The notes under the pieces: generated by a model
Seen by the model: the letters and a program-made list of their open reading frames with translations, nothing else
What the model was told of the DNA's origin: nothing
Databases searched by the model: none
Translations under genes and position numbers: made by a program
Assembly (NCBI GenBank): GCA_017505525.1
Contig: JAFVPB010000044.1
Location: forward strand, 12,662-76,661
Direction of reading: 5' to 3'
DNA length: 64,000 nucleotides
Source: Clostridia bacterium
Lineage (GTDB): Bacteria > Bacillota > Clostridia > UMGS1883
In this document: positions 1 through 64,000 of the stretch, piece by piece
How positions within the stretch are numbered: position 1 is the first letter of the stretch
Layout of the letters: the number at the start of each line of letters is the position of its first letter

Positions 1-839
1 GCATGGTCAATAAGAAGTTCTGCATTTACTCCAAAGAGCTTATATAGCTTATCCTCTCCGTATTCGGTAAGAGAAGCTCTTGCGATATCTCCCATTGTGC
101 AGAAGTTATTATCTTCCAGTTTTTTAGCATATCCCTTTCCCACTCGCCAGAAATCTGTAAGCGGAGTGTGATTCCAAAGTTCATTTCTGTAGGAAGCTTC
201 ATCAAGCTCTGCTATTCTCACTCCGTTTTCGTCTTCTTTTTTATGTTTTGCTACTATGTCCATAGCAATTTTTGCAAGATACATATTTGTTCCGATTCCT
301 GCCGTTGCAGTTACTCCCGTTTCATCCAGTATATTTTTTATTATTGTCATAGCAAGTTCGTGAGGTGTTTGTTTATACAGTTTTAAATAGCTTGTTATAT
401 CTATAAAAACCTCATCTATGGAATATACGTGTATATCTTCAGGGGCAATATATTTCAAATAAATATTATAGATTTTTGTGCTGTATTCTATATAATAAGC
501 CATTCTTGGCGGAGCAACAATATAGGATACTGCAAGACTTTTTGATTTAGTAAGTTCTTTAAAATCGTAGCTTTCTCCCTCAAGTTTTTTATTCGGAGTA
601 TTATATTCGCGTCTTTCATTTATTTCGTTAACTTTTTGTATCACTTCAAAAAGCCTTGGTCTTCCCGGTATCCCCATAGATTTAAGTGCCGGAGATACTG
701 CAAGGCATATTGTTTTCTCTGTGCGTGAGCTATCTGCAACAACAAGATTGGTGCTAAGAGGATCAAGGCCGCGTTCTATGCATTCTACCGAGGCATAAAA
801 AGATTTTAAATCTATGCAAAGATACATTCTGTTTTCCAT
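1..839 (-). CDS. Y-family (DinB/UmuC-like) DNA polymerase, N-terminal ~279 codons; C-terminus lies beyond window start
   Basis: Not in the ORF track because it runs off the window edge. Minus-strand translation from ATG at 837-839 reads MENRMYLCIDLKSFYASVEC...YSIDEVFIDITSY..., the Y-family N-terminal signature (D-x-x-SFYASVE, catalytic DE). RBS AAGAGGAGG lies 6-8 nt upstream. Confidence 0.75.
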   Translation of the reverse strand, partial: MENRMYLCIDLKSFYASVECIERGLDPLSTNLVVADSSRTEKTICLAVSPALKSMGIPGRPRLFEVIQKVNEINERREYNTPNKKLEGESYDFKELTKSKSLAVSYIVAPPRMAYYIEYSTKIYNIYLKYIAPEDIHVYSIDEVFIDITSYLKLYKQTPHELAMTIIKNILDETGVTATAGIGTNMYLAKIAMDIVAKHKKEDENGVRIAELDEASYRNELWNHTPLTDFWRVGKGYAKKLEDNNFCTMGDIARASLTEYGEDKLYKLFGVNAELLIDH

Positions 840-961
840 TTTACGCCTCCTCTTAATTTCTGTTTGCGATAGTGTATGCAAATGTTAAAATTGGCAAACA
901 AATCTTTTTTATTCTGGATCTTGAAATGAGTATACACAACATGAGCATACCCTGTATTTCT

Positions 962-1879
962 TTAAAAAATACTGAGTTCTAACTCTCTACTCAATATTTC
1001 TAACGCCTTAATTCCTGCACAACTATTCCCTTTGCTGTCTAATGCAGGCGAATAGATTCCTATTCCCATTCTATTTGGCACAACAGCCATTATTCCACCG
1101 CAAACACCGCTTTTCGCAGGTACACCCACAGTAATAGCAAATTCTCCGGAACCGTCATACATTCCGCAAGTCATTAACACTGCATTGATGTATGTTGCAT
1201 GCTTTTTGTCGAATAACTGCTCTCCCGTAATTGGATTCTCTCCTTTATTGGCCAAAATAAATGCTATTCTTGCCAAATCAACACATGTAACTTTTATGGA
1301 GCAAGCTCGAAAATAGCAATCAAGCACCTCCTCAGCGTCTTCATTGATAATCCCATAAGCCTTGAGCATATACGTAAGAGCCCTATTTTTGTTACCAGTA
1401 GCCTTTTCAGACATATAAACATCTTCGTCAAGATTAATATTGGAATTGCCTGCAAGTTTTCGGGTTAAATCCAATAGTCTTTGGAATTTTTCCCGATATG
1501 TTTCTCCGTCTATAAGCGTGCACAAAGCAATTGCTCCTGCATTTATCATTGGGTTGATATGCTCGCTCTTTAAATCCTGATCACTATAATTGAAAGCATC
1601 GAATGGTTTTCCCGTAGCTTCTACTCCAACAAGATTTCGAACTTCTGCTTCTCCTTTGTCTTCAAGTGCTCTAAGCAATATAATGGCCTTTACAATACTT
1701 TGCATTGTAAAACTCTTTTCATAATCTCCCACGCCATTTGTACCTTGATCAATAGAGATAGTACATATTCCAAACTCATTTGGATTAGCCTTTGCAAGTT
1801 CAGGAATATATGTAGCTACTTTGCCATTTTGTATATAAGGATAACATTCTCTTATGATGTTTTTTAATAATTTATCCAT
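962..1879 (-). CDS. glsA: glutaminase A
   Basis: 305 aa. Length and motifs (KVATYIPELA, serine-beta-lactamase-like fold motifs) are typical of GlsA. Confidence 0.85.
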   Translation of the reverse strand: MDKLLKNIIRECYPYIQNGKVATYIPELAKANPNEFGICTISIDQGTNGVGDYEKSFTMQSIVKAIILLRALEDKGEAEVRNLVGVEATGKPFDAFNYSDQDLKSEHINPMINAGAIALCTLIDGETYREKFQRLLDLTRKLAGNSNINLDEDVYMSEKATGNKNRALTYMLKAYGIINEDAEEVLDCYFRACSIKVTCVDLARIAFILANKGENPITGEQLFDKKHATYINAVLMTCGMYDGSGEFAITVGVPAKSGVCGGIMAVVPNRMGIGIYSPALDSKGNSCAGIKALEILSRELELSIF

Positions 1880-1920
1880 ATATGCTCCTCCCGTTTAGAT
1901 ATTATTCTATATGTTATTGC

Positions 1921-2100
1921 GACACATAAGGTTTAGATGCAAACCTTTCAAAGGCTTCTCCTCGAGGAGAGGCTCCGCCGCAGGCGGTGGTGAGGTGTAG
2001 ATTGCAAAAGTAATCATTATCTTTTCCACCTCATCCGAGTTGCTTCGCAACCCACCTTCCCCTCAAGGGGAAGGCTTTCTATTTTCGACATCTTTCAACA
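1921..2100. other. GC-rich run of short perfect palindromes (candidate structured RNA/leader between promoter module A and glsA)
   Basis: About 55% GC in a roughly 30% GC context. Consecutive perfect palindromes are ctcctcgaggag, ccgccgcaggcgg, ttgcttcgcaa, ccttcccctcaaggggaagg, cctttgaaagg and gtttgcatctaaac. On the plus strand the last hairpin is followed by ctttctatttt, which is terminator-like. On the minus strand the region lies between a TTGACA promoter module and the glsA start. Confidence 0.4.
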
Positions 2101-2124
2101 TATCCATATTACTCGTGTCAAGTC
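2084..2124 (-). promoter_or_regulatory. promoter/leader module copy A (TTGACA-N17-TGTTGAAAGATGTCGAAAAT), facing glsA
   Basis: The minus strand reads gacTTGACAcgagtaatatggatatgTTGAAaGaTGTCGAAaatag. It aligns with copies B and C (below) over the -35 hexamer and a direct repeat GTYGAA...GTCGAA spaced 10-11 nt. Confidence 0.45.
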
Positions 2125-2373
2125 AGGAGAACAGTGAATAATAAGAACCGTCACGAAATATAACGAAATCAAAGATTTCTATATTTCGGAGAACCTTGAT
2201 ACTCGCAAGCTCGTATTAGGACCTACTATTTCCCCCTTAATTTTTCACTGCATTTTTTCTAAACAAAATTCTTTAGAACCCGCGAGAATACTAGATTTTC
2301 TCGCTTCCGATGATATATGTAAATATAATAAATCGGCAAACTAATCTTTTAAATTGTGTGGACTTGACACGAG
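2112..2373. repeat. MITE-like element copy A (262 bp, 13-bp terminal inverted repeats CTCGTGTCAAGTC/GACTTGACACGAG) with ~74-bp internal hairpin insertion (2144-2217)
   Basis: Left end 2112-2124 and right end 2361-2373 are exact reverse complements. The interior is >90% identical to copy B except for an inserted segment (agaaccgtcacgaaatata...ctcgtatt) carrying its own 9-bp stem (cgaaatata/tatatttcg). Confidence 0.7.
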
Positions 2374-2413
2374 TTGAAACTTAACAAAAACAATCCTTGT
2401 GTCATGTCAACAA

Positions 2414-3370
2414 TTATTCACCTGCAATAACTTTCAAAATCTTACCATCTGATTTTCTAATAATTACAGACAAATCCCCGCCCGGAACAAGTTCTTTATA
2501 TCTGCTTACTATAAAACATTTCTCATCATATGTTTCATCAACTACAACAGTTGTTTTATCAATAAAATCAGCACCTTCAATTTGTAAAAAAACATCATCA
2601 GCTATAGCAATAGCCACCGCTTCACCTAACTGAAAATCTACACTTTCTCCTACCCAGCCTTCTTTTCCATAGTATCCTAATTCAAACGCATTATTTTGCA
2701 CACCTTTTTTCTGATCAGCAGTTGAATTATTTAAAGCATTATAAACTCTTAATATGGTTACAATCGCTTCTTCTACCGTGTAAGTATCTTTAGGTGCAAA
2801 CTTATTATTTCCTACGCCCTGCATAAACCCCAAATTACTTATTATCTGTATGGATGGTAAAGACCACTCTGCCATTTCATCAACATCATCATAGGAATAG
2901 TACATTTCCGTTGTAGGTAGCGGATGAACAATATTTATCATACGAACGATAATCGTTGCAGCTTCTTCTCGTGTTAGAGTTTCGTTTGGCGCAAATTCGG
3001 TTATAGATTTCCCCGCAACGATATTATGATTGTATAAATCATACACCGCATTATTAGTACAGTCATCAAAAGGTCGTTTTGCAAATGGTGCTATCGGTTG
3101 TGTTCCGCCTTTTGTCTCTTCATCATACCAATTTTCAAAATAATCAGTGGTTAATATTAAATTATATATCAATTCACAAAAAGTCTCACGCGAAATCGGT
3201 GCACTGTACAGATATGTTTCATCAACACTAATAAGACCTATTGCATCAGCAATTGAAATGCTGTTCACAGCCCAATCACTACAATCGTGCTCACTATTTG
3301 TATCTGCATAAACTACAAACGATGAGCAAATAAATGCTAAAGTGATAACCATTGCTAATATTTTTTTCAT
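2414..3370 (-). CDS. secreted protein with three N-terminal SLH (S-layer homology) repeats and a ~100-aa C-terminal domain of unknown function
   Basis: Signal peptide MKKILAMVITLAFICSSFVVYA. Three SLH-like repeats carry the W/F...G...(F)AP...I(T/S)REE(A/F) pattern (PISRETFCELIYN, TLTREEAATIIVRMIN, TYTVEEAIVTILRVYN). Confidence 0.7.
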   Translation of the reverse strand: MKKILAMVITLAFICSSFVVYADTNSEHDCSDWAVNSISIADAIGLISVDETYLYSAPISRETFCELIYNLILTTDYFENWYDEETKGGTQPIAPFAKRPFDDCTNNAVYDLYNHNIVAGKSITEFAPNETLTREEAATIIVRMINIVHPLPTTEMYYSYDDVDEMAEWSLPSIQIISNLGFMQGVGNNKFAPKDTYTVEEAIVTILRVYNALNNSTADQKKGVQNNAFELGYYGKEGWVGESVDFQLGEAVAIAIADDVFLQIEGADFIDKTTVVVDETYDEKCFIVSRYKELVPGGDLSVIIRKSDGKILKVIAGE

Positions 3371-3390
3371 AAAATATACCTTCTTTCTGC

Positions 3391-3433
3391 AGTATTCAGC
3401 ACCATTCGACAGGATTTTTACTCATGTCAAGTC
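3391..3433 (-). promoter_or_regulatory. promoter/leader module copy B facing the SLH gene
   Basis: The minus strand reads gacTTGACAtgagtaaaaatccTGTCGAATGGTGCTGAATACTgcagaaagaaggtatattttATG. The TTGACA lies inside the element-B terminal inverted repeat. The leader is homologous to copy C. Confidence 0.5.
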
Positions 3434-3606
3434 AGGAGAACAGTGAATAATAGGACCTACTATTTTTTTCCTTAATTTTTCACTGCTTTTTTCTGAACAA
3501 ATTTCTTTAGAACCCGCGAGAATACTGGATTTTCTCGCATCCGATAGTATATGTAAATATCAAAATCGGCAAACTAATCTTTTAAATTGTATTGACTTGA
3601 CACGAG
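3421..3606. repeat. MITE-like element copy B (186 bp, same 13-bp TIRs; CTCATGTCAAGTC ... GACTTGACACGAG)
   Basis: Near-identical to copy A minus the insertion. Internal 7-bp hairpin gcgagaa-N9-ttctcgc. No obvious target-site duplication. It lies between the SLH gene and the NDT-like gene. Confidence 0.7.
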
Positions 3607-3665
3607 AAAAACATATGAACTTGTAATCTTAGGATTTACCATGTTAATACAGCTTTTATAATCCA

Positions 3666-4574
3666 TTAGTTGTTTTCTGATACGCATCGTTCTGCAATTA
3701 TCGGTTCTATATCCTTAAACCCATTTTCAGATAACACATTTAGAAAATAGTTATAAATTCCTGGCACATCAAGTAGCCCTGACATTTTTATGTATATGTC
3801 AATCGTTTTTTCGATGAAATCAAATTTAACACTATCAACTGTTGCATCCGAATCAACCACTTCATGAACTTTTGAAAGCTGGCGTTGTAAAAATGGTCTA
3901 TTAGGTTTCTTTTCCGGTAATTCTGTAAATTTAAATGCCATCCGAGTAATTCGTGGTAACTCCTCTCGACTTTCCATAAACTGATGGTGAAAACGACGAT
4001 TTGAAATTGTTATTGCATCCTCAATGCGATTAAGTCTTTTTAAGATATATTCTAGTGGTTCTATACTTGACTCTGAATCTCTCTGCGCCTGTTGCAAAAT
4101 TGATGTGTCATGATTTAATTCTCCTAACACCTCATATATAGGTCCACTTTTTTTATCAAACGCTATTTCTTCTTCAGCCTTTTTAATGTCATCTCTTAAT
4201 TCTAGAACCCCTTTAGCATCGTTACAATAAAAAATAGTTCTTTGCATAATAATATCAGCAGGTAACGATGTCCCCTTTTCTGCGATCATAATTACTGGCA
4301 AACCAAGTGTATGACGAAAAGCTAGTTCGTACATAACATTAGGGTTTTTGTTAGTTAAGTTAGCTATAACCAACTCGTCTTGCGCTATCTCTGATATAAT
4401 TTGTTTTGTAATGGAACCAGGTTCGCTAATCTTATGCGATACAGAAATCTCATATTTAGATCCTAATGCTGGTACAATTGCAGCATCAATTATACCATCT
4501 ATATGCCTTCTTATTGGGTCTGCTTCATCTCCAATTGGCGTAATAATAAAACATCTTTTTTTATTTTCGCTCAT
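3666..4574 (-). CDS. cytoplasmic protein with N-terminal nucleoside 2-deoxyribosyltransferase-like (NDT/SLOG-type Rossmann) domain and ~170-aa helical C-terminal domain of unknown function
   Basis: 302 aa. The N-terminus CFIITPIGDE...DELVIANLT..NPNVMYELAFRHTLGLPVIMIAE matches the NDT-family pattern (beta1 with Gly, hydrophobic strand ending in (A/D)N, then the E-hGhA..hGhPVIhI catalytic-Glu segment). No signal peptide or TM segment. Product assignment is tentative. Confidence 0.45.
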   Translation of the reverse strand: MSENKKRCFIITPIGDEADPIRRHIDGIIDAAIVPALGSKYEISVSHKISEPGSITKQIISEIAQDELVIANLTNKNPNVMYELAFRHTLGLPVIMIAEKGTSLPADIIMQRTIFYCNDAKGVLELRDDIKKAEEEIAFDKKSGPIYEVLGELNHDTSILQQAQRDSESSIEPLEYILKRLNRIEDAITISNRRFHHQFMESREELPRITRMAFKFTELPEKKPNRPFLQRQLSKVHEVVDSDATVDSVKFDFIEKTIDIYIKMSGLLDVPGIYNYFLNVLSENGFKDIEPIIAERCVSENN

Positions 4575-4596
4575 GAAAATCTCCTCTTTTCTTTAG

Positions 4597-4640
4597 TAAT
4601 TCGACACCATTCAACATAATTCGACTTTTGTCAAGACAGG
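4597..4640 (-). promoter_or_regulatory. promoter/leader module copy C (solo TIR-like TTGACA + conserved leader) facing the NDT-like gene
   Basis: The minus strand reads cTTGACAaaagtcgaattaTGTTGAATGGTGTCGAATTACTaaagaaaagaggagattttcATG. The tgtcaagacagga segment resembles the element TIR tgtcaagtcagga. Confidence 0.5.
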
Positions 4641-4666
4641 ATTAAAAAATATTCTCTTTGCATATA

Positions 4667-5038
4667 TTACAATTTATTTCCGCATTTGGGGCAATAGTCG
4701 AACTCTTGTGTAGTTTGATATCCGCAAGTTTTACAAATTTTTACTGTTTCATATTCATTAACTATTGTTAAATCTGCATCGATAATAATAACGTCTTCCC
4801 CATTCTTTATCATTTTTCCTTTTTCTTTATCAAGAATAAAAATACTTTTGCAACAAGAAGACTGAGCATAATATTTTATATTCCATTTAAATATTGGTAT
4901 AAAAAATATACTCAGATACATATACGTCATAAAAACATTATATGTAGTATAGCTTCCGCAGTTTTTACAGATATTCATTCTTCCTGCATTTTGAATTAAT
5001 TCTTTATTTCCTTGTGATATTCCCATTATAAAAAACAT
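4667..5038 (-). CDS. small membrane-associated zinc-ribbon protein
   Basis: Two Cys pairs (CKNCGS...; CKTCG...CPKCGNKL) flank a hydrophobic segment. Last gene of the long minus-strand operon. Start may be an internal Met. Confidence 0.5.
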   Translation of the reverse strand: MFFIMGISQGNKELIQNAGRMNICKNCGSYTTYNVFMTYMYLSIFFIPIFKWNIKYYAQSSCCKSIFILDKEKGKMIKNGEDVIIIDADLTIVNEYETVKICKTCGYQTTQEFDYCPKCGNKL

Positions 5039-5040
5039 AA

Positions 5041-5265
5041 TTACTGCCTTTCAAATCTATATTCCTGCACAACATCAGGATACTTTTCTTTATCAACTTT
5101 TTCTAAAAACATATCAAGCGGTCTTATCCATAAGGATTCTTCCCCATACATTTGCCTGTAGACCACATAATCTTCGCCGGTTTCAGAATGTTTTGCAATA
5201 TTTTCGACTCTGTATAGATTACCTTTAAAGTGCTTATATATGGCGCCAATTTCAATTTTTCGCAT
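5041..5265 (-). CDS. DUF1653-like small protein
   Basis: 74 aa. GAIYKHFKGNLYRV...AKHSETGEDYVVYRQMYG...WIRPLDMF matches the DUF1653 pattern as I remember it. It lies 3 nt from the upstream gene. Confidence 0.55.
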   Translation of the reverse strand: MRKIEIGAIYKHFKGNLYRVENIAKHSETGEDYVVYRQMYGEESLWIRPLDMFLEKVDKEKYPDVVQEYRFERQ

Positions 5266-5281
5266 ATTAAAATACTCCTTA

Positions 5282-5968
5282 TTATTTAAAAAAACTTATT
5301 AAATATAAAACTCCCAGATGAAGAGGGTAGTAACTATAGAAAAAATATTTAAGATTGTATTTTCCTCTTGTTCCGTTGTATAAAAACAGTATTGGTAATG
5401 ACAATAGAGAAAAATACTGGACAAAGCTTCCCTGTGTGTTTAACGATAACAGAATGAGCATTATAGCTGTATTAACAATCTTTTTTTCTTTAGTTGGAGC
5501 AATATAAATTATAAATGGCATTATTATTCCTATAAATCCGTAATCAAAATAAATTTGATATATATCTAAAACATACACCATTATAAAAATAAGCAGCAAT
5601 ATTATAAAAAACTTAGGTTTTTCTTTTTTCTCTTCGTAAAATCTGGTGTAGGCACTGATAATTAATATTGAAAGAGAAAATGTTAAAAAGATATTTAAAT
5701 ACCAATCCCCTGTTGCAATTAAATAAACTGTCTGGCTTACAACTCCTACAAGAAAAACCTTCATAAAATATTTTTTTATATTTTTAGTGAAAAAACACCC
5801 TTCTGATATAGAATAGGCAAATATAGGAAAAGCAAGTCTTCCTATAATCCTGAAGGGTGTAAAATCGTTTAAAAGTATCAGACCAATATGGTCGATTGTC
5901 ATTGATATTATTGCTATGAGCTTAATTAAATTGTTGCTTAATCCTGATTTAAATGCATTCATAATCAT
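5282..5968 (-). CDS. TraX-family membrane protein
   Basis: NNLIKLIAIISMTIDHIGLIL is the TraX signature, and the protein is multi-pass hydrophobic. The start is taken at MIMNAF (5966-5968), which gives a TGATG overlap with the stop of the upstream J-domain gene; the longer track ORF (to 6013) is judged an artefact. Confidence 0.75.
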   Translation of the reverse strand: MIMNAFKSGLSNNLIKLIAIISMTIDHIGLILLNDFTPFRIIGRLAFPIFAYSISEGCFFTKNIKKYFMKVFLVGVVSQTVYLIATGDWYLNIFLTFSLSILIISAYTRFYEEKKEKPKFFIILLLIFIMVYVLDIYQIYFDYGFIGIIMPFIIYIAPTKEKKIVNTAIMLILLSLNTQGSFVQYFSLLSLPILFLYNGTRGKYNLKYFFYSYYPLHLGVLYLISFFK

Positions 5969-6639
5969 CAGCAGAACGGACAGCAAAGCCTGAAAAGACA
6001 AATTCCCCAGCAAAGCTTTTCAAGACCACTAATATCCATTCCATAACTTCTCCCTGTTTGAGTGTAGGTTTGGCCTGTTCGTGCCAAGAACATATAAACT
6101 TTTTGATATTCAGCATTGTTTGGCTCTATTCGTAAGGCTTGTTGAATCTGATTCAAAGCTGCTATAGTATTTCTTGTCCCATAGTTTGAAAGAGCGCTTA
6201 AATAGTACCATCGTGCATTTCTTTTAACACTATCTATGCGATTAAGTAAAATAAGAGCGTTCTGATAATTTTTCATATTAATTTCAGAAATAATCTTTAT
6301 TATTTCGGGGCTATCGTCTGGTAAAATATGCGGTGTTGACGGTATTTCCTGATAGAAATTCCCGAATATATCGTTGAAATCAAAACCACCATAAGAATAC
6401 CCCCTGTATCCCCCATACTGGCTGCTTTGCTGCTGTTGATATTGCTGCCTTGAATGTTTTTCAGGATTCATCAGCATATCATATGCTTCATTAACCTCGC
6501 TCATTTTTTCAGCTATACCGGGTTCATCAGGGTGCAAATCAGGATGATATTCTTTTGCTTTTTTTCTGTATGCTTTTTTTATTTCATCGGGTGTAGCTCC
6601 CGGAGAAATTCCAAGAACTTTATAAGGATCTGTTACCAT
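5968..6639 (-). CDS. J-domain (DnaJ-like) co-chaperone with Q/G/Y-rich linker and TPR-like C-terminal region
   Basis: DPYKVLGISPGATPDEIKKAYRKKAKEYHPDLHPDE...MSEVNEAYDML is a canonical J domain with an HPD motif. Start taken at MVTDPY (6639) with RBS AAAGGAAAG; the track ORF is extended upstream to 6693. Confidence 0.8.
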   Translation of the reverse strand: MVTDPYKVLGISPGATPDEIKKAYRKKAKEYHPDLHPDEPGIAEKMSEVNEAYDMLMNPEKHSRQQYQQQQSSQYGGYRGYSYGGFDFNDIFGNFYQEIPSTPHILPDDSPEIIKIISEINMKNYQNALILLNRIDSVKRNARWYYLSALSNYGTRNTIAALNQIQQALRIEPNNAEYQKVYMFLARTGQTYTQTGRSYGMDISGLEKLCWGICLFRLCCPFC

Positions 6640-7459
6640 TAATGGCTTTCCTTTCTTTTTTTGCTTTTGCTGAATTGTATTTTTGCCAAACACCAGAATA
6701 AATTGTATTTCTTAATATATTTTCATTTTGAACAAGCGGAAGCTTTTCAAATATTTCAGCGGCTTCACCTATTAGAACCTTTAATATATTTTCAATTTCA
6801 CTTTCAGATATATCTAAAGTAAGAAACGGATTATAGTTTCTTTTTTTTTGGTCTTTTTCTATATCAGCGGCTGCATCAATTAAATATATAAATTTTCCTA
6901 ACGAGTAACCAAAATTATAAACATCATTTTCCCAATTATCGCTTTTGCATCTGAATATTTCCCCAAGGATTTTGCCGAAACAATCGGAAGATTCATCGGG
7001 GGTACCATTTCTGTTTTCTATTGCCGACAAATCAGATATAAGACTTTCTATTTTAGATATTTTATCGGGATATTTTTCTTTCAGTAATTTAATTCTTGAC
7101 TTAATAAGCGATGAAAAAGAAAACATTAAAATATTTTTATCATCATGCCAGTCGTCAATACTTTTATAGTATGCTAAAACAATATTCATATCTGCAGCAT
7201 ATTCTATAAATTCGTTTTTTATATAAGATTGCGATTTTTTAGGATGAATAAGACATTTTTTATTTATTTGTTTCTGTTGTGGTTCGTAAAGCGAAGAGAG
7301 AAACAGCGCAAGAAACGTCATATCATAGTTTAAAGTTAATCTTGATAATCCACCGTTTGCTTCTCCGAGTGCTCGGCATATACCGCAATAAAACTGATTA
7401 TATGTGCTTTTATCTTCCGCACTTAATACATGAGGGTTAATTAAAACGTTTCCGAACAT
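6620..7459 (-). CDS. conserved hypothetical protein with N-terminal Y-C-G-I-C motif (possibly a DUF family co-occurring with J-domain proteins)
   Basis: 279 aa, no TM segment, and I recognise no catalytic motif. It is tightly packed between the zinc-ribbon gene and the J-domain gene. Confidence 0.55.
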   Translation of the reverse strand: MFGNVLINPHVLSAEDKSTYNQFYCGICRALGEANGGLSRLTLNYDMTFLALFLSSLYEPQQKQINKKCLIHPKKSQSYIKNEFIEYAADMNIVLAYYKSIDDWHDDKNILMFSFSSLIKSRIKLLKEKYPDKISKIESLISDLSAIENRNGTPDESSDCFGKILGEIFRCKSDNWENDVYNFGYSLGKFIYLIDAAADIEKDQKKRNYNPFLTLDISESEIENILKVLIGEAAEIFEKLPLVQNENILRNTIYSGVWQKYNSAKAKKERKAINGNRSL

Positions 7460-7473
7460 AACATCTTTCCTTT

Positions 7474-7887
7474 TCAGCTTTTACGGATTAAAACCTTTCC
7501 ACAAGCATTACAGGTTATGTTAATTTTGCCTTTTCCTTTCGGCACTCTGAGATATGCTCCGCACGAGCATCTGAAATACTTGTGTGTTTTTCTGTCGTGC
7601 CATTTTCTTTTTTGAACATTAATAAACTGCTTTGGTTTTTTTATAAATTTTTGAAAAGCCCAAAGCTCTTTTTGTCTTTTATATATTTTTTTTGAAAAAG
7701 TTCTGAAAAGAGCCCATATAATACAAAAATAATACAAGTACAACAGAATACGAAGATTGATAAATAAAGCAAGAACCCAAAAAAGAATACCTGTCCACAA
7801 TAAAAATTTATTTAAATCATCATATCCGTATCGGCCTACCATAAAATTTCGGAATTTCCAAGCCAATCGATTTAAAAACGAACGCAT
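7474..7887 (-). CDS. membrane protein with C-terminal zinc ribbon
   Basis: Two hydrophobic helices followed by CSCGAYLRVPKGKGKINITCNACGKV. Its start abuts the stop of the AI-2E transporter gene (7887/7888). Confidence 0.55.
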   Translation of the reverse strand: MRSFLNRLAWKFRNFMVGRYGYDDLNKFLLWTGILFWVLALFINLRILLYLYYFCIIWALFRTFSKKIYKRQKELWAFQKFIKKPKQFINVQKRKWHDRKTHKYFRCSCGAYLRVPKGKGKINITCNACGKVLIRKS

Positions 7888-9024
7888 TTATTCTGCACTC
7901 TCCTCCAAAATTTCTGCAATCTTTTCTTTATTATAAACATCTTCTTTAACAATAGTAAATATTACTGCAATTAAAGGAATAAAGAAAAGAATACCTATAA
8001 CTCCAAATAATTTACCACCTATCATGGCAGCAATAAGTACATAAATAGGATTAACACCAACCTTACTTCCTACAACTCTTGGATATATAAACTGGTTTTC
8101 AATGAACTGTACAACCCCGTAAACTATCATACATTTCAGTGCTGTTGCCGGGCTTATTAAAAGTATTAAAAGAGTGCTTACCGAAAACGATATAAATGCA
8201 CCAACATAAGGAATAATAGCACAAACGGCCGTAAGCACAGCAACGAGAGCTGCATAAGGTATTCTGAATATTAAGAATGCAATAAACATAAGCATACCCA
8301 GAATGAGCGCTTCAGCACACTGTCCTGTTAAAAACTTTGAAAAAGATTTATTGAAAAGTCGACAAAAACGAATTGAATTATTGGCAAAACTGGGTTTGCA
8401 ATATGTTGTTACCACCATTTTGCAGTGCCTTGACAGGTGTTCTTTACCAAGTATAGTATAGATGGATACAATTATTGAAAAGATTGCTGTAAGTGTAAAG
8501 CTTATTGTTGATGAAACTGCGCTGACAACTCCCCCAAGGAAATTAAATGCCCCGTTTGAAATGTTTTGAATCATCTTTTCTACATTCATTTCAGCAAAAA
8601 GATTTTCAATCCAAGTATAATCAATATTATGGCTTGTCAAATATTCAGCCCAAACTGGAATTCTTTGTTGAATTTTATAATACAAGTCTTTTATAGAAAC
8701 CGTAATCTGAGGAATAATCCATATAAATACAAGCGCTATAATCAGAAGGATACAAATAACAGTAATCAGATAACTTATACCGTGATACATTTTATCCGAC
8801 ATTTGCTTTTTATTTTTCCTGAATATCTTTCTCAATATTCTTTCAACGCCTGTAACGGGAACATTAATGAAGATAGATAATATTCCTCCGATAATTATAG
8901 GCATTATTAGAGAAATTATTTTTTCAAGAAAAGTGCCTGCTGCTTCTAAATTCATTAGGATTGCAAACAAAACCACGCCGCTTACTGTAATCCAAAAAGC
9001 TTGTTTCATTTTTTTATCCATCAC
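7888..9024 (-). CDS. AI-2E family transporter (UPF0118/PerM-like)
   Basis: 378 aa, 8 TM segments, C-terminal FIENQFIYPRVVGSKVGVNPIYVLIA signature of the AI-2E family. Confidence 0.8.
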   Translation of the reverse strand: MMDKKMKQAFWITVSGVVLFAILMNLEAAGTFLEKIISLIMPIIIGGILSIFINVPVTGVERILRKIFRKNKKQMSDKMYHGISYLITVICILLIIALVFIWIIPQITVSIKDLYYKIQQRIPVWAEYLTSHNIDYTWIENLFAEMNVEKMIQNISNGAFNFLGGVVSAVSSTISFTLTAIFSIIVSIYTILGKEHLSRHCKMVVTTYCKPSFANNSIRFCRLFNKSFSKFLTGQCAEALILGMLMFIAFLIFRIPYAALVAVLTAVCAIIPYVGAFISFSVSTLLILLISPATALKCMIVYGVVQFIENQFIYPRVVGSKVGVNPIYVLIAAMIGGKLFGVIGILFFIPLIAVIFTIVKEDVYNKEKIAEILEESAE

Positions 9025-9038
9025 TGTTTCCTCCTTTT

Positions 9039-10388
9039 TTATTTCAACAAATCACAGATTGCATCAATATTTTTCTTTAGTGTAAGACAACCAATTCCAT
9101 TGTCGGCCTTTACATAGTAATTTCTTTCATTGTAATTATAATATTTGAAGGTTTTCTTTTGATTGTTATTTAAATCAAAGGTTATTGTACATTGCTCTTT
9201 TCCTGTAGGAACAAAATCATCATCTATATCTGTTGCAATGACGCCTATAATTGCCTGATACAATTTCTTAAAGTTTTCTTCGCTTATATCTTTGTTGTTT
9301 ACATAGTATTTAGCTTTATCATTTTGAATATCGCCCTTAACGCTGATAACGTCAGTTTGACTTTGGAATGAAAATTCAACTGAATTAACATCTGATAAGT
9401 TTACTAAATGTATAAATCTATCGATATATTCATCAGAGTTTGCGTTAACAACTTTTTCATAAAAAGGACAATCAGCTAAATATACGACCTTTCTATCGTT
9501 ATACATAATATAGACCAATCCATCATCATTCTTATTGCCTAAGGAAATTGTATGAGTTCCATTACCATCTGTTACTGTTAATTTATAAGGATTATTAAAT
9601 CCGTAAGAAGTAATCTCATTCATATTTTCTGTAACAATTTCCTGCGCAGTTATACTACTGATAGTTTCAAGAAGAGCATTCGTTCTGTCGGTTGATGCTA
9701 CTACACCTTTATAAGGATAGAGAATTTTATAGTTTCTAATAGAATTTGAAGGATCTTTTTTTTCTTTTTCAAATTCTATATCTATAATTTTATTATTGCC
9801 CCTGCTTATAGCAACTCTTTCTATTGTTTCTGGCGCAATACTACATACATCAAGACTGCGGTATTGGCTTGGGTCAACTTTAAAGAATTCTGCAGAACTT
9901 TTGCTAATTGAGGATAATCGACCTGTGGCTTCATTATAAGCATAATACTCGCCTTCTACACCGGTGCTGTTACCCAAAATAATTTTTGTTGATTTTCCGT
10001 CTTTCTCTTTAATAACAACATAAGTACTACTGTCTTTAATACCATATTCCAGAAGACTGGTATCTTCAACTTTTATATTTTGGTTTTCTATTATGTATGA
10101 AAAACTGTGTATTGCTCTTGTAAGAAGTTCGGGGTCAATAATTTTACTTTCGTACCCTGATATTGTTTTATTTTCCCCATTGCGAACAGTATAGCTATTG
10201 CCATCATAATAGAATTCTATACTTGCGATGTTATCTGTTTCGGTTTTAAACAAATAATATGTTTCATCATCGGTCTCAGTTGTGATGATTTCTGTTTCGG
10301 GAGTCCATTTAACAGCAAAAAAGTATAAACCAAATAATACAACAAGAACAATAAAACCTGAAACTAATCCTTTAACTCTTTTTTTCAT
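9039..10388 (-). CDS. DUF4340-domain protein (partner of GldG-like ABC auxiliary component)
   Basis: 449 aa with an N-terminal TM anchor and a beta-rich exported body. It is positioned directly after the GldG-like gene, with the stop and start sharing nt 10388. Confidence 0.65.
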   Translation of the reverse strand: MKKRVKGLVSGFIVLVVLFGLYFFAVKWTPETEIITTETDDETYYLFKTETDNIASIEFYYDGNSYTVRNGENKTISGYESKIIDPELLTRAIHSFSYIIENQNIKVEDTSLLEYGIKDSSTYVVIKEKDGKSTKIILGNSTGVEGEYYAYNEATGRLSSISKSSAEFFKVDPSQYRSLDVCSIAPETIERVAISRGNNKIIDIEFEKEKKDPSNSIRNYKILYPYKGVVASTDRTNALLETISSITAQEIVTENMNEITSYGFNNPYKLTVTDGNGTHTISLGNKNDDGLVYIMYNDRKVVYLADCPFYEKVVNANSDEYIDRFIHLVNLSDVNSVEFSFQSQTDVISVKGDIQNDKAKYYVNNKDISEENFKKLYQAIIGVIATDIDDDFVPTGKEQCTITFDLNNNQKKTFKYYNYNERNYYVKADNGIGCLTLKKNIDAICDLLK

Positions 10389-11797
10389 TATTTATGTCTC
10401 CTTATAAGCCAGATAACCAATCCGCCGATGAGTATTACTAATGGAATTATATATTGAAGTAAAATTGCATATCCGATAACCTGTTGCTGAGTCATAACCA
10501 TTCTTTCAGGACTTATCTGTTTTGCCCTGATGCCTGTGTCGGTTGTTGCTCCTCCAAGATAATTTATAACATTAAGAACAAAGTCTCCGTTAAGATATGC
10601 TCCCTCTGTCAACACTCCTGATGTTTCTAACGCAGCAAGAGAACCTATAAATACTATAGCTGAATCTTCAGGCTGATATTTTTCTGATATAGCGGCAATT
10701 GTCAACGGACCTTCTATATCAGTGCTTTCTTTTTCAAGAGTAACTGACTTTAAATTTTTCTTTCCGTAAGAAGCTTCGCTTGTAAACAAAAGCTTTTTCG
10801 CTTCGGAATTATTTTTTGTTGTAACTAAAGATACGCTTGTAGAATCAGGCATAGCTAAAAGAGAGCTTGAATCCTTTATTTTTTCAGTAATTGCATGCTC
10901 TGCAAGTTCAGGAATTGGTATAGGAACGTTATTACCTGCTCCCATTGCTCTTTCACTATCAGATTCAATAACATAATCATAGTTCAGCTCAAATCCCCAC
11001 TCGCTGAGAAAACTGCTGATTCTATCTAAATTGTCTGCTTCCGGGACAGGTACAAAAATGTACTTTCCGCCGTTATCCAAGTAGGTATCAAGAGCTTTAA
11101 TTTCATCTTCTGTAAAATCAACATCGGGAGCTAAAGTGATAAGCATAGATGCATCTTCAGGTATTGTATTATTTGAAAGATTTATGTTGTCGCACTTATT
11201 TCCTTCATCGCGAAGAAAATTTTTAAAGTTTGTACCATCGTATTCGTTATGCCCTTGTGTAAAATAAATATTTGATTGTGAAACTTTTCCTGTAACAATC
11301 ATTATTGCATCTGTAACCTTTTTCTCCATATCGATCTGCACTGTACCAGAATAGCTGTTTTGCTGATAAAGTTGTTCAAAAGGTATAACCTTATAATTAT
11401 CCCCGCATTCAATAATAATTGACCCTATTGCAGCCTGATTATCACCATCGTTGTATTTTTGCATAAAAGCAGGATTTTCATATGGATTAATATATTCCAC
11501 GAAAAATTCATCACTTAAAGCAATATATTTATCTAAATATTCTTTGATATAGTCAATATATTCACTCTGAGTGTTTTCATCAATTAAAGCATATGCCTTA
11601 ACCTCTTTTTCAAGATTTTTCATAATCTCGTTTGTTTGTTCTGAAAATTTATAAACTTTATCCCTCGTTAAATCTATGCTAAGGGAAGATTTGTCTGCAA
11701 TTATAGATACAAACAAATTTAAAACAAGAACACAAACAATAACAACACAAATTGTTATAATGGATGTTAATCCGAATTTTAATTTTCTCTTATTCAT
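10388..11797 (-). CDS. GldG-like ABC-transporter auxiliary component (ABC_transp_aux family)
   Basis: 469 aa with an N-terminal and a C-terminal TM anchor and a large extracytoplasmic domain. It follows an ABC-2 permease, as is typical of the family. Confidence 0.75.
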   Translation of the reverse strand: MNKRKLKFGLTSIITICVVIVCVLVLNLFVSIIADKSSLSIDLTRDKVYKFSEQTNEIMKNLEKEVKAYALIDENTQSEYIDYIKEYLDKYIALSDEFFVEYINPYENPAFMQKYNDGDNQAAIGSIIIECGDNYKVIPFEQLYQQNSYSGTVQIDMEKKVTDAIMIVTGKVSQSNIYFTQGHNEYDGTNFKNFLRDEGNKCDNINLSNNTIPEDASMLITLAPDVDFTEDEIKALDTYLDNGGKYIFVPVPEADNLDRISSFLSEWGFELNYDYVIESDSERAMGAGNNVPIPIPELAEHAITEKIKDSSSLLAMPDSTSVSLVTTKNNSEAKKLLFTSEASYGKKNLKSVTLEKESTDIEGPLTIAAISEKYQPEDSAIVFIGSLAALETSGVLTEGAYLNGDFVLNVINYLGGATTDTGIRAKQISPERMVMTQQQVIGYAILLQYIIPLVILIGGLVIWLIRRHK

Positions 11798-11808
11798 ATT
11801 ATCTCTCC

Positions 11809-12513
11809 TTAGCTGAATCTACGCTTATCTATTACTGAAACAGTAAGAAATAAAAACACAAATATAAAACTTAAATAATAAATAATGTTTTCTATGTTTA
11901 AAACACCATTCTGGAAATCGCCGTAACGAGCAAGCAAAGCAAACCAACCGATAACTTTTTGTGCCACGGGATTTTGAACACTTGATTGGAACCAGTTTAT
12001 AAAATAAATAAGTAATAAACTTGCAAAGGTAAGCACGCCTGCAATCATTTGACTTTCAGTAAGAGCTGAAATAAATATGCCAACTGAAATGAAAGCTCCC
12101 CATAAAAGTATAAACCCGATATACGAACTGATTACCTCGCTTAATGCAGGGTTGCCATATATAAACATTATTGCAGGGAATATAAAACTGACAAGGATTG
12201 TAATTCCAAATACAGCCATAGCTGCAAGATACTTTCCAAGAACTATTTCTGTTATGCTTACAGGAGCTGACATTAGAAGCTGGTCGGTTTTCTTCCCGCG
12301 CTCTTCAGCTAAAAGTCGCATTGTTAGAAGAGATACCAGGAACAGATAAATAACATTTATATTTGAAAACATAATAGAAATATCTGCTTGCTGAGAGAAT
12401 AAAATTCCACTTGCAAAAAACATCGAAGCCAGAGCCATGAAAACTCCTACAAATATGTATCCTATCGGTGAGAGAAAATAGCTTTTAAATTCTTTTTTAA
12501 ATATTGCTATCAT
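11809..12513 (-). CDS. ABC-2 family permease (GldF-like)
   Basis: 234 aa, 6 TM segments. Overlaps the ATPase gene by 17 nt. Confidence 0.8.
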   Translation of the reverse strand: MIAIFKKEFKSYFLSPIGYIFVGVFMALASMFFASGILFSQQADISIMFSNINVIYLFLVSLLTMRLLAEERGKKTDQLLMSAPVSITEIVLGKYLAAMAVFGITILVSFIFPAIMFIYGNPALSEVISSYIGFILLWGAFISVGIFISALTESQMIAGVLTFASLLLIYFINWFQSSVQNPVAQKVIGWFALLARYGDFQNGVLNIENIIYYLSFIFVFLFLTVSVIDKRRFS

Positions 12514-13498
12514 TTTCTGTTACCTCCTGTTCTTCTTTTTCTTCTTCATAAATCTTGCTATTGGTAAGTTTTATAAATATTTCTTCAAGCGTGAGAAGTG
12601 CACTTTTAAATTCAGTAATCGCAATACCATTTTTACCAAAGGCTTCTGTTAGTTGCATCGATATATCGCTTTCCGGCTTTCTTTCCAAGAGTATTTCTGC
12701 TTCGCTGTCGTTAATAAAAGTGGTATTAATATTTACGATTTCATCAATTGAAGACAATATATCAAGCGCTTTTTGGGTATCTCCTTTAAGTTTGAGAATA
12801 TATTTGTCTTTTCCACCCGTTGCTTCTTCAAGACCCTTTAACGTGTTTTGTGCAACAATTTTTCCGTGAGATATAATAGTAACCCTGTCGCACACGGCAC
12901 TTACTTCCTGAAGAATATGAGTGCTGAGAATGATGGTTCTTTCTTTTCCTATTTCCTTTATTACGTTTCTTATTTCAATTATTTGCTTTGGATCAAGCCC
13001 AACAGTGGGTTCGTCAAGAATGAGAACCTCTGGATCACCTATAAGAGCTTGAGCAAGCCCAACTCTTTGTTTATATCCCTTTGAAAGGTTTTTAATCATA
13101 CGATTCTTCATGTCGCTTATTTTTACAAGCTCCATAATTTTTTCTATATGTTCTTTTTTATTGTTTTTAACTTTTTTTAAGTCATAAACAAAGCTTAAAT
13201 ATTCCCAGACCTTCATATCGAAATACAACGGAGGATTTTCCGGAAGATATCCTATTTTGCTTTTTACTATTTTTGGATTTTCCAAAACATCACAGCCACA
13301 AACATTAACAGTACCTCCGCTTGCACTTATGCATCCGCAGATTATATTCATAGTAGTGCTTTTCCCTGCGCCGTTGGGTCCTAAAAAGCCCATAATTTCT
13401 CCGTGTTTGACATTAAAAGAAATATTATCTACTGCTTTATTTGCACCATAATTTTTAGATAGATTAATAATTTCTAATGCATTGTTTACAGTTTCCAT
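12497..13498 (-). CDS. ABC transporter ATP-binding protein (GldA-like)
   Basis: Walker A GPNGAGKST, signature LSKGYKQRV, Walker B ILILDEP. Confidence 0.9.
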   Translation of the reverse strand: METVNNALEIINLSKNYGANKAVDNISFNVKHGEIMGFLGPNGAGKSTTMNIICGCISASGGTVNVCGCDVLENPKIVKSKIGYLPENPPLYFDMKVWEYLSFVYDLKKVKNNKKEHIEKIMELVKISDMKNRMIKNLSKGYKQRVGLAQALIGDPEVLILDEPTVGLDPKQIIEIRNVIKEIGKERTIILSTHILQEVSAVCDRVTIISHGKIVAQNTLKGLEEATGGKDKYILKLKGDTQKALDILSSIDEIVNINTTFINDSEAEILLERKPESDISMQLTEAFGKNGIAITEFKSALLTLEEIFIKLTNSKIYEEEKEEQEVTENDSNI

Positions 13499-13533
13499 AC
13501 TTAACCTCCTGAGTGCAATAATATATTATTTTA

Positions 13534-13561
13534 ATTATACTACAAATGTATCTTGTTGTCA
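13534..13561 (-). promoter_or_regulatory. sigma-A-type promoter for the long minus-strand operon (TGACAA-N16-TATAAT)
   Basis: Minus strand reads aaTGACAAcaagatacatttgtagTATAATtaaaa, about 40 nt upstream of the ABC ATPase start, which carries RBS GGAGG. Confidence 0.5.
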
Positions 13562-13592
13562 TTAGCTATTTGTAAATTTTTTTAAAATAAAA

Positions 13593-13609
13593 ACGAGGGA
13601 TTCCCTCGT
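13593..13609. terminator. bidirectional intrinsic terminator (acgagggattccctcgt + flanking A/T runs)
   Basis: Perfect 7-bp stem directly after the SBP gene stop, flanked by aaaa on one side and tttttatttt on the other. Confidence 0.8.
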
Positions 13610-13611
13610 TT

Positions 13612-14514
13612 TTATTTTAAACCTTCTTTAAGACTTTGATAATTGTTTTCCATTAATTCTAAATACGTTATTCCTTTTTTCAACTGTTCATCCGTAACAC
13701 TGTGGCACGAATGCAGCATGAGCTTTTTAGCTCCAGTTTCTCCCGATATAGTATCAGCAAGTTTTTGATTTGACGTTTCAGTATAAAATACGACATTTAT
13801 ATTTTCATTTTTAATTGTTTCTATAAGCTGTGATATCGTGGCTGCACTCGGTTCACTTTCTGAAGAACACCCAGGAAAAGCGGAAAAGTATTCCAAATTA
13901 TATTCCTCAGCTAAATATTTAAAAGGAAATCTGTCAGCAAAAACTATTTTCTTATTATTATTTTTTGTTAATCTTTCAAATTTTTCATCAAGTTTATCTA
14001 ATTTATTAGAATAGATTTCTTCGTTTTTTTCATAAAAATCTTTGTTTTTGGGATCCATTTGTGCGAGCAAGTTTGCAATTGCTTCAATAATATCTTCTGC
14101 ATTTTCAGGAGATGTCCATATATGTTCGTCCACAGAATATATATCATGATGGTTTTCTTTTATTGTATCAACAACATTTATTGCAGACATAATGCGTGTA
14201 TTGCTTTTATTTTCATCTTTAGATATAGCTTCAACCCACGGATCGGCACTTCCGCCAATATTTATAAATAAATCGCTTTCGTTTATTTTTATAATATCCT
14301 GAACTGTAGGCTCATAAGAATGAGCTTCTCTGCCGGTAGGTAAAAGCATATCTACTTCTGCCCTGTCTCCTGCAATTTGTTTGGCAAAATCATAAAGCGG
14401 AAAAATAGTTGTAACAATTTTCAGTTTATTATTTTGAGTTGTTTCATCGTTTCCAGCACAGCCTGGAATAACTAAAATAATAATTGAAAGTATAAAAGAT
14501 AAAATTTTGCGCAT
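13612..14514 (-). CDS. metal (Zn/Mn-type) ABC transporter substrate-binding lipoprotein (ZnuA/AdcA/TroA family)
   Basis: Lipobox LVIPGCAG and family-typical His/Asp ligand positions. No cognate permease or ATPase is adjacent, so it is an orphan SBP. Confidence 0.8.
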   Translation of the reverse strand: MRKILSFILSIIILVIPGCAGNDETTQNNKLKIVTTIFPLYDFAKQIAGDRAEVDMLLPTGREAHSYEPTVQDIIKINESDLFINIGGSADPWVEAISKDENKSNTRIMSAINVVDTIKENHHDIYSVDEHIWTSPENAEDIIEAIANLLAQMDPKNKDFYEKNEEIYSNKLDKLDEKFERLTKNNNKKIVFADRFPFKYLAEEYNLEYFSAFPGCSSESEPSAATISQLIETIKNENINVVFYTETSNQKLADTISGETGAKKLMLHSCHSVTDEQLKKGITYLELMENNYQSLKEGLK

Positions 14515-14537
14515 ATTTTCACCTCACAAATTTAATT

Positions 14538-14552
14538 TGATAATCATTCTCA
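14538..14552. promoter_or_regulatory. Fur-family (candidate Zur) operator, 7-1-7 inverted repeat TGATAATcATTcTCA
   Basis: One mismatch to the Fur 7-1-7 consensus TGATAAT-N-ATTATCA. It lies 24 nt upstream of the SBP start and in the divergent region shared with the COG0523 gene. Confidence 0.5.
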
Positions 14553-14599
14553 TATTTATATTACATTTACTTGATCTGATTGTCAAGTTGTTTTTATTA

Positions 14600-14628
14600 T
14601 TGACTAAAAGCTATAAAAGTATTATAAT
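14600..14628 (+). promoter_or_regulatory. sigma-A promoter TTGACT-N17-TATAAT for the COG0523 gene
   Basis: Near-consensus hexamers with 17-nt spacing, 25 nt upstream of the start codon. Confidence 0.6.
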
Positions 14629-14652
14629 CTCATAAGTAAGGAAGTGTTATAT

Positions 14653-15702
14653 ATGACGAAAATCGATATTTTTTCAGGGTTTCTTGGAGCAGGAAAAACA
14701 ACTTTGATAAAAAAGCTTATTAAAGAAGCCTATAATGGAGAAAAAATTGTTCTTATTGAGAACGAGTTTGGAGAAATCGGTATAGACGGTGGGTTTATGG
14801 AAGATGCCGGAATAGAAGTTACTGAAATGAATTCAGGATGTATATGCTGCAGTCTTGTGGGGGATTTTGGCAAAGCCCTTACCAAAGTTCTTGAAGAATA
14901 TAATCCTGACCGTATTTTAATAGAGCCTTCCGGTGTTGGTAAGCTCAGTGATGTTATTCGCGCTGTGAAAGATGCCGAGTGTAAAGGTGCCTCGCTTAAC
15001 AGCTACTGTGCAGTTGCAGACGCAAAAAAATGTAAGATGTATATGAAAAATTTTGGTGAATTTTTTAATGACCAGATTGAAAGCGCTTCTTGCATTGTTT
15101 TAAGCCATACAGATGATCTTAATGAAGAAAAAATCGAAGAATGTATTAAATTACTTCGCACAAAGAATGATAAAGCACAAATCGTTGCTTCTCCCTGGGA
15201 TTCGCTATGTGGAAAAGCAATCCTCGAGGCTATAGAAAACACCCACACACTTGAAGACGAAATTAATTCGCTTAAAGAAGAACATCTTGAACATCATCAT
15301 CATGAGCACTGTAAATGTCATGAACATGAACATCACCATAATCATGAGTGCCATTGTCATGAGCATCACCACGACCATGATTGTGGTTGCCATGACCACA
15401 ATCATGAACATGAGCATCATCACCATGCAGACGAGGTATTTACAAGTTGGGGTGTTGAAACAGCAAAATCTTTTACAGAAGCTGAATTAAAGAACATTCT
15501 TTCCGCGTTTGAAGACAGTGAAAAATTTGGTACAGTTTTGCGTGCAAAAGGAATTATTAAAGGAGAAACTGACTGGTTGTATTTTGATTATATTCCATCA
15601 GAAATTGATATCCGCCATGGAAGCAGCGCACCAATAGGTAGAATTTGCGTTATCGGCGCTCAATTAAATAAAAATATTTTAAACGAGACTTTTGGAGTTT
15701 AA
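14653..15702 (+). CDS. COG0523-family GTPase zinc metallochaperone (CobW/YciC/ZigA-like) with His/Cys-rich insert
   Basis: Walker A GFLGAGKTT, ENEFG, metal-binding GCICC, and a His-rich stretch EHHHHEHCKCHEHEHHHNHECHCHEHHHDHDCGCHDHNHEHEHHHH (15286-15440). Start taken at MTKIDIF. Confidence 0.85.
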   Translation: MTKIDIFSGFLGAGKTTLIKKLIKEAYNGEKIVLIENEFGEIGIDGGFMEDAGIEVTEMNSGCICCSLVGDFGKALTKVLEEYNPDRILIEPSGVGKLSDVIRAVKDAECKGASLNSYCAVADAKKCKMYMKNFGEFFNDQIESASCIVLSHTDDLNEEKIEECIKLLRTKNDKAQIVASPWDSLCGKAILEAIENTHTLEDEINSLKEEHLEHHHHEHCKCHEHEHHHNHECHCHEHHHDHDCGCHDHNHEHEHHHHADEVFTSWGVETAKSFTEAELKNILSAFEDSEKFGTVLRAKGIIKGETDWLYFDYIPSEIDIRHGSSAPIGRICVIGAQLNKNILNETFGV

Positions 15703-15718
15703 TCTGGAGGAATTGACA

Positions 15719-16663
15719 ATGAAAAATATTCCCATCTATCTATTCGTAGGTTTTCTTGAATCAGGAAAAACACGTTTTATTCAGGATACACTGTGCGATA
15801 TTCGTTTTAATAACGGAGAAAAAACATTATTACTTGTTTGCGAAGAAGGTATCGATGAATATGAACCAAGCTTATTTTCAGGAGATAATGTTTATATAGA
15901 AACAATCGATAGTATTGATTTTCTTACGCCAAAGCACCTTTCATCCTTACAGGAAAAAAGTAATGCAGAGCGTGTTATAATTGAATATAATGGTATGTGG
16001 CTTCTCACAGAATTGCTCAACAATCTTCCTAAGAAGTGGCAGGTGGTACAAACAATGATGTTTGCAGATGCCAATACTTTTATAAATTATAATGCAAATA
16101 TGCGTAATCAAACAGTTGATAAACTCAGAGTTTCTGAACTTGTTGTGTTTAACAGAATGGATAAATCTATTGACAAAATGGAACTTCACAAAATTGTTAG
16201 AGGCGTAAACCGCAGGGCTGATATTGCATATGAGTATGCTGATTCCTCCGTGGAATATGATGATATAATAGATCCACTTCCCTTTGACATTGAAGCAGCG
16301 CTTATAGAAATTAAAGATACAGATTATGCTATATGGTACAGAGATTTACTTGAGGAAAGCGATAAATATGATGGTAAATCTGTTAAATTCAGAGCAATAG
16401 TCGCTTCAGACAATCGTCTTCCCGATAATGTTTTTGCAGCCGGTCGCCACGTTATGACTTGTTGCGTAGATGACATTGAATATATGCCTATAATTTGCAT
16501 TTCTAAAAGCAACCATAATCTTAAAAGCCGCGACTGGGTGATGTTGCGCGGTAAAATAAAGGTTGAGTATTCTAAGTTTTATAGAGGAAAAGGTCCTGTA
16601 ATATATCTTGAAGATGTTATTCTCACATCACCACCTCAAGAGGAGTTAGCCACTTTTTATTGA
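15719..16663 (+). CDS. second COG0523-like GTPase paralog (divergent; CxCC replaced, C-terminal TCC motif)
   Basis: Walker A GFLESGKT is present but ENEFG is changed to CEEG. It lacks the His-rich segment and has C-terminal MTCCVDD. Start taken at MKNIPIY with RBS TGGAGG; the track ORF is extended to 15692. Confidence 0.65.
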   Translation: MKNIPIYLFVGFLESGKTRFIQDTLCDIRFNNGEKTLLLVCEEGIDEYEPSLFSGDNVYIETIDSIDFLTPKHLSSLQEKSNAERVIIEYNGMWLLTELLNNLPKKWQVVQTMMFADANTFINYNANMRNQTVDKLRVSELVVFNRMDKSIDKMELHKIVRGVNRRADIAYEYADSSVEYDDIIDPLPFDIEAALIEIKDTDYAIWYRDLLEESDKYDGKSVKFRAIVASDNRLPDNVFAAGRHVMTCCVDDIEYMPIICISKSNHNLKSRDWVMLRGKIKVEYSKFYRGKGPVIYLEDVILTSPPQEELATFY

Positions 16664-16707
16664 TAAAACAGTTGACAAATAATCTCTTTAATGCTATCAT
16701 ATAATAA

Positions 16708-16982
16708 ATTAATAATTAAATCCTGTGATGAGAAATAGTAGCTGTGAAGCTTTTTGGAAAGCGAGCCGTCGTTGGTGTGAGGTACGGTGCAAAAAGGCAT
16801 AGTGAATGGGTCTTTGAGGAGCGAGGGCGAAAAGAGTTTCTTAGTAGTTTTCGACGTGTGTATCACGTAACAGATACAGAATATATCCATATGGAGTATT
16901 CGTTAAGAGTAAGCTTTGCTTAAACGTAGGGTGGCACCGCGATTAAAAATCGTCCCGACAGATAGTTCTGTCGGGATTTTTT
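16708..16982 (+). promoter_or_regulatory. T-box riboswitch leader (probable Trp specifier UGG) controlling trpB
   Basis: Promoter TTGACA (16672-16677)-N17-TATCAT. Stem-I elements (tgatgagaaatagta) and a candidate specifier loop ttttUGGAaag. The conserved T-box AACGTAGGGTGGCACCGCG lies at 16923-16941, and the terminator hairpin tcccgacagatagttctgtcggga plus U-run at 16953-16982. Confidence 0.8.
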
Positions 16983-17018
16983 AAATAAAATTTAAATATT
17001 TTTTGGAGGATTAATAAT

Positions 17019-18236
17019 ATGAAATTAGGAAATGTTGATTTTGATAACTACGCAAAAAATTATCCGTCTCCCGATGGCTTTTTCGGGAAATACGGCGGAT
17101 GCTATGTATCTGATGAATTAAAAAATGCAATGGCAGAGATTACAAAAGCTTATTATGAAATATGCAAATCACGAAAATTTATTGATGAATTGAGAAGAAT
17201 CAGAAAGGAATTTCAGGGTCGTCCCACTCCCATCACACATCTTGAAAGACTTTCAAATCAACTTGGTGGAGTGCAGATTTATGCAAAGCGCGAAGACCTT
17301 AACCACACAGGAGCGCATAAGCTTAACCACTGCATGGGCGAAGGACTTCTTGCCAAGTATATGGGAAAGAAAAAAATTATTGCAGAGACAGGCGCAGGTC
17401 AGCACGGAGTTGCTTTGGCAACAGCAGCTGCATATTTTGGCCTTGAATGCGATATTTATATGGGAAGTGTTGATATTGCAAAACAAGCTCCAAACGTTGC
17501 GCGCATGAAAATACTTGGCGCAAACGTTGTTGAAGTTAAGGAAGGACTTCAAACTCTTAAAGAAGCAGTAGATGCTGCATTTTCAGCTTATGCTAATGAA
17601 TATAAAGATGCTATTTATTGTATAGGTTCTGTTCTTGGTCCGCATCCTTTCCCTATGATGGTACGTGATTTCCAGAGTGTTGTTGGTATAGAGGCGCGCG
17701 AACAGTTTATAGAAATGACAGGCGAACTTCCTGACTCAATTGTTGCCTGTGTTGGTGGCGGCTCTAATGCAGCAGGTCTTTTTGCTGGATTTTTAAACGA
17801 CCCTGTTGATATTTATGGTGTTGAGCCTCTTGGTCTTGGAGAAAAGCTTGGGGATCATGCTGCAAGTCTTTCATTTGGTACAGAAGGTATCATGCATGGA
17901 TTTAACAGTATAATGCTTAAGGATGAAAATGGCGAGCCAGCTCCCGTATATTCTGTTGCAAGCGGACTTGACTATCCTTCGTCAGGACCCGAACATGCAT
18001 TTTTACGCGATATCGGCCGAGTTAAATATGGTTATATCGGCGACGATGAAACTATAGATGCATTCTTCCGTCTTTCACGTACAGAGGGCATAATTCCTGC
18101 TCTTGAAAGCTCACATGCGGTTGCTTATGCAATTAAACTCGCTCAGCAAATGGAACATGGTTCAATTCTTGTAAATCTCTCGGGACGCGGAGATAAAGAT
18201 ATGGACTATATTATTGAAAAATACGGTATCAGATAA
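17019..18236 (+). CDS. trpB: tryptophan synthase beta chain (stand-alone)
   Basis: 405 aa. [13 protein letters not shown], the PLP-lysine motif [11 protein letters not shown] and GGGSNA are TrpB hallmarks. No trpA or other trp genes are adjacent. Confidence 0.85.
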
Positions 18237-18249
18237 ACAATAAAAACTC

Positions 18250-18290
18250 ATAAGAAAAGAAGCTGTAAATTTTACAGCTTCTTTTCTTAT
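18250..18290 (+). terminator. intrinsic terminator after trpB
   Basis: ataagaaaagaagctgtaaattttacagcttcttttcttat is a 17-bp stem with a U-rich 3' arm. Confidence 0.6.
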
Positions 18291-18328
18291 GCACTAAAAG
18301 TATTTTGAATGAATAATATATACTTGAG

Positions 18329-18988
18329 GTGATTAATTTGAATTGCAACTATAATTGGAATTGCAAACCGGGAAGTTTTCCCTATAAGATACAAAAAGGT
18401 GATACTCTTTATGCTTTATCGAAAAGGTATAAAACTACGGTAGAAAGGCTTTTGGAGGTTAATCCGGGAATAGATCCTTCAAACTTACAAATAGATAGCC
18501 AGATTTGTATTCCTCTGCCTTTAGAAAAATACCCAACGTGTATGACAACAAATTATTATGTGGTTAAGGAAAATGATACAATTTTTTCTATATCAAAATA
18601 TTTTGGTGTAACAGTTAAACAAATTTTGTATTCCAATATGGGGATTGAACCTGAAAACATTTATGAGGGGATGATTTTATGTATACCTATTGCCCCTCCT
18701 CCACTTTGCATTGAATTATGTAATAATATTTTTAAACTTAAATATACAAACGGCGTAGAAGAAAGTTTCAGGTGCATTAATCCTAACAAAAAATTATCGT
18801 CTGCTGTTGTTCAAAAAGAACTTGACTCTTCTACAGGTGGTAAAAAAAGATTGAATTTATTGCTGCCTAATGTTTCTATCGTTTCTGAAGATGCTAGGAA
18901 AAATCAAAACGATATCATATTATCAAACGAAGTTATGGACTATATTTTTAATAAAACACCTGTTGGAACGGGGGTTGTTTCCTGTTGA
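18329..18988 (+). CDS. LysM-repeat protein (two LysM domains; spore-coat/cortex-associated type)
   Basis: Two YxVxxGDTLxxIxxxYxxTVxxLxxxN repeats, each ending in a CIP motif. Confidence 0.7.
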   Translation: MINLNCNYNWNCKPGSFPYKIQKGDTLYALSKRYKTTVERLLEVNPGIDPSNLQIDSQICIPLPLEKYPTCMTTNYYVVKENDTIFSISKYFGVTVKQILYSNMGIEPENIYEGMILCIPIAPPPLCIELCNNIFKLKYTNGVEESFRCINPNKKLSSAVVQKELDSSTGGKKRLNLLLPNVSIVSEDARKNQNDIILSNEVMDYIFNKTPVGTGVVSC

Positions 18989-19833
18989 ATGGTTGCGGAG
19001 AATATTATATTGTAAGACCGGGTGATACTTTGAATGATATTGCTCAGTTGTTTAATACAACTGTAGAAAACATCTTGTTGCTTAATGATGATATAGATGA
19101 GAATAATCTTCAGGTTGGAAGACGAATCTGTGTTGTTTCTCAAACTGTTCAACCCGTTACTTGTCCTTTTGGTACTCTACCCTACAATATAAACAGCGGA
19201 GATACTCTTTTAAGCATAGCAAACAGATTTAACACAACAGTATCATCGTTAATTGAAACAAACCCAGGCTTAAATCCTTATAATTTAACAGTTGGTCAAA
19301 GAATATGTATTTCAGAGCCTATAGAGGAATACCCCGAATGTGAGTCAGGTAATTTTTATATTATACGCTCCGGAGATAATTTATCTGTTATTTCCGATAC
19401 ATTTAATGTAAAAATTTCAGAAATTCTGGAAATAAATCCGGGGTTGAATCCAAATAATCTTCAAATAGGGCAAATTATTTGTATACCACTCGCCCCTTCT
19501 CCGATTGAAATTGTGATTAATATTTCTGCAAAAAGATTAACGGTATATAGAAATGGTTCTATATACCGCGAATATATTGTGGCAACTGGGAAGCCTACAA
19601 CGCCAACACCAACAGGATCTTTTACTGTTATAAACAAGCAAATAGACCCAGGCGGACCTTACGGCACCAGATGGTTGGGGTTATCTAAAAGAGGATATGG
19701 AATCCATGGGACAAATAATCCTTCATCAATAGGTACGGCTGCGTCGAACGGATGTATAAGAATGTATAACGAAGATATTGAATCTTTATTTAATATAACT
19801 TCTGTTGGAACTCCTGTTCTTATATTACCGTAA
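18985..19833 (+). CDS. LysM-repeat L,D-transpeptidase (YkuD family)
   Basis: Three LysM repeats followed by the YkuD catalytic region ...GIHGTNNPSSIGTAASNGCIRM. The start overlaps the upstream stop, consistent with an operon with the preceding LysM gene. Confidence 0.85.
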   Translation: MNGCGEYYIVRPGDTLNDIAQLFNTTVENILLLNDDIDENNLQVGRRICVVSQTVQPVTCPFGTLPYNINSGDTLLSIANRFNTTVSSLIETNPGLNPYNLTVGQRICISEPIEEYPECESGNFYIIRSGDNLSVISDTFNVKISEILEINPGLNPNNLQIGQIICIPLAPSPIEIVINISAKRLTVYRNGSIYREYIVATGKPTTPTPTGSFTVINKQIDPGGPYGTRWLGLSKRGYGIHGTNNPSSIGTAASNGCIRMYNEDIESLFNITSVGTPVLILP

Positions 19834-20791
19834 TTGAATAGTCGTTAATCTCAGCTTTTATTATCTGTATTTCAATTCCTTTTTCCTTAAAGTAATTTAT
19901 ATTACATTTTCTGTTTCCAACAATTTTCGATATTAACTTTGGATTAGCCCTTATTTCTATACACTTAGTAGTATTTTTAATGTTTTTTTCTATTTTATTT
20001 CTTATTATTCTTGAAAAAACAAGTTCTCCCAAAGCAGGATGATATGCTCCTGCAATATAATTTTCTTTAAGTGTTTCACTTTCAGGAAGACCGATTCTTA
20101 AAACAGAAATTGAATTTTCATCAAAAAACTCCTTAAGTCCAGCTCCAGTTTCTACTGCTTCTTCAACTGATTGTGGAATGTATTCTCCACTATAGTACAT
20201 TTTTTCGAGTAACGTTCCTTTAAGTACAACCGTAGGATAAATCCTTGTTTCTTTTGCGCCTAGTTCAAGAAATTTTTTTGCTGTTTTCATACATTTATCG
20301 TATGAATCTTTTGGAAGTCCTGTCATCATTTGAAGTCCTAAAACAGCCCCGTTTTTAAGAATAATTTCTGAGGCTTTTTCCACGCAATTAGAATTATGTC
20401 CTCTTTTTGAATACAAAAGCACTTCTTCGTCCATTGATTGCGCTCCAAGCTCAATATTTTTTACTCCATAACTGATAAGACGTTTTACAGTATCTTCATC
20501 GATGTAATCAGGCCTTGTGGATATACGAATGCTCTCGACAGCTCCCTTTTTAATAAAAGAATTAGCAAGTGAAAGATATTCGTTTTGTTCAAAAGTATTA
20601 ATGCCTGTAAAGCTTCCGCCAAAAAAAGCGATCTGGTTTTTAGTGGTTTTAGCTGTTTTTAAATATTCGTTTATAACTTTTTCTGCCTCAGTAACAGTAG
20701 GAGCTTTTTCTTTTCCGCTGATAGTTCGCTGATTACAAAAGGCACAGTCGTTTGGGCAACCCTTATGTGGTACAAAAATGGGTATAATCAT
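19820..20791 (-). CDS. radical SAM protein (ELP3/HemN-like subfamily, function unknown)
   Basis: N-terminal IPIFVPHKGCPNDCAFCNQ contains the CxxxCxxC 4Fe-4S motif. Confidence 0.7.
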   Translation of the reverse strand: MIIPIFVPHKGCPNDCAFCNQRTISGKEKAPTVTEAEKVINEYLKTAKTTKNQIAFFGGSFTGINTFEQNEYLSLANSFIKKGAVESIRISTRPDYIDEDTVKRLISYGVKNIELGAQSMDEEVLLYSKRGHNSNCVEKASEIILKNGAVLGLQMMTGLPKDSYDKCMKTAKKFLELGAKETRIYPTVVLKGTLLEKMYYSGEYIPQSVEEAVETGAGLKEFFDENSISVLRIGLPESETLKENYIAGAYHPALGELVFSRIIRNKIEKNIKNTTKCIEIRANPKLISKIVGNRKCNINYFKEKGIEIQIIKAEINDYSITVI

Positions 20792-20866
20792 AGGTTATTT
20801 TCCTTTATCTATTGAAATGATATGTTTAAAAAGTCAAGAGGAAAACCTCTTGACTTTTTATTTACC

Positions 20867-22138
20867 TTATTCAGTTATTGAATCCTCGTCAAATTCTTCA
20901 TCATGTTCATATTCATATTCATATTCATCTTCATCATATTCATCTTCATCTTCATCAAGATCTTCTAAATCATAGTCGTCATAATCCTCTTCATACTCAT
21001 ACTCATCTTTCATTGCTCTGCCAATAAGCATTACGATTATACCAACTAAGATTACAATACCTCCGTAAATTAATGCACTGGTATGGAAGCTTTTTATCAG
21101 AGCAGTGTATACAGATCTGATAAATAAATTTGATGTTGAAAATCCGGGGTTAAAGAAGAAGCCTGCAACTCCTACAATTATACCGGCTACTATAGAGCAC
21201 CACCCTATTAATGTATGAGCATAACCCTGACAAGATGAAATTATTATAATTAATAAAATCATTAAAATTACTGCAAGAGCTGCTAATGTAATAATTGAGA
21301 AAATAATTGACAACTCATCAGTATACTGTGCAGCCTTATTCTCTTTTAATGCTTCGGGAGAAATATCTTTTAAAGCAGAAGATTTATTTACATATGCTTT
21401 AAAATCATTACATGCACTTTGTCCCAGTTCTTTTCCTGTTACAAGCTTTATATGCGAAGCATTATCACTTATTACATTTGCGATATCATCGCCCGATATG
21501 CCATCATAATGAGTTCCATAGAGATAAAATGAAATAATACCATGAGCATTTTTTGCAATAAAATCAGAATATGAAGATTCGTCAATTTTACTTACTATAT
21601 ATGAATAAGTTACAGAATTTATTGCATTATCGCGAAGTATATCAGTAAGCGTTGCCTTCGATGCACTTTTATTGAGATTTAAATCTTTAACATTTTTAAT
21701 TTTTCCAATAACAAATGTTTCAGGATTGTGCGTGCGAATAGCGCTTGAAATTGAATATTCAGATGTATTCATTCTTACAAGAAGCGATGAAAGGGTTGCA
21801 GAAAGAACTGTTGTAAGAAGCAATACAAGCAAAACAGTACGAGTGATAATTAAAGCTTTTTTTAGTGCTCTACGTCTTTTTTTACTCTTTTTAGACATAC
21901 GTTTTAAATTTTTTTCTTTTACTTTTTCATGTTTCGCCTGTTCCTTTTCCACATTATACTTAGGGATTTTAATGGGTTCGGGTATGAAATCTTCAATTAT
22001 ATCACTATCAACGTTTATTTTAGATTCTATTGAAGCTTCTTCTCCTGCTACATCTTGAGTAAGCTCATTTTCTGTATTATCAATATTACTATTGTTTTTT
22101 GTGTTTTCATTTGGCACAAATTCATTTTCCTGATTCAT
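20867..22138 (-). CDS. membrane protein with basic N-terminal cytoplasmic region, extracytoplasmic domain, 3 C-terminal TM helices and poly-acidic D/E/Y tail
   Basis: Start taken at MNQENEF (RBS GGAAGTG). The tail YEYEEDYDDYDLEDLDEDEDEYDEDEYEYEYEHDEEFDED is encoded by imperfect hexamer repeats at 20880-21000. The gene is divergent from lexA and shares its LexA box region. Confidence 0.5.
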   Translation of the reverse strand: MNQENEFVPNENTKNNSNIDNTENELTQDVAGEEASIESKINVDSDIIEDFIPEPIKIPKYNVEKEQAKHEKVKEKNLKRMSKKSKKRRRALKKALIITRTVLLVLLLTTVLSATLSSLLVRMNTSEYSISSAIRTHNPETFVIGKIKNVKDLNLNKSASKATLTDILRDNAINSVTYSYIVSKIDESSYSDFIAKNAHGIISFYLYGTHYDGISGDDIANVISDNASHIKLVTGKELGQSACNDFKAYVNKSSALKDISPEALKENKAAQYTDELSIIFSIITLAALAVILMILLIIIISSCQGYAHTLIGWCSIVAGIIVGVAGFFFNPGFSTSNLFIRSVYTALIKSFHTSALIYGGIVILVGIIVMLIGRAMKDEYEYEEDYDDYDLEDLDEDEDEYDEDEYEYEYEHDEEFDEDSITE

Positions 22139-22262
22139 ATATACACTTCCTTTGTAATTAAATAGGCTCTTATATAATATCAATTTCTACGAAATAAGTC
22201 AAGCAAAAGATAACTTTGTCGATTTAATTAACAAACAATTTACAAATAAAAATTATATTTTA

Positions 22263-22276
22263 CGAACAAATGTTTG
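22263..22276. promoter_or_regulatory. LexA (Cheo) box CGAACAAATGTTTG overlapping the lexA -35
   Basis: Matches CGAACRNRYGTTYC at 12/14 positions. It is followed by TTGACT-N17-TTATAAT. It is shared with the divergent membrane-protein gene about 125 nt away. Confidence 0.75.
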
Positions 22277-22332
22277 ACTTTTTGATATAATATGTGTTAT
22301 AATAAAATCAAACAAATATTTGGAGGTAAAAT

Positions 22333-22956
22333 ATGGCTGCAAATATAGATAAACAACAACAAATTTTAAATTTTATACAAAGGCAGATAAACGAAATGGG
22401 GTTTCCGCCTACAGTTCGCGAAATATGCGAAGCAGTCGGGCTTAACTCCCCTGCTACTGTTCACGGATATTTAAACAGACTCGAAAAAAACGGATTAATA
22501 GAAAAAACCCATGGAAGTTCCCGAGGAATAAGACTTACTTCCACATCTAACATTCCAACTAATATAACTTCTATAGAAAAGGAATATTTAGAAGTTCCTG
22601 TTATAGGCAGAATAAGTGCGGGCTTACCTATTCTTGCAGAAGAAAATCTTGAAAGAACTTTTCCTCTTCCTATGGATTTTGCAAAAAAGAATGAAATATA
22701 TATGCTTCACGTTCACGGAGAAAGTATGATAAATGCAGGGATATTTGATGGAGATTATGTTATCGTTGAAAAATGTTCCGTTGCTAACAACGGTGAAATT
22801 GTTGTGGCTCTTGTAGAAGACAGTGCAACTGTAAAAACATTTTACAAAGAAAACGGACATTTCCGTCTGCAACCAGAAAATGATTTTATGGAGCCTATCA
22901 TAGTTGATTCCGTTGTAATTTTAGGCAAAGTTGTGGGTGTATATCGATTGTTTTAA
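22333..22956 (+). CDS. lexA: LexA repressor
   Basis: 207 aa. N-terminal wHTH (REICEAVGLNSPATVHGYL), an Ala-Gly cleavage site in VIGRISAGLP and the S24 peptidase Ser/Lys (GESM...K) catalytic motifs. Confidence 0.95.
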   Translation: MAANIDKQQQILNFIQRQINEMGFPPTVREICEAVGLNSPATVHGYLNRLEKNGLIEKTHGSSRGIRLTSTSNIPTNITSIEKEYLEVPVIGRISAGLPILAEENLERTFPLPMDFAKKNEIYMLHVHGESMINAGIFDGDYVIVEKCSVANNGEIVVALVEDSATVKTFYKENGHFRLQPENDFMEPIIVDSVVILGKVVGVYRLF

Positions 22957-22973
22957 TTAAGATTATAAAATAA

Positions 22974-23012
22974 AAATGTGCGACAAAATATATTGTCGCA
23001 CATTTTTATTTT
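22974..23012. terminator. bidirectional intrinsic terminator
   Basis: aaatgtgcgacaaaatatattgtcgcacattt is a 12-bp stem followed by tttattt. Confidence 0.85.
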
Positions 23013-23173
23013 GAGCTTAAATATCCTTCTATCATATATCCAACATTTTTCATTGTTCTGTTTGCCTTCTTACGGAATTTTTTAATTTTATGTGCAGTAC
23101 ATGGTTCCATCATAAAAGCAATTGAACCTCCAATGATTGCACCTGTAAATAGTCCTTTTGTAAAACCTCGCAT
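23006..23173 (-). CDS. unannotated small protein (55 aa, one predicted TM/GxxxG segment)
   Basis: Below the track's 60-aa cutoff. Translation is MRGFTKGLFTGAIIGGSIAFMMEPCTAHKIKKFRKKANRTMKNVGYMIEGYLSSK. RBS AAAGGGAAAT lies 5-8 nt upstream of the ATG at 23171-23173. Confidence 0.35.
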   Translation of the reverse strand: MRGFTKGLFTGAIIGGSIAFMMEPCTAHKIKKFRKKANRTMKNVGYMIEGYLSSK

Positions 23174-23237
23174 AATATTTCCCTTTCTTTAATGTTTCTT
23201 TTCTATAAATATTATTTGAAGCTTTATGTTTAAATAT

Positions 23238-23765
23238 TCAATTTGATTTTTGGAATTTTTTATATAAAAAGAGGCTTAGATTTGCAATTACTACACCTAA
23301 AATTCCACCAAACAATACGTCAGTTGGGAAATGTACATATAAGTATAATCTTGAAAATGCAATAAGAAACGCCAGAACAAAAAGCCACATCCCCGCTTTT
23401 TTATGATTTATAAAAACTATTGTAGCTGATATAAAGCTTGCTAAAGTGTGTCCCGATGGAAAAGATGGATCTTTAGGAGCTTTGATTAATAGATTAATTC
23501 CCTCTGCCACCTCAAAAGGACGTAATCTGCCAAACAAATTTTTCAAAATTATATTACCAATAATTAAGCCTAAAACGAGTCCTATCGCCATTGCAACACC
23601 TGTTTTACGGTAGTTTTTGAAAAACATTAAAGAAACCGCTATTAATATCCACACAAATCCTGCATCTCCAAGATGTGTTATAATTGGAAATAAAAAATCC
23701 AGGAAATCGCATTTAATATAATCCTGTATGAAATTCAATATTGAAAAATCAATTTGTTGTATCAT
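23238..23765 (-). CDS. PAP2-family phosphatase (undecaprenyl-diphosphatase/PgpB-like)
   Basis: PAP2 motifs KxxxxxxRP, PSGH and SRxxxxxHxxxD (SFPSGHTLAS; SRLYLYVHFPTD) in a 5-TM protein. Confidence 0.8.
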   Translation of the reverse strand: MIQQIDFSILNFIQDYIKCDFLDFLFPIITHLGDAGFVWILIAVSLMFFKNYRKTGVAMAIGLVLGLIIGNIILKNLFGRLRPFEVAEGINLLIKAPKDPSFPSGHTLASFISATIVFINHKKAGMWLFVLAFLIAFSRLYLYVHFPTDVLFGGILGVVIANLSLFLYKKFQKSN

Positions 23766-23813
23766 ATATATTATCCTTTTCTTAAAGCCGCATAAAAGTT
23801 TATGCGGCTTTAG

Positions 23814-25523
23814 TTATTTATTTTCTATTGTTTTTTTTATGCCTCTGAAAATTGCTTCTGCGATTGTTTGTTGTCCCTCAGAACTTAAAAGATAATTTCT
23901 GTCGCTTTCATTGCTTATAAAAGCGGTTTCAACAATAACAGCGGGGCAAACGGTTTCCCTTATAACATACAGATGAGCTCCGTTTTGTGTTTTTTTCGGT
24001 GCTAAATTCGTTAATTCTACTATAGACTCATAAATATTTTTTGCAAGAACTGCTCCCTTTTCAGACGATGCATGATAATAAACCTGTGTTCCGTTTATTT
24101 CTGATTTGTCTATAGAGTTGCAATGAATACTTACAAACATATCGGCATTATGACTTTTTTCTATTGCTACTCTATCTGATAAAGAAATATAATCATCACC
24201 ACTACGTGTAAGAATAACGTTATACCCCTGTTTTATAACCTTTTCTTTAACAAGATTTGTTATTGCCATATTAATCTTGCTTTCTCTTGCAACAATTTCA
24301 TTTTTAGAATTATATCCAACAGCACCGGGGTCTGTTCCTCCATGGCCTGCATCTAAAATAATAAGAGGCTTTGAATTGTCAACTGATGGTTTCGTATTTT
24401 CCTCTTTGTCGGGCGGAACGACTTCTTCTTTTACGATAATACCTTTATCCTGGGTATAGCTGAATCTTTTATTTCCGTTTACTGTAATGCTACTGCCTGT
24501 GCCCTCGCTCTTAATAACAATATTGTTAACTATACTATCATTAATATTAATAATCTGTTCTTCCATTTTTAAATTGGAGAATGTAACTTTATATCCTCCC
24601 GCATCATCTTTTCCACTTCCCGCATATGCTGCGTTAAAATAAATTTTTTCGGCAAACGCGTCATAAATAATCTGAGTATTTAAGCTTCTTTCTACTCGGA
24701 TTACAATTCCGTTTTCGTTTGAAAGCACCATAACCTGTGCGTTTTTCTCAGTTAAGTCTAGAACCAATCTTGCCGAACCTTCGTGATTAGCATATCTGAC
24801 TTTTGAAAAACAGTTGCCATCAATATTTACCGAGCCGGTAGGAAGAGTAAATTTAGCATCTTTAAAGTCGAACACCAATCTGTCGGGCTCCACATATCTT
24901 GAAACTTTAGGAGAAATACCATACTTTGTTTTTATATACACATAATCATATTCGTAATCTGAATTAACTGTTACCTTGGAAAACTCTCCATACCCTTCTT
25001 CTATCACTTCTTGATCGGGATTGTTGTTTGATGTGCTTTTATTTGATATATATATTCTTCTTGTATCCGATTTCCACTCCACGTTATATTTAAGACTTTC
25101 GGCTATAAATCTGATCGGCACCATGGTTTTTACTACAGCTTGACTATAACCGATAAGCATCGGGTAAGGTTGATCATTTTTAATTTTAATTAAATTACCA
25201 TTTAAATAGGCATTTCTTGATCCTATCTTTACAAGTATAGAATCTCCACCCCGCACAATTTCAGCCTGTTTACTCTCGCTATGCCACTTTACTGTGCATC
25301 CCATTGCTTCAAAAACTTCTCTTACAGGAACAAGTGTAGTTCCATCAATAATAACTGGATCCATAGGAAGAGATGTAAGCTTAACATTATTAACATATAA
25401 TTCAATTGGTTTTGCATCGTACACGTGATAGGAATTATTATAATATATATCCTTTGCATATGCACTGATACTTGAAATTATAAAAATAAGGATTAGTCCA
25501 ATTATGAATCTGGCTTTTTTCAC
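23814..25523 (-). CDS. N-acetylmuramoyl-L-alanine amidase (Amidase_3) with N-terminal copper-amine-oxidase-like wall-binding domains
   Basis: GTG start. Signal peptide. C-terminal ILDAGHGGTDPGAV...SIHCNS...GTQVYY is the Amidase_3 zinc-site motif set. Confidence 0.8.
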   Translation of the reverse strand: MKKARFIIGLILIFIISSISAYAKDIYYNNSYHVYDAKPIELYVNNVKLTSLPMDPVIIDGTTLVPVREVFEAMGCTVKWHSESKQAEIVRGGDSILVKIGSRNAYLNGNLIKIKNDQPYPMLIGYSQAVVKTMVPIRFIAESLKYNVEWKSDTRRIYISNKSTSNNNPDQEVIEEGYGEFSKVTVNSDYEYDYVYIKTKYGISPKVSRYVEPDRLVFDFKDAKFTLPTGSVNIDGNCFSKVRYANHEGSARLVLDLTEKNAQVMVLSNENGIVIRVERSLNTQIIYDAFAEKIYFNAAYAGSGKDDAGGYKVTFSNLKMEEQIININDSIVNNIVIKSEGTGSSITVNGNKRFSYTQDKGIIVKEEVVPPDKEENTKPSVDNSKPLIILDAGHGGTDPGAVGYNSKNEIVARESKINMAITNLVKEKVIKQGYNVILTRSGDDYISLSDRVAIEKSHNADMFVSIHCNSIDKSEINGTQVYYHASSEKGAVLAKNIYESIVELTNLAPKKTQNGAHLYVIRETVCPAVIVETAFISNESDRNYLLSSEGQQTIAEAIFRGIKKTIENK

Positions 25524-25628
25524 TAAAACACCCCTTTCTGCATCATCTCCGGTCTTTCTGTAATCATATTCGACAAAAAGTTGCTTTTATCCTCTATAAA
25601 TTCAGTGCTTGTAATAAAAATGTAATAT

Positions 25629-26660
25629 TTAATCCCACTTTATTTGATCATTGTCTTTTACGTCAAAAGGAATTTTGTAATGATCATAGGCTAGTTTAGT
25701 AACACATCTTCCACGAGGGGTTCTGTTTATAAAGCCAAGTTGAAGTAAATACGGCTCGTATACTTCTTCAATAGCAGATGTATCTTCTCCTATTGTAGCT
25801 GCTAATGTATCAAGTCCAACGGGGCCTCCCGAAAAGTTATAAATAATCGATGAAATCATTTTCTTATCAGTAGCATCTAAACCAAGAGAATCAATTTCAA
25901 GCATTTTTAGCGCTTCATCTGCTACATTTTTGGTTATTTTACCGTTTGCACGAACTTGAGCATAATCGCGAACTCTCCTCAACAATCTGTTTGCAATACG
26001 TGGGGTTCCTCGTGATCTTGATGCAATTTCCATCGCGCCCAAAGGATCTATATCCATATTAAGTATTTTTGCATTTCTTGATACAATAGTCATCAGATCT
26101 TCTTTAGAATATAATTCAAGCCTTGAAATAACACCAAAACGATCTCGAAGCGGTGCTGATAAAAGGCCAGCTCTGGTTGTGGCACCTATTAAAGTAAATG
26201 GTGGCAGACTAAGACGTACTGATTGAGCACTCGGACCTTTACCAATAATTATATCGAGAGAAAAGTCTTCCATCGCAGGATATAGGATTTCCTCAACCGT
26301 TCTTGAAAGACGATGTATTTCGTCAATGAAAAGCACATCCTGAGGACCTAAATTTGTTAAAATAGCAGCCAAATCCATCGGCTTCTCTATTGCAGGACCA
26401 CTTGTAACTCTTATGTTTACTCCCATTTCATTTGCAATAATAGATGCAAGCGTTGTTTTTCCCAATCCCGGAGGTCCGTAAAGTAAACAATGGTCAAGTG
26501 CTTCTTTACGCCCGAGTGCCGCATCTATATATATTTTCAGGCTTTCCTTAACCTTGTCCTGACCAATATATTCCTCCATAGTTTTTGGTCTTATACTATG
26601 TTCTAAATCACTGTCGCCTTCAAGTTGTCTGGTAGAGATAATTCTTTCATCAAATTCCAT
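25629..26660 (-). CDS. ruvB: Holliday junction branch migration helicase RuvB
   Basis: Walker [12 protein letters not shown], Walker [10 protein letters not shown] and sensor motifs. Confidence 0.95.
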
Positions 26661-27258
26661 TCGACATTCTCCTTAAAGCTTCTTTAATAATATCTTCTGT
26701 TTCCATACCTTCTTTTGCTATCTGCATTACAGTCTTTTGTGCAACAGAAGGAGATGCTCCAAGTGCAATAAGAGCATTTACCGCTTCTGTTTCAGGTTTA
26801 AAGACATTTTTAGCAGTAATATTAATTGAAGAATTTTCACCAGGGAAAACAGCTTCCTGCGTATCAATCTTGCCCTTTAATTCAAGTATAATTCTTTGTG
26901 CCATTTTAGTACCGACACCTTGTGCTCTCGTTATTGCTTTAACATCCTCTGATATAATAGCAAGCGCAAGATCCTGCGGTGCAAGGGCGCTTAAAACCGA
27001 TATTGCAGCTTTAGGCCCAACACCTGAAATCTGTATAAGCTTATTAAAATAATTGAGGCTTTCTTTAATTAAAAACCCATAAAGCTCCGGCTGACCGTCT
27101 CTCACATAAAAATATGTATTGACTTTAACTGTTTCTCCGTTTGTAAGTTGTGCCACATCACCCGAAGGCATAGAAACATTGTAGCCAATATCATTAACAT
27201 CTATTACTGCAGAGCTTTCGTGCTTTTCAACAACTTTTCCAAAAAGATACGAAATCAT
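26650..27258 (-). CDS. ruvA: Holliday junction DNA-binding protein RuvA
   Basis: 202 aa with tandem HhH motifs (GVGPKAA...). Overlaps ruvB by 11 nt. Confidence 0.9.
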
Positions 27259-27281
27259 ATTTATTCTCCCTCACTATTAAT

Positions 27282-27776
27282 TTAATGCCAATTTAATATA
27301 GAATTAAATTTCATACTGTTCCCATGACAAATTGCAATAGCAAGTGCGTCGGCAACATCATCAGGTTTAGGAATCTCTTTAAGACCAAGCATGCTTTTCA
27401 TCATTTGTTGTATTTGCATCTTACTTGCTCTTCCATAGCCTGTAAGCGCTTGTTTAACCTGAAGAGGCGTATATTCATAAATTGGAATATTATGTTCTAC
27501 CGCTGAAAGTAAAACAACACCTCTCGCCTGCCCCACAGCAAGAGCAGTTTTTGCATTGTTGTTAAAAAACAATTCTTCTATGCTTAAAACATCAGGTTTG
27601 AATTTCTCTATTATAAGATTTATCTCATCGTATATAATTTTAATTCTGTTTTCAATAGGTGTGTGTGCCTGTGTGGTGATAGCATCATAATAAATTGTTT
27701 TATAAGCATTCCCCTCTTTATCCACAACACCGTAACCAACAATTGCAAGACCTGGGTCAATACCTAAAATCCGCAT
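27282..27776 (-). CDS. ruvC: crossover junction endodeoxyribonuclease RuvC
   Basis: MRILGIDPGLAIVGYGV and the catalytic acidic residues in conserved positions. Confidence 0.9.
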   Translation of the reverse strand: MRILGIDPGLAIVGYGVVDKEGNAYKTIYYDAITTQAHTPIENRIKIIYDEINLIIEKFKPDVLSIEELFFNNNAKTALAVGQARGVVLLSAVEHNIPIYEYTPLQVKQALTGYGRASKMQIQQMMKSMLGLKEIPKPDDVADALAIAICHGNSMKFNSILNWH

Positions 27777-29002
27777 TATTCTGCCTTCTTTCTGATCATT
27801 GCATCTTTAGCTATTGGAATATCGCTTTCGATATAAGCTGTCATTGCAGCATGATTAGCAACATCAATATCATTCATATTCTCGTCTTTAAGTACCGTTA
27901 TTTTCATTTTAGTATTTTCTTTCATCGGCTGAATGATTTCTACTTCATCACCTTTAAAGAAACGATTGCGCTGCGTAAGTTTGCACAACTTGGTTTTTTC
28001 GTCGTAATCTAAAACAATTCCAACTATATCGTAATTTCTTATATAGGAGCTTGTCCCGTAAATTTGAGCTCCTGTATCGGGAATACCAAAGAAAAAGCCT
28101 GTGTAATAATCTCTATGGCTTACTTTTTTAACTTCTTCAAGCCATTCAGGATTAAATTTATAATTTACGGGGTCAGCATAGTATGCATCAATTGCTTTTC
28201 TGTATGCCGCAACAATTGTTGCAACATAGTATTCACTTTTTACTCTTCCCTCAATTTTTAAGGAGCTTATACCACTTCCAATAAGCTCGGGAATGTGCTC
28301 AATCATACATAAATCTTTAGAGTTCATTATAAATGTTCCGCGTTCGTTTTCGAATACATTCATATATTCGCCGGGGCGTTTTTCTTCAACTAAAGAGTAT
28401 TGCCATCTGCAGGGATGGCTGCAAGCACCGTAGTTGCTGTCGCGAGCCGTCATATAATTACTTAAAAGGCATCTTCCTGAATAGGAAACACACATTGCAC
28501 CATGCACAAAAGCTTCAATTTCACATTTTGGTGAAATATTATCGCGAATTTCACGCACTTCGTTAAGCGTCATTTCGCGCGCAAGAACAACACGGGCGGC
28601 ACCCATTTCATGCCAGGACTGTACTGTTGCGTAATTTGTATTGTTAGCTTGTGTGCTAATATGAATTTCTAAATCAGGTGCTGCCTTACGGCATATGTTA
28701 AATGCACCTAAATCCGAAATTAGTACCGCATCTGCGCCAAGCTCATATATTTCTTTAAAATATTCTTCCATTTGTGCTAAATCGCGGTTGTGCGGAATAA
28801 TATTTGCAGTAATATAAACTTTTTTCCCAAGTGAATGAGCATAGTCTATTCCCTCAGCCATTTCTTCTTTTGTGAAATTATCCGCTGCAACACGCAAAGA
28901 AAAAGCTTCTCCGCCTATGTAGACTGCATCTGCGCCATATTTTAATGCTATTTTTAATTTATATAAATTACCTGCAGGTGCTAAAAGTTCCACCTTATTC
29001 AT
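27776..29002 (-). CDS. U32-family peptidase-like protein (tRNA U34 hydroxylation factor TrhP-type)
   Basis: N-terminal ELLAPAGN...GADAVYIGG...SLR matches the U32 consensus. It is adjacent to an O-methyltransferase, as in B. subtilis yrrMNO. Confidence 0.8.
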   Translation of the reverse strand: MNKVELLAPAGNLYKLKIALKYGADAVYIGGEAFSLRVAADNFTKEEMAEGIDYAHSLGKKVYITANIIPHNRDLAQMEEYFKEIYELGADAVLISDLGAFNICRKAAPDLEIHISTQANNTNYATVQSWHEMGAARVVLAREMTLNEVREIRDNISPKCEIEAFVHGAMCVSYSGRCLLSNYMTARDSNYGACSHPCRWQYSLVEEKRPGEYMNVFENERGTFIMNSKDLCMIEHIPELIGSGISSLKIEGRVKSEYYVATIVAAYRKAIDAYYADPVNYKFNPEWLEEVKKVSHRDYYTGFFFGIPDTGAQIYGTSSYIRNYDIVGIVLDYDEKTKLCKLTQRNRFFKGDEVEIIQPMKENTKMKITVLKDENMNDIDVANHAAMTAYIESDIPIAKDAMIRKKAE

Positions 29003-29012
29003 ATTATCCCCC

Positions 29013-29642
29013 TTATTTCTTCACAGATATTGCAACTCCATCTCCTATTGGAATAATCGAAGTAGTTAGATTTTCATTACTCATTATTTCTTCAAGATAC
29101 ATTTTAAGTCGCTTTACTATGGTAATTTTGCGCCTGATAACCTTGTCTTCATCTTCAAGCATTCCTTTAAAAAGAATATTATCGGAAAAGAGTACTCCTC
29201 CGTTTTCAAGAAGCCTTAAAATATCAGGCAAAAATTCTATGTATTGCCCCTTTGCTGCATCAAGAAAAACAAAGTCAAATGTGCCATCAAGCCAGTGCAG
29301 GACTTCTGCAGCCTCTCCTTCTATCAGGCGTATTTTCCCCTCGTACCCTGCTTTAAAAATGTTATCTACAGCAATGTCAGCGTGTTTTTTATAGCGTTCT
29401 ACTGTAATGATGCTGCTTTCTTCCGGCAGATTATCTGCCATTAAAATAGCACTGTAGCCCACAGCAGTCCCAATTTCAAGCACTCTGCGAGGTTTTTTTA
29501 ATCTAAGCATTGTAATTAAAAGCTGTTCTGTCTGCTTTTGTACAATAGGAGCATAGCTTTCTTCCAAAGCAGATACTCTTCTTAATTCGGTTAGAAATTC
29601 ACCTTTTTGAGGCACAAGCGAATCTAAATATTCCTGTTCCAT
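29013..29642 (-). CDS. class I SAM-dependent O-methyltransferase (TrmR/YrrM-like, caffeoyl-CoA OMT fold)
   Basis: VLEIGTAVGYS motif I and a D-A-K metal/SAM site. It is paired with the U32 gene. Confidence 0.8.
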   Translation of the reverse strand: MEQEYLDSLVPQKGEFLTELRRVSALEESYAPIVQKQTEQLLITMLRLKKPRRVLEIGTAVGYSAILMADNLPEESSIITVERYKKHADIAVDNIFKAGYEGKIRLIEGEAAEVLHWLDGTFDFVFLDAAKGQYIEFLPDILRLLENGGVLFSDNILFKGMLEDEDKVIRRKITIVKRLKMYLEEIMSNENLTTSIIPIGDGVAISVKK

Positions 29643-29650
29643 AACTCACC

Positions 29651-30187
29651 TTAATACTGAATCTCTTTTTTTATTTTATCGGCAATTTCTTTGCCTTTAA
29701 TAGAAGCAACTATTTCAAATGCAAATTTGAAAGCTGAACCCATGCCATTAGATGTGATTACATTGCCATCTTTAACCACAGCTTCTTTAATATATTCTGC
29801 ATTATCAAAATACTCTTCAAATCCCGGATAGCAAGTAGCTTTTTTATTTTTTAATACACCCATTTTTCCAAGAATCATAGGTGCTGCACATATCGCGCAT
29901 ATGATTTTACCGTCGTTAAATGCTTTATTAACAGAGCTTTTAACAAAATCTGAAGAATCAAGATTTTGTGTACCTTTAAGTCCGCCAGGCAGAATGATTG
30001 CCTCTACCTCTTTTTCATTGAAATCTTCAATATTCTTATCTGCTTCAACACAAATACTATGCGCTCCACAAACTTTCTTTCCTGTTATACCAATGCTTTG
30101 CACATCAATATCGGCACGTCTGAGCACATCTATAGGAGTTAATGCCTCTATTTCTTCAAATCCATCTGCTAAAAATACGTAAACCAT
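29651..30187 (-). CDS. DJ-1/PfpI (ThiJ) family protein
   Basis: Nucleophile elbow AICAAP and the ILPGG motif. Confidence 0.8.
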   Translation of the reverse strand: MVYVFLADGFEEIEALTPIDVLRRADIDVQSIGITGKKVCGAHSICVEADKNIEDFNEKEVEAIILPGGLKGTQNLDSSDFVKSSVNKAFNDGKIICAICAAPMILGKMGVLKNKKATCYPGFEEYFDNAEYIKEAVVKDGNVITSNGMGSAFKFAFEIVASIKGKEIADKIKKEIQY

Positions 30188-30199
30188 AACAATTCCTTT

Positions 30200-31084
30200 C
30201 TATTTTTCTTCAATTATAAATTTTTCAACAAGCATCTCGGGTTTATAGCTAAGTTTTGCTTTTCTTAATCCCTCGATACCCATATCTTCTTCACGATTAA
30301 CATACTTCAAATCTGCCCATTCTTTTTCGCAAAACAGTTTATTTATAGCTTGATATGCTCCACGGAAATTATCATCAGCAAGCTCTATTTGAATAAGGGC
30401 CATATTATCATTAAGTTTTTCCCCAAAAGTCATTGCAGCAATCTCATTATCAATCATTAACACTGCACCTTTTTGAGATAAATCAAAATAATTATTAAAA
30501 TAGCGCTTCATTGCACCAAGCTCGAATGAATTGGTGTTTTTTTCTTTTTTATTTACAAGTTCGTATGCTTTATCAGCGCACATATAAAGAAGCTCTTTTG
30601 TTTCAACAGGTTTATACTCAAAATTATAATTCTGCAAAAAATAATTCAAATGATTTTTCTTAGAGTGAAGTTTTTTTCCTGAAAGACTAATCATTTTTTC
30701 AGTAAGATAAACATAGTCAGCACAGTTTCTGTTGCTTGTAAAAGAAAATTTATCAGGAAAAAGTTCATTAAGTTTATTTTTATTTTCCTCGCTGACAAGC
30801 ATAAATTTCAGCTTTTCATTTCTTGCCCGGGAATACTCTTCAAGCTTTTCAATTGCAATTTTTAAATTTCCATTTCCTATAGGAAAAAAATATGCAGGCG
30901 CTTTTCCTTTTATATTAAATCGTATATAGAAAAATTCTTCATCTTGTGCAGTTTCGAGATGATAATATTCATTCCATATAAACATAGTAGCAAAAACGCC
31001 CTCCGACCCATTTGTAGGGTCGAGCACTCTGAAGCGATCGTATGAACTTTTATCACTTATACTTATACTCTTAAAATCAAGCAT
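30200..31084 (-). CDS. DUF2156-domain protein (MprF C-terminal lysyl-PG synthase-like fold)
   Basis: 294 aa. The C-terminal REEDMGIEGLRKAKLSYKPEMLVEKF resembles the family's conserved end. Assignment is from memory and tentative. Confidence 0.45.
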   Translation of the reverse strand: MLDFKSISISDKSSYDRFRVLDPTNGSEGVFATMFIWNEYYHLETAQDEEFFYIRFNIKGKAPAYFFPIGNGNLKIAIEKLEEYSRARNEKLKFMLVSEENKNKLNELFPDKFSFTSNRNCADYVYLTEKMISLSGKKLHSKKNHLNYFLQNYNFEYKPVETKELLYMCADKAYELVNKKEKNTNSFELGAMKRYFNNYFDLSQKGAVLMIDNEIAAMTFGEKLNDNMALIQIELADDNFRGAYQAINKLFCEKEWADLKYVNREEDMGIEGLRKAKLSYKPEMLVEKFIIEEK

Positions 31085-31104
31085 AAAAACGAAACATCCT
31101 TTTT

Positions 31105-31839
31105 TTAATCTTTATAGCTTCTGCCTTTAAAAAGAACTTTAAGACCAAACTTGGGAAGTGCAAGCATTCTTACAAAGCGCGATGGTTGCTTCATAAGTCT
31201 GTAAAACCATTCAAGACCATGCTTACAGTAAAATTCTGGGGCACGCATAACATTTCCTGCAAAAACATCAATGCAACCTCCTGCCCCAATCATAAGTTTT
31301 GCATTTAGCACATCTTTATACTTGTAGATCCACTTTTCCTGCTTGGGAAAGCCTAAACATACCATAAGAAAATCAGGTGCCGCTTCGTTAATTTTTGCGA
31401 TAATTTTCTCATCATCTTCATCTTTAAAATAGCCATCGTTGGTTCCGGCAATAACAAGGCCATTGTATTTTTCTTTAAGCTTTTCTGCAGCAGTGTCTGC
31501 TACGCCAGGCTTTGCACCAAATAAGAAAACGCTTTTCCCTGCTTGCGCCATTTTTTCAAAAAGTAAACACACAAGGTCAAACCCGGCAACTCTTTCAGGA
31601 AGAGGTTGTCCTAAAATTTTAGAGCCGTAAACAACTCCTATTCCATCAGGAATGATTAAATCAGCACTATTTATAATCTCTGTAAATTCGCTATCATTTG
31701 ATGCCGCAAGTATTATTTCTGAATTGGGGGTATATATTACGTTTTTATTATCATCACATAGATAGTTAAATGCAGTTTCCACAGCTTCGTTCATTGTAAT
31801 GTTATTAACCTTTACACCCAGAATATTAATTGATTTCAT
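31105..31839 (-). CDS. tagA: WecB/TagA/CpsF family glycosyltransferase (N-acetylmannosaminyltransferase-like)
   Basis: 244 aa with the conserved ...IIPDGIGVV..., GFPKQE and WFYRL motifs. Confidence 0.8.
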   Translation of the reverse strand: MKSINILGVKVNNITMNEAVETAFNYLCDDNKNVIYTPNSEIILAASNDSEFTEIINSADLIIPDGIGVVYGSKILGQPLPERVAGFDLVCLLFEKMAQAGKSVFLFGAKPGVADTAAEKLKEKYNGLVIAGTNDGYFKDEDDEKIIAKINEAAPDFLMVCLGFPKQEKWIYKYKDVLNAKLMIGAGGCIDVFAGNVMRAPEFYCKHGLEWFYRLMKQPSRFVRMLALPKFGLKVLFKGRSYKD

Positions 31840-31849
31840 ATCCTTCTCC

Positions 31850-32737
31850 TTATTCTATCTCTAATCTTTTATCGTTTAAAATCATATAACTGTTAAGCGG
31901 AACTTCTAATATTTTACAAAACTTCATACACTTACACATAAACAAATAGAAAATGTTCTTCTTACAACCAATAAGTGTTTCAAAATTCCCCATTCCTTTT
32001 GAAATAATCAAATCAGCACTTTCTATTGCTTCGAGGCATTGTTTGCTTATACGGTTAAGATTAGTTCCTGCAATAGCAGTTCCGTTATCTATTACTTTAA
32101 CAATATCGCAAAGATTTACTTCCTTTGCATCTTCAAGGGTAACATCATTTAAAACATCTTCCCCACGGACAATAACAGTAATCTCTATGTGTGGATATAA
32201 CTCTTTAATGCATTTAATCAGAATCTTATCAAAAACAATCTCTCCGCAGTTGTCTGCTAAATATGTAATTTTTTTGGCTTGTTTTAATTCGTTTTTCAAA
32301 CTATTAAATTCCGCCATATCAAAATTAACATTATCAACATTATCGATTAACTTTTTCAGTTCATCATCTTTTAAATTGGAATTTGCGCCAAAATCGATAA
32401 AGTTTCCTATTAATGCATAGCGAACTGCAGTATATAATTTATCGGTACTACAATTAATTTTTTGTTGAATTTCTGCTTCATATTCTAATATCATTCTATT
32501 ATAATAAGATTTGATTTTCTTGCAGTCGAAAGTAAATATATTAAAATCTTTTTGAAGCTTGTTAATTTTTTCAACAACATCAGGTGCTGAGGATGATTTT
32601 GGGGATTCTGTTATAATTTTTAAAAGCTCTCTTACATATAAGGTTTTATCTTCGTCAGTTGCTTCTGCTTCGTCGATTTTCAAATTTCTTGTTATCAAAC
32701 ATCTTATACACTGATAATCTAAGTATGGTTTTTTCAT
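31850..32737 (-). CDS. DUF89/ARMT1-like damage-control phosphatase family protein (tentative)
   Basis: 295 aa. N-terminal CIRC...C and a C-terminal KGMGNFE-like motif. Tentative, from memory. Confidence 0.4.
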   Translation of the reverse strand: MKKPYLDYQCIRCLITRNLKIDEAEATDEDKTLYVRELLKIITESPKSSSAPDVVEKINKLQKDFNIFTFDCKKIKSYYNRMILEYEAEIQQKINCSTDKLYTAVRYALIGNFIDFGANSNLKDDELKKLIDNVDNVNFDMAEFNSLKNELKQAKKITYLADNCGEIVFDKILIKCIKELYPHIEITVIVRGEDVLNDVTLEDAKEVNLCDIVKVIDNGTAIAGTNLNRISKQCLEAIESADLIISKGMGNFETLIGCKKNIFYLFMCKCMKFCKILEVPLNSYMILNDKRLEIE

Positions 32738-32754
32738 ATAAACCCCTGTCTTTA

Positions 32755-34029
32755 TTATAAAATAAGTGTTGCTCTGTTATTCTTTATTTTAAATTTGCTT
32801 CCATAAGGTTTAGACATTTCTACGTATCTTTCTAATATTGCGCTGTTTCCTTCTCTGGGAAGACCTATTTTAGAATGACTCATCCCAAGACCTAACTCGA
32901 TAGGCATAAGCTCAAGACTTTTAAGCTTTCCGTCTTCCATTTCAAAACACGGAATAACAGCTTCCATCATAATCTGCTGCCTTTGAAGCCCACAAGTAAA
33001 GTTACGCGTTCTCGCTTTAAAAAGTTCATACATCGAACTGTCGCTTGTTAAATCAAATTTAGAATAAAAATCTTCAGGTGCAAGCTCGCAGTTTTCAAGC
33101 TGAAGAAGGAAATCACCCAACGAATAAAATATCGGACGTTCCTTATAAAGCTCAAAAGGTCTGATAAGATGCGGTCCGTGACCAATTACAGCATGAGCAC
33201 CGCAATCAATACATTTTCTTGCAAAGTCCTCAACATATTTTGCAGGCAAATCAATATTTTCAAAGTGCCTGTCATGGCTATGAAATGAAATTATAACATA
33301 ATCAGCAAAAAAGGCTGCTTCTTCAATAGCTCTTTCAATTCTTGCCATATCTGATTTATTAATTTCTCCCTTTAAGCCCGGCGTATTTCCCACCTCAAAA
33401 TGCATCTTTTCTAAATCAAATTTTCCATCTTCCAAAGGAGGAAGGTATCCTGATTTAATATCGGCATCTCTTGAAATATTTATCCCTGTTTTTGCAGCAA
33501 TCTTTTCAAGTGCTTTAATATCTTCATCCTCGACAACAAGAGTTGTTTCAATTCTTAATCCGTTAACACCGGGTCTGCCCGGAAGAAGTCTTGATTGTTC
33601 TCCCGCAAGTGCACCGGGAGCAAAATTCATACTGCAAGCAATTAAGGCAACTCTGCCCTCTTTTAAATCAAGATATTTGGGAGAAGAGGCCTCTCTTAAG
33701 TTTCTTCCAACCCCAGCATGAACATACTCTGTATTATCAAGATTTTCAAGTGTTTGTAAAAGGCCGTTATGACCGTAATCAAGGCAATGGTTGTTTGCAA
33801 AGGATGTTAAATTAAATCCGAAACGACAAAGGGAATCAAGAACTTTTTTATCAGTTCTGAGCCATGTGCCTCCGCTGAAAAATCCGGCATAACAATCTTT
33901 ATTCACTGTAACCTCAAGGTTAAAGAACTTTGCATCTCCCTGTGATATAAATTCTCTGACAGGTTCCATGCCATTATATTCTGTGAGAACTCTCTGTATA
34001 GCGGTATCTCCTACTGCAGTAAATTTCAT
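32755..34029 (-). CDS. CapA-family metallophosphoesterase (poly-gamma-glutamate metabolism type)
   Basis: 424 aa. NLEVTV, ANNHCLDYG and GHGPH calcineurin-like motifs. Confidence 0.75.
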   Translation of the reverse strand: MKFTAVGDTAIQRVLTEYNGMEPVREFISQGDAKFFNLEVTVNKDCYAGFFSGGTWLRTDKKVLDSLCRFGFNLTSFANNHCLDYGHNGLLQTLENLDNTEYVHAGVGRNLREASSPKYLDLKEGRVALIACSMNFAPGALAGEQSRLLPGRPGVNGLRIETTLVVEDEDIKALEKIAAKTGINISRDADIKSGYLPPLEDGKFDLEKMHFEVGNTPGLKGEINKSDMARIERAIEEAAFFADYVIISFHSHDRHFENIDLPAKYVEDFARKCIDCGAHAVIGHGPHLIRPFELYKERPIFYSLGDFLLQLENCELAPEDFYSKFDLTSDSSMYELFKARTRNFTCGLQRQQIMMEAVIPCFEMEDGKLKSLELMPIELGLGMSHSKIGLPREGNSAILERYVEMSKPYGSKFKIKNNRATLIL

Positions 34030-35159
34030 AATAATCCACCCTCTTCAAGTATAAGTTCCATTGTAATTTTAAGCCCTGTTTTAAGGCTACTTTTTTCAAT
34101 CCATTCCCCTGTGGTATGAATTCCTCCCCAATTACAGTTCGAAAGAGCAACCGCCGGAATCCCTAGTGAATGAGGAATATTACAATCAGTTGAGCCTGAA
34201 TCTAATTCAACTGCGCAGTTTGTGTGTTTTGATTGTATTCTGATGGCCTTTTTCGTGATTTTTTCAAGTGTATCCATATCCATCGAATTACTCATACACG
34301 GGCGGTCCCCAACAAGTTCAACCTTTAATTCAATACATAGTTGTTCTGCATTTTTAAATATATTTTCAAATTTATTTTTCATTTCAGCAAGACAATCAAC
34401 ATTATCTGAACGATATTCACAAAGCATTGATGCAGATTGCGCTATAGTGTTAACACTTGTACCGCCGCTGATAATTCCAACATTGTATGTAGTTTTTGAA
34501 TTTCCGATTTTTGGAACTTCGATTGAATAAATATCATTAATAATTCTTGCAAGAACAGATATAGCATTTCTGTTTCCAAACATACCAAATGAATGTCCGC
34601 CCTCTGTAATTGCGGTTACTTCGTAACGATGCGACCCAACACTCTTGTTAACTATCTTTTTAAAAGAAGAATCAAAACTATACATACGGTCTATTCTGTT
34701 GCCATAATCTTTGAATATTTTTCTTGTTCCTTTAAGGTTGCCAAGTCCTTCTTCACAGGAATTTGCAACAAACATTATCTTTTTCTTAGGAACAATATTA
34801 TTTTGTGCCATATATTTTACACAACAAAGCATAACCGCAAGGCTTCCTGTATCATCGCCTGCCCCGGGGCATTTTATAATATCGTCTTCAACTATGTAAT
34901 TCAGCGGAGTTTCCATTGGGAAAACCGTATCAGAGTGCGCTTCAAACAGTGCGATTTTTTCGCTTTCTTCTCCAAGTGTGCACACAACATTCTTCGCTTT
35001 ATCTATATAGGCATTGTTTATTCCGGCATCTTTTAAATAATTTAAAATATATTCCGCTCTTTTGTCTTCAAAGTGTGATGGTGCAGGTATCACACATAAT
35101 TCCTTGTGAAGTAAGCACACCTCATCAAATAAGCTGTTTGAAAATTCCTCTAAATTCAT
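34026..35159 (-). CDS. M20-family metallopeptidase/deacylase (ArgE/DapE/PepT-like)
   Basis: HSDTV, GAGDD and E-E metal-site motifs. Overlaps the CapA gene by 4 nt. Confidence 0.8.
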   Translation of the reverse strand: MNLEEFSNSLFDEVCLLHKELCVIPAPSHFEDKRAEYILNYLKDAGINNAYIDKAKNVVCTLGEESEKIALFEAHSDTVFPMETPLNYIVEDDIIKCPGAGDDTGSLAVMLCCVKYMAQNNIVPKKKIMFVANSCEEGLGNLKGTRKIFKDYGNRIDRMYSFDSSFKKIVNKSVGSHRYEVTAITEGGHSFGMFGNRNAISVLARIINDIYSIEVPKIGNSKTTYNVGIISGGTSVNTIAQSASMLCEYRSDNVDCLAEMKNKFENIFKNAEQLCIELKVELVGDRPCMSNSMDMDTLEKITKKAIRIQSKHTNCAVELDSGSTDCNIPHSLGIPAVALSNCNWGGIHTTGEWIEKSSLKTGLKITMELILEEGGLL

Positions 35160-35192
35160 AATAAAGCATCTCCTTAATCTCTTTTTTCTGTT

Positions 35193-35984
35193 CTATAAGC
35201 CAAGAAGCTTAATTGCATTCTTTGAATAAATATTTGCGAGCTCTGTTTCACTAAGTTCCAAAGTCTCCAACAGTCTTCTTTCCCTGTTTGCAGTACTCCA
35301 CGGTGCATCAGTGCCAAAAAGAATTTTATCTGTTCCGTGTTTATCTATTATTCTTTGTGCAACACTTTTAGGCATATGGCTGTAACCAAATGAGGTATCG
35401 AAATAAATATCTTTGCCGCATAATTTTTCAATAACCTCTTCTCCGCATCCCGATGCGCCCCAATGCGCCGCAACAACAGGAGTATCGAGCCATTTTAATG
35501 CATTTAAAAGATTATCGGGCATACAGTGAAACGGCATTTGATATGCACAATCGAAACCCGAATGAAAAACAAGTATTAGACCTAACTGTGATATTTTTTT
35601 ATATATTGGCTTCATCATCTCGTCGTCAACGAAAAAGTTCTGATACTCAGGATGAAGCTTTATTCCTTTTAATCCGAGTGATTTGATGCGCTCAATCTCG
35701 TAAATAGCATTTTCTGCTTTTGGATAAATAGAGCCAAAAGCTATGATATTCTCACGTTTATTTATTTCTGCTGCAAAATTATTAACGTTTTTCTGTTGTT
35801 TTTCATTTGTCGCAATATTTAATACAACACATTTATCTGTACCTTGCTTTTCAGATACTGAAATCAGGCTATCAACTGTACCATCTGTATAGTATTTAAG
35901 CCCTCCCGATACGAAAGATAAATTATCCAAAGCTCTGCTTGCAATTTTTTCAGGGAAACAATGGGTGTGAAAATCGATGGTCAT
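35193..35984 (-). CDS. amidohydrolase-2 (TIM-barrel metal hydrolase) family protein
   Basis: N-terminal IDFHTHCFP, then later His and Asp ligands. Confidence 0.7.
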   Translation of the reverse strand: MTIDFHTHCFPEKIASRALDNLSFVSGGLKYYTDGTVDSLISVSEKQGTDKCVVLNIATNEKQQKNVNNFAAEINKRENIIAFGSIYPKAENAIYEIERIKSLGLKGIKLHPEYQNFFVDDEMMKPIYKKISQLGLILVFHSGFDCAYQMPFHCMPDNLLNALKWLDTPVVAAHWGASGCGEEVIEKLCGKDIYFDTSFGYSHMPKSVAQRIIDKHGTDKILFGTDAPWSTANRERRLLETLELSETELANIYSKNAIKLLGL

Positions 35985-36173
35985 ATAATATACTCTCCAG
36001 TGTAGTTAATTTGATATGATTTATTATAAAACCAATATATTTTTATATACTGATTTCAACTGACATTCTATGCCTATTCTAATCCAATCTAATTTATTAT
36101 ACCACAAATTGTAGAGTAAATCAACAAAAAAGAGACAATATATTGCCTCTTTAATGATTTTTTTTATGTTAAT

Positions 36174-37145
36174 TCAATTTTGAAAAGATATTTCCTTGTC
36201 TTTTATCAATTCGTACGTAATAAGCTCTTTTGAATCAAGGTTTTCTTTATAAATGTTTACCGCATTGATTGCGCTGTTATTATACGTTGTATAATAATAT
36301 ATTCCTCTTTTTGTGTTGCAACATGAAGAATAATGCGTCATTTCACACTTATCTCCTACCATCGCTCCGCCTTTTATCTGATAAACTGAATATAGCAGAC
36401 GGAAAAATTGCGACACTATCTCTTCTTCTTTATTCCCCCACTGTGAATTGAGTTTGAAAAAGCTTGCTCTAACAAAGCGCGACATTGATGATAAGTCGCC
36501 AGGAAGACCGATCGCTCCCATTCCCCTACTATACTTTATAAGCTCAACATTATTAGAAAATAAGTTTTCAGGCTCTTTTTGACTTACAGACATATAGTTA
36601 TTCAGATTAAATAATTGATAATCAAATTCAGGATTATTTGTTAAAACACCTATTTCGTTTTTATGCACTTTAACACCGTCTGCCGTTTGTTCCAGAACAA
36701 TGCTTGAAACATTATCTGAAATAATCCAGTGTAGCGGTGTAGGTTTCAACTTATCACTAAATGCATCATCTGTTATATTTATTTCTGAAAAGACGGCTTC
36801 CGCCTCTATCACATTGGCACATTTTGATAAAATATATGGTATAAGTTCAAATGAAGCGATATTCTGCTTTCCTTTAATCGGCTTATTATAAAAAGCATTT
36901 CCCGGGAAATTTAAGCCTGCCATTGCCAATCCTTTTTCGTTAAATGCGTCAAAATATAAAGGATAATCTTTTTCGACAAGCGACATACCGATTATGGTAA
37001 AGTGATTTGTAAGGCTTTCTCCGTTTTTAAACGAAAAAACATAATTTCGTGGAGTTATTGTGATTCTCTCTCCGAAATCATATTCAAAATCAAGATTCCT
37101 ACCAAAATACAAGCCATTAACATTTGCTGCAATTGCTGTACACAT
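36174..37145 (-). CDS. choloylglycine hydrolase / linear amide C-N hydrolase (Ntn hydrolase, bile-salt-hydrolase family)
   Basis: MCTAIA with catalytic Cys2, and family-typical R, D, N and R positions. Confidence 0.85.
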   Translation of the reverse strand: MCTAIAANVNGLYFGRNLDFEYDFGERITITPRNYVFSFKNGESLTNHFTIIGMSLVEKDYPLYFDAFNEKGLAMAGLNFPGNAFYNKPIKGKQNIASFELIPYILSKCANVIEAEAVFSEINITDDAFSDKLKPTPLHWIISDNVSSIVLEQTADGVKVHKNEIGVLTNNPEFDYQLFNLNNYMSVSQKEPENLFSNNVELIKYSRGMGAIGLPGDLSSMSRFVRASFFKLNSQWGNKEEEIVSQFFRLLYSVYQIKGGAMVGDKCEMTHYSSCCNTKRGIYYYTTYNNSAINAVNIYKENLDSKELITYELIKDKEISFQN

Positions 37146-37204
37146 ATATTTTCTCCTTTTTTGTTAATTTGTGCAATTAGTAATATTTTATCCAAACAAA
37201 AAAA

Positions 37205-37224
37205 CTAAGCAAAAAATTGCTTAG
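37205..37224. terminator. bidirectional terminator hairpin ctaagcaaaaaattgcttag flanked by A6/T6
   Basis: Perfect 6-bp stem flanked by aaaaaa at 37199-37204 and tttttt at 37225-37230. Confidence 0.7.
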
Positions 37225-37388
37225 TTTTTTAAGATAATATCATCTATTTGAATTGCACGGCTATCTGCATTTAGTCCAATACATTTACCGCAGTTATCAC
37301 ATATTTTATTATCATCAACGTCGCAACGATTACATTCTCCGCAATCGTTACAAAGCTTTTTAACATCGAGCACACACATTTTATTCAT
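37221..37388 (-). CDS. unannotated small Cys-rich protein (55 aa, 9 Cys; CxxCxxC...CxxCxxC)
   Basis: MNKMCVLDVKKLCNDCGECNRCDVDDNKICDNCGKCIGLNADSRAIQIDDIILKN. RBS TAGGAGATG upstream. The stop lies inside the terminator hairpin. Confidence 0.35.
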   Translation of the reverse strand: MNKMCVLDVKKLCNDCGECNRCDVDDNKICDNCGKCIGLNADSRAIQIDDIILKN

Positions 37389-37414
37389 AATAACATCTCC
37401 TATAAAAGCAGCTT

Positions 37415-38440
37415 TTATATAAATTTATACGATGTAACAGAATTGAATTTTTCGCCTTTTTTCAGAATTGATGATGGAAAATGAGAAAATTTAAGATTCC
37501 CCGGGAAAGCCTGTGTTTCAAAACAAACACCGCTGTATCTTTTGTAAAGCGCATTTCCTTTACACACTCTATTTCCCAGAATTTCGTTTGCTGTATATAC
37601 CTGTATTCCATCTCTATCGGTATAGATTTCCATCGCTATGCCTGATTTATCACCTTTTACAAACCCAACTTTTCTGTATCCTGAGCCGTTAAGAATAAAA
37701 TTATGGTCAATTCCAGAGGAAGCTATTATTTGCTTATCTGAACTTAGAATTCGATTTTTAAAGGAAGATTCTTCGTTGAAATCAAATACGGTTCCTTTGA
37801 CGCTTAATATTTCTCCATTTGTTGTTTCGTTATCACCATTTGGTGTGTAAAAATCACTATAAAGAAAAAGAGAATGATTTAAAATATCGCCTTTTTCATG
37901 CCCGTTTAAATTAAAATAGGTATGATTGGTTAGGTTCACCACAGTATCAGCATCGCTTTCAGCCTCATAATGAATTTTTATACCGTTATCTTCCGTTAAA
38001 GTATATGTTACTTTAACAGTAAGATTACCGGGAAACCCCTCTTCTCCATCCTCGCTTGTTGTTTTTAAGATAAGTGATGCTTCCTCATCTTCAACGAGTT
38101 CCGCTTCCCAAATCTTTTTATCAAAACCGTTTATTCCACCATGATGATTATCTTTACCACTGTTGCTTGTTAATTTATATTTTTTACCATTAATATTAAA
38201 TTCTGAATTAACAATTCTATTAGCATTTCGTCCGATTATTGCACCAAAATAGTCATCATTAGTTAAATAATCTTCAAACGTGTCAAATCCAAGACATATA
38301 TCAGTATTTTTATAAATTAAGCGCTTTATAATTCCACCATAGTTCAATATTTCAGCAGATAATCCTTTGCCATTTGAGAGAAAAAAGGAATATATTTTTT
38401 TACCATTATACTCTGCAATCAATTCTTTTTTAATTCTCAT
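37415..38440 (-). CDS. aldose 1-epimerase (galactose mutarotase family)
   Basis: Start taken at MRIKKELI; the track ORF is extended to 38527. The family's conserved His/Glu catalytic residues are present. Confidence 0.8.
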   Translation of the reverse strand: MRIKKELIAEYNGKKIYSFFLSNGKGLSAEILNYGGIIKRLIYKNTDICLGFDTFEDYLTNDDYFGAIIGRNANRIVNSEFNINGKKYKLTSNSGKDNHHGGINGFDKKIWEAELVEDEEASLILKTTSEDGEEGFPGNLTVKVTYTLTEDNGIKIHYEAESDADTVVNLTNHTYFNLNGHEKGDILNHSLFLYSDFYTPNGDNETTNGEILSVKGTVFDFNEESSFKNRILSSDKQIIASSGIDHNFILNGSGYRKVGFVKGDKSGIAMEIYTDRDGIQVYTANEILGNRVCKGNALYKRYSGVCFETQAFPGNLKFSHFPSSILKKGEKFNSVTSYKFI

Positions 38441-38450
38441 ATTAAATCCT

Positions 38451-38840
38451 TTATAAGCTAACAGGTCTATAAATAAAGTGGAGAAGATTTCCTTCGGGAT
38501 CTCTGAAAAAGAACGTTTTAACACCATTTGGGGCTTCGCTTACATCTGCTTCAATCTTGAGCCCCATACTCTTTATTCTGTTAACTTCATAGTCAAAATC
38601 ATCTTTTGAAACAGAAAGAGCAATATGCCTTAACCCAATAGCTGATGTATCCCAAGGCTGAACTCCGCTTTTAAATTTCATTATTTCAAAAACTGTACCA
38701 TCATTCGCCCTAATAAAGTATACACCTTCACCGTTATCAAAAACAACTGAAAAATTAAAGGTTTCTACATACCATTTACAAAGTGCAGATGTATCCTTAG
38801 CACAAATTGCAATATGTTCAATTCCGTTAATCATTAGCAA
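38451..38840 (-). CDS. VOC/glyoxalase-family protein
   Basis: 129 aa. The paired beta-alpha-beta-beta-beta modules with H/E metal ligands (IEHIAI...; LRHIAL...FRDPEGN) are typical of the family. Confidence 0.7.
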   Translation of the reverse strand: MLMINGIEHIAICAKDTSALCKWYVETFNFSVVFDNGEGVYFIRANDGTVFEIMKFKSGVQPWDTSAIGLRHIALSVSKDDFDYEVNRIKSMGLKIEADVSEAPNGVKTFFFRDPEGNLLHFIYRPVSL

Positions 38841-38846
38841 TCTCCC

Positions 38847-39779
38847 TTAGCCGATTATATTCTCTTTTCTTAAAACAGAACCTACAAGCAATTTACAAAG
38901 ATGCTCTTTCATTTCTTCGGCGAGTTTTATATACGAGTCCTGTCCAAGTTCGTGAACAATCTGCTTTTGTCCCATTTTAAAGCCGCGCATTTCCATAATA
39001 AGCTTATAACCTGCAGGGAAAGCAATACTATCTGCCAGTCTTATAAGCGAAAGATAAGAACTATTTAATTCCTGTGCGCCTTTAATATCACCACTGTTAA
39101 ATCTTTTATAGATTTCAGCGTTAATTTCTGGAAGAATAGTGGAAAATGCTGTCATACTTCCAACACAACCTGCTGTAAGAGCAGGAACAAGGCAATCATC
39201 AGTACCCGAAAGAACAGAAAACTCGGGACGTCTCTGCTTTTTAATATCAATAAGATGTGCAATTCTCTTCATATGGGCACTTGAATCTTTAATTCCAATA
39301 ATTCTTTCTTCCTCTAAAAGCTTTGTAAATGATTTTATTGAAATCTCGCCTGTAAACATTGGAATATTATAAAGAATAATATCGATAATATTTTCACGTG
39401 CAAGCCTTTTGAAATACTCGTAAACATCTTCCTGGGGCATAGTGATATAGTAAGGAACGCAAATAACCGCTGCATCATACCCCGCATCTGCCGCTGCTTT
39501 CATATAGGAAACGGTGGTATCAAAATTTGAACTGCAGGCACCTGCTGCCATTTGTTTTCTTTTGTTAGCAACTTTAGCCGTTCTTTTTAAAATCTCGATA
39601 TTTTCCTCTGGTGAAAGATGAATAAATTCACCCGTTGTAGCTGCTGGAAACAATCCGTCTATATCACTTTGACAAAGGAACTCGATTTCTCTTTCAAAAA
39701 CTTCAAAATTAACTTTTCCGTCTGCACCAAATGGAGTTAAAAGAACTCCGAACGCACCTGTTGGTCTGTAGTTACCCAT
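38847..39779 (-). CDS. DapA-family class I aldolase (2-keto-3-deoxy-sugar-acid aldolase / DHDPS-like)
   Basis: The GTTGE-type motif ATTGEF, a Schiff-base Lys and Y residues in family positions. Confidence 0.8.
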   Translation of the reverse strand: MGNYRPTGAFGVLLTPFGADGKVNFEVFEREIEFLCQSDIDGLFPAATTGEFIHLSPEENIEILKRTAKVANKRKQMAAGACSSNFDTTVSYMKAAADAGYDAAVICVPYYITMPQEDVYEYFKRLARENIIDIILYNIPMFTGEISIKSFTKLLEEERIIGIKDSSAHMKRIAHLIDIKKQRRPEFSVLSGTDDCLVPALTAGCVGSMTAFSTILPEINAEIYKRFNSGDIKGAQELNSSYLSLIRLADSIAFPAGYKLIMEMRGFKMGQKQIVHELGQDSYIKLAEEMKEHLCKLLVGSVLRKENIIG

Positions 39780-39794
39780 AAATATTCACTCCGT

Positions 39795-40820
39795 TTACTC
39801 AAAAACTATTACTGCCTTTATAAGACTCCTGTCGGTATTTTTTATTTGTTCAACTGCTTTTGGCAGTTCTTCTAAACTGTATTCATGCGTAACCATATCA
39901 CGCACATTAATCTGTCCACTTGATATAAGATTAACAAGTGGCTCCCATGCAAGATAATTTCCGCATACACCGTGAAGATTTAAATGCCTGAGAACAATTT
40001 CTGTTACGGGGAAATTAATTTTTTTATCTTCTCCCGGTATTCCGTAGAAGAATATATCTCCGCCATTTGCGCAAGCGCGAACTGCCATCTCTACAGAAGA
40101 TACTGAACCCGCCGCATCAATTGAATATCGTGCTCCAATACCGTTTGTTTCTTCCATAACTCTTTTATACACATCTTCATTCTGTGCATCAATAACAATA
40201 TCTGCTCCGAATTTCTTTGCATATTCTATTCTTTCACTTCCGCGCGCCGAAACAATTACTTTGGCAGCGCCACAACTTTTTGCAAGCTGAAGATATGCAA
40301 TTCCCGCAGGACCTGCTCCCTGTATGAATACAGTAGAGCCCATTTCGATTCCAAACCTGAGAATTGAACCTGAAGGACAAACTACGCTTTCGATAATTGC
40401 CCCCTCTTTATAAGAAATATTATCAGGTATTCTTACTAAGGCGTATTCCGGCACGACAACATATTCAGCATATCCTCCATTATGGGGATTAAAGCCAATT
40501 TCACTTCCGTTGGGGCACATTTCGTTTCTGCCCGATTTACACCACTCACATTTTCCACAGGAAATAACAGTATTTATAATAACTCTTTCCCCGATTTTAG
40601 CACTTGTTCTTTCGCCGCATTCTGCAATAACTCCACATATTTCATGGCCTAAAATGTGAGGAGGTGTTGCATGTTTAAATGCGCCTATAATAATATGCAC
40701 GTCTGTTGCACACACTCCTGCAGCTTTTACCTGCACTAAAACCTCTCCCTCTTTGGGAACGGGTTTTGGAACATCCTTTATTTCTATTTTATTATAATCA
40801 GTCCATACTGCTGCCTTCAA
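39795..40820 (-). CDS. zinc-dependent medium-chain dehydrogenase (sugar/polyol or threonine dehydrogenase-like)
   Basis: GHEICGV catalytic zinc site, a structural Zn Cys cluster CGKCEWCKSGRNEMC, and GAGPAG as the NAD site. Confidence 0.85.
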   Translation of the reverse strand: MKAAVWTDYNKIEIKDVPKPVPKEGEVLVQVKAAGVCATDVHIIIGAFKHATPPHILGHEICGVIAECGERTSAKIGERVIINTVISCGKCEWCKSGRNEMCPNGSEIGFNPHNGGYAEYVVVPEYALVRIPDNISYKEGAIIESVVCPSGSILRFGIEMGSTVFIQGAGPAGIAYLQLAKSCGAAKVIVSARGSERIEYAKKFGADIVIDAQNEDVYKRVMEETNGIGARYSIDAAGSVSSVEMAVRACANGGDIFFYGIPGEDKKINFPVTEIVLRHLNLHGVCGNYLAWEPLVNLISSGQINVRDMVTHEYSLEELPKAVEQIKNTDRSLIKAVIVFE

Positions 40821-40832
40821 AAAACCACCTCA

Positions 40833-41492
40833 TTAAATAACAAAATATTCAAGTTCAAGAGGATACAAAAATAAATTTTGAGCCCCGTTTTCAGCAACTA
40901 TATAATTATCTTCAACTCTGATACCGAATTTATCTTTAAAATAAATTCCCGGCTCAAGAGTTACAAAATCATTTAAAGATATTATTTCGTTTCTTTCAGG
41001 AAGAAACTGAGGTTGCATAACTCTTTCTATACCAAACAAATGACCTGCATGGTGCGGGAAATTTTCCTCAAAAGGTGCAAAAGCATTTCTTACAACAGAA
41101 TAAACGTCGTTTGCACACACGCCATCTTTTAATACATTCTCTCCTGTATTTTTTGCACAAAGACAAAGCTCATATGCCTTTGAAACCTCAGGAGCAGGCG
41201 TTCCAACAAAAAATGTTCGAGTAGTGTCGGTCCACACTCCTTGATATTTAAACTGCAAATCTAAAATAAGAGTGTCTCCGTCTTTTAAAACATAGTCTGT
41301 TGCATCGCCCTCAATTTCAGCAGTTCTCACTCCGCCCACTATATCTCCTGAAAAGTCTTCTGCACCAGCACAAGCCGAAAGTATAATATCTTTTATGTTT
41401 TTTTCACTCATACCGCGCTTGAAATTGTTTTTAACACTTTCATATGCCAAAGCATTAAATTCCAAAGCTTTTATTATTTTTTTCTTCATCAC
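40833..41492 (-). CDS. short M24-family (creatinase/prolidase-fold) protein, catalytic domain only
   Basis: 219 aa with the pita-bread metal ligands D, D, H, E and E (HHAGHLFG...E...E). Confidence 0.65.
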   Translation of the reverse strand: MMKKKIIKALEFNALAYESVKNNFKRGMSEKNIKDIILSACAGAEDFSGDIVGGVRTAEIEGDATDYVLKDGDTLILDLQFKYQGVWTDTTRTFFVGTPAPEVSKAYELCLCAKNTGENVLKDGVCANDVYSVVRNAFAPFEENFPHHAGHLFGIERVMQPQFLPERNEIISLNDFVTLEPGIYFKDKFGIRVEDNYIVAENGAQNLFLYPLELEYFVI

Positions 41493-42613
41493 GCATCAAC
41501 TCTATAGAAGTTAAGAACTTCTTCATCAAGTTCAATTCCAAGACCGGGCTTGTTAGGAATATTTACAACACCATTTTCATCGATTGTGAAGTGCTTTTTA
41601 ACAAGAGTTTTACTAAGCACTGTTTCCTGATTTACGTATTCAAGCCAAAGAGCATTTGGAGTATTGGCAATAATATGAAGAGATGCACTCATAAGAATAC
41701 CAGTTTTAAATGCATGAGGAATTAAAGTAATTCCCTTCTTATATGCCATATCAATAATTTTCTTAGCAATTGTAATACCACCACAACGGCTGATATCAGG
41801 CTGAATTATATCAATATTACAGTTGTTTATAAGTTCATCAAATTCAAATAAGGTTCCGATTTCTTCTCCGGCAGAAATTCTCATATCAGTGCTTTCGCAA
41901 AGTCTTTTATAATGATCAAGATAGTCGGGCTTGAATGGTTCTTCTACCCAGTAAACGCCATAATCCTTAAAAGCATTACAAAGATTTACTGCACCCTTTA
42001 AATCCTTCCATACCATACCGATATCAATCATTAATTCAGGCTTGTCGCCCATTGCTTTTCTTGCAGTCTTAACAAGGTGCAGATCTTTTTCAGGCGACTG
42101 ACCAAGAGCACCCCAACCAAATTTAATACCCTTGTATCCCTGAGGAAGATATGTATCTGCTATTCTTTTAATCTCATCTTCTGATTCAGGCATCAAAACG
42201 CTGCAGTATGCCTGAATGCTATCGCGGAAAGAACCACCAAGAAGCTTATGAACAGGAAGACCTGTAGCCTTGCCCATAATATCCCATATAGCCATATCAA
42301 TACCGCTCATAGCATGGATAACAACGCTTCTTCTACCGTGGTAGTAAGCAAGGTCATACATCTTATGCCAGATCTTTTCAACATCAAATGGGTCTTCTCC
42401 GATTACTGCATGTTTAAGACCCATGCATACCATATGTGATGCTGGAGCCTCTATAACGCTTTTCACAACATAAGGAGATGAATCAACTTCACCCACACCA
42501 ACAATACCTTCGTCGGTATAAACTTTTATAACTACAGTATCCTGACTTCCGTCGCCAATCAATTCTATTTCTTTCTGCTTTACAATTATTGCCTCAACAT
42601 TTGTAATTTTCAT
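41489..42613 (-). CDS. enolase-superfamily acid-sugar dehydratase (mandelate racemase/D-galactonate dehydratase-like)
   Basis: The N-terminal YTDEGIVGVGE capping domain and barrel ligands D(IDIGM), E(EEP) and E(AGEE). Confidence 0.85.
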   Translation of the reverse strand: MKITNVEAIIVKQKEIELIGDGSQDTVVIKVYTDEGIVGVGEVDSSPYVVKSVIEAPASHMVCMGLKHAVIGEDPFDVEKIWHKMYDLAYYHGRRSVVIHAMSGIDMAIWDIMGKATGLPVHKLLGGSFRDSIQAYCSVLMPESEDEIKRIADTYLPQGYKGIKFGWGALGQSPEKDLHLVKTARKAMGDKPELMIDIGMVWKDLKGAVNLCNAFKDYGVYWVEEPFKPDYLDHYKRLCESTDMRISAGEEIGTLFEFDELINNCNIDIIQPDISRCGGITIAKKIIDMAYKKGITLIPHAFKTGILMSASLHIIANTPNALWLEYVNQETVLSKTLVKKHFTIDENGVVNIPNKPGLGIELDEEVLNFYRVDA

Positions 42614-42731
42614 AATATTTCCTCCAAATTAAAATTTATAAAACACCATTAAAATTGTAACACAACAATATAGTTCAGTCAAGAAAATAAAACAATTATA
42701 CCAAATGTTAAAACATATATACCAAAAAAAT

Positions 42732-42760
42732 ATCGTGAGAGATGATTAATCCCTCACGAT
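42732..42760 (-). terminator. intrinsic terminator downstream of the yneA-like gene
   Basis: atcgtgagagatgattaatccctcacgat hairpin, followed by a U-run (ttttttt) on the minus strand. Confidence 0.75.
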
Positions 42761-42765
42761 ATGAA

Positions 42766-43083
42766 TTAAATATCAGGCACATAAACGGTTTGGCCTACAT
42801 AGATATGAGAATTATCTATACCATTATTTTTTGATATTTCATAAACGTATTCAGCGATATCAATACCCTCAGGTTTATGTTCTTTTGCGATGCTCCAGAG
42901 AGTGTCTCCTGCTTTAACGGTGATAGCCTTAACCCCTTTCTTATCAGCTGAATTTGCACTAAGAGAAAACACAACTGTAGAAATTATAAACATTAAAACA
43001 AACATTAATAAAAGTGCTTTGCTACGCTGTGCTTTAAGCTTTTGCTGTCTTCTTAATTTTCTTAATTTACTGCTTGTATTCAT
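42766..43083 (-). CDS. YneA-like SOS cell-division inhibitor (N-terminal TM anchor + C-terminal LysM)
   Basis: 105 aa from MNTSSKL with RBS GGAGG. LysM is ITVKAGDTLWSIAKEH...YVGQTVYVP. Two LexA boxes lie upstream. The longer track ORF (to 43101) is judged to read through the RBS. Confidence 0.7.
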   Translation of the reverse strand: MNTSSKLRKLRRQQKLKAQRSKALLLMFVLMFIISTVVFSLSANSADKKGVKAITVKAGDTLWSIAKEHKPEGIDIAEYVYEISKNNGIDNSHIYVGQTVYVPDI

Positions 43084-43097
43084 AATACAACCTCCAA

Positions 43098-43142
43098 ACA
43101 TCTGTTCGCTTTATGTTTATATAATAACAGAACATTTGTTCG
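43098..43142. promoter_or_regulatory. tandem LexA (Cheo) boxes: AGAACATTTGTTCG (43129-43142) and weaker AAACATCTGTTCG (43098-43110)
   Basis: The distal box is GAAC-N4-GTTC with flanks matching CGAACRNRYGTTYC. The proximal box overlaps the RBS and start of the LysM gene. Confidence 0.7.
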
Positions 43143-43178
43143 GTGTCAATACTTTATTTTAAAATTTTTAAAAAAATT

Positions 43179-43209
43179 GAGATGCTTAAAAACTACATTT
43201 AAGCATCTC
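43179..43209 (-). terminator. intrinsic terminator after SASP gene
   Basis: gagatgcttaaa-N7-tttaagcatctc is a 12-bp stem followed by a U-run on the minus strand. Confidence 0.8.
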
Positions 43210-43224
43210 AATATCCACTTTAAA

Positions 43225-43419
43225 TTATTTCATTGAGTTTTCGTAAGCGCTGATCATCTTCTTAACCATCTGTCCGCCTACTGAACCGTTTTCTCTGCTT
43301 GTCTTGTCTCCGTTGTAGCCCTGATTAAGAGTTACACCAACTTCACTTGCTGCTTCCATCTTGAAGCGGTTAAGTGCTTCTCTTGCTTCAGGTACTAATG
43401 TTTTTGAATTTCTGCTCAT
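43225..43419 (-). CDS. alpha/beta-type small acid-soluble spore protein
   Basis: 64 aa from MSRNSK. Both conserved SASP blocks are present (EAREALNRFKMEAASE and GSVGGQMVKKMI). Confidence 0.9.
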   Translation of the reverse strand: MSRNSKTLVPEAREALNRFKMEAASEVGVTLNQGYNGDKTSRENGSVGGQMVKKMISAYENSMK

Positions 43420-43537
43420 TTTATTTTTCTCCTTATAAATTATGTTAAGCAAAGTTAAACTTCAAGTTCAAATGTTTAACAATTAAGCTTACGTTCTTAT
43501 TTTTAAACAAGGAGAAAAATATATTCAGGTAATTTTT

Positions 43538-44461
43538 TCAATTTTCAAACAATGCGGCCGCAAAATCTTGTGGGTTAAACACCTGGAGGTCATCTATACC
43601 CTCTCCCACGCCCACAAACTTAACAGGAATTTCAAGTTTCTTGCAGATATTAATTACAATTCCGCCTTTTGCAGTTCCATCTAACTTAGTTAAAATAACT
43701 CCATCGAGTTCAGCCACCTTATTAAACTCTTCTGCCTGGTTAACTGCATTTTGCCCCGTAGTTGCATCAAGGACCAGAAGAACCTCTTTTCTTGATTCTG
43801 GGAGTTCTCGTTCAATCACTCTGTAAATTTTTTTAAGTTCTTCCATAAGATTCTTCTTATTATGAAGTCGTCCTGCCGTATCACAAATTAATACATCTGC
43901 CTCGCGTTTCTTCGAAGCATTACAAGCATCAAAAATAACGGCAGCAGGATCTGCACCCTCGGTAAGTCGAATAATATCAACATCATTTCTTTCTGCCCAG
44001 ATTTCAAGCTGATCTGCTGCTGCAGCACGAAAAGTGTCTGCGGCTGCAAGAACAACTTTTTTTCCTTCATTTTTGAACTTGTTGGTAAGTTTACCTATTG
44101 TTGTTGTTTTGCCAACTCCGTTAACTCCGATAACAAGAATTACTGTTGGTTTTGTATCAATATAAAGTTTTGTATCCTGTGATGAAAGTATTTCAGCGAT
44201 AATTAACTTAAGCTCACCTTTAACTTCCTCAGAATCAGTAATGTGTTTTTTCTTCACTCGTTCACGTAATTCTTCAGTAATTTCAGCAGAAACAATTCCA
44301 CCAAGATCTGCCATAATAAGAGCTTCTTCAAGTTCTTCAAAAAGCTCTTCATCTACTTTTTTAAACACAGAAAAAACATTATCTATCTTTTCCGTAAATG
44401 AGTTCCTTGTTTTTCCCAATCCATCTTTTAATCGAGCAAAAAGGCCTTTTTTTTCTTCCAT
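43538..44461 (-). CDS. ftsY: signal recognition particle receptor FtsY
   Basis: G-domain motifs GVNGVGKTT, DTAGR and TKLD. Confidence 0.95.
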   Translation of the reverse strand: MEEKKGLFARLKDGLGKTRNSFTEKIDNVFSVFKKVDEELFEELEEALIMADLGGIVSAEITEELRERVKKKHITDSEEVKGELKLIIAEILSSQDTKLYIDTKPTVILVIGVNGVGKTTTIGKLTNKFKNEGKKVVLAAADTFRAAAADQLEIWAERNDVDIIRLTEGADPAAVIFDACNASKKREADVLICDTAGRLHNKKNLMEELKKIYRVIERELPESRKEVLLVLDATTGQNAVNQAEEFNKVAELDGVILTKLDGTAKGGIVINICKKLEIPVKFVGVGEGIDDLQVFNPQDFAAALFEN

Positions 44462-44472
44462 AAAATCCTCCG

Positions 44473-47400
44473 TTATTCTTCAAATGCCACTTCGTCAAGT
44501 TTCATTGATAAAAGTCGGCTAACGCCACGTTCCTGCATTGTTACACCATATAATACATCGGCCGCTTCCATCGTACCTCTTCTGTGAGTAATTATAACAA
44601 ACTGTGTATTTGTGCCATAATTTCTTATATAATCGCCAAATCTATATACGTTTTCATCATCAAGAGCTGCTTCAATTTCGTCAAGCACAAGGAATGGTGC
44701 AGGTGAAACCTGAAGCAATGCAAAGAGAAGCGCAATTGCAGTAAGAGCATGTTCTCCACCTGAAAGCAATGATATGTTCTGAAGTTTCTTTCCGGGAGGC
44801 TGAACCTCTATTTCTATCGGACTTTCAAGCGTATCAAGGGGATTTAAAAGCTTAACCTCAGCTTTACCGCCACCAAAAAGGTCTGTAAAGCTCTTTTGGA
44901 AAAGTTTATTGATTATCTCAAATTTTTCGGCAAACTGTTCCCTCATTATTCCCATCATTTCGCCTATAAGCTTTTCAAGGTCTGCTTTTGCCTTTTCCAT
45001 ATCTGCTACCTGGGTTGTAAGGAACTCGTATCTTTCTTTAACTTCCTTATACTCTTCTATTGCATCAATATTAATATTTCCTAAAGAACGTATAATATTT
45101 TTAAGCTGGACTATACGCTTTTGCGCCTCAGGAAGAGAACCAATATCTTTTTTCTGTTCTAATGCATTATTATATGTAAGTTCGTAATCGTCCCACAATC
45201 TGTTTGATGCACTTTCAAGATCCTCTTCTATTTTAAGCTTTTTATTTTCAACTCGAACAACCTCGCCCTGAAGAACAAGAATGCGTTCGTTAAGGTCTTT
45301 TATGGCTTCACGAAGTTTTTCAAGTTCAACATCACTGCCACTGTTTTGTTCAACATACGCTTTTATCTCTTCTTTTGCAGTTTTAATTTTTTCAACAAAT
45401 TCAAGAGACAACTTTTCATTTTCTTCAAGACGTATATTCAGTTTTTCTATTGCTTCTTCCTCAGATTTACGAAGTAACAGCTTATCATTATAATCCGATT
45501 TTGAATTATGAAGATTCAAAATAACATCGTTAATACGCTCGTTCATAACATCTATGTCTTTTTGAGCATTATTAATTTCCATGCGTTTGTCTACTATTAA
45601 AACCGAATGCTTTTCTCTGTTTAAAATAGCTTTTCTTACTTCTTCTTGCTTCTGAGAAACAAAAGCATCTGCTTTTTCTATAAGAGCATCAGAACCCGAT
45701 ATAACTTCTAAAAGTTGTTTCTTGGAATTTGCTGTATCTGATTGTTGCGTTGAAATATTTGCTTTTTCTGTTTCAAGTTTTGAAAATCTTTCTTTTGCTA
45801 TACAAAGCAGATTTTCATTCATTTCTGATTCTGCCTTAAGTTTAAGAAGGTAGTTTTCTTTCTCGGCTAATTTTTCGCGTAAGATTTTTTCCTCTTCATA
45901 ATATTTTGAAGCCTTCTCCTCTGCTTCATCAATTTCATCCTCAAGCCTTTCAGATTTTTCATTAAGCTTATCACATTCAACTTTTAACGCATCAATTTCA
46001 TCTTTTCTTCCCAAAAGAGCCTGAGCTTTGTTTATACTTCCTCCCGTTACACTTCCACCCGGCTGTAAAAGCTCACCCGAAAGAGTAACAATTTTAAATT
46101 TATAATGAGTTGCTCTTGCTAGTTTCACAGCATTATCTATATTATCCATTATTACTGTGCGGCCTAACAGAGCTTCAATAACATCTTTAATATTATCATC
46201 ACAAGCAACAACATCACTTGCTATTTCCAAAGCACCGATGTTTTCCATCACACGTTTCTCATTGTCAAGACGTTTACCTTCTTGTGATGAAATCGGAAGA
46301 AACGTAACTCTTCCAAGGTGTTTTGCCTTTAAATATTCTATAGCTTCTTTAGCATCTTCTTCATTATTTACCACAATATTTTGCATTGTGTTTCCAAGGG
46401 CAGTTTCAATAGCAGTAATATACTTTTTATCTACAGCTATGAGGCTGCTTAAAACACCAATAAGATTTCCTGTGTATCTGTTTTCTGCTTTCGCTTTAAT
46501 AAGTTCTTTAACACCTCTTGAATAGCCGTCGAGTGCTTTTTCCATTTCTTCAAGCATTTTTAACCGACCCTGTTTCTCACCTAACGACTGTACAAGATTG
46601 TTGTATGAGGTTTTAAGTTCTGTTGACTTTTGAGCCTGTGCAAGATAATGTTTGTTGCAATCAAATACTTTATTATCATATTCTTCAGTTTCTTTTTCTG
46701 CCAACTGAATATCTTCACTAAGTTTTTCGCATTTTTTTGAAAGCTGATTTATATCATCCGAAGCAGAAGCTATATCAACCTCTATGGAAAATCTACGTGA
46801 TTCAATATTTTGAGTTATTAAATCAATGCTATCAATTCTTGTTTGGGCTTCACTTTTTTTGCGACGAAGATTTAATGCTTCATCTTTTGCGCTTTCAAGA
46901 GATGAATTGCGCTTATTAAGCTCTTCAAATAGTTCTTTATCAATAACTTCAAGCTTTTCAAGCTCTTCATTTAACATATTTTCTTTCTCAATAAGCTTTA
47001 ATTTTTCTTCCTCATAATTTGATTTCATCTTATGTAGACTGTCATCTTTTTGAGTCCAGCCTGAAATTTCAGCATCAATTCTCGAAATATTACTCTTGTG
47101 ATTTTCTATGCTGTTCTTAATAATAATTTTTTCGTTTCCAACGTTAACCGATGCAGCTTCAACCTCTGACAAGTGTTCTCGCTTTACATCTATTTCGCTG
47201 TTATGTTCTTTTATATCGTTATATAACTTATCGCTTTTTTCATTGTACTCATCAAGTTTTGATTTTGCTTCATTAAATTCTGTTTGTGCATTTTTATAAA
47301 GTTCGTCTGTTTTTTGTGCATCAATTCTTTTAGCATCAATTATTTCAAGAAGAGCACTAACTTCTATTCCCTTTAATTCTTCACGCAAGTCAAGATATTT

Positions 47401-48048
47401 TAGTGCTTTTTCACTTTGCTTTCTGAGAGGCTCTACTCTATCTGAAATTTCGGATAAAATATCACGAACCCTTACTAAATTATCTTCTGTATGTGAAAGT
47501 TTTCTTTCCGCCTCGTTCTTTCTGTACCTGTATTTTGATATTCCTGCAGCTTCTTCAAAAATTTGCCTTCTTTCATCCCCTTTTGAAGAAACGATTTCTG
47601 CGATTTTACCCTGTCCAACAATAGAATAACCATCTCTTCCAAGACCTGTGTCCATAAACATTTCGTTTATGTCTTTAAGCCTGCATGGAGTACGGTTTAT
47701 CATATATTCGCTTTCCCCGCTCCTGAAAACTCTTCTTGTTACCTCAACTTCATTATATTCACAAGAAAGAAAGTGAGTTGAGTTATCAAGAACAAGTGAA
47801 ACTTCGGCATAACCAAGAGGTTTTCTTTTTTGTGTCCCTGCAAAAATAACATCTTCCATTTTTCCGCCTCGAAGAGTTTTTGCACTCTGTTCACCCATAA
47901 CCCAGCGTACAGCATCAGAAATATTGCTCTTACCGCTTCCGTTTGGTCCGACTATAGCAGTAATACCTTGATGGACTTCTATCACCGTCTTATCGGCAAA
48001 AGATTTAAACCCCTGCAATTCTATTCTTTTCAGGTACATTTTAATCAC
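44473..48048 (-). CDS. smc: chromosome segregation protein SMC
   Basis: 1191 aa. N-terminal Walker [10 protein letters not shown], long coiled coils, a hinge, and the C-terminal LSGGE signature plus Walker [10 protein letters not shown]. Confidence 0.95.
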
Positions 48049-48202
48049 CTTGCTTTATCATTCATATTTAGTTATTATAACATATTTTCTGTTTCTAATC
48101 AAGTATTTTCCCTTTGATTATTATACGTAATTTTTATTAACCATATAGACATTTTACAAAGTTTGTTGTATAATTAAACAAGATTATATTAGGGGTATTA
48201 TT

Positions 48203-51118
48203 ATGAAAAACAAATACGTCTTATTAATCAGTTTAATATTTTTAATTCTATTTTCTCAAAGCATATATGCCTATGAAGAAAAGCTTTACTGTTCTTTTGA
48301 ATCAGAAAGTGAAGCTTCGGAATGGCCAGGCACATATTTTGACGATGGCAATGTTTACAGCGGTGTTGGTGCAGGTTTTGTTTCAAATCCTTTTGGCGAA
48401 GAAACAAACTCTCTTATAACCCATGTGCTAGAATATTCTGGGCAGATTTATCTTGAAGCAGGAAAAACATATACATTAAGCGGAGCTGTAATGAACCCTC
48501 TCTCGGGATATTCACCTTCTATAGAAGCCCATGCTACGCTTGAGCCATATGCCAACACAGTAATTGTAGATGTATATGGTATCGGAGATGAATGGTCAGA
48601 ATTTTCTACCAACTTTTATGCATCTGAAACTGGATACTATAATCTTGCCTTGCATTTAAAAGATGGAAATGTTGATTTTGGATTTTATGTTGATGAAATC
48701 TTATTAGCTGAAAGAGATTTAAAAATAACATCTCTTAATCTGATTGGTCCTGATTCAATCAATATACCCGCTGAGGGCGTTTCCAGAACAAGATATCTTC
48801 CTGTTTTTAAATCGTCAGACGGAACAATAATAAACATACTTACAAATGATACAATACATTTTTCAACAACAACTGCACAGGGAGTGTATTTTGAAAGTAG
48901 CGATATGTGTCTTGAAGTTTACCATAATGCTATTCCCGATACAATCATAACTATCGACTGCACATTAAAAAACTTTGAAAATCTTACGGTTTCTTCTATT
49001 AACGTTATCTTAACAAACAACTTACTTGAAAACTCTTCTTTCGATAAAGGTAATACAAACTGGATTAGCCTATCTACAATTGATTTAAATGAGGGAGAAA
49101 ATAATTTTATCAGCGTACCAACAAACGATTACAGTACGTTTGGTTACTATACAACATTAATGTATGATAAATCTCTTGTGCTTGTAGAAGATGCTTTATA
49201 TGTGCTTCACGCACGAGTGAAAAGCGACTCTTATGATAAAGGGTACTCACTATACGCTAAAAACACCTCATTTATTGATGGTGATACAGTTGTATTTAAT
49301 ATAACCGATATTTCAGGAAATGAATGGACCGATGTGTTTGCAGCATTTATTCCTGAAAACACAGGTATATATAATCTTGCAGTTAACTTTTCTTCCACTT
49401 ATGACTGCACTCTTTTTATAGATGATATACGTATGTGTGTTGAAGAGCTTCAGCCAACGTATTTAACTCTTCACGCACCCGGAAACATTCTGGTGCCAGA
49501 CAACCAGACATCATTCACCCTCTCTGCCCTTATGCGAGATCAGCTGGGAAACATAATAGAAGGAGAAGAAATTGTTTTATCTCTTGATAATACAAATCCC
49601 TCTGTACAGTTCGATTCATCATCTAATACCCTTACGGTTTCTCCTGATGCACCGGTTGGAGAATATACTCTACGAGCATCATCTCAAAACTATCCCGAAA
49701 TCACATCAGAACTTCCGATTACCATCAGTTTTGATTTTATAGGAGACGGTTCGTTTGAAAGAAAGAGCGTAAATGAATGGTGGGTTGTTACCTCTCCATA
49801 TAATACCAACTTTACAATCAGGGATGACGGAAGTACTAAAAAAGCTCATATCAATTGTGATGGAGAGTACTTTATTCTGCTTAATAATTCATACGTTCTT
49901 TTAACTGCAAACACTCCGTATGTATTCAATATAGAAGCAGTTACAAGTCAGAACGCTACAATAACAGCCTTTATTGAAGATATGGACGGAAATTCACATC
50001 CTCTTGTTCAGTTTAACTGTTCTGATTCCACAGAAAATCTTTCTCCTGAATTGTTTTTGTCCGAGAAGAATATAGTAGGCAGATTGTTTTTCTATGTGCA
50101 GACTACAGACAGTTCTTATATCCAACTAGCCTTAGATAATATATCACTGAGAAAATCTATCATTAAGGCTACAAATCCACATGTAAGCGGTCAGATTTAT
50201 GTGAATGGCTATGCACATGCCGAGTTTAATTATTACAACAGTATCACAAACTCAACACAAGCTGTTTCACCTGTGATAAACTGGTATATAGGAGACTCTC
50301 CAAACGGTGAATTCACACAGCTTGATGAAAGTAGCCGCTATATTTACTTTGATACTAATTATGATAATAAGTATGTATATTTTGATATTACTCCCGTTTG
50401 TAACATTACAGGATTTTCCGGTGAAACAGTTAAATGCACTCCTTTCAAGGTAATATATTCCGAAGACCAGGAATATACTCCTCCAAAAGAAATTGAAGAT
50501 GTATCCTCTATCCCTGTAGATTCTGAACCCAATACTACTCCTCCCCCTGTTACGGAGGGAGTAAAAACACCTTTTAAAGATGTTGGAGAACATTGGGCTG
50601 CCGAATACATTAAATTTTTAAGCGACAGAGGAATTGTCAGCGGCAATGGTGATGGAATGTTTTTTCCTAACTCTTATATTACACGAGCCGAAGCTGCTAA
50701 GTTAATTTCATTAGCATTTTCAATAAAAACAAAAAATCAGACAAACAAGTTTTCAGATGTTTCTGTTGATTCATGGTATAATCAATATGTAACAGCTTTA
50801 TATGACAAAAGAATAGCAAGCGGAACTTCTGACAATTTATTTTCACCTAACAAGAATATAACGCGCGAAGAATTTGCCGTTTTTGCAATAAGAATATATA
50901 ATCTGCTGCACGACAAAGAAAAACCCTCGCCTCCCATCTACAGCATTTTTATCAACGATGGTGTAATGATAAGCGACTGGGCAGTAGATTCTGTGAATTT
51001 AGCAGTATCTCTTCGAATTATTGAAGGAAATTCAGAAAGTTGTTTTTTGCCAAAAAACTTTACCACACGAGGAGAAGCAGCGGCAATAATTTACAGATTG
51101 TATAATTTAATAAAGTAG
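48203..51118 (+). CDS. large S-layer/S-layer-associated protein: signal peptide, three galactose-binding-like (CBM4/9/22-type) modules, Big_2-like Ig domains, Pro/Thr linker, three C-terminal SLH domains
   Basis: Signal MKNKYVLLISLIFLILFSQSIYA. There is a three-fold internal repeat (each unit starts CSFESE.., ENSSFDKGNTNW.., GDGSFERKSVNEW..). The C-terminal SLH triplet reads FKDVGEHWAAEYIKFL...ITRAEAA, FSDVSVDSWYNQYV...ITREEFA and DWAVDSVNLAV...TTRGEAA. Confidence 0.8.
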   Translation: MKNKYVLLISLIFLILFSQSIYAYEEKLYCSFESESEASEWPGTYFDDGNVYSGVGAGFVSNPFGEETNSLITHVLEYSGQIYLEAGKTYTLSGAVMNPLSGYSPSIEAHATLEPYANTVIVDVYGIGDEWSEFSTNFYASETGYYNLALHLKDGNVDFGFYVDEILLAERDLKITSLNLIGPDSINIPAEGVSRTRYLPVFKSSDGTIINILTNDTIHFSTTTAQGVYFESSDMCLEVYHNAIPDTIITIDCTLKNFENLTVSSINVILTNNLLENSSFDKGNTNWISLSTIDLNEGENNFISVPTNDYSTFGYYTTLMYDKSLVLVEDALYVLHARVKSDSYDKGYSLYAKNTSFIDGDTVVFNITDISGNEWTDVFAAFIPENTGIYNLAVNFSSTYDCTLFIDDIRMCVEELQPTYLTLHAPGNILVPDNQTSFTLSALMRDQLGNIIEGEEIVLSLDNTNPSVQFDSSSNTLTVSPDAPVGEYTLRASSQNYPEITSELPITISFDFIGDGSFERKSVNEWWVVTSPYNTNFTIRDDGSTKKAHINCDGEYFILLNNSYVLLTANTPYVFNIEAVTSQNATITAFIEDMDGNSHPLVQFNCSDSTENLSPELFLSEKNIVGRLFFYVQTTDSSYIQLALDNISLRKSIIKATNPHVSGQIYVNGYAHAEFNYYNSITNSTQAVSPVINWYIGDSPNGEFTQLDESSRYIYFDTNYDNKYVYFDITPVCNITGFSGETVKCTPFKVIYSEDQEYTPPKEIEDVSSIPVDSEPNTTPPPVTEGVKTPFKDVGEHWAAEYIKFLSDRGIVSGNGDGMFFPNSYITRAEAAKLISLAFSIKTKNQTNKFSDVSVDSWYNQYVTALYDKRIASGTSDNLFSPNKNITREEFAVFAIRIYNLLHDKEKPSPPIYSIFINDGVMISDWAVDSVNLAVSLRIIEGNSESCFLPKNFTTRGEAAAIIYRLYNLIK

Positions 51119-51146
51119 CGTTAACCTAATAACGGTTAACACTACT
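51114..51146 (+). terminator. terminator hairpin after S-layer gene (agtagcgttaacc-taata-acggttaacactact)
   Basis: 13-bp stem with one mismatch, overlapping the TAG stop, followed by ttaatccttatttcttt. Confidence 0.6.
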
Positions 51147-51360
51147 TTAATCCTTATTTCTTTATATCTTCAGAAAGTGCACTATCTTTTTTAGCCATTT
51201 CAATAATTTCCTTTTCGATTTCTGTAGATTTATCTTTTTTATCATTGTCATTCATAATTATTCTCCTTTATTTTTTTATTATTATCTCCACAAATATAAA
51301 TATTATAATTTAAGTTGATTTGAAACAATAAAAGATGTATAATACTCTTGAGGTGATTGT

Positions 51361-52257
51361 ATGGAAAAGAAAATGCTCCTTATTTATAATCCCGTAAGTG
51401 GCAAGGCGCAAATCAAAACGTATCTTGCCGAGATTATAGCAGTTTTCACACTCAAAGGCTATCAGGTTACAGTTCATCCTACAAGCCAGGCAAAAGACGG
51501 ATACAATTATATATTAACCAATGCAGCAAATTTTGATGTAGTGTCTGTTTGCGGAGGCGACGGAATGCTTAATGAATGTTTAAATGCACTAATGCTCTTA
51601 GATGAAAACAAACGTCCCCCCATCGCTTTTTTGCCATCAGGAAGCACCAATGATTTTGCAAGTACTGTTGGAATTCCACTCGATGTAAGAAATGCCGCAA
51701 AAATGGTTGTGGAAGGGAAACCATTTTTCTGTGATGCAGGAAAATTTAATGAAAACTATTTTGCTTATGTAGCAGCTTTTGGTGCTTTCACCTCGGTTGC
51801 TTATGATACAGCGCAGGAGTTCAAAAATGTTTTCGGACATTTAGCATATATTTTAGAAGGGATACGTCAACTCCCTACAATTAAAGCTCATCATATGAAA
51901 ATCACGTTTGATTCAAACGTGATTGAAGGAGACTTTATTTTAGGTATGGTAACAAACTCACTTCAAATTGGTGGTATGAAAAACACAATTGGAACTGCCA
52001 TTTCTTTAAATGATGGTTTGTTTGAAGTTTTACTCGTTAAAAAACCACCGAATGCCCTTGCACTTCAATCGATGCTTACCGAACTAGTTGCACCAAATCT
52101 TTCCATTAACAATGATGAAATAATAAAATTTAAAGCCTCTGAAATTCTTTTTGAATCTGAAAACGAAATTCCATGGACTCTTGACGGAGAATTTGGAGGA
52201 AATGTGAACTCAGTAACTATAAAAAACATACACAGGGCTTTTGCCGTTATGGTTTAA
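51361..52257 (+). CDS. diacylglycerol/lipid kinase family protein (YegS/DagK/BmrU)
   Basis: N-terminal LLIYNPVSGK and the GGDGMLNE catalytic motif. Confidence 0.85.
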   Translation: MEKKMLLIYNPVSGKAQIKTYLAEIIAVFTLKGYQVTVHPTSQAKDGYNYILTNAANFDVVSVCGGDGMLNECLNALMLLDENKRPPIAFLPSGSTNDFASTVGIPLDVRNAAKMVVEGKPFFCDAGKFNENYFAYVAAFGAFTSVAYDTAQEFKNVFGHLAYILEGIRQLPTIKAHHMKITFDSNVIEGDFILGMVTNSLQIGGMKNTIGTAISLNDGLFEVLLVKKPPNALALQSMLTELVAPNLSINNDEIIKFKASEILFESENEIPWTLDGEFGGNVNSVTIKNIHRAFAVMV

Positions 52258-52274
52258 AAATTAATATAATAAAA

Positions 52275-52316
52275 AAGAGGATGTTTAAAAACAAAAGTTT
52301 TTAAACATCCTCTTTT
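52275..52316. terminator. bidirectional intrinsic terminator
   Basis: aaagaggatgtttaaaaac-aaaa-gtttttaaacatcctcttt is a 19-bp stem flanked by A and T runs. Confidence 0.85.
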
Positions 52317-52343
52317 TCAGGGGATACGAGAAATTTTTCAGAA

Positions 52344-52432
52344 CGAACAAACTGAGCTGAGAAAGCCTAATATAGGCTTTCTCAGGTTCCCCGAAGGCGT
52401 ACGATGGTACGTCGAGAGGCGAAGTTTGTTCG
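52344..52432. other. 89-nt nested-palindrome element (outer 10-bp stem enclosing a 12-bp hairpin and a 5-bp hairpin) of unknown function
   Basis: Outer stem cgaacaaact...agtttgttcg. Inner hairpin 1 ctgagaaagcc-taata-ggctttctcag (52357-52385). Inner hairpin 2 cgtac-gatg-gtacg (52398-52411). Locally GC-rich, and located between convergent genes. Confidence 0.4.
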
Positions 52433-52584
52433 TAGCAAAAAGGCTTATTTAAAAGGGAAAATTGAATGAAATGAGATTTTTCAACCCAAAATCACAAATA
52501 TTCATTATTTACATCTTTTTAATCAGTATAACTTTCGCCTTTTTGCGTTCTGGAGAATTTAAACATCCCCTTTTATTTATTTTA

Positions 52585-54609
52585 TTATTCTTCTACAGGA
52601 GCTTCAGCAACTTCTTCCTGATTTACTTCAACATCTGCAGGAGCATCTTCTGTTGATGTTTCTTCATCTTTCTTAGCCTCTTCAATAAGAACTCTTATTG
52701 AAAGACCAATTTTCTTTTCATCCCAGTTAATTTCTGTGATTTTAGCATCAACAAAATCTCCAACGTTTAACACATCGCTAACCTTTCCGATACGCTTATC
52801 AGCAATCTGAGAAATGTGGATAAGACCATCAACACCGTTAATAAGTTCAACGAATGCGCCAAAAGGAACAAGTCTTACAACTTTAACGTTTACAATATCT
52901 CCTTCGTTAAACTTACTCTTTGCGATTTCCCAGGGGTTGTCCTCTGCGCGCTTAAATCCAAGAGAAACTTTTCCAGTTTCTTTATTTACTTCGAGGATAT
53001 ATACTTCAACGCTGTCGCCAACATTTAATACTTCTGAAGGATGCTTGATTCTCTGCCAGCTAAGCTGAGAAATATGAATAAGGCCATCAACTCCGCCAAT
53101 ATCAACAAATGCTCCAAAGTTTGTAAGAGTTTTAACAGTACCTGTGTACGTCTTGCCAACTTCAACCTCGCTCATAAATGCAGCAACTTTTTCTTCACGT
53201 TCCTTAGATGCAACTACTTTGATAGAACCAATTGCTTTCTTTCCGCGTCTGTCTTCACGGATGTTTACAATCTTAAACTTTGCTTCTGTTCCAACTAAAG
53301 GAGCAAGGTCGCTGATAAATCTTTCAGCAGCATGCGAAGCAGGAATAAATATTCTGCAGCCGTTAACTGTAGCGATAACGCCCTTGTTTACATTTTCAAT
53401 GATGCGGCCAGTAAGAATCTCGCCTGATTCGTAAGCATCTTCGATTGACTTCCAACCCTTCATTGCATCAATCTTCTTTTTGGAAAGCTTAACATAGCCT
53501 TCAACATCGTTAACTCTTACAACGAATACTTCTACTTCCTGACCGATTGATACAACATCAGCAGGAGTAGCAGTTGGATCGTCTGTGAGTTCGTCTGCAG
53601 GAATAATACCATCAGCTTTGTAACCAAGATCAACATATACTTCAGTTGGTGTAATGCTGATAACTGTGCCGTTTACAACCTGTCCTGTATTTAAAGTGAC
53701 GAGGGATTCTTCAAATGCCTCGGCAAACGTTGGCTCTCCATTTCCTTGAATATTAGTGTTTTTTTCTTCTACCATGGTTTGTAAAACCTCCTTAATTATC
53801 CGCTCCGGTGTCGATGCACCGGCGGTTATACCGATTGAATTCCCGTATTCTGTAATATTTTCGGGAAGCTCGCTTGCATCTTCTATAAGAAAAGTATGTT
53901 TACATAGTCTTGAAGCAATATCAAAAAGTTTTTTTGTATTGGAACTGTGCTTTCCTCCTACAACTATAAAAACATCACTTATATTTGCAAGCTCAGCAGC
54001 ATATTTCTGCCTTTCATTCGTAGCAGAACATATTGTATCAAAAAACATAGCACTTTGGCAAGTGTTTTTTAAAATTTTCGTGATTTTTTTCCATATTTCT
54101 CGCTCAAAAGTTGTTTGTGCAACAATGCACACATCTTTTTTGTCAAAAAAAGGTAATTTTTCGGCTTCTTCCTCGTTTTTTACAATAAATGCAGAATTAT
54201 CACACCATCCATTTATACCTATTACCTCAGGATGATTTTTATCACCGATAATAATTATAACACTACCTTTTTCGTGAGCTTCGCTGACTATATTATGAAT
54301 TTTTTTAACAAATGGACATGTTGCATCAATAAAATCGATTTTTCTTTCTTCAAGCTGACTTTGTTCTTGTTTTGTTACACCATGACTACGGATAACAACT
54401 GTTTCATCCTCATTTGCCTCAAGCGGAGAATTTATTATTCTGACGCCCTGCTTCGCAAATTCGTCAACAACAAATTTATTATGTATAATAGGGCCTAAAG
54501 TAGCTATTTTTTTTCCTGAGTTAATACCTTCCTGTGTGATTGTTACCGCACGGTTAACTCCGAAACAAAAGCCCGCACACTTTGCAACAGTAACATTTAA
54601 ATCCGACAC
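52585..54609 (-). CDS. ispH: bifunctional 4-hydroxy-3-methylbut-2-enyl diphosphate reductase (IspH/LytB) fused to ribosomal protein S1-like repeats
   Basis: 674 aa. The N-terminal 280 aa is IspH, with three conserved Cys (CAGFCFG..., ATCP, TICSAT). The C-terminal region carries four S1 domains (GxV..G.V..v..fGaFV). This fusion is common in Clostridia. Confidence 0.9.
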   Translation of the reverse strand: MSDLNVTVAKCAGFCFGVNRAVTITQEGINSGKKIATLGPIIHNKFVVDEFAKQGVRIINSPLEANEDETVVIRSHGVTKQEQSQLEERKIDFIDATCPFVKKIHNIVSEAHEKGSVIIIIGDKNHPEVIGINGWCDNSAFIVKNEEEAEKLPFFDKKDVCIVAQTTFEREIWKKITKILKNTCQSAMFFDTICSATNERQKYAAELANISDVFIVVGGKHSSNTKKLFDIASRLCKHTFLIEDASELPENITEYGNSIGITAGASTPERIIKEVLQTMVEEKNTNIQGNGEPTFAEAFEESLVTLNTGQVVNGTVISITPTEVYVDLGYKADGIIPADELTDDPTATPADVVSIGQEVEVFVVRVNDVEGYVKLSKKKIDAMKGWKSIEDAYESGEILTGRIIENVNKGVIATVNGCRIFIPASHAAERFISDLAPLVGTEAKFKIVNIREDRRGKKAIGSIKVVASKEREEKVAAFMSEVEVGKTYTGTVKTLTNFGAFVDIGGVDGLIHISQLSWQRIKHPSEVLNVGDSVEVYILEVNKETGKVSLGFKRAEDNPWEIAKSKFNEGDIVNVKVVRLVPFGAFVELINGVDGLIHISQIADKRIGKVSDVLNVGDFVDAKITEINWDEKKIGLSIRVLIEEAKKDEETSTEDAPADVEVNQEEVAEAPVEE

Positions 54610-54620
54610 CTTTGCACCAC

Positions 54621-55175
54621 CTATGAGTTATATATTGTATCCATTAATTCATCTGTTAATTTTTTAATTAACTCACTATCTTCCTGAGAATCAGCATATT
54701 TACTGTAGTCAATAGGTTCGAGGAACGTAACGGTCCTTCTACCTACGTTTGCAGGTAAAATTGGAACTCCCGATCGCATTGCAAGTTTAACAATTCCGGG
54801 GTTAACATCTATACGAGTGCCTCTTTTTATTCTTTTACCCTCGGGGAAAATAAGTGTGGCTCCACCGCGATTAAGAATCTTAAGCGTCGCCATTACTGCA
54901 CCGGCATCGCCTTTTCCACGTCTTATAGGAAAAGCTCCAAAAGCTTTAACAAAGCTTCCTAAAACGGGCACCTTAAAAAGTTCTTCTTTCGCCATAAATG
55001 TAAGTTTTCTTTTGCAACCTGCTGCAATCAGCACAGGATCCATATTACTGTGATGATTAGCGCAGAGTAAAAATGCTCCATCGATTGGGATATTCTGTGT
55101 TCCTTTAACCTTAAAAATCATAAAAACAGAAAATATACCCTTCAAGGTTTTAGTTAAAACTCCGTATAAATTCAT
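54621..55175 (-). CDS. plsC: 1-acyl-sn-glycerol-3-phosphate acyltransferase
   Basis: The HX4D motif NHHSNMDP and the FPEG(K/T)R motif (FPEGKR). Confidence 0.85.
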   Translation of the reverse strand: MNLYGVLTKTLKGIFSVFMIFKVKGTQNIPIDGAFLLCANHHSNMDPVLIAAGCKRKLTFMAKEELFKVPVLGSFVKAFGAFPIRRGKGDAGAVMATLKILNRGGATLIFPEGKRIKRGTRIDVNPGIVKLAMRSGVPILPANVGRRTVTFLEPIDYSKYADSQEDSELIKKLTDELMDTIYNS

Positions 55176-55846
55176 TTTAAATTATTCCTCACATGTTCTG
55201 TTATTTTATTTATAGAATCTTCAAGCGACAAATCGCTTGTATCTATAACTGTGGCATCTTTATCAATTTTAAGAGGAGAAACCTCTCTTGTTGAATCATT
55301 ATGGTCCCTTTGAATCATCTCGTTTTTAACATCATCAAAATTAACCTCTTTGCCACTTGCAATTAATTCATCATATCTTCTTTTAGCGCGTGCATCAACC
55401 GATGCCGTCAGAAATATTTTTATCTCTGCATCGGGAAGAATACACGTTGCAACATCGCGTCCATCCATAACAACATCTTTATCATTTGCCAGTGAGCGCT
55501 GAATTTTTAAAAGAGCCTGTCTCACTTCAGGGATTTTTGAAACATTACTTGCCGCCATAGAGATCTCCGGAGTTCTGATTAACGAAGAAACATCTTCCCC
55601 GTCAAGCATTATTTTTTGTTCTCCGCTTGAGGCAACGATATCAATATCAAGTGAATCAAGAAGAGAAATAACACCTTTAGTATCAAGAGTATCTATACCC
55701 TCTCTGCAAGCTTTTAATCCCACGGTTCTGTACATAGCACCTGTATCAATATACACATACCCAAGCTCTTTTGCTATTTTTTTTGATATTGTACTCTTTC
55801 CTGCTCCTGCAGGTCCGTCTATAGCAACTTTAGTCATTATTATCAT
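55172..55846 (-). CDS. cmk: cytidylate kinase
   Basis: P-loop IDGPAGAGKST followed by DTGAMYR. Confidence 0.9.
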   Translation of the reverse strand: MIIMTKVAIDGPAGAGKSTISKKIAKELGYVYIDTGAMYRTVGLKACREGIDTLDTKGVISLLDSLDIDIVASSGEQKIMLDGEDVSSLIRTPEISMAASNVSKIPEVRQALLKIQRSLANDKDVVMDGRDVATCILPDAEIKIFLTASVDARAKRRYDELIASGKEVNFDDVKNEMIQRDHNDSTREVSPLKIDKDATVIDTSDLSLEDSINKITEHVRNNLK

Positions 55847-57068
55847 CCCTTTCCGTTATGGCAGCCTTTTCACCTGCTAAATGGCCTGTTGAAAAGGCTA
55901 TCTGCAGATTAAACCCACCTGTATATGCATCAACATCAATAATCTCTCCCGCAAAAAATAACCCTTTTACAAGTTTGCTTTCCATAGTTGAAGAATTAAT
56001 TTCTTTCACATTAATTCCACCCGATGTTACAATTGCTTCATCTATTGGTCTGTATTTTTTCACTGTAAACCTCAAATGCTTTACAGTGTTTAAAAGCTTT
56101 TTTCTTTCTTCTTTTGTTATACTGTTTACTTTCTTGAATGGGTCGATTTCGGAAAGCTTAATTATGTGATCTATAAGCTTTATAGGAAGCAGCTCCCCAA
56201 GGGAATTTCTGAAATCCTTATTGGCAAACTTTGAAAAATCCCTTAATATTCTTTCGTCAAGTTCTTTTTCAGTTAATGCCGGTTTTAAGTCAATTTCTAT
56301 AATTTTTCCACTCGGTTCACTTCCCATATGGCTGCTTGAAGAAAGCACAATGGGACCTGATAAACCAAAGTGAGTGAAAAGCATTTCTCCAAAATCTGTA
56401 TATATAGTTTTTCCATTTTCATTAAGAACCGTCAGCGAAACATTTTTTAGCGACAACCCCATTAAGTGTGCGGTTTTTTCTTTAGTTTCAACTGCTGTAA
56501 GCGTTGGCTTCGGTTCAACAATCGAATGCCCGCATTTTTGTGCTAAGATATATCCGTTTCCATCTGAACCTGTTTTCGGGTAGCTCATTCCGCCCGTAGC
56601 TACAATAACTCTATCTGTATTTATTAAGCTATTTCGGGTTTTTATAGCCTTAACAGTGTTTTTCTCCACAACAATATCTGTTATCTTGTCATATATAATC
56701 TTAATTCCAAGCTGGCGCATTTTATCTTTAAGAGCGTTATTAACATCGCTTGATTTATCACTCACAGGGAAAACTCTTTCTCCTCTTTCAATCTTGGTTT
56801 TCACACCGAGATTTTCAAAAAAATCGATAGTGTCATAATTTGTGAAAGAATATATTGCACTATATAAAAACGACGGATTTGTTGGAATATTTAAAAACAA
56901 ATCCTCCGTAGGGCATGCATTAGTTATATTGCAACGTCCTTTACCCGTAATCAGCAGTTTTTTTCCAACTCTATCATTTTTTTCTATTAAAATAACTTTT
57001 GCTCCGTTTTCCGCAGCAGATATTGCCGCCATCATTCCCGCAGGACCGCCACCGATAACTGTAACCAT
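55830..57068 (-). CDS. HI0933/YhiN(BaiN)-family NAD(P)/FAD-dependent oxidoreductase
   Basis: The N-terminal GGGPAGMMAA dinucleotide fold and the family's TGKGRCN motif. Confidence 0.85.
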   Translation of the reverse strand: MVTVIGGGPAGMMAAISAAENGAKVILIEKNDRVGKKLLITGKGRCNITNACPTEDLFLNIPTNPSFLYSAIYSFTNYDTIDFFENLGVKTKIERGERVFPVSDKSSDVNNALKDKMRQLGIKIIYDKITDIVVEKNTVKAIKTRNSLINTDRVIVATGGMSYPKTGSDGNGYILAQKCGHSIVEPKPTLTAVETKEKTAHLMGLSLKNVSLTVLNENGKTIYTDFGEMLFTHFGLSGPIVLSSSSHMGSEPSGKIIEIDLKPALTEKELDERILRDFSKFANKDFRNSLGELLPIKLIDHIIKLSEIDPFKKVNSITKEERKKLLNTVKHLRFTVKKYRPIDEAIVTSGGINVKEINSSTMESKLVKGLFFAGEIIDVDAYTGGFNLQIAFSTGHLAGEKAAITERDDNND

Positions 57069-57070
57069 AA

Positions 57071-57817
57071 TTATTTCCCCTGCTCCTGTACTACAAAGAA
57101 AACACGCTCCGAATCTTTTTTGGGAGAATTAAAGGTTAAGGAATCATAAACCTTTAAAAGCTTCATTCCCGCTTTTTCAAGCAGACACGATATTTCTTCT
57201 ATAGAATATGCTCTTTCTGTGTGTTCTTCATCAAAACGAGTGTAATTTTCACCATTTTTATTAAAGAATGTAAGATAAAAATCGCAAACTTTTCTTTTCT
57301 TATCAAATTCATTCTGCCATGCACAAAATGAATTTTCATTTTCAATAATAAATGTATTATCTCCTAAAATACACTCAAGCTTATAGTCTGTATTTATATC
57401 AAAAATAAATAATCCGCCCGGATCAAGATAGTTATTAACAAGCTTAAATACCTTTAATAAATCACGTTTATCAGTGATATAGTTAATGCAATCGAGACTT
57501 GAAACAACAAAGCTTACAGTACCGTAAAGCTCGAATTCCGTCATATCCTGATTAAGATACAATATATTTTCATCCTCTGATTTTGAACGCGCTACCATAA
57601 GCATATCTTCGGAAATATCAACGCCTGTCATATCTACTCCACGTTTTGATAACTCAATTGTCATATTCCCTGTTCCGCAACCAAGGTCTAAACCGAGCTG
57701 TGGTTTCAGACCGTATCGCTCAAATATTTTAAAATAATAATCTGCCCATTTTTTGTAATCAACATCATTTATTAAATCGTCGTATAAAGAAGCAAATTTA
57801 TTATACATAAATATCAT
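57071..57817 (-). CDS. class I SAM-dependent methyltransferase
   Basis: Motif I LDLGCGTGN and an acidic residue after beta2 (GVDIS). Confidence 0.75.
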   Translation of the reverse strand: MIFMYNKFASLYDDLINDVDYKKWADYYFKIFERYGLKPQLGLDLGCGTGNMTIELSKRGVDMTGVDISEDMLMVARSKSEDENILYLNQDMTEFELYGTVSFVVSSLDCINYITDKRDLLKVFKLVNNYLDPGGLFIFDINTDYKLECILGDNTFIIENENSFCAWQNEFDKKRKVCDFYLTFFNKNGENYTRFDEEHTERAYSIEEISCLLEKAGMKLLKVYDSLTFNSPKKDSERVFFVVQEQGK

Positions 57818-59994
57818 TCATCCTTAGTTAATTTAGCATACAATCCCAGAAGATTTTTTGTTCCTACAGATTCAAAAGCAATCTCATAATGAACATCGTT
57901 TCCTACGGGAGAAGCGGAAATAATAATTCCACGTCCGAATTTTTTGTGAATTACACTATCCCCTGTTTTAAACACCTCTCCACTAGTCTTTGGTGGTGAG
58001 GGTTGCGAAGAAAATCCAAACAAAGAACTTTCCGGAGTATATGTGCTTGCCTTTGCTTGCGGAATGGTATATTCAGTCACATTTTTACGCGAGTCTGTTA
58101 CATCAAGGATACTTGCAGGAATTTCATCAAGAAATCTTGATGGATTATATGGTGATGTTTTCCCGTAAACCATTCTGCGGTATGCGCAAGTGATATAAAG
58201 AAGCTGACGCGCTCTTGTTATACTTACATAACAAAGTCTTCTTTCCTCTTCAACCTCTTCAGGGTTAAACATACTCATCGAACTAGGAAAAAGTCCCTCA
58301 TCAAATCCGCAGATAAAAACAACGGGAAACTCAAGACCTTTTGAAGAGTGCATCGTCATAAGCACTGCAGCATCAATTTCCTCATCGTAATTATCTATAT
58401 CACTTACAAGAGCCAGATTATCCATATACTCTTCAAAGCTTGGATTTTCCGAGGTTTCAACATAGCTTGCGGCGCCACTTATAAGCTCGCCAACGTTTTC
58501 CATACGCTCCTGAGCTTTCTCGTCAGTTTCAAGGAATGCTCTGTAGCGCGTTTTTTCATAAATTGATTCAACTAAATTATCAATAGATAATTTTTCAGCA
58601 TCTTCTATAAGTTCAGCTATAAGATTATAAAACTGGCATAAATTATCACTGAATTCACCAAGATGATTTTTTATAGTTTCAAGAAGTGATGTATTCTCGC
58701 GAGTTGCAACCGCACTCAAGTTATCAAGCGTTACTTTTCCTATTTTTCTTGATGGAGTGTTTATAATACGCCTGAAGCTTAAATCATCGTGAGGATTTTT
58801 TACAAGCCTTAGGTAAGCAATCATATCGCGGATTTCCTTGCGGTCGTAGAATCTTAAGCCTGAAAGAACGCGATACGGAAGTGCCTTACGCATAAAAACA
58901 TCTTCTAGGCTGCGCGATGACGCATTTGCTCTGTATAAAACTGCCATATCGCTATATTTATATCCATCACGACTAAGTTGATTCATTTTATCTGCAATAA
59001 ATTCTGCTTCGTCGTAATCGCCTTCAGCTTTATACACGTTAATTTTTTGCCCGCTTCCCTGGTCTGTCCAAAGGCGCTTTCCTTTTCTTCCGCTGTTATT
59101 TTTAATAACATTGTTTGCAGCATCAAGAATATTCTGTGTTGAACGGTAATTCTGCTCAAGCCTTATAACGCATGCATCACTGAATGCCTTTTCAAAATCA
59201 AGAATATTTGTTATATCTGCACCGCGGAATTTATAAATACTTTGGTCGTCATCGCCAACAACGCACAGATTTCTGTGCTCTTTAGCAAGCATTATAATTA
59301 ACTCATTCTGTGCCTTATTTGTATCCTGATATTCGTCTACAAGTATATAGCGGAATTTATTCTGATAATAGGTTAAAACATCGGGGGCTTCTTTAAAAAG
59401 TCTTACAGTGAGCATAATCAAATCATCAAAATCGAGGTCGTTTGATACTTCAAGTTTCTTTTGATAAAGCTCGTAAATACGGGCAATTTGCCCTTTTCTG
59501 AAATCGGTATAAAACTCCGCTTTATACTCTGCGGGCGTTAAAAGCTTGTCCTTAGCAGAGGAAATTTCACTCATTATTGCTTTTGGTGGAAATTCCTTTT
59601 CTTCAAAACGAAGCTCTTTAAGACACTCTTTTACAAGGCTTTTCTGGTCGTCCGCATCAATTATATTAAAGCTGCGATTATATCCTATTCTATCGATATC
59701 GCGCCTGAGTATTTTTACGCATGCCGAATGGAACGTGCGCACCCACATATCCTGCGCTGCCTCACCAATAAGTGATTCCACACGTTCTGCCATTTCCTTC
59801 GCCGCTTTATTTGTAAATGTAATCGCAAGAATATTCCACGGCGCTACATTATTCTTTTCAATAAGATATGCAATTCTGTGAGTAAGAACGCGCGTCTTTC
59901 CACTGCCTGCACCCGCAAGGACTAACAAAGGGCCGTCAGTTGTGGTAACGGCCTTTTGTTGCATATCATTTAGTTTTTCTAAAAGATTATTCAT
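57814..59994 (-). CDS. pcrA: ATP-dependent DNA helicase PcrA/UvrD
   Basis: Helicase motif I AGAGSGKTRVLTHR, motif II DEYQDT and the rest of the SF1 motif set. Confidence 0.9.
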   Translation of the reverse strand: MNNLLEKLNDMQQKAVTTTDGPLLVLAGAGSGKTRVLTHRIAYLIEKNNVAPWNILAITFTNKAAKEMAERVESLIGEAAQDMWVRTFHSACVKILRRDIDRIGYNRSFNIIDADDQKSLVKECLKELRFEEKEFPPKAIMSEISSAKDKLLTPAEYKAEFYTDFRKGQIARIYELYQKKLEVSNDLDFDDLIMLTVRLFKEAPDVLTYYQNKFRYILVDEYQDTNKAQNELIIMLAKEHRNLCVVGDDDQSIYKFRGADITNILDFEKAFSDACVIRLEQNYRSTQNILDAANNVIKNNSGRKGKRLWTDQGSGQKINVYKAEGDYDEAEFIADKMNQLSRDGYKYSDMAVLYRANASSRSLEDVFMRKALPYRVLSGLRFYDRKEIRDMIAYLRLVKNPHDDLSFRRIINTPSRKIGKVTLDNLSAVATRENTSLLETIKNHLGEFSDNLCQFYNLIAELIEDAEKLSIDNLVESIYEKTRYRAFLETDEKAQERMENVGELISGAASYVETSENPSFEEYMDNLALVSDIDNYDEEIDAAVLMTMHSSKGLEFPVVFICGFDEGLFPSSMSMFNPEEVEEERRLCYVSITRARQLLYITCAYRRMVYGKTSPYNPSRFLDEIPASILDVTDSRKNVTEYTIPQAKASTYTPESSLFGFSSQPSPPKTSGEVFKTGDSVIHKKFGRGIIISASPVGNDVHYEIAFESVGTKNLLGLYAKLTKDE

Positions 59995-59995
59995 T

Positions 59996-60940
59996 TTATT
60001 TTAACTCAATTGCTTTCTTCACATTTTCTGCAATGTTTTCAGCTGAAAGTCCGTATTCCTTTAATAAGTCGTACGGATTACCACTCTTACCGAAAACATC
60101 CTGTGTGCCCACTCTGAGAACGGGAACAGGGCAATTTTCAGCTACAACTTCAGCCACAGCACTACCAAGTCCGCAATATACATTGTGTTCTTCAGCAGTA
60201 ACAATAGCACCTGTATTCTTAGCAGCCTTAACAATAATATCCTTATCGATAGGCTTAATTGTATGTATGTTAACAACAGCAGCATCAATACCTTCTGCTT
60301 TAAGAAGTTCTCTTGCTTCAAGTGCATAAGGAACCATAAGGCCTGTTGCAACAATTGTTGCATCTTTTCCTTCTGCAAGCTGAACGCCCTTGCCTATTTC
60401 AAACTTATAATCGTTTTCATCAAATATCTGCGGTACGGGAAGACGACCAAATCTGAGATATACAGGTCCGTTATACTTAACCGCTGCTTCAACTGCTGCC
60501 ATAGCTTCAACGTGATCTGCAGGGTTAATGATTACCATACCGGGGATAGTTCTCATAATACCGATATCTTCAAGGCACTGATGTGTTGCACCATCTTCAC
60601 CAACAGAAATACCTGCATGAGTTGCACCGATTTTCACATTAAGCTTAGGATAACCAACAGAGTTTCTGATTTGTTCGAAAGCACGTCCTGCAGCAAACAT
60701 CGCAAACGAGCTTGCAAAAACAACCTTGCCTGTTGAAGCTATACCTGCAGCTGTAGAAATCATATTTCCTTCAGCAATACCTGTGTTGATAAATCTTTCG
60801 GGAAACTTCTTTTTAAAAGTATCTGTTTTTGTAGACTTTGATAAGTCTGCATCCATTACAACAATATCATATTTTCCTCCAAGCTCAGCAAGAGCCATAC
60901 CGTAGCTTTCACGAGTTGCTTTTTTATCTCCAATAGCCAT
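59996..60940 (-). CDS. transketolase, C-terminal (pyrimidine-binding/C-terminal domain) subunit
   Basis: 314 aa, homologous to the second half of Tkt. It is paired with the N-terminal subunit gene upstream. Confidence 0.85.
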   Translation of the reverse strand: MAIGDKKATRESYGMALAELGGKYDIVVMDADLSKSTKTDTFKKKFPERFINTGIAEGNMISTAAGIASTGKVVFASSFAMFAAGRAFEQIRNSVGYPKLNVKIGATHAGISVGEDGATHQCLEDIGIMRTIPGMVIINPADHVEAMAAVEAAVKYNGPVYLRFGRLPVPQIFDENDYKFEIGKGVQLAEGKDATIVATGLMVPYALEARELLKAEGIDAAVVNIHTIKPIDKDIIVKAAKNTGAIVTAEEHNVYCGLGSAVAEVVAENCPVPVLRVGTQDVFGKSGNPYDLLKEYGLSAENIAENVKKAIELK

Positions 60941-60960
60941 AGTTACACATTCCTTTCAAA

Positions 60961-61794
60961 TTATTCTGCTTCATCTTCTGCAATTGCTGCATCAAGTTCA
61001 GCCATTGCCTGATTATACTGTTCTTCATTAGGAGCACTTCCATGCCATGAAGCCTGATTTTCCATAAATGAAACGCCCTTACCTTTAATGCTCTTGGCAA
61101 TAATTATAGTAGGCTTACCCTTTGTTTTCTGAGCTTCATCAATAGCGTTTCTTATTTCATCGTAGTTGTGAGCATCAATAGTGATAACATTCCAGTTAAA
61201 CGCCTTAAACTTTTCATCGATAGGATTTGAGTCCATAACGTCTGTGATGTTACCATCAATCTGTAAACCATTGAAATCAAGGAATGCCGTAATATTGTCA
61301 AGCTTGTAGTGAGCGGCAAACATAGCTGCTTCCCAAACCTGGCCTTCTTCAATTTCACCATCGCCTAAAATAGCATATACGCGATAGTCTTTTTTATCAA
61401 GCTTTGCGCTAAGCGCCATACCGTTTGCAGCTGAAATACCCTGACCCAAAGAACCTGTCGACATATCTACGCCGGGGATTGCTTTCATATCGGGATGACC
61501 CTGCATAATGCTGTCGATCTGGCGAAGAGTTTCACACTGTTCAATCGGGAAATATCCTCTTTCACCAAGTATAGCATAAAGAATGGGCGCGCAATGACCC
61601 TTTGAAAGAACAAATCTGTCGCGATTTGGGTCTTTAGGGTCTGCGGGGTTAATATTCATCTTTTCGAAATAAAGAACAGATAAAATATCAGCTATTGATA
61701 AGCTTCCGCCCGGATGACCAGATTTTGCATTGTAGATGCCCTTTATTGCATATTTTCTTGCTCTGTCGGCATGCAATTTTGTTACGTTTGACAT
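60961..61794 (-). CDS. transketolase, N-terminal (TPP-binding) subunit
   Basis: GHPGGSLS and the TPP motif GDG..EG...E. Confidence 0.85.
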   Translation of the reverse strand: MSNVTKLHADRARKYAIKGIYNAKSGHPGGSLSIADILSVLYFEKMNINPADPKDPNRDRFVLSKGHCAPILYAILGERGYFPIEQCETLRQIDSIMQGHPDMKAIPGVDMSTGSLGQGISAANGMALSAKLDKKDYRVYAILGDGEIEEGQVWEAAMFAAHYKLDNITAFLDFNGLQIDGNITDVMDSNPIDEKFKAFNWNVITIDAHNYDEIRNAIDEAQKTKGKPTIIIAKSIKGKGVSFMENQASWHGSAPNEEQYNQAMAELDAAIAEDEAE

Positions 61795-61806
61795 AAAAAT
61801 TCACTC

Positions 61807-62238
61807 CTATAATATATTTAACATTTTTTCATAAGCAATATTTAAAATTTCATTCAACCGTTGCGTTTGATTAGATATATATAAGCTTCCAATCAAAACC
61901 TCAAAGCCGGTAGCAGTATGGTAATCTTTAACGTTTGCATTTTTGGGTACCGAAACACTTTTTGCATTTTTGCCCCATTTTATCAAATAAACCTCTTTTT
62001 CAGTTAAAAATGGTTCAATCATCGTTACACACTTTGCCTGTGCCGATGCGTTAACAAACTTTACCGCTTCCTTGTGCATATTGGTTACTTGTTTATTCCC
62101 TTTTTCAAGTATCTTTGTTCTTATAAAAAGGTCGTAAACAGTATCACCAATATATGCAACCGCTAAAGGATTATACTCTGCCGAAGAAAGTGTTTTATCA
62201 CTAAAAAGCATTTTTATCCCTACTTTTCTATTTTCCAT
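61807..62238 (-). CDS. mrnC: mini-ribonuclease III
   Basis: The AYIGDTVYDLFIRT RNase-III signature, a length of about 140 aa, and the conserved cysS-mrnC adjacency. The start may instead be Met10 (62211) just after the cysS stop. Confidence 0.8.
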   Translation of the reverse strand: MENRKVGIKMLFSDKTLSSAEYNPLAVAYIGDTVYDLFIRTKILEKGNKQVTNMHKEAVKFVNASAQAKCVTMIEPFLTEKEVYLIKWGKNAKSVSVPKNANVKDYHTATGFEVLIGSLYISNQTQRLNEILNIAYEKMLNIL

Positions 62239-63608
62239 TTAACTCCATCTGGAGTGTCTTCAAGCACAATTCCGCGCGCCTTAAGATCATCACGGATTTT
62301 ATCTGCAAGTGCCCAGTCCTTATTTTTGCGAGCCTCTGTGCGCTGTGCTATAAGAGCTTCAATTTCTTCATCAAGGGATTGCTTCTTTGTGTTTTTAAGA
62401 AGGCCCAAAACTCCGCCAAGCTCAAGTATCATATTCTTCATATATTCAATATCTTCTTGTGAAGGTTTTTCGGTACTGTTTGCAAATCTTACAGCTTCGA
62501 ATATTGAAGAAATTGCATCGGCAGTATTTAAATCGTCTTCCATTGCAGCTATAAACTTATCACGCATTGAATCCATATACGCCTTAATTTCATCATTAAG
62601 ACCTGCGCTTTCTGCTTTATCATATATGAATTCAAGATTATCAATACAGTTGTATATTCTGTCAAGTCCGTTCTTTGCTGCATCCATAAGTTCATCACAG
62701 AAGTTTATAGGGCTTCTGTAGTGAGCTGAAAGCATAAAGAATCTGATAACCTCGTAATCATATTTTTCAGCAATATCACGAACTGTAAAGAAATTTCCAA
62801 GAGATTTCGACATTTTCTCGTTATTTACATTAATAAAGCCATTGTGCATCCAGTAGTTAGCAAACGGTGCATCGTTTGCACACACGCTCTGTGCTATTTC
62901 GTTTTCGTGATGCGGGAAAATCAAATCAAATCCGCCACTGTGAATATCGATTGTATGCCCGAGATAACGGTTAACCATAGCGGTACATTCAATATGCCAA
63001 CCGGGTCTGCCAATTCCCCAAGGGCTTTCCCAACCGATTTCGTCTTCTGTTTTGCGCTTTTTCCACAATGCAAAATCCATTGGATGATGCTTTTTATCGT
63101 CAAGCTCTTTTCTTACTCCTGTTTCAAGGTCGTCAAGCTTTTGCTGGCTGAGTTTACCATAATCCTTATAGCTTTCAACAGAGAAATAAACATCTCCGTC
63201 CACCTCGTAGGCGTGTCCCTTATCAATAAGCGTCTGAACTGTTTCTATAATTGCATCAATATTTTCTGTTGCCTTTGGATGAACCGTTGCTTTCTTTATT
63301 CCAAGAGCCTCAGCATCTATAAAATATTCTTTTATATATTTTTCAGCTATTTCAGGAACAGTTGAGTTTTCCTCACGCGCTTTATTTATGAGTTTATCAT
63401 CAACATCTGTGAAATTCTGAACAAATTTCACTTCATATCCTCTGTATTCAAAAAACTGACGAAGGCAATCAAATACTATAAAAGGACGGGCATTGCCCAA
63501 ATGAAAATAATTGTATACGGTAGGTCCACATGAATACATTTTCACCTCACCCGGAGTTATAGGTTTGAATTCTTCTTTCTGGCGTGTAAGCGTATTATAA
63601 AGCTTCAT
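62220..63608 (-). CDS. cysS: cysteine--tRNA ligase
   Basis: HIGH motif (HLGNAR), KMSKS, and a zinc-binding Cys. Confidence 0.95.
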   Translation of the reverse strand: MKLYNTLTRQKEEFKPITPGEVKMYSCGPTVYNYFHLGNARPFIVFDCLRQFFEYRGYEVKFVQNFTDVDDKLINKAREENSTVPEIAEKYIKEYFIDAEALGIKKATVHPKATENIDAIIETVQTLIDKGHAYEVDGDVYFSVESYKDYGKLSQQKLDDLETGVRKELDDKKHHPMDFALWKKRKTEDEIGWESPWGIGRPGWHIECTAMVNRYLGHTIDIHSGGFDLIFPHHENEIAQSVCANDAPFANYWMHNGFINVNNEKMSKSLGNFFTVRDIAEKYDYEVIRFFMLSAHYRSPINFCDELMDAAKNGLDRIYNCIDNLEFIYDKAESAGLNDEIKAYMDSMRDKFIAAMEDDLNTADAISSIFEAVRFANSTEKPSQEDIEYMKNMILELGGVLGLLKNTKKQSLDEEIEALIAQRTEARKNKDWALADKIRDDLKARGIVLEDTPDGVKWKIEK

Positions 63609-63612
63609 AACA

Positions 63613-64000
63613 TCAATCCTTTCTTCCGTCTGTCTTTAATGCTTCTATCTCTTTTGTTAGTTTATCAATTTTAGCCTGAAGCCTGCAAAATTCCTGACTT
63701 ACAGGGTCGGGAATGTGAACCTGGTCAAGGTCGTTAACTCTCTTAGAGCCGCGTTTTACCACTCTTGCAGGAACGCCAACACAAGTGCTGTCGGTTTCTA
63801 TTTCTGTAAGAACAACGGCATTTGCAGCCACCTTTGAGTTGTCGCCAACTTTGAACGGCCCAAGTATTTTTGCACCTGCCCCCACCATTACATTGTTTCC
63901 CAATGTTGGATGACGCTTTCCGGTATCCTTTCCTGTACCGCCAAGTGTAACTCCCTGATATATTGTGCAGTCATCTCCTATAACTGTAGTTTCTCCGATT
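63613..64000 (-). CDS. cysE: serine O-acetyltransferase, C-terminal part (N-terminus beyond window end)
   Basis: Left-handed beta-helix hexapeptide repeats (GDDCTIYQGVTLGGTGK..., GNNVMVGAGAKILG) continue in frame to the window edge. Confidence 0.85.
   Translation of the reverse strand, partial: IGETTVIGDDCTIYQGVTLGGTGKDTGKRHPTLGNNVMVGAGAKILGPFKVGDNSKVAANAVVLTEIETDSTCVGVPARVVKRGSKRVNDLDQVHIPDPVSQEFCRLQAKIDKLTKEIEALKTDGRKD

Follow-up and report, generated by a model that had tools for sequence, protein, structure and literature searches.

Three units in a 64-kb stretch of Clostridia DNA, here called the window, are preceded on the minus strand by the same combination of TTGACA and short direct repeats, which raises the question of what reads this sequence and with what effect on the genes behind it. 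A first-pass annotation had taken it for a promoter or leader module of glsA, an SLH-domain gene and an 'NDT-like' gene. The genes and modules concerned are as follows.

962..1879, minus strand: glsA, glutaminase (PF04960, E 2.7e-114)
2084..2127, minus strand: module copy 1 (class II); CCTGAC 2127-2122, TTGACA 2121-2116, -10-like TAATAT 2111-2106, box1 TGTTGAA 2100-2094, box2 TGTCGAA 2090-2084
2414..3370, minus strand: SLH protein; signal-peptide-like N-terminus, two SLH repeats (PF00395, E 5.9e-14)
3395..3436, minus strand: module copy 2, 5' of the SLH-domain gene; CCTGAC 3436-3431, TTGACA 3430-3425, degenerate box0 GTAAAAAT, box1 TGTCGAA 3411-3405, box2 TGCTGAA 3401-3395; ATG 3370
3666..4574, minus strand: 302-aa protein, the earlier 'NDT-like' product; no Pfam match, N-terminal 100 aa matching the PADLOC TIR effector model (E 1.4e-7)
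4600..4650, minus strand: module copy 3, 5' of the TIR/NDT-like gene; T-tract 4649-4644, CCTGTC 4640-4635, TTGACA 4634-4629, box0 GTCGAAT 4625-4619, box1 TGTTGAA 4616-4610, box2 TGTCGAA 4606-4600; SD AGAGGAG 4587-4581, ATG 4574

Three module copies in the window

The three minus-strand copies lie where they had first been placed. The degenerate 21-mer of the first-pass annotation, allowed up to three mismatches, matched three times in 64 kb (0.15 times in shuffles), at the very three modules from which that 21-mer had been built. An independent tandem-box pattern, TGHYGAANNNTGHYGAA (TGHYGAA-N3-TGHYGAA), also gave three matches in 64 kb, at the module copies only, against 0.04 expected in shuffled sequence; three matches were reached in 0 of 100 shuffles. 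The direct repeats (boxes) are spaced by 10 nt (7 + 3) in every copy, which agrees with the phased repeats described earlier. The constant 17-nt spacer of that description was incorrect: copies 1, 2 and 3 have, in that order, 15, 13 and 12 nt between TTGACA and the first full repeat, and 19, 17 and 16 nt between TTGACA and the proposed -10, 'GAATGG'. TTGACA is perfect in all three copies, and the shared sequence reaches 6 nt 5' of it (CCTGNC, 3/3), also in copy 3, which has no repeat element upstream. Directly 3' of copy 1 there is a structured repeat and no ribosome-binding site.

Distribution and architecture of the module

A module scan of 185,579 species genomes returned 47 loci, compared with about 6 expected by our own estimate. 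Forty of the 47 come from about 37 Clostridia species and three from a single MAG labelled 'Bacilli'; the genome to which the window belongs has further copies close beyond the window's borders. The hosts are uncultured gut Clostridia and form a broad group, the RpoA proteins of two module-bearing genomes (L008 and L067) being 66% identical. Blastn against phage and plasmid collections gave no match, which speaks against a phage or plasmid origin, and 2.9 million viral contigs contained one true module only. The modules stand just 5' of ribosome-binding sites, and the accessory genes behind these are very diverse: there are dozens of them, unrelated and sharing no function across species, with surface, immunity-like, toxin-antitoxin, methylase and TIR-like proteins among their products. 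What had been proposed as a small regulon is therefore far wider, and the absence of a common downstream function fits a generic portable promoter better than a pathway-specific leader. No regulator or sigma gene recurs beside the modules (128 neighbouring proteins).

The first part of the module, CCTGAC-TTGACA, is a consensus -35 with a T-tract upstream. In the second, 7-bp direct repeats, two to four in number, follow one another at a 10-bp phase; they begin 12-16 nt 3' of TTGACA and have the consensus TGTCGAA-N3-TG(T/C)(C/T)GAA. Of 49 modules, about 90% have TGTCGAA as box 1; positions T1, G2, T3, G5, A6 and A7 of the box carry about 2 bits of information, and box 2 keeps G2 and G5 invariant with C or T at C4; the 7+3+7 spacing is present in 49/49 clade modules. 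The gap from TTGACA to box 1 is restricted to 12, 13, 15 or 16 nt and is bimodal (12/13 vs 15/16). CCTGAC 5' and CGAG 3' of TTGACA are also conserved, and of 33 ends of the repeat element described below, which were collected without requiring TTGACA, 29 have it.

Tandem-box sites are all intergenic and in the orientation of the next gene. Most of them are 7-35 nt away from the start codon; copy 1 is at about 205 nt. The distance from the boxes to the SD or ATG spans 0 to >200 nt, whereas that to TTGACA or a -10 is tight, and the last box frequently abuts the SD as GAA-AGGAG. No consensus -10 is found at 16-18 bp from TTGACA in the modules, and a scan for consensus promoters and terminators called 0 of the 3 window modules. 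Class I modules carry AATGRT at the -10 position and retain A-11 and T-7; in copies 2 and 3 this is AATGGT, with 3/6 matches to the -10 consensus and both bases kept. Class II modules have TCGAAW or TTGAAA there, without A-11 (TTGAAA in window copy 1), and a good -10-like hexamer merely 4-7 nt past TTGACA. Elsewhere in the same genome as the window (L073), a canonical TTGAGC-17-TATAAT is followed 3 nt later by the boxes, and the same boxes are placed after a further promoter type, P2, which the window contains as follows.

1914..1943, minus strand: second conserved promoter-like 30-mer, 'P2'; TTTGCA 1943-1938, 18-nt conserved spacer, CAATAA 1919-1914

Since they are found in this position behind other promoters too, the boxes behave as a separable operator.

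The repeats have the sequence and layout of Spo0A boxes

The 0A box recognized by Spo0A has a 7-bp core, TGTCGAA, with contacted bases G2, C4 and G5 (PMC3485338). The module boxes match this core, including the conserved G2, C4 and G5 positions (C4 being C or T in box 2). Spo0A binding represses the early promoter A2c of Bacillus phages phi29 and Nf, and the footprint at Nf A2c covers two boxes with a 3-bp gap, one of them TGTtGAA, overlapping the core promoter (PMC2731898). This phage site (0A-1 / 0A-1') is like the module in its two direct-repeat boxes, 3-bp gap, TGTtGAA variant and core-promoter overlap (PMC2731898). In the module, by contrast, the boxes lie 3' of the -35 over the predicted -10/+1 region, number up to four and recur before many chromosomal accessory genes of uncultured Clostridia. 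Another comparison is abrB of B. subtilis, a low-threshold Spo0A-repressed gene whose high-affinity site combines a perfect TGTCGAA core with flanking imperfect boxes (PMC3485338); repression goes through 0A boxes 3' of its promoter (PMC12090719), which act as a roadblock (PMC12090719; PMC3485338). The module variants with boxes after a canonical -10 (L073 and the P2 forms) have this layout, whereas the boxes of the TTGACA form replace the -10 region instead of following it, and abrB is a single regulator gene whereas the module is found, as a portable unit, before dozens of genes that are not related to each other. The earlier proposal of a promoter/operator-type module suited to a DNA-binding regulator is supported, a single factor being the likeliest reader, and the 0A-box core in its 7+3+7 arrangement names Spo0A as the candidate.

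We consider that the module is probably a portable promoter of the sigma-A type whose -10/+1 region is covered by a Spo0A operator, an arrangement that implies repression. The T-rich tract, CCTGAC and the perfect -35 TTGACA would recruit housekeeping sigma-A RNA polymerase, and the two to four 7-bp repeats would occupy the -10/+1 region. As TTGACA sits 35-39 nt 5' of the end of the last repeat, transcription is predicted to start at the end of the repeats, just 5' of the Shine-Dalgarno; both this start site and the choice of the -10 hexamer are inferred. The repeats would be 0A boxes laid out for head-to-tail Spo0A~P dimers, so that the rise of Spo0A~P at entry into stationary phase or sporulation would fill about -17 to +1 and turn the promoter off; where the boxes follow a canonical -10, Spo0A~P would act as a roadblock. 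Spo0A binding and the sign of regulation are predicted from the boxes and their placement, and the most likely role of the module would be to silence accessory genes once sporulation signalling starts.

One module-bearing relative, and only one, was found to have Spo0A: on its 6.9-kb contig (L031), a module at 373-407 is accompanied by a Spo0A gene at 5096-5866, the product of which scores 314.6 bits against TIGR02875 (cutoff 200) and has a recognition helix, SRVERAIRHAIEVAW, identical to that of B. subtilis. Many Spo0A proteins of 64-96% identity occur in gut 'Clostridia bacterium' MAGs, adjoining spoIVB and spoIID. Around four close homologs, seven loci had no modules near the Spo0A gene and did have single 0A boxes, and the 84 kb read of the window's own genome (64 kb + 20 kb flanks) contained no sporulation genes.

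Repression by Spo0A through 0A boxes is known, but its apparent use here, as a consensus site carried on a portable unit before so many unrelated accessory genes, is one for which we found no described precedent. This counts against the reading, as do the modules' missing consensus -10, the breadth of the host group and the single module-bearing relative with Spo0A. If Spo0A reads the boxes, a large clade of uncultured gut/rumen Clostridia would place accessory genes by the dozen, otherwise unrelated, under the sporulation master switch via one exchangeable standard unit, and the boxes would give a sequence handle for predicting when unannotated genes are expressed. The module also offers a means of recognising promoters in genomes known solely from metagenomes, and a compact candidate part (~40 bp) for sporulation-responsive expression in Clostridia.

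The glsA leader

Between module copy 1 and the start codon of glsA there are about 205 nt, which include a 130-nt structured repeat and P2, the latter immediately 5' of glsA (ATG 1879).

1945..2077, minus strand: GC-rich five-hairpin repeat between module 1 and glsA; last hairpin 1973-1954

The last hairpin, followed by CTTTGAAAGGTTT, could be a terminator. In another genome (L015), the glsA ortholog has the proximal promoter-like sequence only and no boxes, and the control of glsA by copy 1, as first proposed, appears doubtful. A glsA-specific riboswitch in the 200-nt leader was rejected, since the structured part recurs before different genes and is missing from the L015 ortholog. Rfam at gathering score gave a T-box at 16716-16960 as the sole match in the window, and nothing credible at 1800-4750 with E up to 5.

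The inverted-repeat element beside the module

Copies 1 and 2 adjoin an intergenic repeat.

2109..2375, minus strand: intergenic repeat element B, long variant; arms 2373-2361 and 2124-2112, nested 67-nt insert 2213-2147
3415..3611, minus strand: intergenic repeat element A, 197 nt; left arm TTTTTCTCGTGTCAAGTC 3611-3594, right arm GACTTGACATGAGTAAAAA 3433-3415

The first-pass annotation had derived TTGACA in two copies from the terminal inverted repeat of a MITE-like element and had suggested that this element spreads the operator. The derivation is correct for copies 1 and 2, where TTGACA is inside the element's right inverted repeat (the right arm of element A is the -35 part of module 2), and the element is real: a repeat of ~180 nt with 13-19-bp inverted-repeat arms and >30 copies that are 85-95% identical across species. 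In the fetched loci, right ends number 33 and left ends 25, and their identity to element A is 70-96%. The suggested role in spreading does not hold. The boxes fall outside the element, the same CCTGAC-TTGACA occurs without it in about two-thirds of modules, and the L008 ortholog of the SLH gene has the module (4476-4511, orthologous to copy 2) and no element. As modules also exist without an adjoining element, the element does not deliver the operator.

Some MITEs and IS elements carry outward-facing -35 hexamers in their terminal repeats. The element resembles these in being short and non-coding, in its terminal inverted repeats and many copies, and in a TTGACA that faces the next gene, but it differs in its constant position (stop codon, element, module) and single orientation, in the lack of a target-site duplication seen at its ends, in the absence of a cognate transposase from the loci and in a TTGACA context that is also found element-free. 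Of the features of a MITE it thus has the arms and the copy number, and lacks the duplication, the varied sites and orientations and the transposase. Gut bacteria also have invertible promoter switches, such as C. difficile cwpV and flgB and the Bacteroides invertons. The element is like them in having 13-19-bp inverted repeats around ~160 bp directly 5' of genes often for surface or secreted proteins; an inverton is nonetheless ruled against by the absence of flipped copies, 0 of 33 in genomes and 0 flipped against 11 direct junctions in a metagenome scan. No recombinase, integrase or transposase was found among the recurrent Pfam families of the 128 neighbouring proteins, which also argues against an integron-like array with a linked recombinase.

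The window island is bordered by housekeeping genes, and neighbouring cassettes vary between relatives. L008 has the SLH cassette at 97.6% identity but in another place, after the rpoA-rplQ operon; the breakpoints fall at TTGACA and within the repeat element that comes next. Module, gene and adjacent inverted-repeat element probably move from one genomic site to another as units, through recombination inside the repeats. A broader proposal, which we put forward as speculative and rather unlikely, is that the module would belong, along with the 180-nt element, P2 and the five-hairpin repeat, to a cassette system of uncultured gut Clostridia that has not been described before. In it, accessory genes would be packaged with a standard Spo0A-gated promoter, and recombination at the CTTGACACGAG core or repeat that the units share would carry them from one chromosomal site or species to another; the system would be analogous in function to integron or dif-module cassettes and without a linked integrase. 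The intergenic DNA of the clade is built from a few reusable repeats, which matters for genome assembly and for the movement of accessory genes.

Alternative readings of the module

Could a factor other than Spo0A read the module as a DNA operator or promoter? Another direct-repeat regulator, or an alternative sigma using TTGACA and GTCGAA-type elements, seems unlikely to us, though not far-fetched. It would account for the modules without a canonical -10, for the conservation of CCTGAC and CGAG around TTGACA beyond the needs of a -35 and for the 84 kb of the window's genome in which no sporulation gene was seen. The 7+3+7 geometry, too, has other users. The CtsR operator of Gram-positive bacteria, GGTCAAA-NAN-GGTCAAA, overlaps the -35/-10 or the start of the repressed promoter of clp and chaperone genes and likewise has 7-bp direct repeats set 3 bp apart. 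Its heptad, however, has GTCAAA where the module has GTCGAA, and no clp or chaperone gene follows the module. The repeat is instead a 7/7 match to the 0A core and, to our knowledge, matches no other operator. The bimodal gap to TTGACA is unlike the strict spacing of an ECF-type sigma, the boxes also stand just after a canonical -35/-10 and thus are not themselves a -10, and no regulator or sigma gene recurs nearby. When sigma-H, ECF, SigI and sigma-54 readings of the repeats were compared by eye with the consensus sequences, none fitted both elements and the spacing, and nothing in the data demands the alternative sigma first suggested. A role of the repeats in RNA, as a 5'-UTR element by the Shine-Dalgarno that is bound by an RNA-binding protein or affects translation or stability, is very improbable. 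The last box does often abut the SD, and boxes that follow differing promoters are always 5' of it, but TTGACA as a -35 puts most boxes 5' of +1, hence untranscribed, and it is the distance to TTGACA or a -10, not that to the SD or ATG, that is tight. Inspection of the repeat region showed no self-complementary stretch, Rfam gave no match, and no RNA-binding protein is known to us that reads a 7-nt motif repeated at a 10-nt phase.

The conserved sequences might also be mainly sites of recombination or mobility (cassette junctions, inverton arms or MITE ends) with an incidental look of a promoter, which we regard as improbable. The relocated SLH cassette with its breakpoints, the >30 inverted-repeat elements across species and the differing neighbouring cassettes are what it would predict. 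Against it stand the single orientation from stop codon to module with no flipped copy or junction, the lack of a recurring recombinase, integrase or transposase, the empty phage and plasmid searches and the many modules without the element. Ordinary homologous recombination between repeats can account for the exchange, and mobility leaves the 0A-box consensus and phasing unexplained. That the three copies are a functionless simple local duplication has next to no probability: they are adjacent, and two share the upstream repeat element, but the multi-genome search refuted confinement to this locus, with the module found before unrelated genes in about 37 other species and again elsewhere in the same genome.

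A phased-repeat module precedes three window genes and recurs across a clade

Three minus-strand genes of the window, encoding a glutaminase (glsA), an SLH-domain protein and a 302-aa TIR/NDT-like protein, each lie downstream of a shared sequence composed of CCTGNC-TTGACA, 12-15 nt and the direct repeats (boxes) TGTYGAA-N3-TGYYGAA.

Module copies in the window
Copy 1, minus strand: TTGACA 2121-2116; boxes 2100-2094 and 2090-2084; glsA ATG at 1879, ~205 nt off
Copy 2, minus strand: TTGACA 3430-3425; boxes 3411-3405 and 3401-3395; SLH-domain gene ATG at 3370
Copy 3, minus strand: TTGACA 4634-4629; boxes 4625-4619, 4616-4610 and 4606-4600; 302-aa gene ATG at 4574

The 21-mer proposed in the first-pass annotation, searched with ≤3 mismatches, gave three matches in 64 kb, all of them module copies, against an expectation of 0.15. 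The simpler pattern TGHYGAANNNTGHYGAA, which was not derived by fitting to the copies, also matched only these sites (shuffle mean 0.04), and none of 100 shuffles attained three matches. All three proposed minus-strand copies were thus recovered, with no others in the 64 kb, and their repeats are indeed phased, by exactly 10 nt. The constant 17-nt spacer claimed for them did not hold: TTGACA is separated from the first full repeat by 15, 13 and 12 nt and from 'GAATGG' by 19, 17 and 16 nt in copies 1, 2 and 3, respectively. We conclude that the module is real, with its spacing corrected in this way.

We scanned one genome per species across 185,579 species with TTGACA-N(10-18)-TGTYGAAWGRTGYYGAA and obtained 47 loci, as compared with ~6 chance matches by our own estimate. 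Forty belong to uncultured gut or rumen 'Clostridia bacterium', Oscillospiraceae or Ructibacterium MAGs (~37 species) and three to a single 'Bacilli' MAG, and four (one archaeon, one Crocinitomix and two Paenibacillus) seem to be chance or unrelated matches. The window's own genome carries further copies just past the right end of the window. The genome search suggested by the first-pass annotation therefore places the module well beyond this locus, and its species spread together with the extra copies rules out a simple local duplication. Clade modules are always intergenic and co-oriented with the next gene, usually ending 7-35 nt before its start codon, with the Shine-Dalgarno sequence (SD) often directly against the last repeat. 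The downstream genes share nothing in common; they encode Bro-N proteins, LytTR regulators, DUF4379 zinc-finger proteins, a DNA methylase, a Phd antitoxin, a WapI-like immunity protein, an ion channel, fumarase, LRR and SLH proteins, and many short family-less proteins with signal-peptide-like N-termini. The small regulon envisaged earlier is thus wrong in scale, as the module stands ahead of dozens of unrelated accessory genes across the clade.

In the 'Bacilli bacterium' MAG Lapin-026 (L003, L009 and L025), three perfect TGTCGAA boxes in 10-nt phase begin 5 nt past TTGACA, within a different repeated sequence on three contigs and with no ribosome-binding site directly downstream. The Paenibacillus sp. 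JCM 10914 locus (L032, 5636-5674) has tandem perfect boxes, TGTCGAAAGATGTCGAA, between two TTGACA-type promoters, ahead of an apparent rRNA operon leader.

Alignment of 49 clade modules revealed a T-tract ~9-14 nt upstream of TTGACA and then, in order, a conserved CCTGAC, an invariant TTGACA (its invariance being partly a product of the pattern search that found the sites), a conserved CGAG(T) and the boxes. Among 33 repeat-element ends, found independently, 29 likewise contain TTGACA. Only four values occur for the gap between TTGACA and box 1, 12 (n=9), 13 (n=20), 15 (n=17) and 16 (n=3). Class I (gap 12/13), which includes window copies 2 and 3, has an extra upstream box (GTCGAAT or GTAAGAAT) followed by TGTCGAA and TG(C/T)TGAA, sometimes with additional degenerate boxes downstream in phase. 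Class II (gap 15/16), which includes copy 1, has a -10-like hexamer (TAATAT, TATAGT or TATGTA) and then TGTCGAA-WGA-TGTCGAA. Because the end of box 2 lies 35-39 nt from TTGACA, a sigma-A polymerase using TTGACA as its -35 element would start there, right before the SD. On the window's contig, just past the right end of the window (L073), a further class I module and a further inverted-repeat element occur at positions 4998 and 6350.

The boxes resemble Spo0A operators

In the 0A box, which has the 7-bp core TGTCGAA, G2, C4 and G5 are the bases contacted by Spo0A, and this specificity is common to the B. subtilis and C. difficile proteins (PMC3485338). The active form, Spo0A~P, is a dimer, and at the A2c promoter of phage Nf, which it represses, the Spo0A footprint spans 25-30 bp, overlaps the core promoter in part and contains two boxes, each TGTtGAA, 3 bp apart (PMC2731898). 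For abrB, a box region located downstream of the promoter works as a roadblock (PMC12090719). Comparison with these sites gives the module the sequence, spacing and promoter-proximal position of known Spo0A operators, and the phi29/Nf A2c and abrB promoters, both repressed by Spo0A through tandem 0A boxes, are the closest known systems. What is new is the packaging, since, unlike A2c and abrB, the module is a standard exchangeable promoter-operator unit serving dozens of unrelated accessory genes of an uncultured clade, and it sits among a set of intergenic repeats that are likewise reusable. The earlier idea, in which a single factor reads a phased operator within a promoter, was right in kind, the predicted operator being of Spo0A type.

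The tandem boxes also follow other promoters. At L073 ~595-650, TGTCGAATGTTGTCGAA lies 3 nt past a canonical TTGAGC-17-TATAAT promoter, ahead of the start of a Cu_amine_oxidN1 protein, and elsewhere boxes follow a second conserved promoter type, P2. The boxes thus behave as a unit of their own, not tied to the promoter.

From these sequence features we infer a Spo0A-repressed promoter. A sigma-A polymerase would use the T-tract and perfect -35 element of the module, and the -10 element would be weak and embedded within the boxes; for class I the candidate is AATGRT at 17-18 bp, with A-11 and T-7 kept. Spo0A~P dimers on the two to four phased boxes would cover ~-27 or -17 to +1, preventing the open complex from forming, and module genes would be on in growth and off at low Spo0A~P thresholds, in an abrB-like manner. 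Repression is favored over activation by Spo0A because there is no space for a -10 element between the boxes and the SD.

A tblastn search of all fetched loci with B. subtilis Spo0A matched L031, a 6.9-kb clade-MAG contig carrying both a Spo0A gene and a module (373-407). The encoded protein scored 314.6 bits against the Spo0A equivalog TIGR02875 (cutoff 200), and its recognition helix, SRVERAIRHAIEVAW, is identical to that of the B. subtilis protein. More than 100 public proteins are 64-96% identical to it, several of them being named Spo0A of 'Clostridia bacterium' MAGs, and their genes adjoin spoIVB (Peptidase_S55) and spoIID genes. The 84 kb read from the window's own genome contained no recognisable sporulation gene, and the contigs around four other Spo0A genes carried single 0A boxes and no module. 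The module-bearing genomes form a broad group, RpoA of L008 and L067 being 66% identical. In Spo0A-bearing relatives (L064-L066, position 9823; L068-L070, ~8482/4265), a perfect 0A box is found ~180 nt ahead of spo0A, and another falls within the spacer of a TTGATA-17-TAAAAT promoter, which belongs to a polysaccharide deacetylase gene adjoining spoIVB.

Repeat elements and cassette exchange

The 'MITE' of the first-pass annotation is a real repeat element of ~180 nt, closed by 13-19-bp inverted repeats.

Repeat elements in the window
3611-3415: repeat element
2375-2109: repeat element with nested 67-nt insert

Among the fetched loci we counted 33 right and 25 left ends, with identities of 70-96%, and the internal hairpin has variable yet complementary positions. 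Every copy lies between one gene's stop codon and the next gene's module, in a single orientation; the CCTGAC-TTGACA-CGAG of the module itself forms the right arm, and the left arm is an inverted copy thereof. The element had been proposed to spread the operator. About two-thirds of modules carry this 5' part with no element beside it, and the module of the SLH ortholog in the related locus L008 likewise stands without one; the element is therefore not what delivers the operator. We found no flipped element copies, no recurrent recombinase or transposase nearby and no phage or plasmid match, and thus nothing pointing to active transposition or inversion. The 67-nt insert (2147-2213, minus strand), a repeat within a repeat, is present in roughly one-third of element copies of other genomes.

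A stretch of L008 (4475-5624) is 97.6% identical to window 3431-2275, which begins one base ahead of TTGACA, spans the SLH gene and ends within the following repeat element. In L008 this cassette follows the rpoA-rplQ operon, and a different gene comes after it, the breakpoints falling at TTGACA and inside the next repeat element. The module thus travels together with its gene, and the breakpoints fall within repeats that are shared. For such an exchange, homologous recombination between repeats would suffice, and a dedicated mechanism is also conceivable.

The glsA leader and other window features

Between copy 1 and glsA lies a GC-rich five-hairpin repeat of ~130 nt (1945-2077, minus strand; fold z = -4.0), which has no Rfam match and recurs with compensatory stem changes ahead of different genes (L005, L014, L022 twice, L044, L047 and the viral contig L061). 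A T-rich stretch comes after the final hairpin of the repeat, and the two may form a transcription terminator. Downstream of the repeat is P2, TTTGCA-18-CAATAA (1914-1943, minus strand), a conserved promoter-like 30-mer, TTTGCATCTAAACCTTATGTGTCGCAATAA, with 16 copies in the fetched loci; at other loci the same tandem boxes often come next. Conservation extends to its 18-nt spacer, an uncommon feature for a plain promoter. At the glsA ortholog in L015, P2 is present and the boxes are absent. Given this ortholog and the intervening five-hairpin repeat, glsA is probably transcribed from P2, and copy 1 may drive the structured RNA instead.

Neither Pfam nor PDB sequences gave a match for the 'NDT-like' protein (3666-4574, minus strand). 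A PADLOC TIR effector model aligns with its residues 16-115 (E 1.4e-7), and a defence-type function is therefore possible. Upstream of trpB (17019-18236), the plus strand carries a T-box leader at 16716-16960 (Rfam RF00230, 111.8 bits).

Follow-up and report, generated by a model that had tools for sequence, protein, structure and literature searches.

The locus considered here raises the question of what kind of repeat surrounds an SLH-domain gene in a Clostridia bacterium, and what such a repeat does for the genes which it separates. The window, that is, the whole stretch of DNA analysed, comprises 64,000 nucleotides (contig JAFVPB010000044.1, positions 12,662 to 76,661). A preliminary description had noted two MITE-like elements with terminal inverted repeats (TIRs) bracketing this gene, and two homologous non-coding units are indeed present at 2112-2373 (copy A) and 3421-3606 (copy B). 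Their overall identity is approximately 92%, with three common blocks at 90-95%. The element ends are CTCGTGTCAAGTC and GACTTGACACGAG; the TIRs, given as 13 nt and exact, are exact in copy A but not in copy B, the left TIR of which (CTCATGTCAAGTC) has one mismatch. The 13-mer CTCGTGTCAAGTC and its complement occur five times at ≤2 mismatches versus 0.48 expected, a number matched by none of 100 shuffles. An internal 7-bp hairpin (GCGAGAA/TTCTCGC) was found in both A (2282-2304) and B (3516-3538). The insertion in copy A with its 9-bp stem (CGAAATATA/TATATTTCG) is likewise real; it is a nested hairpin segment, though of 76 nt at 2143-2218 instead of about 74 bp at 2144-2217. The solitary TIR-like end at 4627-4640 was also recovered and reads CCTGTCTTGACA, with one mismatch versus the family core. 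No conserved ORF was seen inside units A and B, in agreement with the lack of coding capacity that had been claimed for them; a 22-codon ORF in copy B was rejected since it is not kept in copy A. The accessory insert flanked by the elements is absent from related genomes, but it carries three genes rather than two, and a fourth, degenerate and 5'-only copy (copy D, 862-916) had been overlooked. The features of the locus are listed below in the sense of its genes.

859-4666, minus strand: the entire insert, an accessory cassette array of three genes that related genomes lack
4627-4666, minus strand: solo C, a 3'-end fragment (T-run and CCTGTCTTGACA) which opens the array right after the Zn-ribbon stop codon
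4600-4626, minus strand: three 0A-box-like decamers in phase, following solo C (GTCGAAT TAT GTTGAAT GGT GTCGAAT)
3666-4574, minus strand: cassette gene 1, encoding 302 aa with a weakly TIR-like domain at the N-terminus (PADLOC TIR effector model, E = 1.4e-7)
3421-3606, minus strand: copy B, a complete element that lacks the module (nhmmer, full length, E = 2.3e-57)
3544-3572, minus strand: promoter-like site of copy B, TTGCCG followed by TATACT at 15 nt or TACTAT at 17 nt (sequence and family alignment)
3516-3538, minus strand: hairpin P1 of copy B
3395-3411, minus strand: two 0A-box-like decamers in phase, following copy B, TGTCGAATGGTGCTGAA
2414-3370, minus strand: cassette gene 2, an SLH-domain protein (Pfam PF00395, E = 5.9e-14)
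2112-2373, minus strand: copy A, a full element with one optional module (nhmmer, two pieces, E = 9.6e-44 and 3.4e-8)
2310-2339, minus strand: promoter-like site of copy A, TTGCCG-18-TATCAT (consensus scan, 9/12)
2282-2304, minus strand: hairpin P1 of copy A, GCGAGAA-9-TTCTCGC (RNAalifold covariation in the family)
2143-2218, minus strand: optional 76-nt two-hairpin module in copy A, which recurs across the family
2084-2100, minus strand: two 0A-box-like decamers in phase, following copy A, TGTTGAAAGATGTCGAA
1912-2078, minus strand: GC-rich multi-hairpin segment of a second repeat family, between copy A and the glutaminase 5'UTR
962-1879, minus strand: cassette gene 3, a glutaminase (Pfam PF04960, E = 2.7e-114)
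842-936, minus strand: copy D, a degenerate 5'-only element (nhmmer, HMM positions 16-71 at 916-862, E = 1.5e-5)

The array thus runs from solo C through the TIR-like gene, copy B, the SLH gene, copy A and the glutaminase to the partial copy D, and it sits precisely between two core genes. The genes 5' of solo C (Zn-ribbon, DUF1653, TraX, DnaJ and DUF5685) show the same synteny in the related locus L125. Comparison across relatives confirmed that the block is an insert: the alignment of L126 and L127 to the window stops at 4666/4663 and resumes at 858/851, and in both the RBS and the IMS (DNA polymerase IV) gene come immediately after the TAA stop codon of the Zn-ribbon gene. At the insertion point L125 has a 67-nt solo and nothing more. 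Homology with L125 and L129 stops exactly after TTGACA, at 4629 of the window, and the states of this one site in relatives are empty, solo only, and solo with a different gene. Copy D, which consists of a TIR remnant, the AT-rich stretch and TTGCCA ... CACTAT, adjoins without a gap the RBS of the resident IMS gene (start codon 839).

Among the cargo, the 302-aa product of cassette gene 1 had no match in Pfam or NCBIfam. Glutaminase homologues with 89% amino-acid identity occur in L120 and L011, where they adjoin elements in other contexts. For the other 48 ORFs of the window, the best 25 of 92 Pfam families are housekeeping ones, with no transposase among them. The multi-hairpin segment at 1912-2078 has blastn matches of 84-88% identity across 130-170 nt in L067, L114, L010 and L110, and its 3' sub-motif (GGTTTGCATCTAAACC...) is present in many further loci. 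The 205 nt around it (1880-2084) have a folding energy of -69 kcal/mol, and three Logan contigs stop at 1943, inside the segment.

Copies A and B belong to a large modular intergenic repeat family of an uncultured clade of gut Clostridia. An exact 21-mer of the element was found in at least 117 stretches in at least 98 species-level Clostridia MAGs, and the whole unit is conserved across the copies so found. The family is a dispersed one and not the product of a local duplication. Loci were collected via blastn-short anchors and every one was found through the 3' block, so that the census is biased to copies which retain this block. Units are 150-400 nt in length, with up to four copies per 7 kb. 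The element was absent from the phage, plasmid and viral collections searched (IMG/VR, PLSDB and INPHARED), and Rfam had no matching family at the gathering score, nor when E was allowed to reach 10. In the literature the 16-mer GTCAAGTCAGGAGAAC appears in no paper, and a search for Clostridial MITEs gave nothing relevant; the family is apparently so far undescribed.

In the gene sense a complete unit consists of TIR, AT-rich stretch, promoter-like site, 7-bp hairpin (P1), linker, second TIR, decamers, SD and ATG. In 61 of 98 copies of the family the TIRs are complementary for a further 1-10 nt past the 13 nt. Pairing of a copy's own TIRs in RNA was considered and rejected, the outer bases showing no more than a weak within-element association (2.89 vs 2.75, p about 0.05). 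RNAalifold analysis of 61 copies revealed replacement of G-C by A-U in nine copies and of A-U by G-C in eight, at adjacent pairs of P1. The linker between P1 and the 3' TIR is variable and has 0-2 hairpin modules, up to two tandem units being placed between the same flanks. These modules (74-76 nt; 50 copies, 37 variants) have compensatory stem changes, each unit folds alone, and the sense strand is more stable than the antisense strand in 21 of 22 variants. Beyond P1, RNAalifold found one small hairpin and otherwise little conserved structure (covariation term -0.65 kcal/mol). The leader ends in the CACTGTTCTCCTGACTTGACA block, which is conserved more than any other part of the element, a conservation which is partly inflated because the search probe lies within the block. 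Pairing of UUCUCCU with the downstream SD was likewise rejected, with a mean probability of 0.20 and values above 0.5 in only 7 of 36 copies.

Promoters had been placed in the element ends, where the TIR contains TTGACA. This hexamer was rejected as a working -35: anywhere from 2 to 16 nt separate it from a -10-like hexamer or the boxes, and it is unlikely in this role because the SD is too close in the CGAACTTTGTCGAA class and no -10 fits. A better candidate lies inside the element behind the AT-rich stretch, with the consensus TTGCCG-N16-18-TAYYAT. At the aligned position 80% of copies have at least 8 of 12 consensus matches versus 19% of shuffles, and 41% have at least 9 of 12 versus 4.8%. 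A scan of the entire window with the promoter consensus gave no enrichment over shuffles. In one variant the promoter consensus is perfect (TTGCAA-N17-TGaTATAAT), the main variant matches moderately only, and no -10 is recognizable in the 'short' variant (14 of 121 copies). The site in copy B, with 8 of 12 matches, falls under the 9/12 scan threshold. The 5'-only copies run directly into an RBS and start codon. Judged by these motifs, the element probably supplies a promoter and a hairpin leader for the downstream gene.

Between the 3' TIR and the SD are one to five decamers containing TGTCGAA, which is the core consensus of the Spo0A box (PMC3485338). In 182 segments of 80 nt there are 85 perfect boxes on the sense strand and none on the antisense strand; the density of 5.8 per kb is 51-fold that of the background (0.114 per kb). 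Successive boxes are spaced by 10 nt in 55 of 78 cases, by 20 nt in 14 and by 30 nt in four. The decamers are probably Spo0A-type operator boxes, as far as their sequence and phasing tell, but action at the RNA level, or binding of a different regulator, is an alternative. No match to the Spo0A DNA-binding domain was found in the ca. 0.9 Mb examined, a sample far too small to decide the matter, and the spo0A search of the same DNA gave a generic receiver-domain match only.

Based upon these features we propose, with a probability of roughly 60%, that the element is a portable expression unit at cassette junctions, made up of a promoter, a hairpin leader and Spo0A-type boxes. A sigma-A-type promoter (TTGCCG-N16-18-TAYYAT) within the element would drive the downstream gene, and its transcript would start at P1. 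Hairpins of this type at the 5' end of a transcript stabilise mRNA in Firmicutes. The variable linker, with its 0-2 self-folding modules, would form part of the leader before the CACTGTTCTCCTGACTTGACA block. Since the phased decamers are positioned as for Spo0A~P downstream of a promoter, repression is their likely effect. The 5' fragment which often closes an array may give an outward-facing promoter to the next gene. Insertion and exchange of cassettes could proceed by recombination between the conserved repeats, plus a separate step for the first insertion, although this is a guess.

The arrangement of the family is that of a junction sequence. Copies mark the borders of small accessory-gene cassettes set between core genes, and the repeat separates co-oriented, mostly single-gene cassettes. 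The genes so separated are functionally unrelated. Full copies stand between genes within polar arrays, which begin with the solo (3') fragment in 25 of 27 loci, and 5'-only copies come last in 14 of 19 cases; at other loci the neighbours of solo fragments are co-oriented ordinary genes. Of the homology breakpoints, 21% fall ≤25 nt from the 3' TIR end versus 1.3% expected, and 7% at the 5' TIR versus 0.6% expected. The element has the same sense as its downstream gene in 79 of 90 cases and as its upstream gene in 85 of 88. The median distance is 28 nt from the upstream stop codon to the element, and about 50 nt from the element end to an SD-supported start codon.

Such units could be classical MITEs, mobilized from TIR to TIR by a transposase encoded elsewhere, with an incidental promoter and an orientation bias caused by selection after insertion. 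They are small, non-coding and rich in AT and recur as multiple copies across many genomes, the 13-nt TIRs are up to 10 nt longer in some copies, an optional module is nested within them, and a mini derivative in L109 keeps nothing but the two element ends. In L017 and L100, moreover, a common upstream gene is followed by different element variants, the switch occurring at the 5' TIR. However, a signal for target-site duplications (TSDs) is absent, the counts of abutting direct repeats (0: 65, 1: 22, 2: 9, 3: 1, 4: 1) being those of the permuted expectation. About 90% or more of the copies are gene-sense, a bias not expected from random transposition, and the identity of copies is the same within a genome (0.81) as between species (0.80, p = 0.25), which argues against recent transposition bursts. 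Half-elements placed systematically at array ends are not predicted by insertion of a unit, and no transposase was seen near any array examined. Among the sites compared there was no clean empty/filled pair for a single element; the polymorphism documented concerns whole arrays bounded by element fragments, or variants swapped at a TIR. Of the MITE-like character first ascribed to the elements, dispersal, TIRs, absence of coding and the nested module hold, but TSDs, a nearby transposase and random orientation are not supported, and we consider a classical MITE quite improbable.

The junctions themselves suggest a site-specific, integron-like cassette system, in which a recombinase acting in trans at TGTCAAG/CTTGACA cores would use the solo as its attachment site. 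The arrays are polar and mostly begin with the solo, as described above. One left junction is common to three lineages up to TTGACA, where it is followed by nothing, by one gene set or by another, and breakpoints are strongly concentrated immediately behind TTGACA. The cargo is cassette-like (Phd antitoxin, AbiEii-like ATPases, CAT, RhuM and Bro-N among the examples), and arrays lie between core genes without flanking mobility genes. Yet some breakpoints fall in the linker, no recombinase adjoins the array starts, and the outer 4 nt of the TIRs lack cassette-wise covariation (2.49 vs 2.72 expected). Sharp ends of homology may also mark just the edge of the conserved repeat, and homologous recombination between copies would give the same picture. 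We consider this explanation an unlikely one. A third possibility, a leader RNA that regulates in cis through its structure, like a riboswitch or a protein-binding leader, would ascribe the conservation to recognition of a ligand or protein. Hairpins with compensatory changes, stability that favours the gene-sense strand, an extremely conserved 3' block and a position always directly 5' of a start codon are what such an RNA would have; but the 142 downstream genes are unrelated (106 Pfam families), little structure is conserved past P1 and one small hairpin, sequestration of the SD is poorly supported and Rfam has no match. With the 5' third of the element lying upstream of the likely transcription start as well, we regard an RNA of this type as very improbable indeed.

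The portable expression unit which we favour resembles several known systems in part. The BOX elements of Streptococcus pneumoniae have the structure boxA - boxB(n) - boxC, and their end modules stimulate expression of the downstream gene (PMC3049150). As with BOX, the Clostridia repeat is a composite intergenic repeat with conserved end modules, inverted-repeat ends and a variable number of a self-folding internal module (boxB there; the 74-76-nt module, 0-2 units, here), a likeness of architecture only. Unlike BOX it occurs in another class of bacteria, has a putative sigma-A promoter and phased Spo0A-type boxes, is almost always gene-sense, and is arranged at cassette junctions in polar arrays whose ends carry half-elements.

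The Correia repeat-enclosed elements (CREE) of Neisseria are TIR-bounded, exist as length variants and can supply promoters; they are co-transcribed with their neighbours, so that their inverted repeats can pair in RNA (PMC2649163). The Clostridia repeat is similarly a small TIR-bounded intergenic element with length variants and a possible promoter for neighbours. CREE have a TA target duplication and promoters formed at the element ends, whereas the Clostridia repeat has no duplication and its promoter candidate is internal. Unlike in CREE, an IHF site was not identified, and while CREE belong to one genus the Clostridia repeat occurs in at least 98 species-level genomes.

In integrons the attC core sites are R'' (RYYYAAC) and R' (GTTRRRY), crossover takes place within R', and attC repeats part co-oriented, mostly single-gene accessory cassettes in chromosomal arrays, e.g. 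in Vibrio cholerae. Like attC, the Clostridia element is a conserved repeat of 100-250 bp with imperfect inverted ends, and like integron arrays its arrays have a distinct site at the head. Unlike integrons there is no integrase gene with attI adjacent to the array start, RYYYAAC/GTTRRRY core sites are missing and the elements carry their own putative promoters. Nor do the outer inverted-repeat bases show the cassette-wise pairing of attC, and an attC-like crossover was rejected on the covariation figures given above.

Phage phi29 is, in the account of PMC2731898, a mobile genome carrying 0A boxes which couples its own expression to host sporulation. Tandem perfect TGTCGAA in 10-bp phase, near or downstream of a promoter, is common to B. 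subtilis abrB, the phi29 early promoters and the present elements; in contrast to abrB and phi29, the boxes predicted here from sequence precede many unrelated genes within a dispersed repeat.

A more far-reaching idea, which we advance tentatively and with considerable doubt, is that the element is the recombination and expression module of an unrecognised cassette capture system of Gram-positive gut anaerobes. Circular or donor cassettes with half or whole elements would enter at TGTCAAG/CTTGACA after the stop codons of core genes. Polar arrays would then form in which each captured gene is given its own promoter and a Spo0A-controlled operator, and the terminal half-element would re-promote the displaced resident gene. 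If true, this would be a functional analogue of the integron with other sites, its own promoters and a putative recombinase; should a dedicated recombinase build the polar arrays, it would represent a new mechanism of cassette capture beyond the integron paradigm.

A single conserved unit of about 190 nt precedes hundreds of accessory genes, unrelated to one another, in some hundred species of little-studied Clostridia from animal and human guts. The repeat is a marker for accessory islets in MAGs, accounts for assembly breaks at such points and could provide a natural portable expression cassette for organisms without genetic tools. If the proposal of a portable expression unit is true, the repeat would act by default as promoter and leader throughout the flexible genome of this clade and would tie that genome to the master regulator of sporulation.

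Two homologous non-coding units, copies A and B, bracket the gene for an SLH-domain protein; a partial "solo" end (solo C) opens the array and a degenerate fourth copy (copy D) precedes the DNA polymerase IV (IMS) gene. All genes around these elements are on the minus strand.

Elements and neighbouring genes in the window
862-916: copy D, degenerate 5'-only copy (profile search, E = 1.5e-5)
962-1879, minus strand: glutaminase
2112-2373, minus strand: copy A, non-coding unit
2414-3370, minus strand: SLH-domain protein
3421-3606, minus strand: copy B, non-coding unit
3666-4574, minus strand: first cassette gene, 302 aa, unannotated
4627-4640: solo C, partial "solo" end
4667-5038, minus strand: Zn-ribbon protein

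A profile search of the whole 64 kb revealed no copies beyond A, B, the solo end and D. Copies A and B share three blocks of 90-95% identity, which bears out the pair of related units reported in the preliminary description, and the solitary end noted at 4627-4640 was also confirmed. The terminal inverted repeats (TIRs), described as exact over 13 bp, are so in copy A but have one mismatch in copy B, and the insertion nested in copy A includes the 9-bp stem but comprises 76 additional bases (2143-2218), not roughly 74 bp. Five sites in the window match the terminal 13-mer or its complement (≤2 mismatches), versus 0.48 expected. A third TIR-like 13-mer (CTTGTGTCATGTC; 2396-2408, plus strand, two mismatches) lies inverted just past the SLH stop codon, separated by 22 nt from copy A's 5' TIR, and may be a relic of an older element end.

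The 302-aa protein has no Pfam or NCBIfam matches; since its N-terminus weakly matches a PADLOC TIR-effector model (a protein domain; E = 1.4e-7), a role in defence is possible. In the SLH-domain protein, the C-terminus has a sub-threshold match to the NTF2-fold immunity-protein family PF15631 (E = 2.8e-4). Elsewhere in the window a T-box leader (Rfam RF00230, 111.8 bits; 16716-16960, plus strand) lies upstream of ORF 17019-18236.

The orthologous locus in relatives was reached through homologues of the Zn-ribbon protein. In loci L126 and L127 of other assemblies (81-84% DNA identity) the array is absent, the Zn-ribbon stop codon TAA being followed at once by the IMS ribosome binding site (RBS). 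L125 (82%) carries a lone 67-nt solo at the site (...ATATTTTTTGTTACAGTCTTGACACGAG...), and L129 (96%) has the same solo followed by a different gene, its homology with the window stopping exactly after TTGACA at 4629. The window order is solo C, 302-aa gene, B, SLH gene, A, a GC-rich hairpin repeat, glutaminase, partial D and IMS. Together with the empty and solo states, this order indicates that 859-4666 is an inserted array (solo/full/full/5'); the accessory insert proposed earlier therefore stands, with three genes rather than two. Copy D puts a promoter-like sequence before the displaced resident gene, IMS. Short-read Logan contigs end at 3454, 2263/2328 and 1943, where repeats would be expected to break an assembly.

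The GC-rich repeat, a cluster of five or six hairpins (1912-2078, minus strand) that separates copy A from the glutaminase 5'UTR, is itself dispersed: L067, L114, L010 and L110 carry it at 84-88% identity over 130-170 nt. Rfam gave no match to it. Read on the plus strand, the first of its hairpins has the form of an intrinsic terminator (2055-2074, then a T-run). A short motif with a small hairpin, AAGGTTTGCATCTAAACCTTATGTGTCGCAAT (1915-1950, minus strand), recurs just upstream of genes in many loci (also L022, L109, L083, L099, L040, L009, L059 and L056) and is perhaps a further leader module; it contains position 1943, at which three Logan contigs stop.

Copy number, which the preliminary description had left to a genome scan, was assessed with the exact 21-mer TGTCAAGTCAGGAGAACAGTG against 185,579 species-representative genomes. 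Matches were found in at least 117 stretches from at least 98 different assemblies; this is a large family and not a local curiosity. The assemblies among the matches listed are all Clostridia MAGs from ruminant and other animal guts, with labels including Congzhengia, Ructibacterium, Candidatus Aphodoplasma, Acutalibacteraceae, Oscillospiraceae and Christensenellaceae, and in these matches the entire unit of approximately 186 nt is conserved. Many 8-kb blocks hold two to four copies, all with the same direction. The element was not found in IMG/VR contigs, PLSDB plasmids or GenBank phages, has no match in Rfam, and our literature search found no paper describing it. It is a real feature, and apparently represents a repeat family not described before.

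Read on the gene strand (window minus strand), the element starts with the TIR (ATTTTTA)CTCGTGTCAAGTC and an AT-rich stretch, AATTTAAAAGATTAG, followed by a promoter-like site (TTGCCG, a 15-18-nt spacer, then TATACT, TACTAT or TATCAT). Next come the conserved 7-bp hairpin P1 (GCGAGAA-9-TTCTCGC), GGGTTCTAAAG, a variable A-rich linker, AGTAGGTCCT, one or more optional two-hairpin modules, and ATTATTCACTGTTCTCCTGACTTGACACGAG, which holds the second TIR; one to five decamers (consensus TGTCGAAT-nn), a Shine-Dalgarno sequence (SD) and the start codon complete the arrangement. At least 8 of 12 consensus positions are matched at the promoter site in 80% of 121 copies versus 19% of shuffles, and in one variant the aligned site is a perfect extended sigma-A promoter (TTGCAA-N17-TGaTATAAT). 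Truncated 5'-only copies pass from the promoter or P1 straight into an RBS, as a promoter function of the 5' half would predict. Compensatory double changes are seen in P1 (GCGAGAA/TTCTCGC vs GCAGGAA/TTCCTGC). The module exists in 37 sequence variants, up to two in tandem, and its pairing is kept where the sequence changes (CGAAATATA/TATATTTCG vs CCCAACA/TGTTGGG; TTATGC/GCATAA vs TTGTGCC/GGCACAA). In 21 of 22 variants the gene-sense strand folds more stably than the antisense, as would agree with selection acting either on the transcript or on this strand of the DNA. Little conserved RNA structure was found outside P1 and the module hairpins, and a role for the extremely conserved CACTGTTCTCCTGACTTGACA as an anti-SD was poorly supported.

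Some linkers (L033, 1112-1315; L052, 4189-4392; L101, 6911-7196) carry a small GC-rich hairpin, GGGGCGATTCACGAATCGCCCC, unlike the module, and thus the linker takes more than one kind of module. L109 (ca. 2350-2374) has a mini derivative in which two element ends of about 20 nt each are joined directly, promoter and leader having been lost by internal deletion. The TIR core is nearly palindromic by itself, e.g. TGTCTTGACA in solo C (4629-4638), which suggests recognition by a DNA-binding protein that acts as a dimer; the core is, moreover, similar to a degenerate Spo0A box (TGTCAAG vs TGTCGAA).

The TGTCGAA core of the decamers is the Bacillus subtilis consensus 0A box, and a similar sequence is recognised by Clostridioides difficile Spo0A (PMC3485338). 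In the 80 nt after the 3' TTGACA, 182 segments together contain 85 perfect boxes on the sense strand and none on the antisense, a density of 5.8 per kb versus a background of 0.114; these segments make up 0.86% of the sequence, yet hold 44% of the perfect boxes in the data set. Of 78 box-to-box spacings, 55 are 10 nt and another 18 are either 20 or 30 nt. Tandem boxes in a 10-bp register at abrB are bound by Spo0A~P. Judging from their position between promoter and SD, the simplest effect of the boxes, as putative Spo0A operators, would be repression.

Elements have the same sense as the downstream neighbour in 79 of 90 cases and the upstream neighbour in 85 of 88, and take up the intergenic space (median 28 nt from the upstream stop codon, and about 50 nt to the start codon). 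The 142 downstream genes matched 106 different Pfam families; Bro-N, RhuM, AbiEii-like ATPases, Phd antitoxins, CAT, MFS transporters, esterases and peptidases are among them, along with numerous small membrane proteins. Such a mix is general accessory cargo and not a functionally related regulon.

The arrays are polar. The solo 3' fragment (T-run, CCTGACTTGACACGAG and boxes) heads the array at 25 of 27 loci (p ~3e-6 by our own binomial arithmetic), and 5'-only fragments close it at 14 of 19. The same gene may stand behind a solo in one species and a full copy in another, with different element variants after it. Homology breakpoints between assemblies cluster at the TIRs: 21% are no more than 25 nt from the 3' TTGACA end (1.3% expected) and 7% are at the 5' TIR (0.6% expected). 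Copies are no more alike within an assembly (identity 0.81) than between species (0.80; p = 0.25). The MITE-like label given earlier agrees with the TIRs, the non-coding character, the nested module and the link to an accessory insert, but no target-site duplication was found at family copies. The seams that the conserved copies would form might be used by homologous recombination or, as in integrons, by a dedicated recombinase; the latter we consider unlikely. An attC-type crossover predicts outer TIR bases complementary across each cassette, and this complementarity was not found.

We place the family among the small intergenic repeats of mobile or mosaic type, a class already known, the element resembling in architecture the pneumococcal BOX elements (PMC3049150) and the Neisseria Correia elements (PMC2649163), and its genomic behaviour is unusual and well defined. 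It is oriented, old and conserved, and acts as a gene-cassette junction. The best-supported reading of its function is that of a portable promoter/leader/operator module, the conserved copies of which would provide seams for the insertion, as we infer it, and exchange of accessory genes.

Follow-up and report, generated by a model that had tools for sequence, protein, structure and literature searches.

Type VIII Thoeris consists of a TIR protein, ThsB, which makes canonical cADPR, and of an effector, ThsI, described as "CMP hydrolase and TPR"; the system has been validated by its defence in E. coli, its toxicity is triggered by cADPR, and the chemistry of ThsI is given in the same preprint as a hypothesis only (bioRxiv 10.64898/2025.12.03.692087). 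The NDT-like effector of Retron-Eco1 (Ec86) hydrolyses NAD(P)+ (PMC12673091). The DUF4062/NIR effectors, annotated as "CMP hydrolase", are NADases, and single-protein systems are found among them. Finally, the NDT superfamily (PF05014 clan) includes the CMP N-glycosidases MilB and BcmB and the dNMP N-hydrolases DNPH1/Rcl, which are metabolic proteins of about 130-165 aa.

We analysed a stretch of 64,000 nucleotides from a Clostridia bacterium (contig JAFVPB010000044.1), called the window in what follows, and one gene in it, whose product stands alone, has a hypervariable tail and is related to a validated immune effector domain. The family to which this gene belongs is very large and we found no description of it: no named stand-alone family was found in the literature searched, PADLOC 2023 does not have it as a system of its own and no Pfam or NCBIfam model reaches threshold.

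The N-terminal domain and its kinship with immune effectors

The gene is a complete open reading frame at positions 3666..4574 of the window, on the minus strand, with an ATG start, 302 codons and a stop; a ribosome-binding site of the GGAG type lies 7-10 nt 5' of it. NCBI has the identical protein under MBR1970410.1 ("hypothetical protein [Clostridia bacterium]", from a MAG), and a 140-kb metagenomic contig carries the same gene in the same neighbourhood as in the window. Nothing was found for the protein in Pfam, in NCBIfam or in a single-sequence search of the PDB, and in PHROGs it strongly matches three families of unknown function. In an AlphaFold2 model built with 47 homologues (mean pLDDT 83.8), residues 1-136 form an alpha/beta domain with five strands, residues 145-165 and 171-200 form two long helices (pLDDT 55-73) and residues 208-283 form a compact beta-alpha-beta-beta-alpha(-beta) domain (pLDDT >90). 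We describe the protein below as a predicted NDT-fold N-glycosidase domain, MilB/DNPH1-like and ThsI-like (residues 1-140, positions 4155..4574 of the minus strand, hereafter the N-domain), a helical linker and a C-terminal domain, or tail.

An earlier note on this DNA had proposed an NDT fold for the N-terminus from two sequence motifs. Both are present, CFIITPIG at residues 8-15 and ELVIANLTNKNPNVMYELAFRHTLGLPVIMIAE at residues 67-99, and they form the most conserved stretch of a large family. The proposed fold is borne out by the structure, by the profile and by recurrent matches to PF05014. The modelled domain has the flavodoxin-like alpha/beta fold of the NDT type, and the solved structures closest to it are MilB, BcmB and DNPH1. 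A profile of the full-length family compared to the PDB was swamped by coiled-coil noise, and trimming it to the N-domain cured this problem: all 12 matches of the N-domain profile in the whole PDB are then DNPH1/Rcl (best E 8.5e-4). PF05014 is matched at E<=1 by 60 of 84 relatives, always below threshold (best E 4e-5), and phage relatives scanned singly score 13-18 bits for a cut-off of 28.8 bits; the window protein itself has no match to this model at E<=1. The earlier note had also suggested an affinity to LOG and SLOG domains. We did not retain it: the domain is NDT/MilB-like and there is no LOG or SLOG protein among the structural matches listed. Hence, given the DNPH1/Rcl profile matches and the sub-threshold matches to PF05014, we concluded that the NDT assignment was right and the SLOG assignment wrong.

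The N-domain has some structural similarity to TIR, weaker than its similarity to MilB. The window protein does not match any of the TIR profiles PF01582, PF13676, PF08937 and PF10137 at E<=1, and no TIR family is among the Pfam families listed for the 84 relatives. We had at first suspected a kinship with PF10137 (CAP12/PycTIR); it was dropped in favour of NDT/MilB, no TIR-like model of Pfam being matched. Membership of DUF4062/NIR (PF13271) was rejected as well, this family being without a match in the window protein and absent from those listed for the 84 relatives.

In the alignment of the N-domain, C8, F9, E83, P93 and P105 are invariant. Across the 84 diverse members only two columns are invariant, and E83 (codon GAA, positions 4326..4328 of the minus strand) is one of them. 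The alignment of the N-domain profile places E83 opposite the Glu of GYELG in Rcl/DNPH1, the catalytic nucleophile of DNPH1; E83 is thus the predicted catalytic residue. The general acid of DNPH1, Asp80, is not kept: the window protein has I59 at this place and the rest of the family Ile or Val, while the adjoining K57 and Q58 are conserved instead. As this Asp is not conserved, the chemistry of the N-domain may differ from that of DNPH1. From sequence profiles and modelled structure, we concluded that residues 1-140 are an NDT-fold N-glycosidase domain.

We then compared this domain to ThsI. The type VIII locus of Yersinia enterocolitica was recovered from the ThsB TIR sequence of Table S1 of the preprint, via an identical protein, and the ThsI found there is a 417-aa TPR-S protein adjoining ThsB. 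It is aligned by BLASTP to residues 3-153 of the window protein (E 1e-12, 31% identity), and hhalign aligns it to the N-domain profile of the family with a probability of 99.05% (E 2e-18). The same N-domain is fused to TPR-S in a plasmid protein of Vibrio coralliilyticus, beside a TIR_2 gene. We considered this TIR as a type VIII ThsB and rejected it: it is not close to the tested ThsB (E 0.049), which is why the Yersinia locus itself was recovered. The Yersinia ThsI and ThsB genes (L109:3743-5414) lie between a MobA/MobL relaxase gene and TraD/shufflon genes; flanked in this way, the pair is cargo of a conjugative or mobilisable element.

PADLOC returned a single match for the window protein, PDLC00733 (a CBASS "Effector" model, labelled TIR; E 1.4e-7, residues 16-115), and all of the 84 family members tested match this same model (best E 2.6e-18). 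The match is at the level of a domain, since it spans only positions 254-353 of the 388 of the profile; this means that the domain is C-terminal in that PADLOC family. No CD-NTase cyclase adjoins the gene, be it in the window or on the 140-kb contig of its own, hence the window gene is not a CBASS. As judged from these sequence comparisons, the N-domain, the "CMP hydrolase" effector domain of ThsI and the domain present in the PADLOC CBASS model are all members of one sequence family. Taken with the Vibrio fusion, the ThsI and PDLC00733 matches show that the N-domain is a recurrent immune effector module.

The variable tail and the contexts of the family

The C-terminal 170 aa had been called unrecognisable in the earlier note. 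This holds for the tail, which does not belong to any recognisable sequence family, but about 60 aa of the region are a partly conserved helical linker (residues 141-204, positions 3963..4154 of the minus strand). This linker, predicted as two long helices, carries a conserved PIY motif and a helix of the form EPLEYIxxRLNRIED, and it is possibly an oligomerisation element. Among 47 close homologues the mean pairwise identity is 74% for residues 1-140, 40% for the linker and 23% for residues 205-290. The tail itself (residues 205-302, positions 3669..3962 of the minus strand) is predicted to be a hypervariable ferredoxin/ACT-like alpha/beta domain, and we propose it as the specificity or sensor module. 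When the tails of 74 sequences (73 species representatives and the window protein) were compared by BLAST, they fell into 59 clusters without any link between them, the median tail being 87 aa long. Two tail types compared by hhalign gave nothing (probability 0.09%), and from this profile-profile comparison we rejected the existence of one detectable sequence family for all tails. Modelled alone, the tail of the window protein adopts a ferredoxin/ACT-like fold with a pLDDT of 83.8; this model has no significant match among PDB structures (best E 0.02).

Searched for alone, the N-domain is found at E<=1e-3 in 14,032 representatives of clusters made at 50% identity; 4,965 of them remain at E<=1e-10, and 679 when the limit is set at E<=1e-30. 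The representatives listed are mostly 270-320 aa long, the usual length being about 290 aa. Two members are much longer, 551 aa (L071:7977-9632) and 393 aa (L094:7917-9098), and given this unusual length they probably have different C-terminal architectures; one member of the scanned set of 84 carries GNAT and PP-binding domains. In the GTDB species representatives at least 551 loci have the family, and they come from Bacillota, Bacteroidota, Acidobacteriota, Pseudomonadota, Verrucomicrobiota, Chloroflexota and other phyla. Homologues are present in 46 phage records.

We looked for a conserved partner gene within four genes of the homologue in 78 loci and found none; neither a TIR nor a cyclase recurs, and the largest neighbour family, that of integrases, is present in only 7 of the 78 loci. 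The commonest immediate neighbours are integrases, antiterminator Q, the small terminase, HTH regulators, T5orf172/DUF4041, HNH and transposase fragments, and there is no recurring TIR family among the 144 immediate neighbours of the 78 homologues. About a dozen of these 144 match defence or candidate-defence models, PD-Lambda-1, AbiH, NucC, capH, PDC-S47, PDC-S31, PDC-S57 and PDC-S60 among them; as this is a raw count without a control set, the presence of defence genes among the neighbours is only suggestive. One homologue is the cargo of a conjugative element, together with ArdA, ParB, relaxase and type I restriction-modification genes, and one adjoins an integrase. Others adjoin Fic, DUF6414 with AAA, Eco57I/ResIII (restriction-modification), HNH or IS elements.

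In prophage loci the gene adjoins antiterminator Q. In phiEf11 and several prophages of Bacillota the terminase genes follow directly downstream of it. In phages SA13 of Staphylococcus and Javan37 of Streptococcus it shares the strand of the repressor and runs antisense to the early lytic genes, which suggests that it is expressed in the lysogen. The proteins closest to that of the window, 75% and 61% identical to it, are encoded in unrelated neighbourhoods. The gene of the 61%-identical one (P0008) has a DUF4062 gene of the NIR/Evangelion type (L106:1-383) at a distance of 6.6 kb; two ECF-sigma pairs, each with a protein of about 680 aa, lie in between.

The gene in its own genome

In the window, the immediate neighbours of the gene encode a Zn_ribbon_15 protein and an SLH protein, and the neighbourhood as a whole looks housekeeping (Zn-ribbon, DUF1653, TraX, DnaJ, glutaminase). 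The earlier note took the gene for a horizontally acquired accessory function, possibly a defence one. The contexts of the homologues fit a mobile, defence-type function, but in its own genome there is no GC anomaly at the gene, hence no compositional sign of recent acquisition. We also looked in the species for strains without the gene and found none: all the contigs which have the neighbouring Zn-ribbon gene also carry it.

A module of about 45 nt, TCCTGnCTTGACA...TGTyGAAtGgTG in minus-strand reading, with a perfect TTGACA, is present in three copies in the window, where its 13-mer has 3 matches for 0.08 expected. Every copy is upstream of a minus-strand gene, that of the glutaminase, that of the SLH protein or the ORF at 3666..4574. 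The distance from the module to the start codon is 25-26 nt for the last two and about 205 nt for the glutaminase. Copy C (positions 4600..4641, minus strand), which has a perfect TTGACA and lies 26 nt upstream of the start codon of our gene, is a candidate promoter. The earlier note had spoken of a conserved promoter module. The module is real, with its three copies, but it is a local repeat which does not travel with the gene: when we looked for it elsewhere we found it only in contigs of the same organism, and homologues elsewhere do not have it upstream. Nor did a scan with the sigma-70 consensus call it a promoter. The co-regulation with the SLH gene that the note proposed is hypothetical.

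The MITE-like repeats which the note placed beside the gene do exist, at 2109..2374 (copy A) and 3416..3611 (copy B), with terminal inverted repeats ACTCGTGTCAAGTC, and they flank the gene of the SLH protein. Copy B lies directly downstream of the ORF at 3666..4574 and upstream of the SLH gene, and its end carries module copy B (3395-3437); module copy A (2084-2128) belongs to copy A, which lies downstream of the SLH gene. These two module copies are termini of the MITE-like element. The two repeats, of about 266 and 195 bp, are in direct orientation and 90-95% identical over their common parts, copy A having an insertion of about 75 bp compared to copy B.

Several other features of the window were recorded. 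The SLH protein (2414-3370, minus strand) has 318 aa, two SLH repeats, a putative signal peptide at its N-terminus and, at its C-terminus, a sub-threshold match to Imm-NTF2-2 ("NTF2 fold immunity protein"; E 2.8e-4, 21.4 bits for a cut-off of 26 bits). Between module copy A and the start of the glutaminase gene there is a GC-rich leader of about 230 nt (1880-2110, minus strand) composed of a number of short, perfect hairpins; it folds with an MFE of -74.9 kcal/mol (z = -4.09 versus shuffles) and has no match in Rfam. This may be either a regulatory leader that is not annotated or palindromic repeats in a cluster. The sole Rfam match in the window is a T-box leader at 16716-16960 on the plus strand (RF00230, 111.8 bits, E 7e-24). 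The longest-ORF call of the DnaJ-domain gene (5968-6693) overlaps the TraX-like gene (5282-6013) by 46 nt; the two genes abut in public calls, which probably places the true start of the TraX-like gene inside the listed ORF. Finally, PADLOC gave strong matches on ORFs at about 44-60 kb of the window: to RTasHel (E 4e-131), to UvrD helicase models of the GajB type (E 1e-117) and, on two ORFs each, to mad3 (E 1.4e-75) and mad2. The ORFs probably encode helicases and ATPases of the housekeeping kind which cross-match defence models, and over the whole window the PADLOC matches listed comprise only generic helicase and ABC cross-matches.

Proposed function and comparison with known systems

A nucleotide-cleaving domain, which is the killing module of a validated system, is here joined to a hypervariable tail; from this combination we infer what is probably an undescribed one-protein anti-phage defence. 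We give about an even chance to the reading in which the gene is a stand-alone, single-polypeptide sensor-effector of anti-phage or conflict type. The mechanism that we propose is built by analogy with ThsI, starting from the homologous effector domain, the hypervariable tail and the mobile, solitary gene, and everything beyond these three is what we infer. The C-terminal domain would be the specificity module, recognising a protein or ligand derived from the phage, and the helical linker would mediate oligomerisation. Once recognition has occurred, the N-domain would be free to act on NAD(P)+ or on a nucleoside monophosphate, for example CMP or a dNMP, and to hydrolyse its N-glycosidic bond. 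Either the infected cell or the phage would be starved by this hydrolysis, with abortive infection or growth arrest as the outcome. When the gene is carried by a temperate phage, the lysogen would express the protein as a defence against superinfection. The effector of retron-Eco1 and the single-protein systems of the DUF4062/NIR group are further precedents for such a sensor-effector. The hypervariable tail could nevertheless serve ends other than sensing.

Unlikely, in our opinion, is a constitutive enzyme of the nucleotide pool, like DNPH1 or MilB, which would hydrolyse a particular (d)NMP, perhaps a modified one (hmdUMP, hmdCMP, hmCMP), in salvage, in sanitation or in direct action on phages with modified bases, with neither sensing nor cell suicide. 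It agrees with the fact that the closest structures, MilB, BcmB and DNPH1, act on CMP/hmCMP and hmdUMP, with DNPH1/Rcl being the only sequence match in the PDB and with the housekeeping look of the neighbourhood in the window. However, a tail which cannot be aligned between close relatives, the lack of synteny even at 75% identity, and sites that are antisense inserts in prophages or lie in conjugative elements are not what one expects of a metabolic enzyme, and the Asp general acid of DNPH1 is absent.

The protein might instead be an orphan effector or toxin with its partner elsewhere, activated by a diffusible signal from another system or held by an unlinked antitoxin, and therefore not self-contained; we hold this to be unlikely too. 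The domain is indeed a signal-activated effector in ThsI and in the CBASS effector model, and many proteins with an ACT/ferredoxin-like fold, such as that of the C-terminal domain, bind small ligands. But sensor domains for second messengers are normally conserved and the tail is not, and the 78 loci show no TIR, cyclase or other partner recurring within four genes. Quite improbable is a counter-defence protein of mobile elements, destroying NAD-derived or nucleotide signals (cADPR isomers, cyclic nucleotides) of hosts with Thoeris-, CBASS- or Pycsar-type systems: the 46 phage records, the homologue near ArdA/ParB in a region of conjugative element of a type known for anti-defence genes, and an N-glycosidase chemistry which could in principle cleave signals derived from ADP-ribose would suit it, but the orientation in the Staphylococcus and Streptococcus phages, on the repressor strand and antisense to early lytic genes, suggests that the lysogen expresses the gene, many of the copies are on chromosomes and adjoin defence genes, the same domain is a toxic effector in ThsI, and an enzyme degrading a signal needs a conserved ligand pocket rather than a hypervariable appendage.

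Going back to the self-contained sensor-effector, we can extend it to the whole family. With about 5,000 clusters (50% identity) at E<=1e-10, in many phyla and in temperate phages, the family is widespread, and it may be, with chances that we put somewhat below even, a family of single-protein anti-phage defences in which a hypervariable tail of about 90 aa senses phage factors directly and unleashes a ThsI-type N-glycosidase on NAD(P)+ or a nucleotide, prophages using it for superinfection immunity. If this is true, thousands of "hypothetical proteins" would receive a function, including those of prophage genes of Staphylococcus aureus, Streptococcus agalactiae and Enterococcus faecalis. It would also mean that the ThsI or "CMP hydrolase" effector domain is not confined to signalling systems and works as an immune protein complete in itself. 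Such a compact system (about 300 aa) would serve for finding in what way an N-glycosidase is gated by a hypervariable domain of very small size, and it would help to settle the substrate of the ThsI-type effector domain.

How does the window protein compare to the known systems? MilB, BcmB and DNPH1 have neither the linker nor the variable domain, the window protein stays below the Pfam threshold of their clan, and Asp80 of DNPH1 is replaced by Ile or Val in its family. The likeness to Retron-Eco1, an NDT-fold effector employed in phage defence, is one of fold, and there the effector is controlled by a complex of reverse transcriptase and msDNA, whereas the window gene has no retron components. 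The DUF4062/NIR systems (Vulcan, Evangelion), which deplete NAD+, have in common with it an N-terminal TIR/CMP-hydrolase-like domain with a catalytic Glu, a diversified C-terminus, a single gene and an association with mobile elements, but their domain is of another family, and the tails of the window family are much shorter (about 90 aa) and more variable. In ThsI, the N-terminal 150 residues or so are homologous to the window protein, with the common motifs CF(I/V)I..G, GSI.K, VIA(N/D)(L/I)(T/S)..N.N..YEL..RH and PIY. ThsI ends in TPR-S, while the window protein matches neither PF20308 nor TPR; ThsI is adjoined by the gene of the TIR protein ThsB which makes its cADPR, while the window gene stands alone, and its product carries instead the helical linker and the hypervariable ferredoxin-like domain.

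Follow-up and report, generated by a model that had tools for sequence, protein, structure and literature searches.

Whether eleven tightly packed genes of a Clostridia bacterium, in which a J-domain co-chaperone lies among an ABC exporter, membrane proteins and zinc-ribbon proteins, encode a single machine is the question raised by this locus, which occupies positions 4,667 to 13,561 of the window, the whole 64,000-nucleotide stretch of DNA that was analysed. A preliminary description had proposed a dedicated chaperone-assisted assembly or export module made of all eleven. Its inventory holds: an ORF check of the window confirms the minus-strand ORFs (11/11) at the coordinates it gave, and profiles uphold the family matches (ABC_tran, ABC-2 permease, GldG-like ABC_transp_aux, DUF4340, AI-2E, DnaJ with a weak TPR match, TraX, DUF1653, and Zn_ribbon_15 in the protein here called ZnR2). 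The junctions are also as it described them: the ABC ATPase and permease genes overlap by 17 nt (12497-12513), base 10388 is common to the GldG-like and DUF4340 genes, the AI-2E gene abuts that of the zinc-ribbon membrane protein ZnR1 at 7888/7887, and the J stop and TraX start share TGATG at 5968. Some gene starts need amendment. The J gene begins at ATG 6639 and not at GTG 6693, a start supported by homologues that begin M-x-x-DPYxVLG, and overlaps the DUF5685 gene by 20 nt; TraX starts at ATG 5968 (228 aa) and AI-2E probably at ATG 9021 (377 aa), both matching relatives.

The 11 genes are real and probably co-transcribed. The single upstream promoter claimed for them is found as a sigma-70-like sequence, ATGACA-17-TATAAT (13534..13562, minus), which has 11/12 matches, is the top-scoring site of the window scan and has its homologue in the sequence immediately preceding the AI-2E gene of a close relative, L081. 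In the same scan, neither promoter-like matches (77 vs 63.7±8.1) nor terminator-like matches (8 vs 6.0±2.4) are more frequent than in shuffles. A hairpin with a 19-bp stem (13581..13621), which overlaps the znuA stop codon and is kept in L081, terminates the upstream znuA, insulating the cluster from upstream transcription, and one relative, L164, has all 11 genes in identical order. The hairpin, the promoter homology and this order make a single transcription unit plausible, but the tight co-directional packing is no evidence of coupling, since it is the background state of the window: minus-strand runs comprise 14, 24 and 11 genes, the cluster's own being the run of 14 genes at 962-14514, and same-strand gaps have a median of 12 nt, 65% of them being ≤20 nt. 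The 14-nt gap ahead of AI-2E has no visible promoter-like sequence, and the 3' end of the unit is undefined because no terminator is seen 3' of ZnR2. The cluster adjoins znuA and two CobW/COG0523 genes in the window.

Four of the genes behave as a separable block, composed of a GldA-like ABC ATPase (12497..13498, minus; PF00005), a GldF-like ABC-2 permease (11809..12513, minus), a GldG-like auxiliary protein of the ABC_transp_aux/DUF7088 type (10388..11797, minus) and, as the final gene, a DUF4340 protein (9039..10388, minus), the last three also assigned by profile matches. This block fills exactly the interval from the promoter to the AI-2E ribosome-binding site. L081, whose J protein and DUF5685 are 91% and 78% identical to those of the window, keeps its gene order between ZnuA and ZnR2, except that the four genes are missing; the hairpin and promoter of the window align with the L081 region upstream of AI-2E, as do the two AI-2E ribosome-binding sites. 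L165 and L166 carry the four genes alone, in unrelated contexts. These comparisons show an autonomous cassette whose presence varies among close relatives, and it is highly probable that the locus is a composite transcription unit in which this variable cassette is joined to an AI-2E–ZnR1–DUF5685–J–TraX–DUF1653–ZnR2 series driven by the promoter at 13534-13562, with DUF5685→J as the conserved core. The cassette has the same ATPase, ABC-2 permease and ABC_transp_aux architecture as GldA/GldF/GldG of gliding motility in Bacteroidota, but all three proteins fall far below the NCBIfam equivalog cut-offs (the ATPase scores 328.5 bits against TIGR03522, whose cut-off is 402.6), the host is a Clostridia MAG, and DUF4340 is an extra fourth gene.

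The conservation of the remaining genes was assessed in 80 GTDB species loci fetched via DUF5685 and in a reciprocal set of 80 metagenome loci, many of them redundant gut contigs, seeded with the TPR-plus-tail region of the J protein. Among these 160 loci, TraX, ZnR2, GldG and DUF4340 are never found beside the J gene (0/160), and DUF1653 and AI-2E occur near it once each. The AI-2E family transporter (7888..9021, minus; profile match) adjoins the module in the wider clade of the window alone: it is located upstream of ZnR1 in L081, L082, L083, L084 and L164, and none of the 80 species loci has it. The TraX-family membrane protein (5282..5968, minus), the DUF1653 protein (5041..5265, minus) and ZnR2 (4667..5038, minus), a Zn_ribbon_15 protein unrelated to ZnR1, are likewise lineage-specific; outside the close relatives of the window neither TraX nor ZnR2 accompanies the J gene, and TraX sits where other clades and outgroup loci have a DnaK paralogue. 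A single system built from the full set of 11, in which the J protein chaperones ABC/AI-2E assembly or export with TraX, DUF1653 and zinc-ribbon proteins as helpers, is therefore very improbable: the tight co-directional genes, the single good promoter and the order kept in L164 would fit such a system, but such packing is the norm in the window, the cassette is missing in collinear L081 and autonomous in L165 and L166, and the other partners are absent from nearly all fetched loci. By sequence comparison, the cluster is a lineage-specific patchwork rather than one machine or export system. The preliminary description was right that no system of this composition has been described, but the reason is simply that these genes are neighbours by accident.

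The conserved part of the cluster is much smaller. In all species loci (80/80), the gene next downstream of DUF5685 encodes a J homologue and has the same orientation, with a gap of ≤100 nt in 75/80; reciprocally, DUF5685 is directly upstream of J in 73/80 metagenome loci, and the other 7 end at a contig edge. ZnR1 (7474..7887, minus), a frequent member of the module, is a membrane protein without a Pfam family that combines a two-helix transmembrane hairpin with a CxxC...CxxC zinc ribbon and a strongly basic C-terminal part. It is found in 57/80 species loci, directly upstream of DUF5685 in 38, and at least 14 species have no ZnR1 that could be detected within ±10 kb. The module has a DnaK-type Hsp70 as its neighbour in 17 of the 80 species loci and in 64 of the 80 metagenome loci; the window itself has no adjacent DnaK paralogue. 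In L082, FtsH follows the DnaK paralogue. Unbiased clustering of neighbour ORFs yields no further family in more than 10/80 loci, except two clusters of antisense ORFs overlapping the DUF5685 gene, which the greedy ORF caller produced as artefacts. Across the loci compared, DUF5685→J is the sole evolutionarily conserved unit, usually with ZnR1 and in many lineages with a dedicated DnaK-type Hsp70, and this module ranges over Clostridia and Eggerthellaceae, in many anaerobic bacteria. Of the sub-cluster singled out in the preliminary description, the zinc-ribbon, CGIC and J proteins are conserved together, but TraX is not. A literature search found no description of the ZnR1–DUF5685–J module.

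The CGIC protein, the core of the module, is DUF5685 (6620..7459, minus; Pfam E 1.4e-91), a family of 6291 clusters at 50% identity whose members are always stand-alone and start MFGY. Its AlphaFold model (pLDDT 90.4, pTM 0.89) is a confident soluble single domain with a predicted trans-IDS (trans-isoprenyl-diphosphate-synthase) fold. An invariant first Asp-rich motif, DDWHD (D102-D106; 7142..7156, minus), lies at the C-terminal end of helix 83-107, and an invariant second acidic motif, D195-x3-D199-x3-D203 (6851..6877, minus), which differs from the canonical DDxxD, lies in helices 177-205; the invariant Asp residues are D102, D103, D106, D195, D199 and D203. The two motif-bearing helices are set apart by three helices in the model, as they are in the trans-IDS fold. 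Polyprenyl synthase models do not match DUF5685 at the sequence level. Four other invariant residues (C25, C28, C69 and H72; 7244..7387, minus) form a putative Cys3His site joining helix 1 to the beta-hairpin 63-81 in the model; it would bind metal, and its four protein ligands suggest that the zinc is structural rather than catalytic. Fold and motifs together point, with fair probability, to a Mg2+/diphosphate-dependent enzyme of the trans-IDS fold.

The obligate partner of DUF5685, a J-domain/TPR co-chaperone (5968..6639, minus), harbors an HPD motif (H32-D34; 6538..6546, minus) that is kept in 73/74 homologues, and a cysteine-rich C-terminal tail, predicted to be helical (residues 203-223, LEKLCWGICLFRLCCPFC; 5971..6033, minus). 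Within the final 30 residues, these tails have 4-10 Cys, compared with 0.28 for the remainder of the protein; Cys makes up 29% of the tail, Asp and Glu are nearly absent, and hydrophobic residues (L, F, M, I) fill the positions between the cysteines. Cys is the final residue in 50/74 tails and a C-x3-C-x5-C motif occurs in 48/74, while the endings vary (xxCC in 16/74, xCxC in 11/74, CxxC in 6/74), with no fixed CaaX box. For a transmembrane helix, the tail has too few residues and too many polar interruptions.

In the proposed model, DUF5685 would prenylate Cys residues in the C-terminal, cysteine-rich helix of its downstream-encoded J protein, and the prenylated tail would tie the co-chaperone to the cytoplasmic membrane face, beside ZnR1, where the HPD-bearing J domain would recruit DnaK or a dedicated paralogue and the TPR domain would hold clients or partners. 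ComQ and PalQ are trans-IDS-like enzymes that prenylate peptides, but the characterised peptide prenyltransferases of this kind all modify Trp, not Cys (PMC13290415), and no bacterium is known to S-prenylate its own proteins (PMC8669142). Lipidation of the tail by DUF5685, placing a DnaK-recruiting co-chaperone at the membrane, is thus put forward tentatively; the whole explanation, comprising mosaic, core, enzyme and tail prenylation, is given a probability of roughly 0.5.

Other roles can be assigned to the same parts. The semi-regular Cys spacing of the tail could equally reflect metal binding or helix packing, and a C-x3-C-x5-C-x2-C series on one face of the predicted helix would fit a reading in which the tail, the ZnR1 ribbon and the Cys3His site of DUF5685 bind or sense Zn, Cd, Cu or Fe-S in a metal- or redox-stress station, the J protein recruiting DnaK to damaged membrane proteins and DUF5685 being a scaffold. 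The adjoining znuA and CobW/COG0523 genes, the FtsH of L082 and the proposed role of E. coli HscC and its tail-anchored DjlB/DjlC in Cd2+ tolerance (PMC8215388) agree with this. It is nevertheless improbable: the zinc-gene neighbourhood is lineage-specific, six invariant Asp in a synthase fold speak against a mere scaffold, and the residues between the cysteines are hydrophobic, not Gly or polar as in typical metal-binding motifs.

A different argument makes DUF5685 the client or regulated partner, which would produce, or bind, a small isoprenoid molecule or lipid while the J protein, through its TPR domain, and DnaK control its folding, stability or membrane delivery, the tail being a mere membrane-affine or metal-binding anchor, in a relationship likened to ORANGE/phytoene synthase or HscB/HscA/IscU. 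The obligate, translationally coupled pairing, the genuine TPR protein-binding domain and the invariant Asp motifs, which imply real catalysis on a diphosphate substrate, are consistent with it, and there is a precedent in ORANGE, which chaperones phytoene synthase, an isoprenoid-synthase-fold enzyme (PMC12063368). It leaves unexplained, however, why every partner J protein has a cysteine-rich tail, no other isoprenoid-pathway gene recurs in the neighbourhoods, and the confident soluble single-domain model gives no sign of a difficult client; this reading is considered rather unlikely. TraX of the F plasmid acetylates pilin, and in the lineage of the window TraX, as a member of an acyltransferase family, might acylate the cysteine tail and take over membrane anchoring, as the TGATG overlap and the slot shared with the outgroup DnaK paralogue would allow; but gene overlaps are common in the window, TraX equivalog cut-offs are unmet and the gene is absent from the 160 other loci, which leaves little credence for this idea.

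Known systems offer partial parallels to the module. The comQ gene lies immediately upstream of comX, and here too the presumed acceptor is the C-terminal region of a polypeptide encoded immediately downstream of the enzyme. ComQ–ComX, PalQ and ChrPC share with DUF5685 an isoprenoid-synthase-fold enzyme with Asp-rich motifs (PMC13290415); unlike these, DUF5685 has no sequence-level polyprenyl synthase match and its activity is predicted, and its presumed acceptor is a 220-aa co-chaperone instead of a secreted pheromone or RiPP, with Cys and not Trp as the presumed nucleophile. In E. coli, the gene of the specialised Hsp70 HscC adjoins that of a class-C J protein, DjlB/DjlC, whose C-terminus directs it to the cytoplasmic membrane and whose clients are unknown (PMC8215388), whereas the J protein described here carries a TPR domain and ends in a cysteine-rich helix of ~21 residues instead of a transmembrane anchor, its obligate partner is the synthase-fold DUF5685, plus a zinc-ribbon membrane protein, and the Hsp70 is DnaK-type and not always adjacent. 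Plant ORANGE, which is DnaJ-like, and phytoene synthase likewise tie a DnaJ-family chaperone to an isoprenoid-synthase-fold enzyme, but ORANGE lacks a J domain and uses its zinc-finger domain, the relationship is one of chaperone to client and need not be one of enzyme to substrate, and no operon encodes the two together. Farnesylated Ydj1/DNAJA, which carries a CaaX box, and palmitoylated DNAJC5 associate with membranes via a lipidated cysteine segment; to our knowledge, bacteria lack CaaX prenyltransferases and DHHC enzymes. Like these eukaryotic proteins, the J protein of the module combines an N-terminal HPD J domain with a cysteine-bearing segment, although homology does not extend beyond the J domain, its tail has no fixed CaaX box, and the cysteine string of DNAJC5 is central, whereas the tail described here is C-terminal.

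The object of interest in this region proved to be a module of three to four genes inside a larger cluster, and the original observation was largely correct. All eleven minus-strand open reading frames claimed in the preliminary description, from 13498 down to 4667, were found in place, and Pfam and NCBIfam upheld its family calls for the four-gene cassette at 9039-13498 (ABC_tran, ABC-2 permease, the GldG-like ABC_transp_aux/DUF7088 and DUF4340), for AI-2E and for DnaJ (with TPR hits below threshold), TraX, DUF1653 and Zn_ribbon_15 (ZnR2, 4667-5038). The membrane zinc-ribbon protein ZnR1 (7474-7887) matched no Pfam or NCBIfam family, and the gene that had been named after a CGIC motif (6620-7459) stands, its product now being identified as Pfam DUF5685 (E 1.4e-91). 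The tight junctions were also borne out on reading the sequence, with three starts revised: the gene of the J-domain/TPR co-chaperone (J protein, 5968-6639) has ATG 6639 as its start codon and shares 20 nt with the DUF5685 frame, the N-terminus of its homologues being M-x-x-DPYxVLG, TraX starts at the ATG within TGATG at 5968, and AI-2E most likely starts at ATG 9021. The single promoter proposed for the cluster is indeed the best site of the scan (ATGACA-17-TATAAT, 13562-13534), but promoter-like sites are no commoner in the window than in shuffles, and terminator-like sites are not enriched in it either. A 19-bp hairpin at 13581-13621 closes znuA, the gene upstream of the cluster, and the scan gave no terminator-like site 3' of ZnR2. 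The packing of the cluster is real yet uninformative, since minus-strand co-directional runs of the window comprise 14, 24 and 11 genes and 65% of its same-strand gaps are 20 nt or shorter. A further high-scoring promoter-like site (TTGAAA-18-TATAAT, 11/12) at 5025-5054 on the minus strand overlaps the annotated ZnR2 start, and from a separate transcript an alternative start, M21 (MNICKNCGSY…) at 4978 with GGAAGA before it, would yield a zinc-ribbon protein of reduced length.

Several features surround the cluster. Upstream of it lies a zinc-homeostasis neighbourhood (13612-16663), in which a ZnuA-like binding protein (13612-14514, minus strand) faces two plus-strand frames, one of which (14644-15702) contains a long run rich in His and Cys, the other lying at 15692-16663; the arrangement is conserved in two close relatives of the window (L081 and L164), where the counterparts of both frames are annotated as cobW/CobW_C and DUF1980_C. 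Rfam matched the 64-kb window in one place only, a T-box leader at 16716-16960 on the plus strand (RF00230, 111.8 bits; gathering score 93). At the other end, a 302-aa gene (3666-4574, minus strand) follows ZnR2 co-directionally after 92 nt with no terminator between them; it has no significant Pfam hit, and a TIR effector model of PADLOC, PDLC00733, matches its residues 16-115 (E 1.4e-7). Since L081 and L164 have a DinB-like IMS gene in this place, it may be a defence-type gene that was inserted.

The proposal that the eleven genes form one functional system is not supported, and the arrangement is ordinary genome mosaicism, a reading that draws on three relatives and two unrelated loci. In L081, whose DUF5685 and J proteins are 78% and 91% identical to those of the window, the order is ZnuA→AI-2E→ZnR1→DUF5685→J→TraX→DUF1653→Zn_ribbon_15, without the ABC genes. 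The hairpin, the −35 and the −10 of the window align with L081 DNA directly 5' of AI-2E, and the AI-2E ribosome-binding sites of the two also align at the DNA level, so that the 4.5-kb ABC/permease/GldG-like/DUF4340 block lies exactly inside the downstream unit's 5' leader. All eleven genes stand in the order of the window in L164; with the cassette absent in one close relative and present in the other, it represents an insertion/deletion polymorphism. DUF4340 homologues at a greater distance (41% and 33% identity) sit in the same four-gene cassette in unrelated surroundings, with no J or DUF5685 gene. All three ABC proteins missed the GldA, GldF and GldG equivalog cut-offs of NCBIfam (328.5 against 402.6, 135 against 288.5 and 59.7 against 389.85), and the cassette merely resembles GldAFG. 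TraX passes the Pfam cut-off (PF05857, 128.3 bits against 25) and falls below that of the F-type equivalog TIGR02755 (49.3 against 149.35). In two more distant relatives, L082 and L083 (DUF5685 54% identical), the order is AI-2E→ZnR1→DUF5685→J→HSP70→FtsH, so that TraX–DUF1653–ZnR2 of the window's clade fill the place taken in this outgroup by a DnaK paralogue; the window itself has no Hsp70 gene.

The genes that travel together were identified by scanning a DUF5685 alignment against one genome per GTDB species. At least 584 of the 600 stretches listed encode a relative, and the best 80 loci, which span Lachnospiraceae, Oscillospiraceae, Christensenellales-like MAGs, Peptococcaceae, Dehalobacter, Acetivibrio and Eggerthellaceae, were kept for neighbourhood counts, made with tblastn of all window proteins. 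A J homologue lies directly 3' of DUF5685 on the same strand in every one of the 80, with a gap of 100 nt or less in 75, and ZnR1 is present in 57 (immediately 5' in 38, right after J in 7, after J and another gene in 10). By contrast, tblastn found no homologue of TraX, DUF1653, ZnR2, AI-2E, GldG or DUF4340 in these 80 species loci, and of the sub-cluster singled out in the preliminary description it is thus DUF5685–J and ZnR1 that are conserved, and not TraX. Lineage-specific acylation by TraX is a rival to the mechanism proposed below, and would be confined to lineages such as that of the window and L081, where TraX follows J. A DUF1653 gene (61% identity) about 2.1 kb 3' of J in L132, after a J–Hsp70 pair, is the sole further co-occurrence and is probably due to chance. 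Unbiased clustering of neighbouring frames in the best 80 loci gave one more family in more than 10, a DnaK-type Hsp70 of ~590 aa that adjoins the module in 17; the other clusters of that size were frames lying antisense across the DUF5685 gene, which the greedy ORF caller produces as an artefact. For the reciprocal search the TPR-plus-tail part of J served as seed; because no part of the broad alignment of the J C-terminus (A2) was conserved well enough to scan metagenomes with, a narrower one (A3) was used, which covers the R[ND][AG]RWYYLS (RNARWYYLS) subgroup only. DUF5685 lies directly 5' in 73 of the 80 metagenome loci, the remaining seven ending at a contig edge; Hsp70 follows directly 3' in 64, and ZnR1 lies 5' in 40. 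The loci are not independent observations, many of the contigs coming from gut assemblies that duplicate one another. Both searches lead to DUF5685→J as the obligate unit, with ZnR1 and the DnaK paralogue as frequent members. Four DUF5685–J loci (L012, L046, L050 and L078) lie on contigs assigned by binning to Alistipes, Flexilinea, Alistipes communis and Prevotella; as they are Clostridial-like in sequence (40-45% identity to the query), they are likely mis-binned contigs and not true occurrences in Bacteroidota or Chloroflexota.

DUF5685 (PF18937; 307.2 bits, the gathering cut-off being 26.7, over model positions 1-271 of 272) is a family of 6291 clusters at 50% identity, of 265-300 aa, and the domain begins at residue 1 (MFGY…) in almost all members. 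No domain fusions were found in the family; on inspection, the extra length of its long representatives comes from low-complexity insertions, from run-ons or from starts called wrongly. AlphaFold gives a confident model (pLDDT 90.4, pTM 0.89), which has, at fold level, the all-alpha isoprenoid-synthase fold of the trans-IDS (trans-isoprenyl diphosphate synthase) superfamily; lower in the list of fold matches are MoeN5, Ord1 and CqsB4, which are prenyltransferases with non-isoprenoid acceptors, squalene/phytoene synthases and class I terpene synthases. At the sequence level, DUF5685 gave no hit to Pfam polyprenyl_synt at E ≤ 0.01, and a PDB-sequence profile search with its alignment returned chance-level hits, with no trans-IDS chain at E ≤ 10. 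The invariant D102-D103-W104-x-D106 at the C-terminal end of helix 83-107 corresponds to the first DDxxD at the end of helix D, an equivalence given by helix order and not by residue superposition. A second motif, D195-A-x-x-D199-x-x-x-D203, lies on helices 177-205, and its three named Asp residues are invariant; it is not a canonical DDxxD, and we take its i, i+4, i+8 spacing to resemble the NSE/DTE triad of class I terpene synthases. Three helices separate the two motif-bearing helices in the model, which is how the two metal/diphosphate-binding motifs are arranged in the trans-IDS fold, and DUF5685 would bind a diphosphate substrate through Mg2+. The invariant C25, C28, C69 and H72 tie helix 1 to a beta-hairpin and are probably a structural zinc site. 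An approximate E. coli IspA sequence, used as a probe, found no polyprenyl synthase in the loci collected here. On a rival reading, DUF5685 would be a client or a regulated enzyme of the chaperone pair, in the manner of ORANGE and phytoene synthase. The preferred reading takes DUF5685 as a transferase acting on its neighbour: the fold assignment makes this DUF a testable enzyme hypothesis, for which the cysteine-tailed J protein is the obvious candidate substrate.

The J domain (PF00226, 77.6 bits), the HPD motif and the Q/G/Y-rich linker noticed in the J protein were all confirmed, the linker after the J domain being disordered. The HPD (residues 32-34) is kept in 73 of 74 homologues. The class A DnaJ equivalog (TIGR02349) is not reached (83.2 bits against 377.2), J domain and linker alone matching, and a TPR helical-repeat fold is present. 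The protein ends in a tail of median 21.5 residues, 29% of them Cys and virtually none acidic. Among the homologues, the final 30 residues hold 4-10 Cys, and the remainder of the protein 0.28. The chain terminates in Cys in 50 of the 74, and a Cys lies within the last four positions in 61; the endings are heterogeneous, and a CaaX box is not conserved among them. The consensus [LM]CxxLC[LI]A[NQ]LxCN[LF]CCGG is found, as C-x3-C-x5-C, in 48 of the 74; the tail is predicted with moderate confidence to be helical, and it is no transmembrane helix, being too short and too interrupted. ZnR1, for its part, has a conserved MxGRxGxD N-terminus, a two-helix membrane hairpin and a C-terminal part of net charge +18 to +21, and a CxxC…CxxC ribbon ends 52 of 53 homologues. 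Cysteine tail and zinc sites together could instead serve metal or redox sensing; the preferred reading, lipidation, would place the co-chaperone beside this membrane protein. The module Hsp70s mostly stop shortly past a conserved LExSSAH, without the acidic (DADFEE-type) tail of housekeeping DnaK (e.g., L035, 11723-13498), and no EEVD-like TPR-binding motif was seen at the C-termini of the adjacent Hsp70s. A canonical-looking acidic tail is retained in the Hsp70s of L017, L040 and L073, all three with Hsp70 5' of DUF5685, and in those of L089 and L134. In L082 (9589-14001) the module is followed by a DnaK paralogue, FtsH and a Zn_peptidase_2 gene, an order suggestive of a connection with the quality control of membrane proteins; this arrangement is not general among the best 80 species loci.

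The module is classified among specialised Hsp70/J-protein systems, its synthase-fold partner being without precedent. The proposed model is that DUF5685, as a putative transferase, would prenylate the tail cysteines of the J protein encoded just 3' of it, resulting in a lipid-anchored co-chaperone beside ZnR1 that would recruit DnaK at the membrane. DUF5685 may thus be the founding member of a family of bacterial protein S-prenyltransferases on a trans-IDS fold, lipidating the Cys tail of a dedicated J/TPR co-chaperone and giving Clostridia and Coriobacteriia a lipid-anchored, membrane-proximal recruitment of DnaK, a reading to which we give roughly one chance in four. In the literature searched, DUF5685 appears in one paper, merely as a name in a list and with no functional description, and a bacterial cysteine-tailed J protein, the DUF5685–J pairing and the Clostridial DnaK paralogues are undescribed, the J-protein survey of Barriot et al. 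2020 lying outside that scope. No PADLOC defence model matched ZnR1, DUF5685, the J protein, TraX, DUF1653, ZnR2 or the adjacent Hsp70. Many anaerobes of the gut and the environment share the conserved gene pair, often as a triad or tetrad, and should the model prove untrue, the pair would still be a clean entry to the role of a dedicated DnaK paralogue in Clostridia.

Eukaryotic J proteins can be lipidated, as in the farnesylated DNAJA/Ydj1 and the palmitoylated cysteine-string protein, of which the proposed system, if true, would be an independent bacterial counterpart. The comQ and comX genes overlap, and the overlap of the DUF5685 and J genes may be likened to theirs; of a ComQ-type pair, only gene adjacency and the predicted fold are seen here. 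To date, Trp is the residue modified by all of the trans-IDS-like peptide prenyltransferases ComQ, PalQ and ChrPC (PMC13290415), bacteria are not known to have a protein farnesyltransferase of their own (PMC8669142), and the tail-anchored DjlB and DjlC go with HscC (PMC8215388). Each piece of the mechanism has its separate precedent, in peptide prenyltransferases, in DjlB/DjlC–HscC and in lipidated eukaryotic J proteins. If the model is true, bacterial cell biology would gain a synthase-fold enzyme that lipidates protein cysteines, and with it the first case of endogenous cysteine prenylation of a protein in bacteria, and a third specialised Hsp70/J-protein system would stand beside HscA/HscB and HscC/DjlC.
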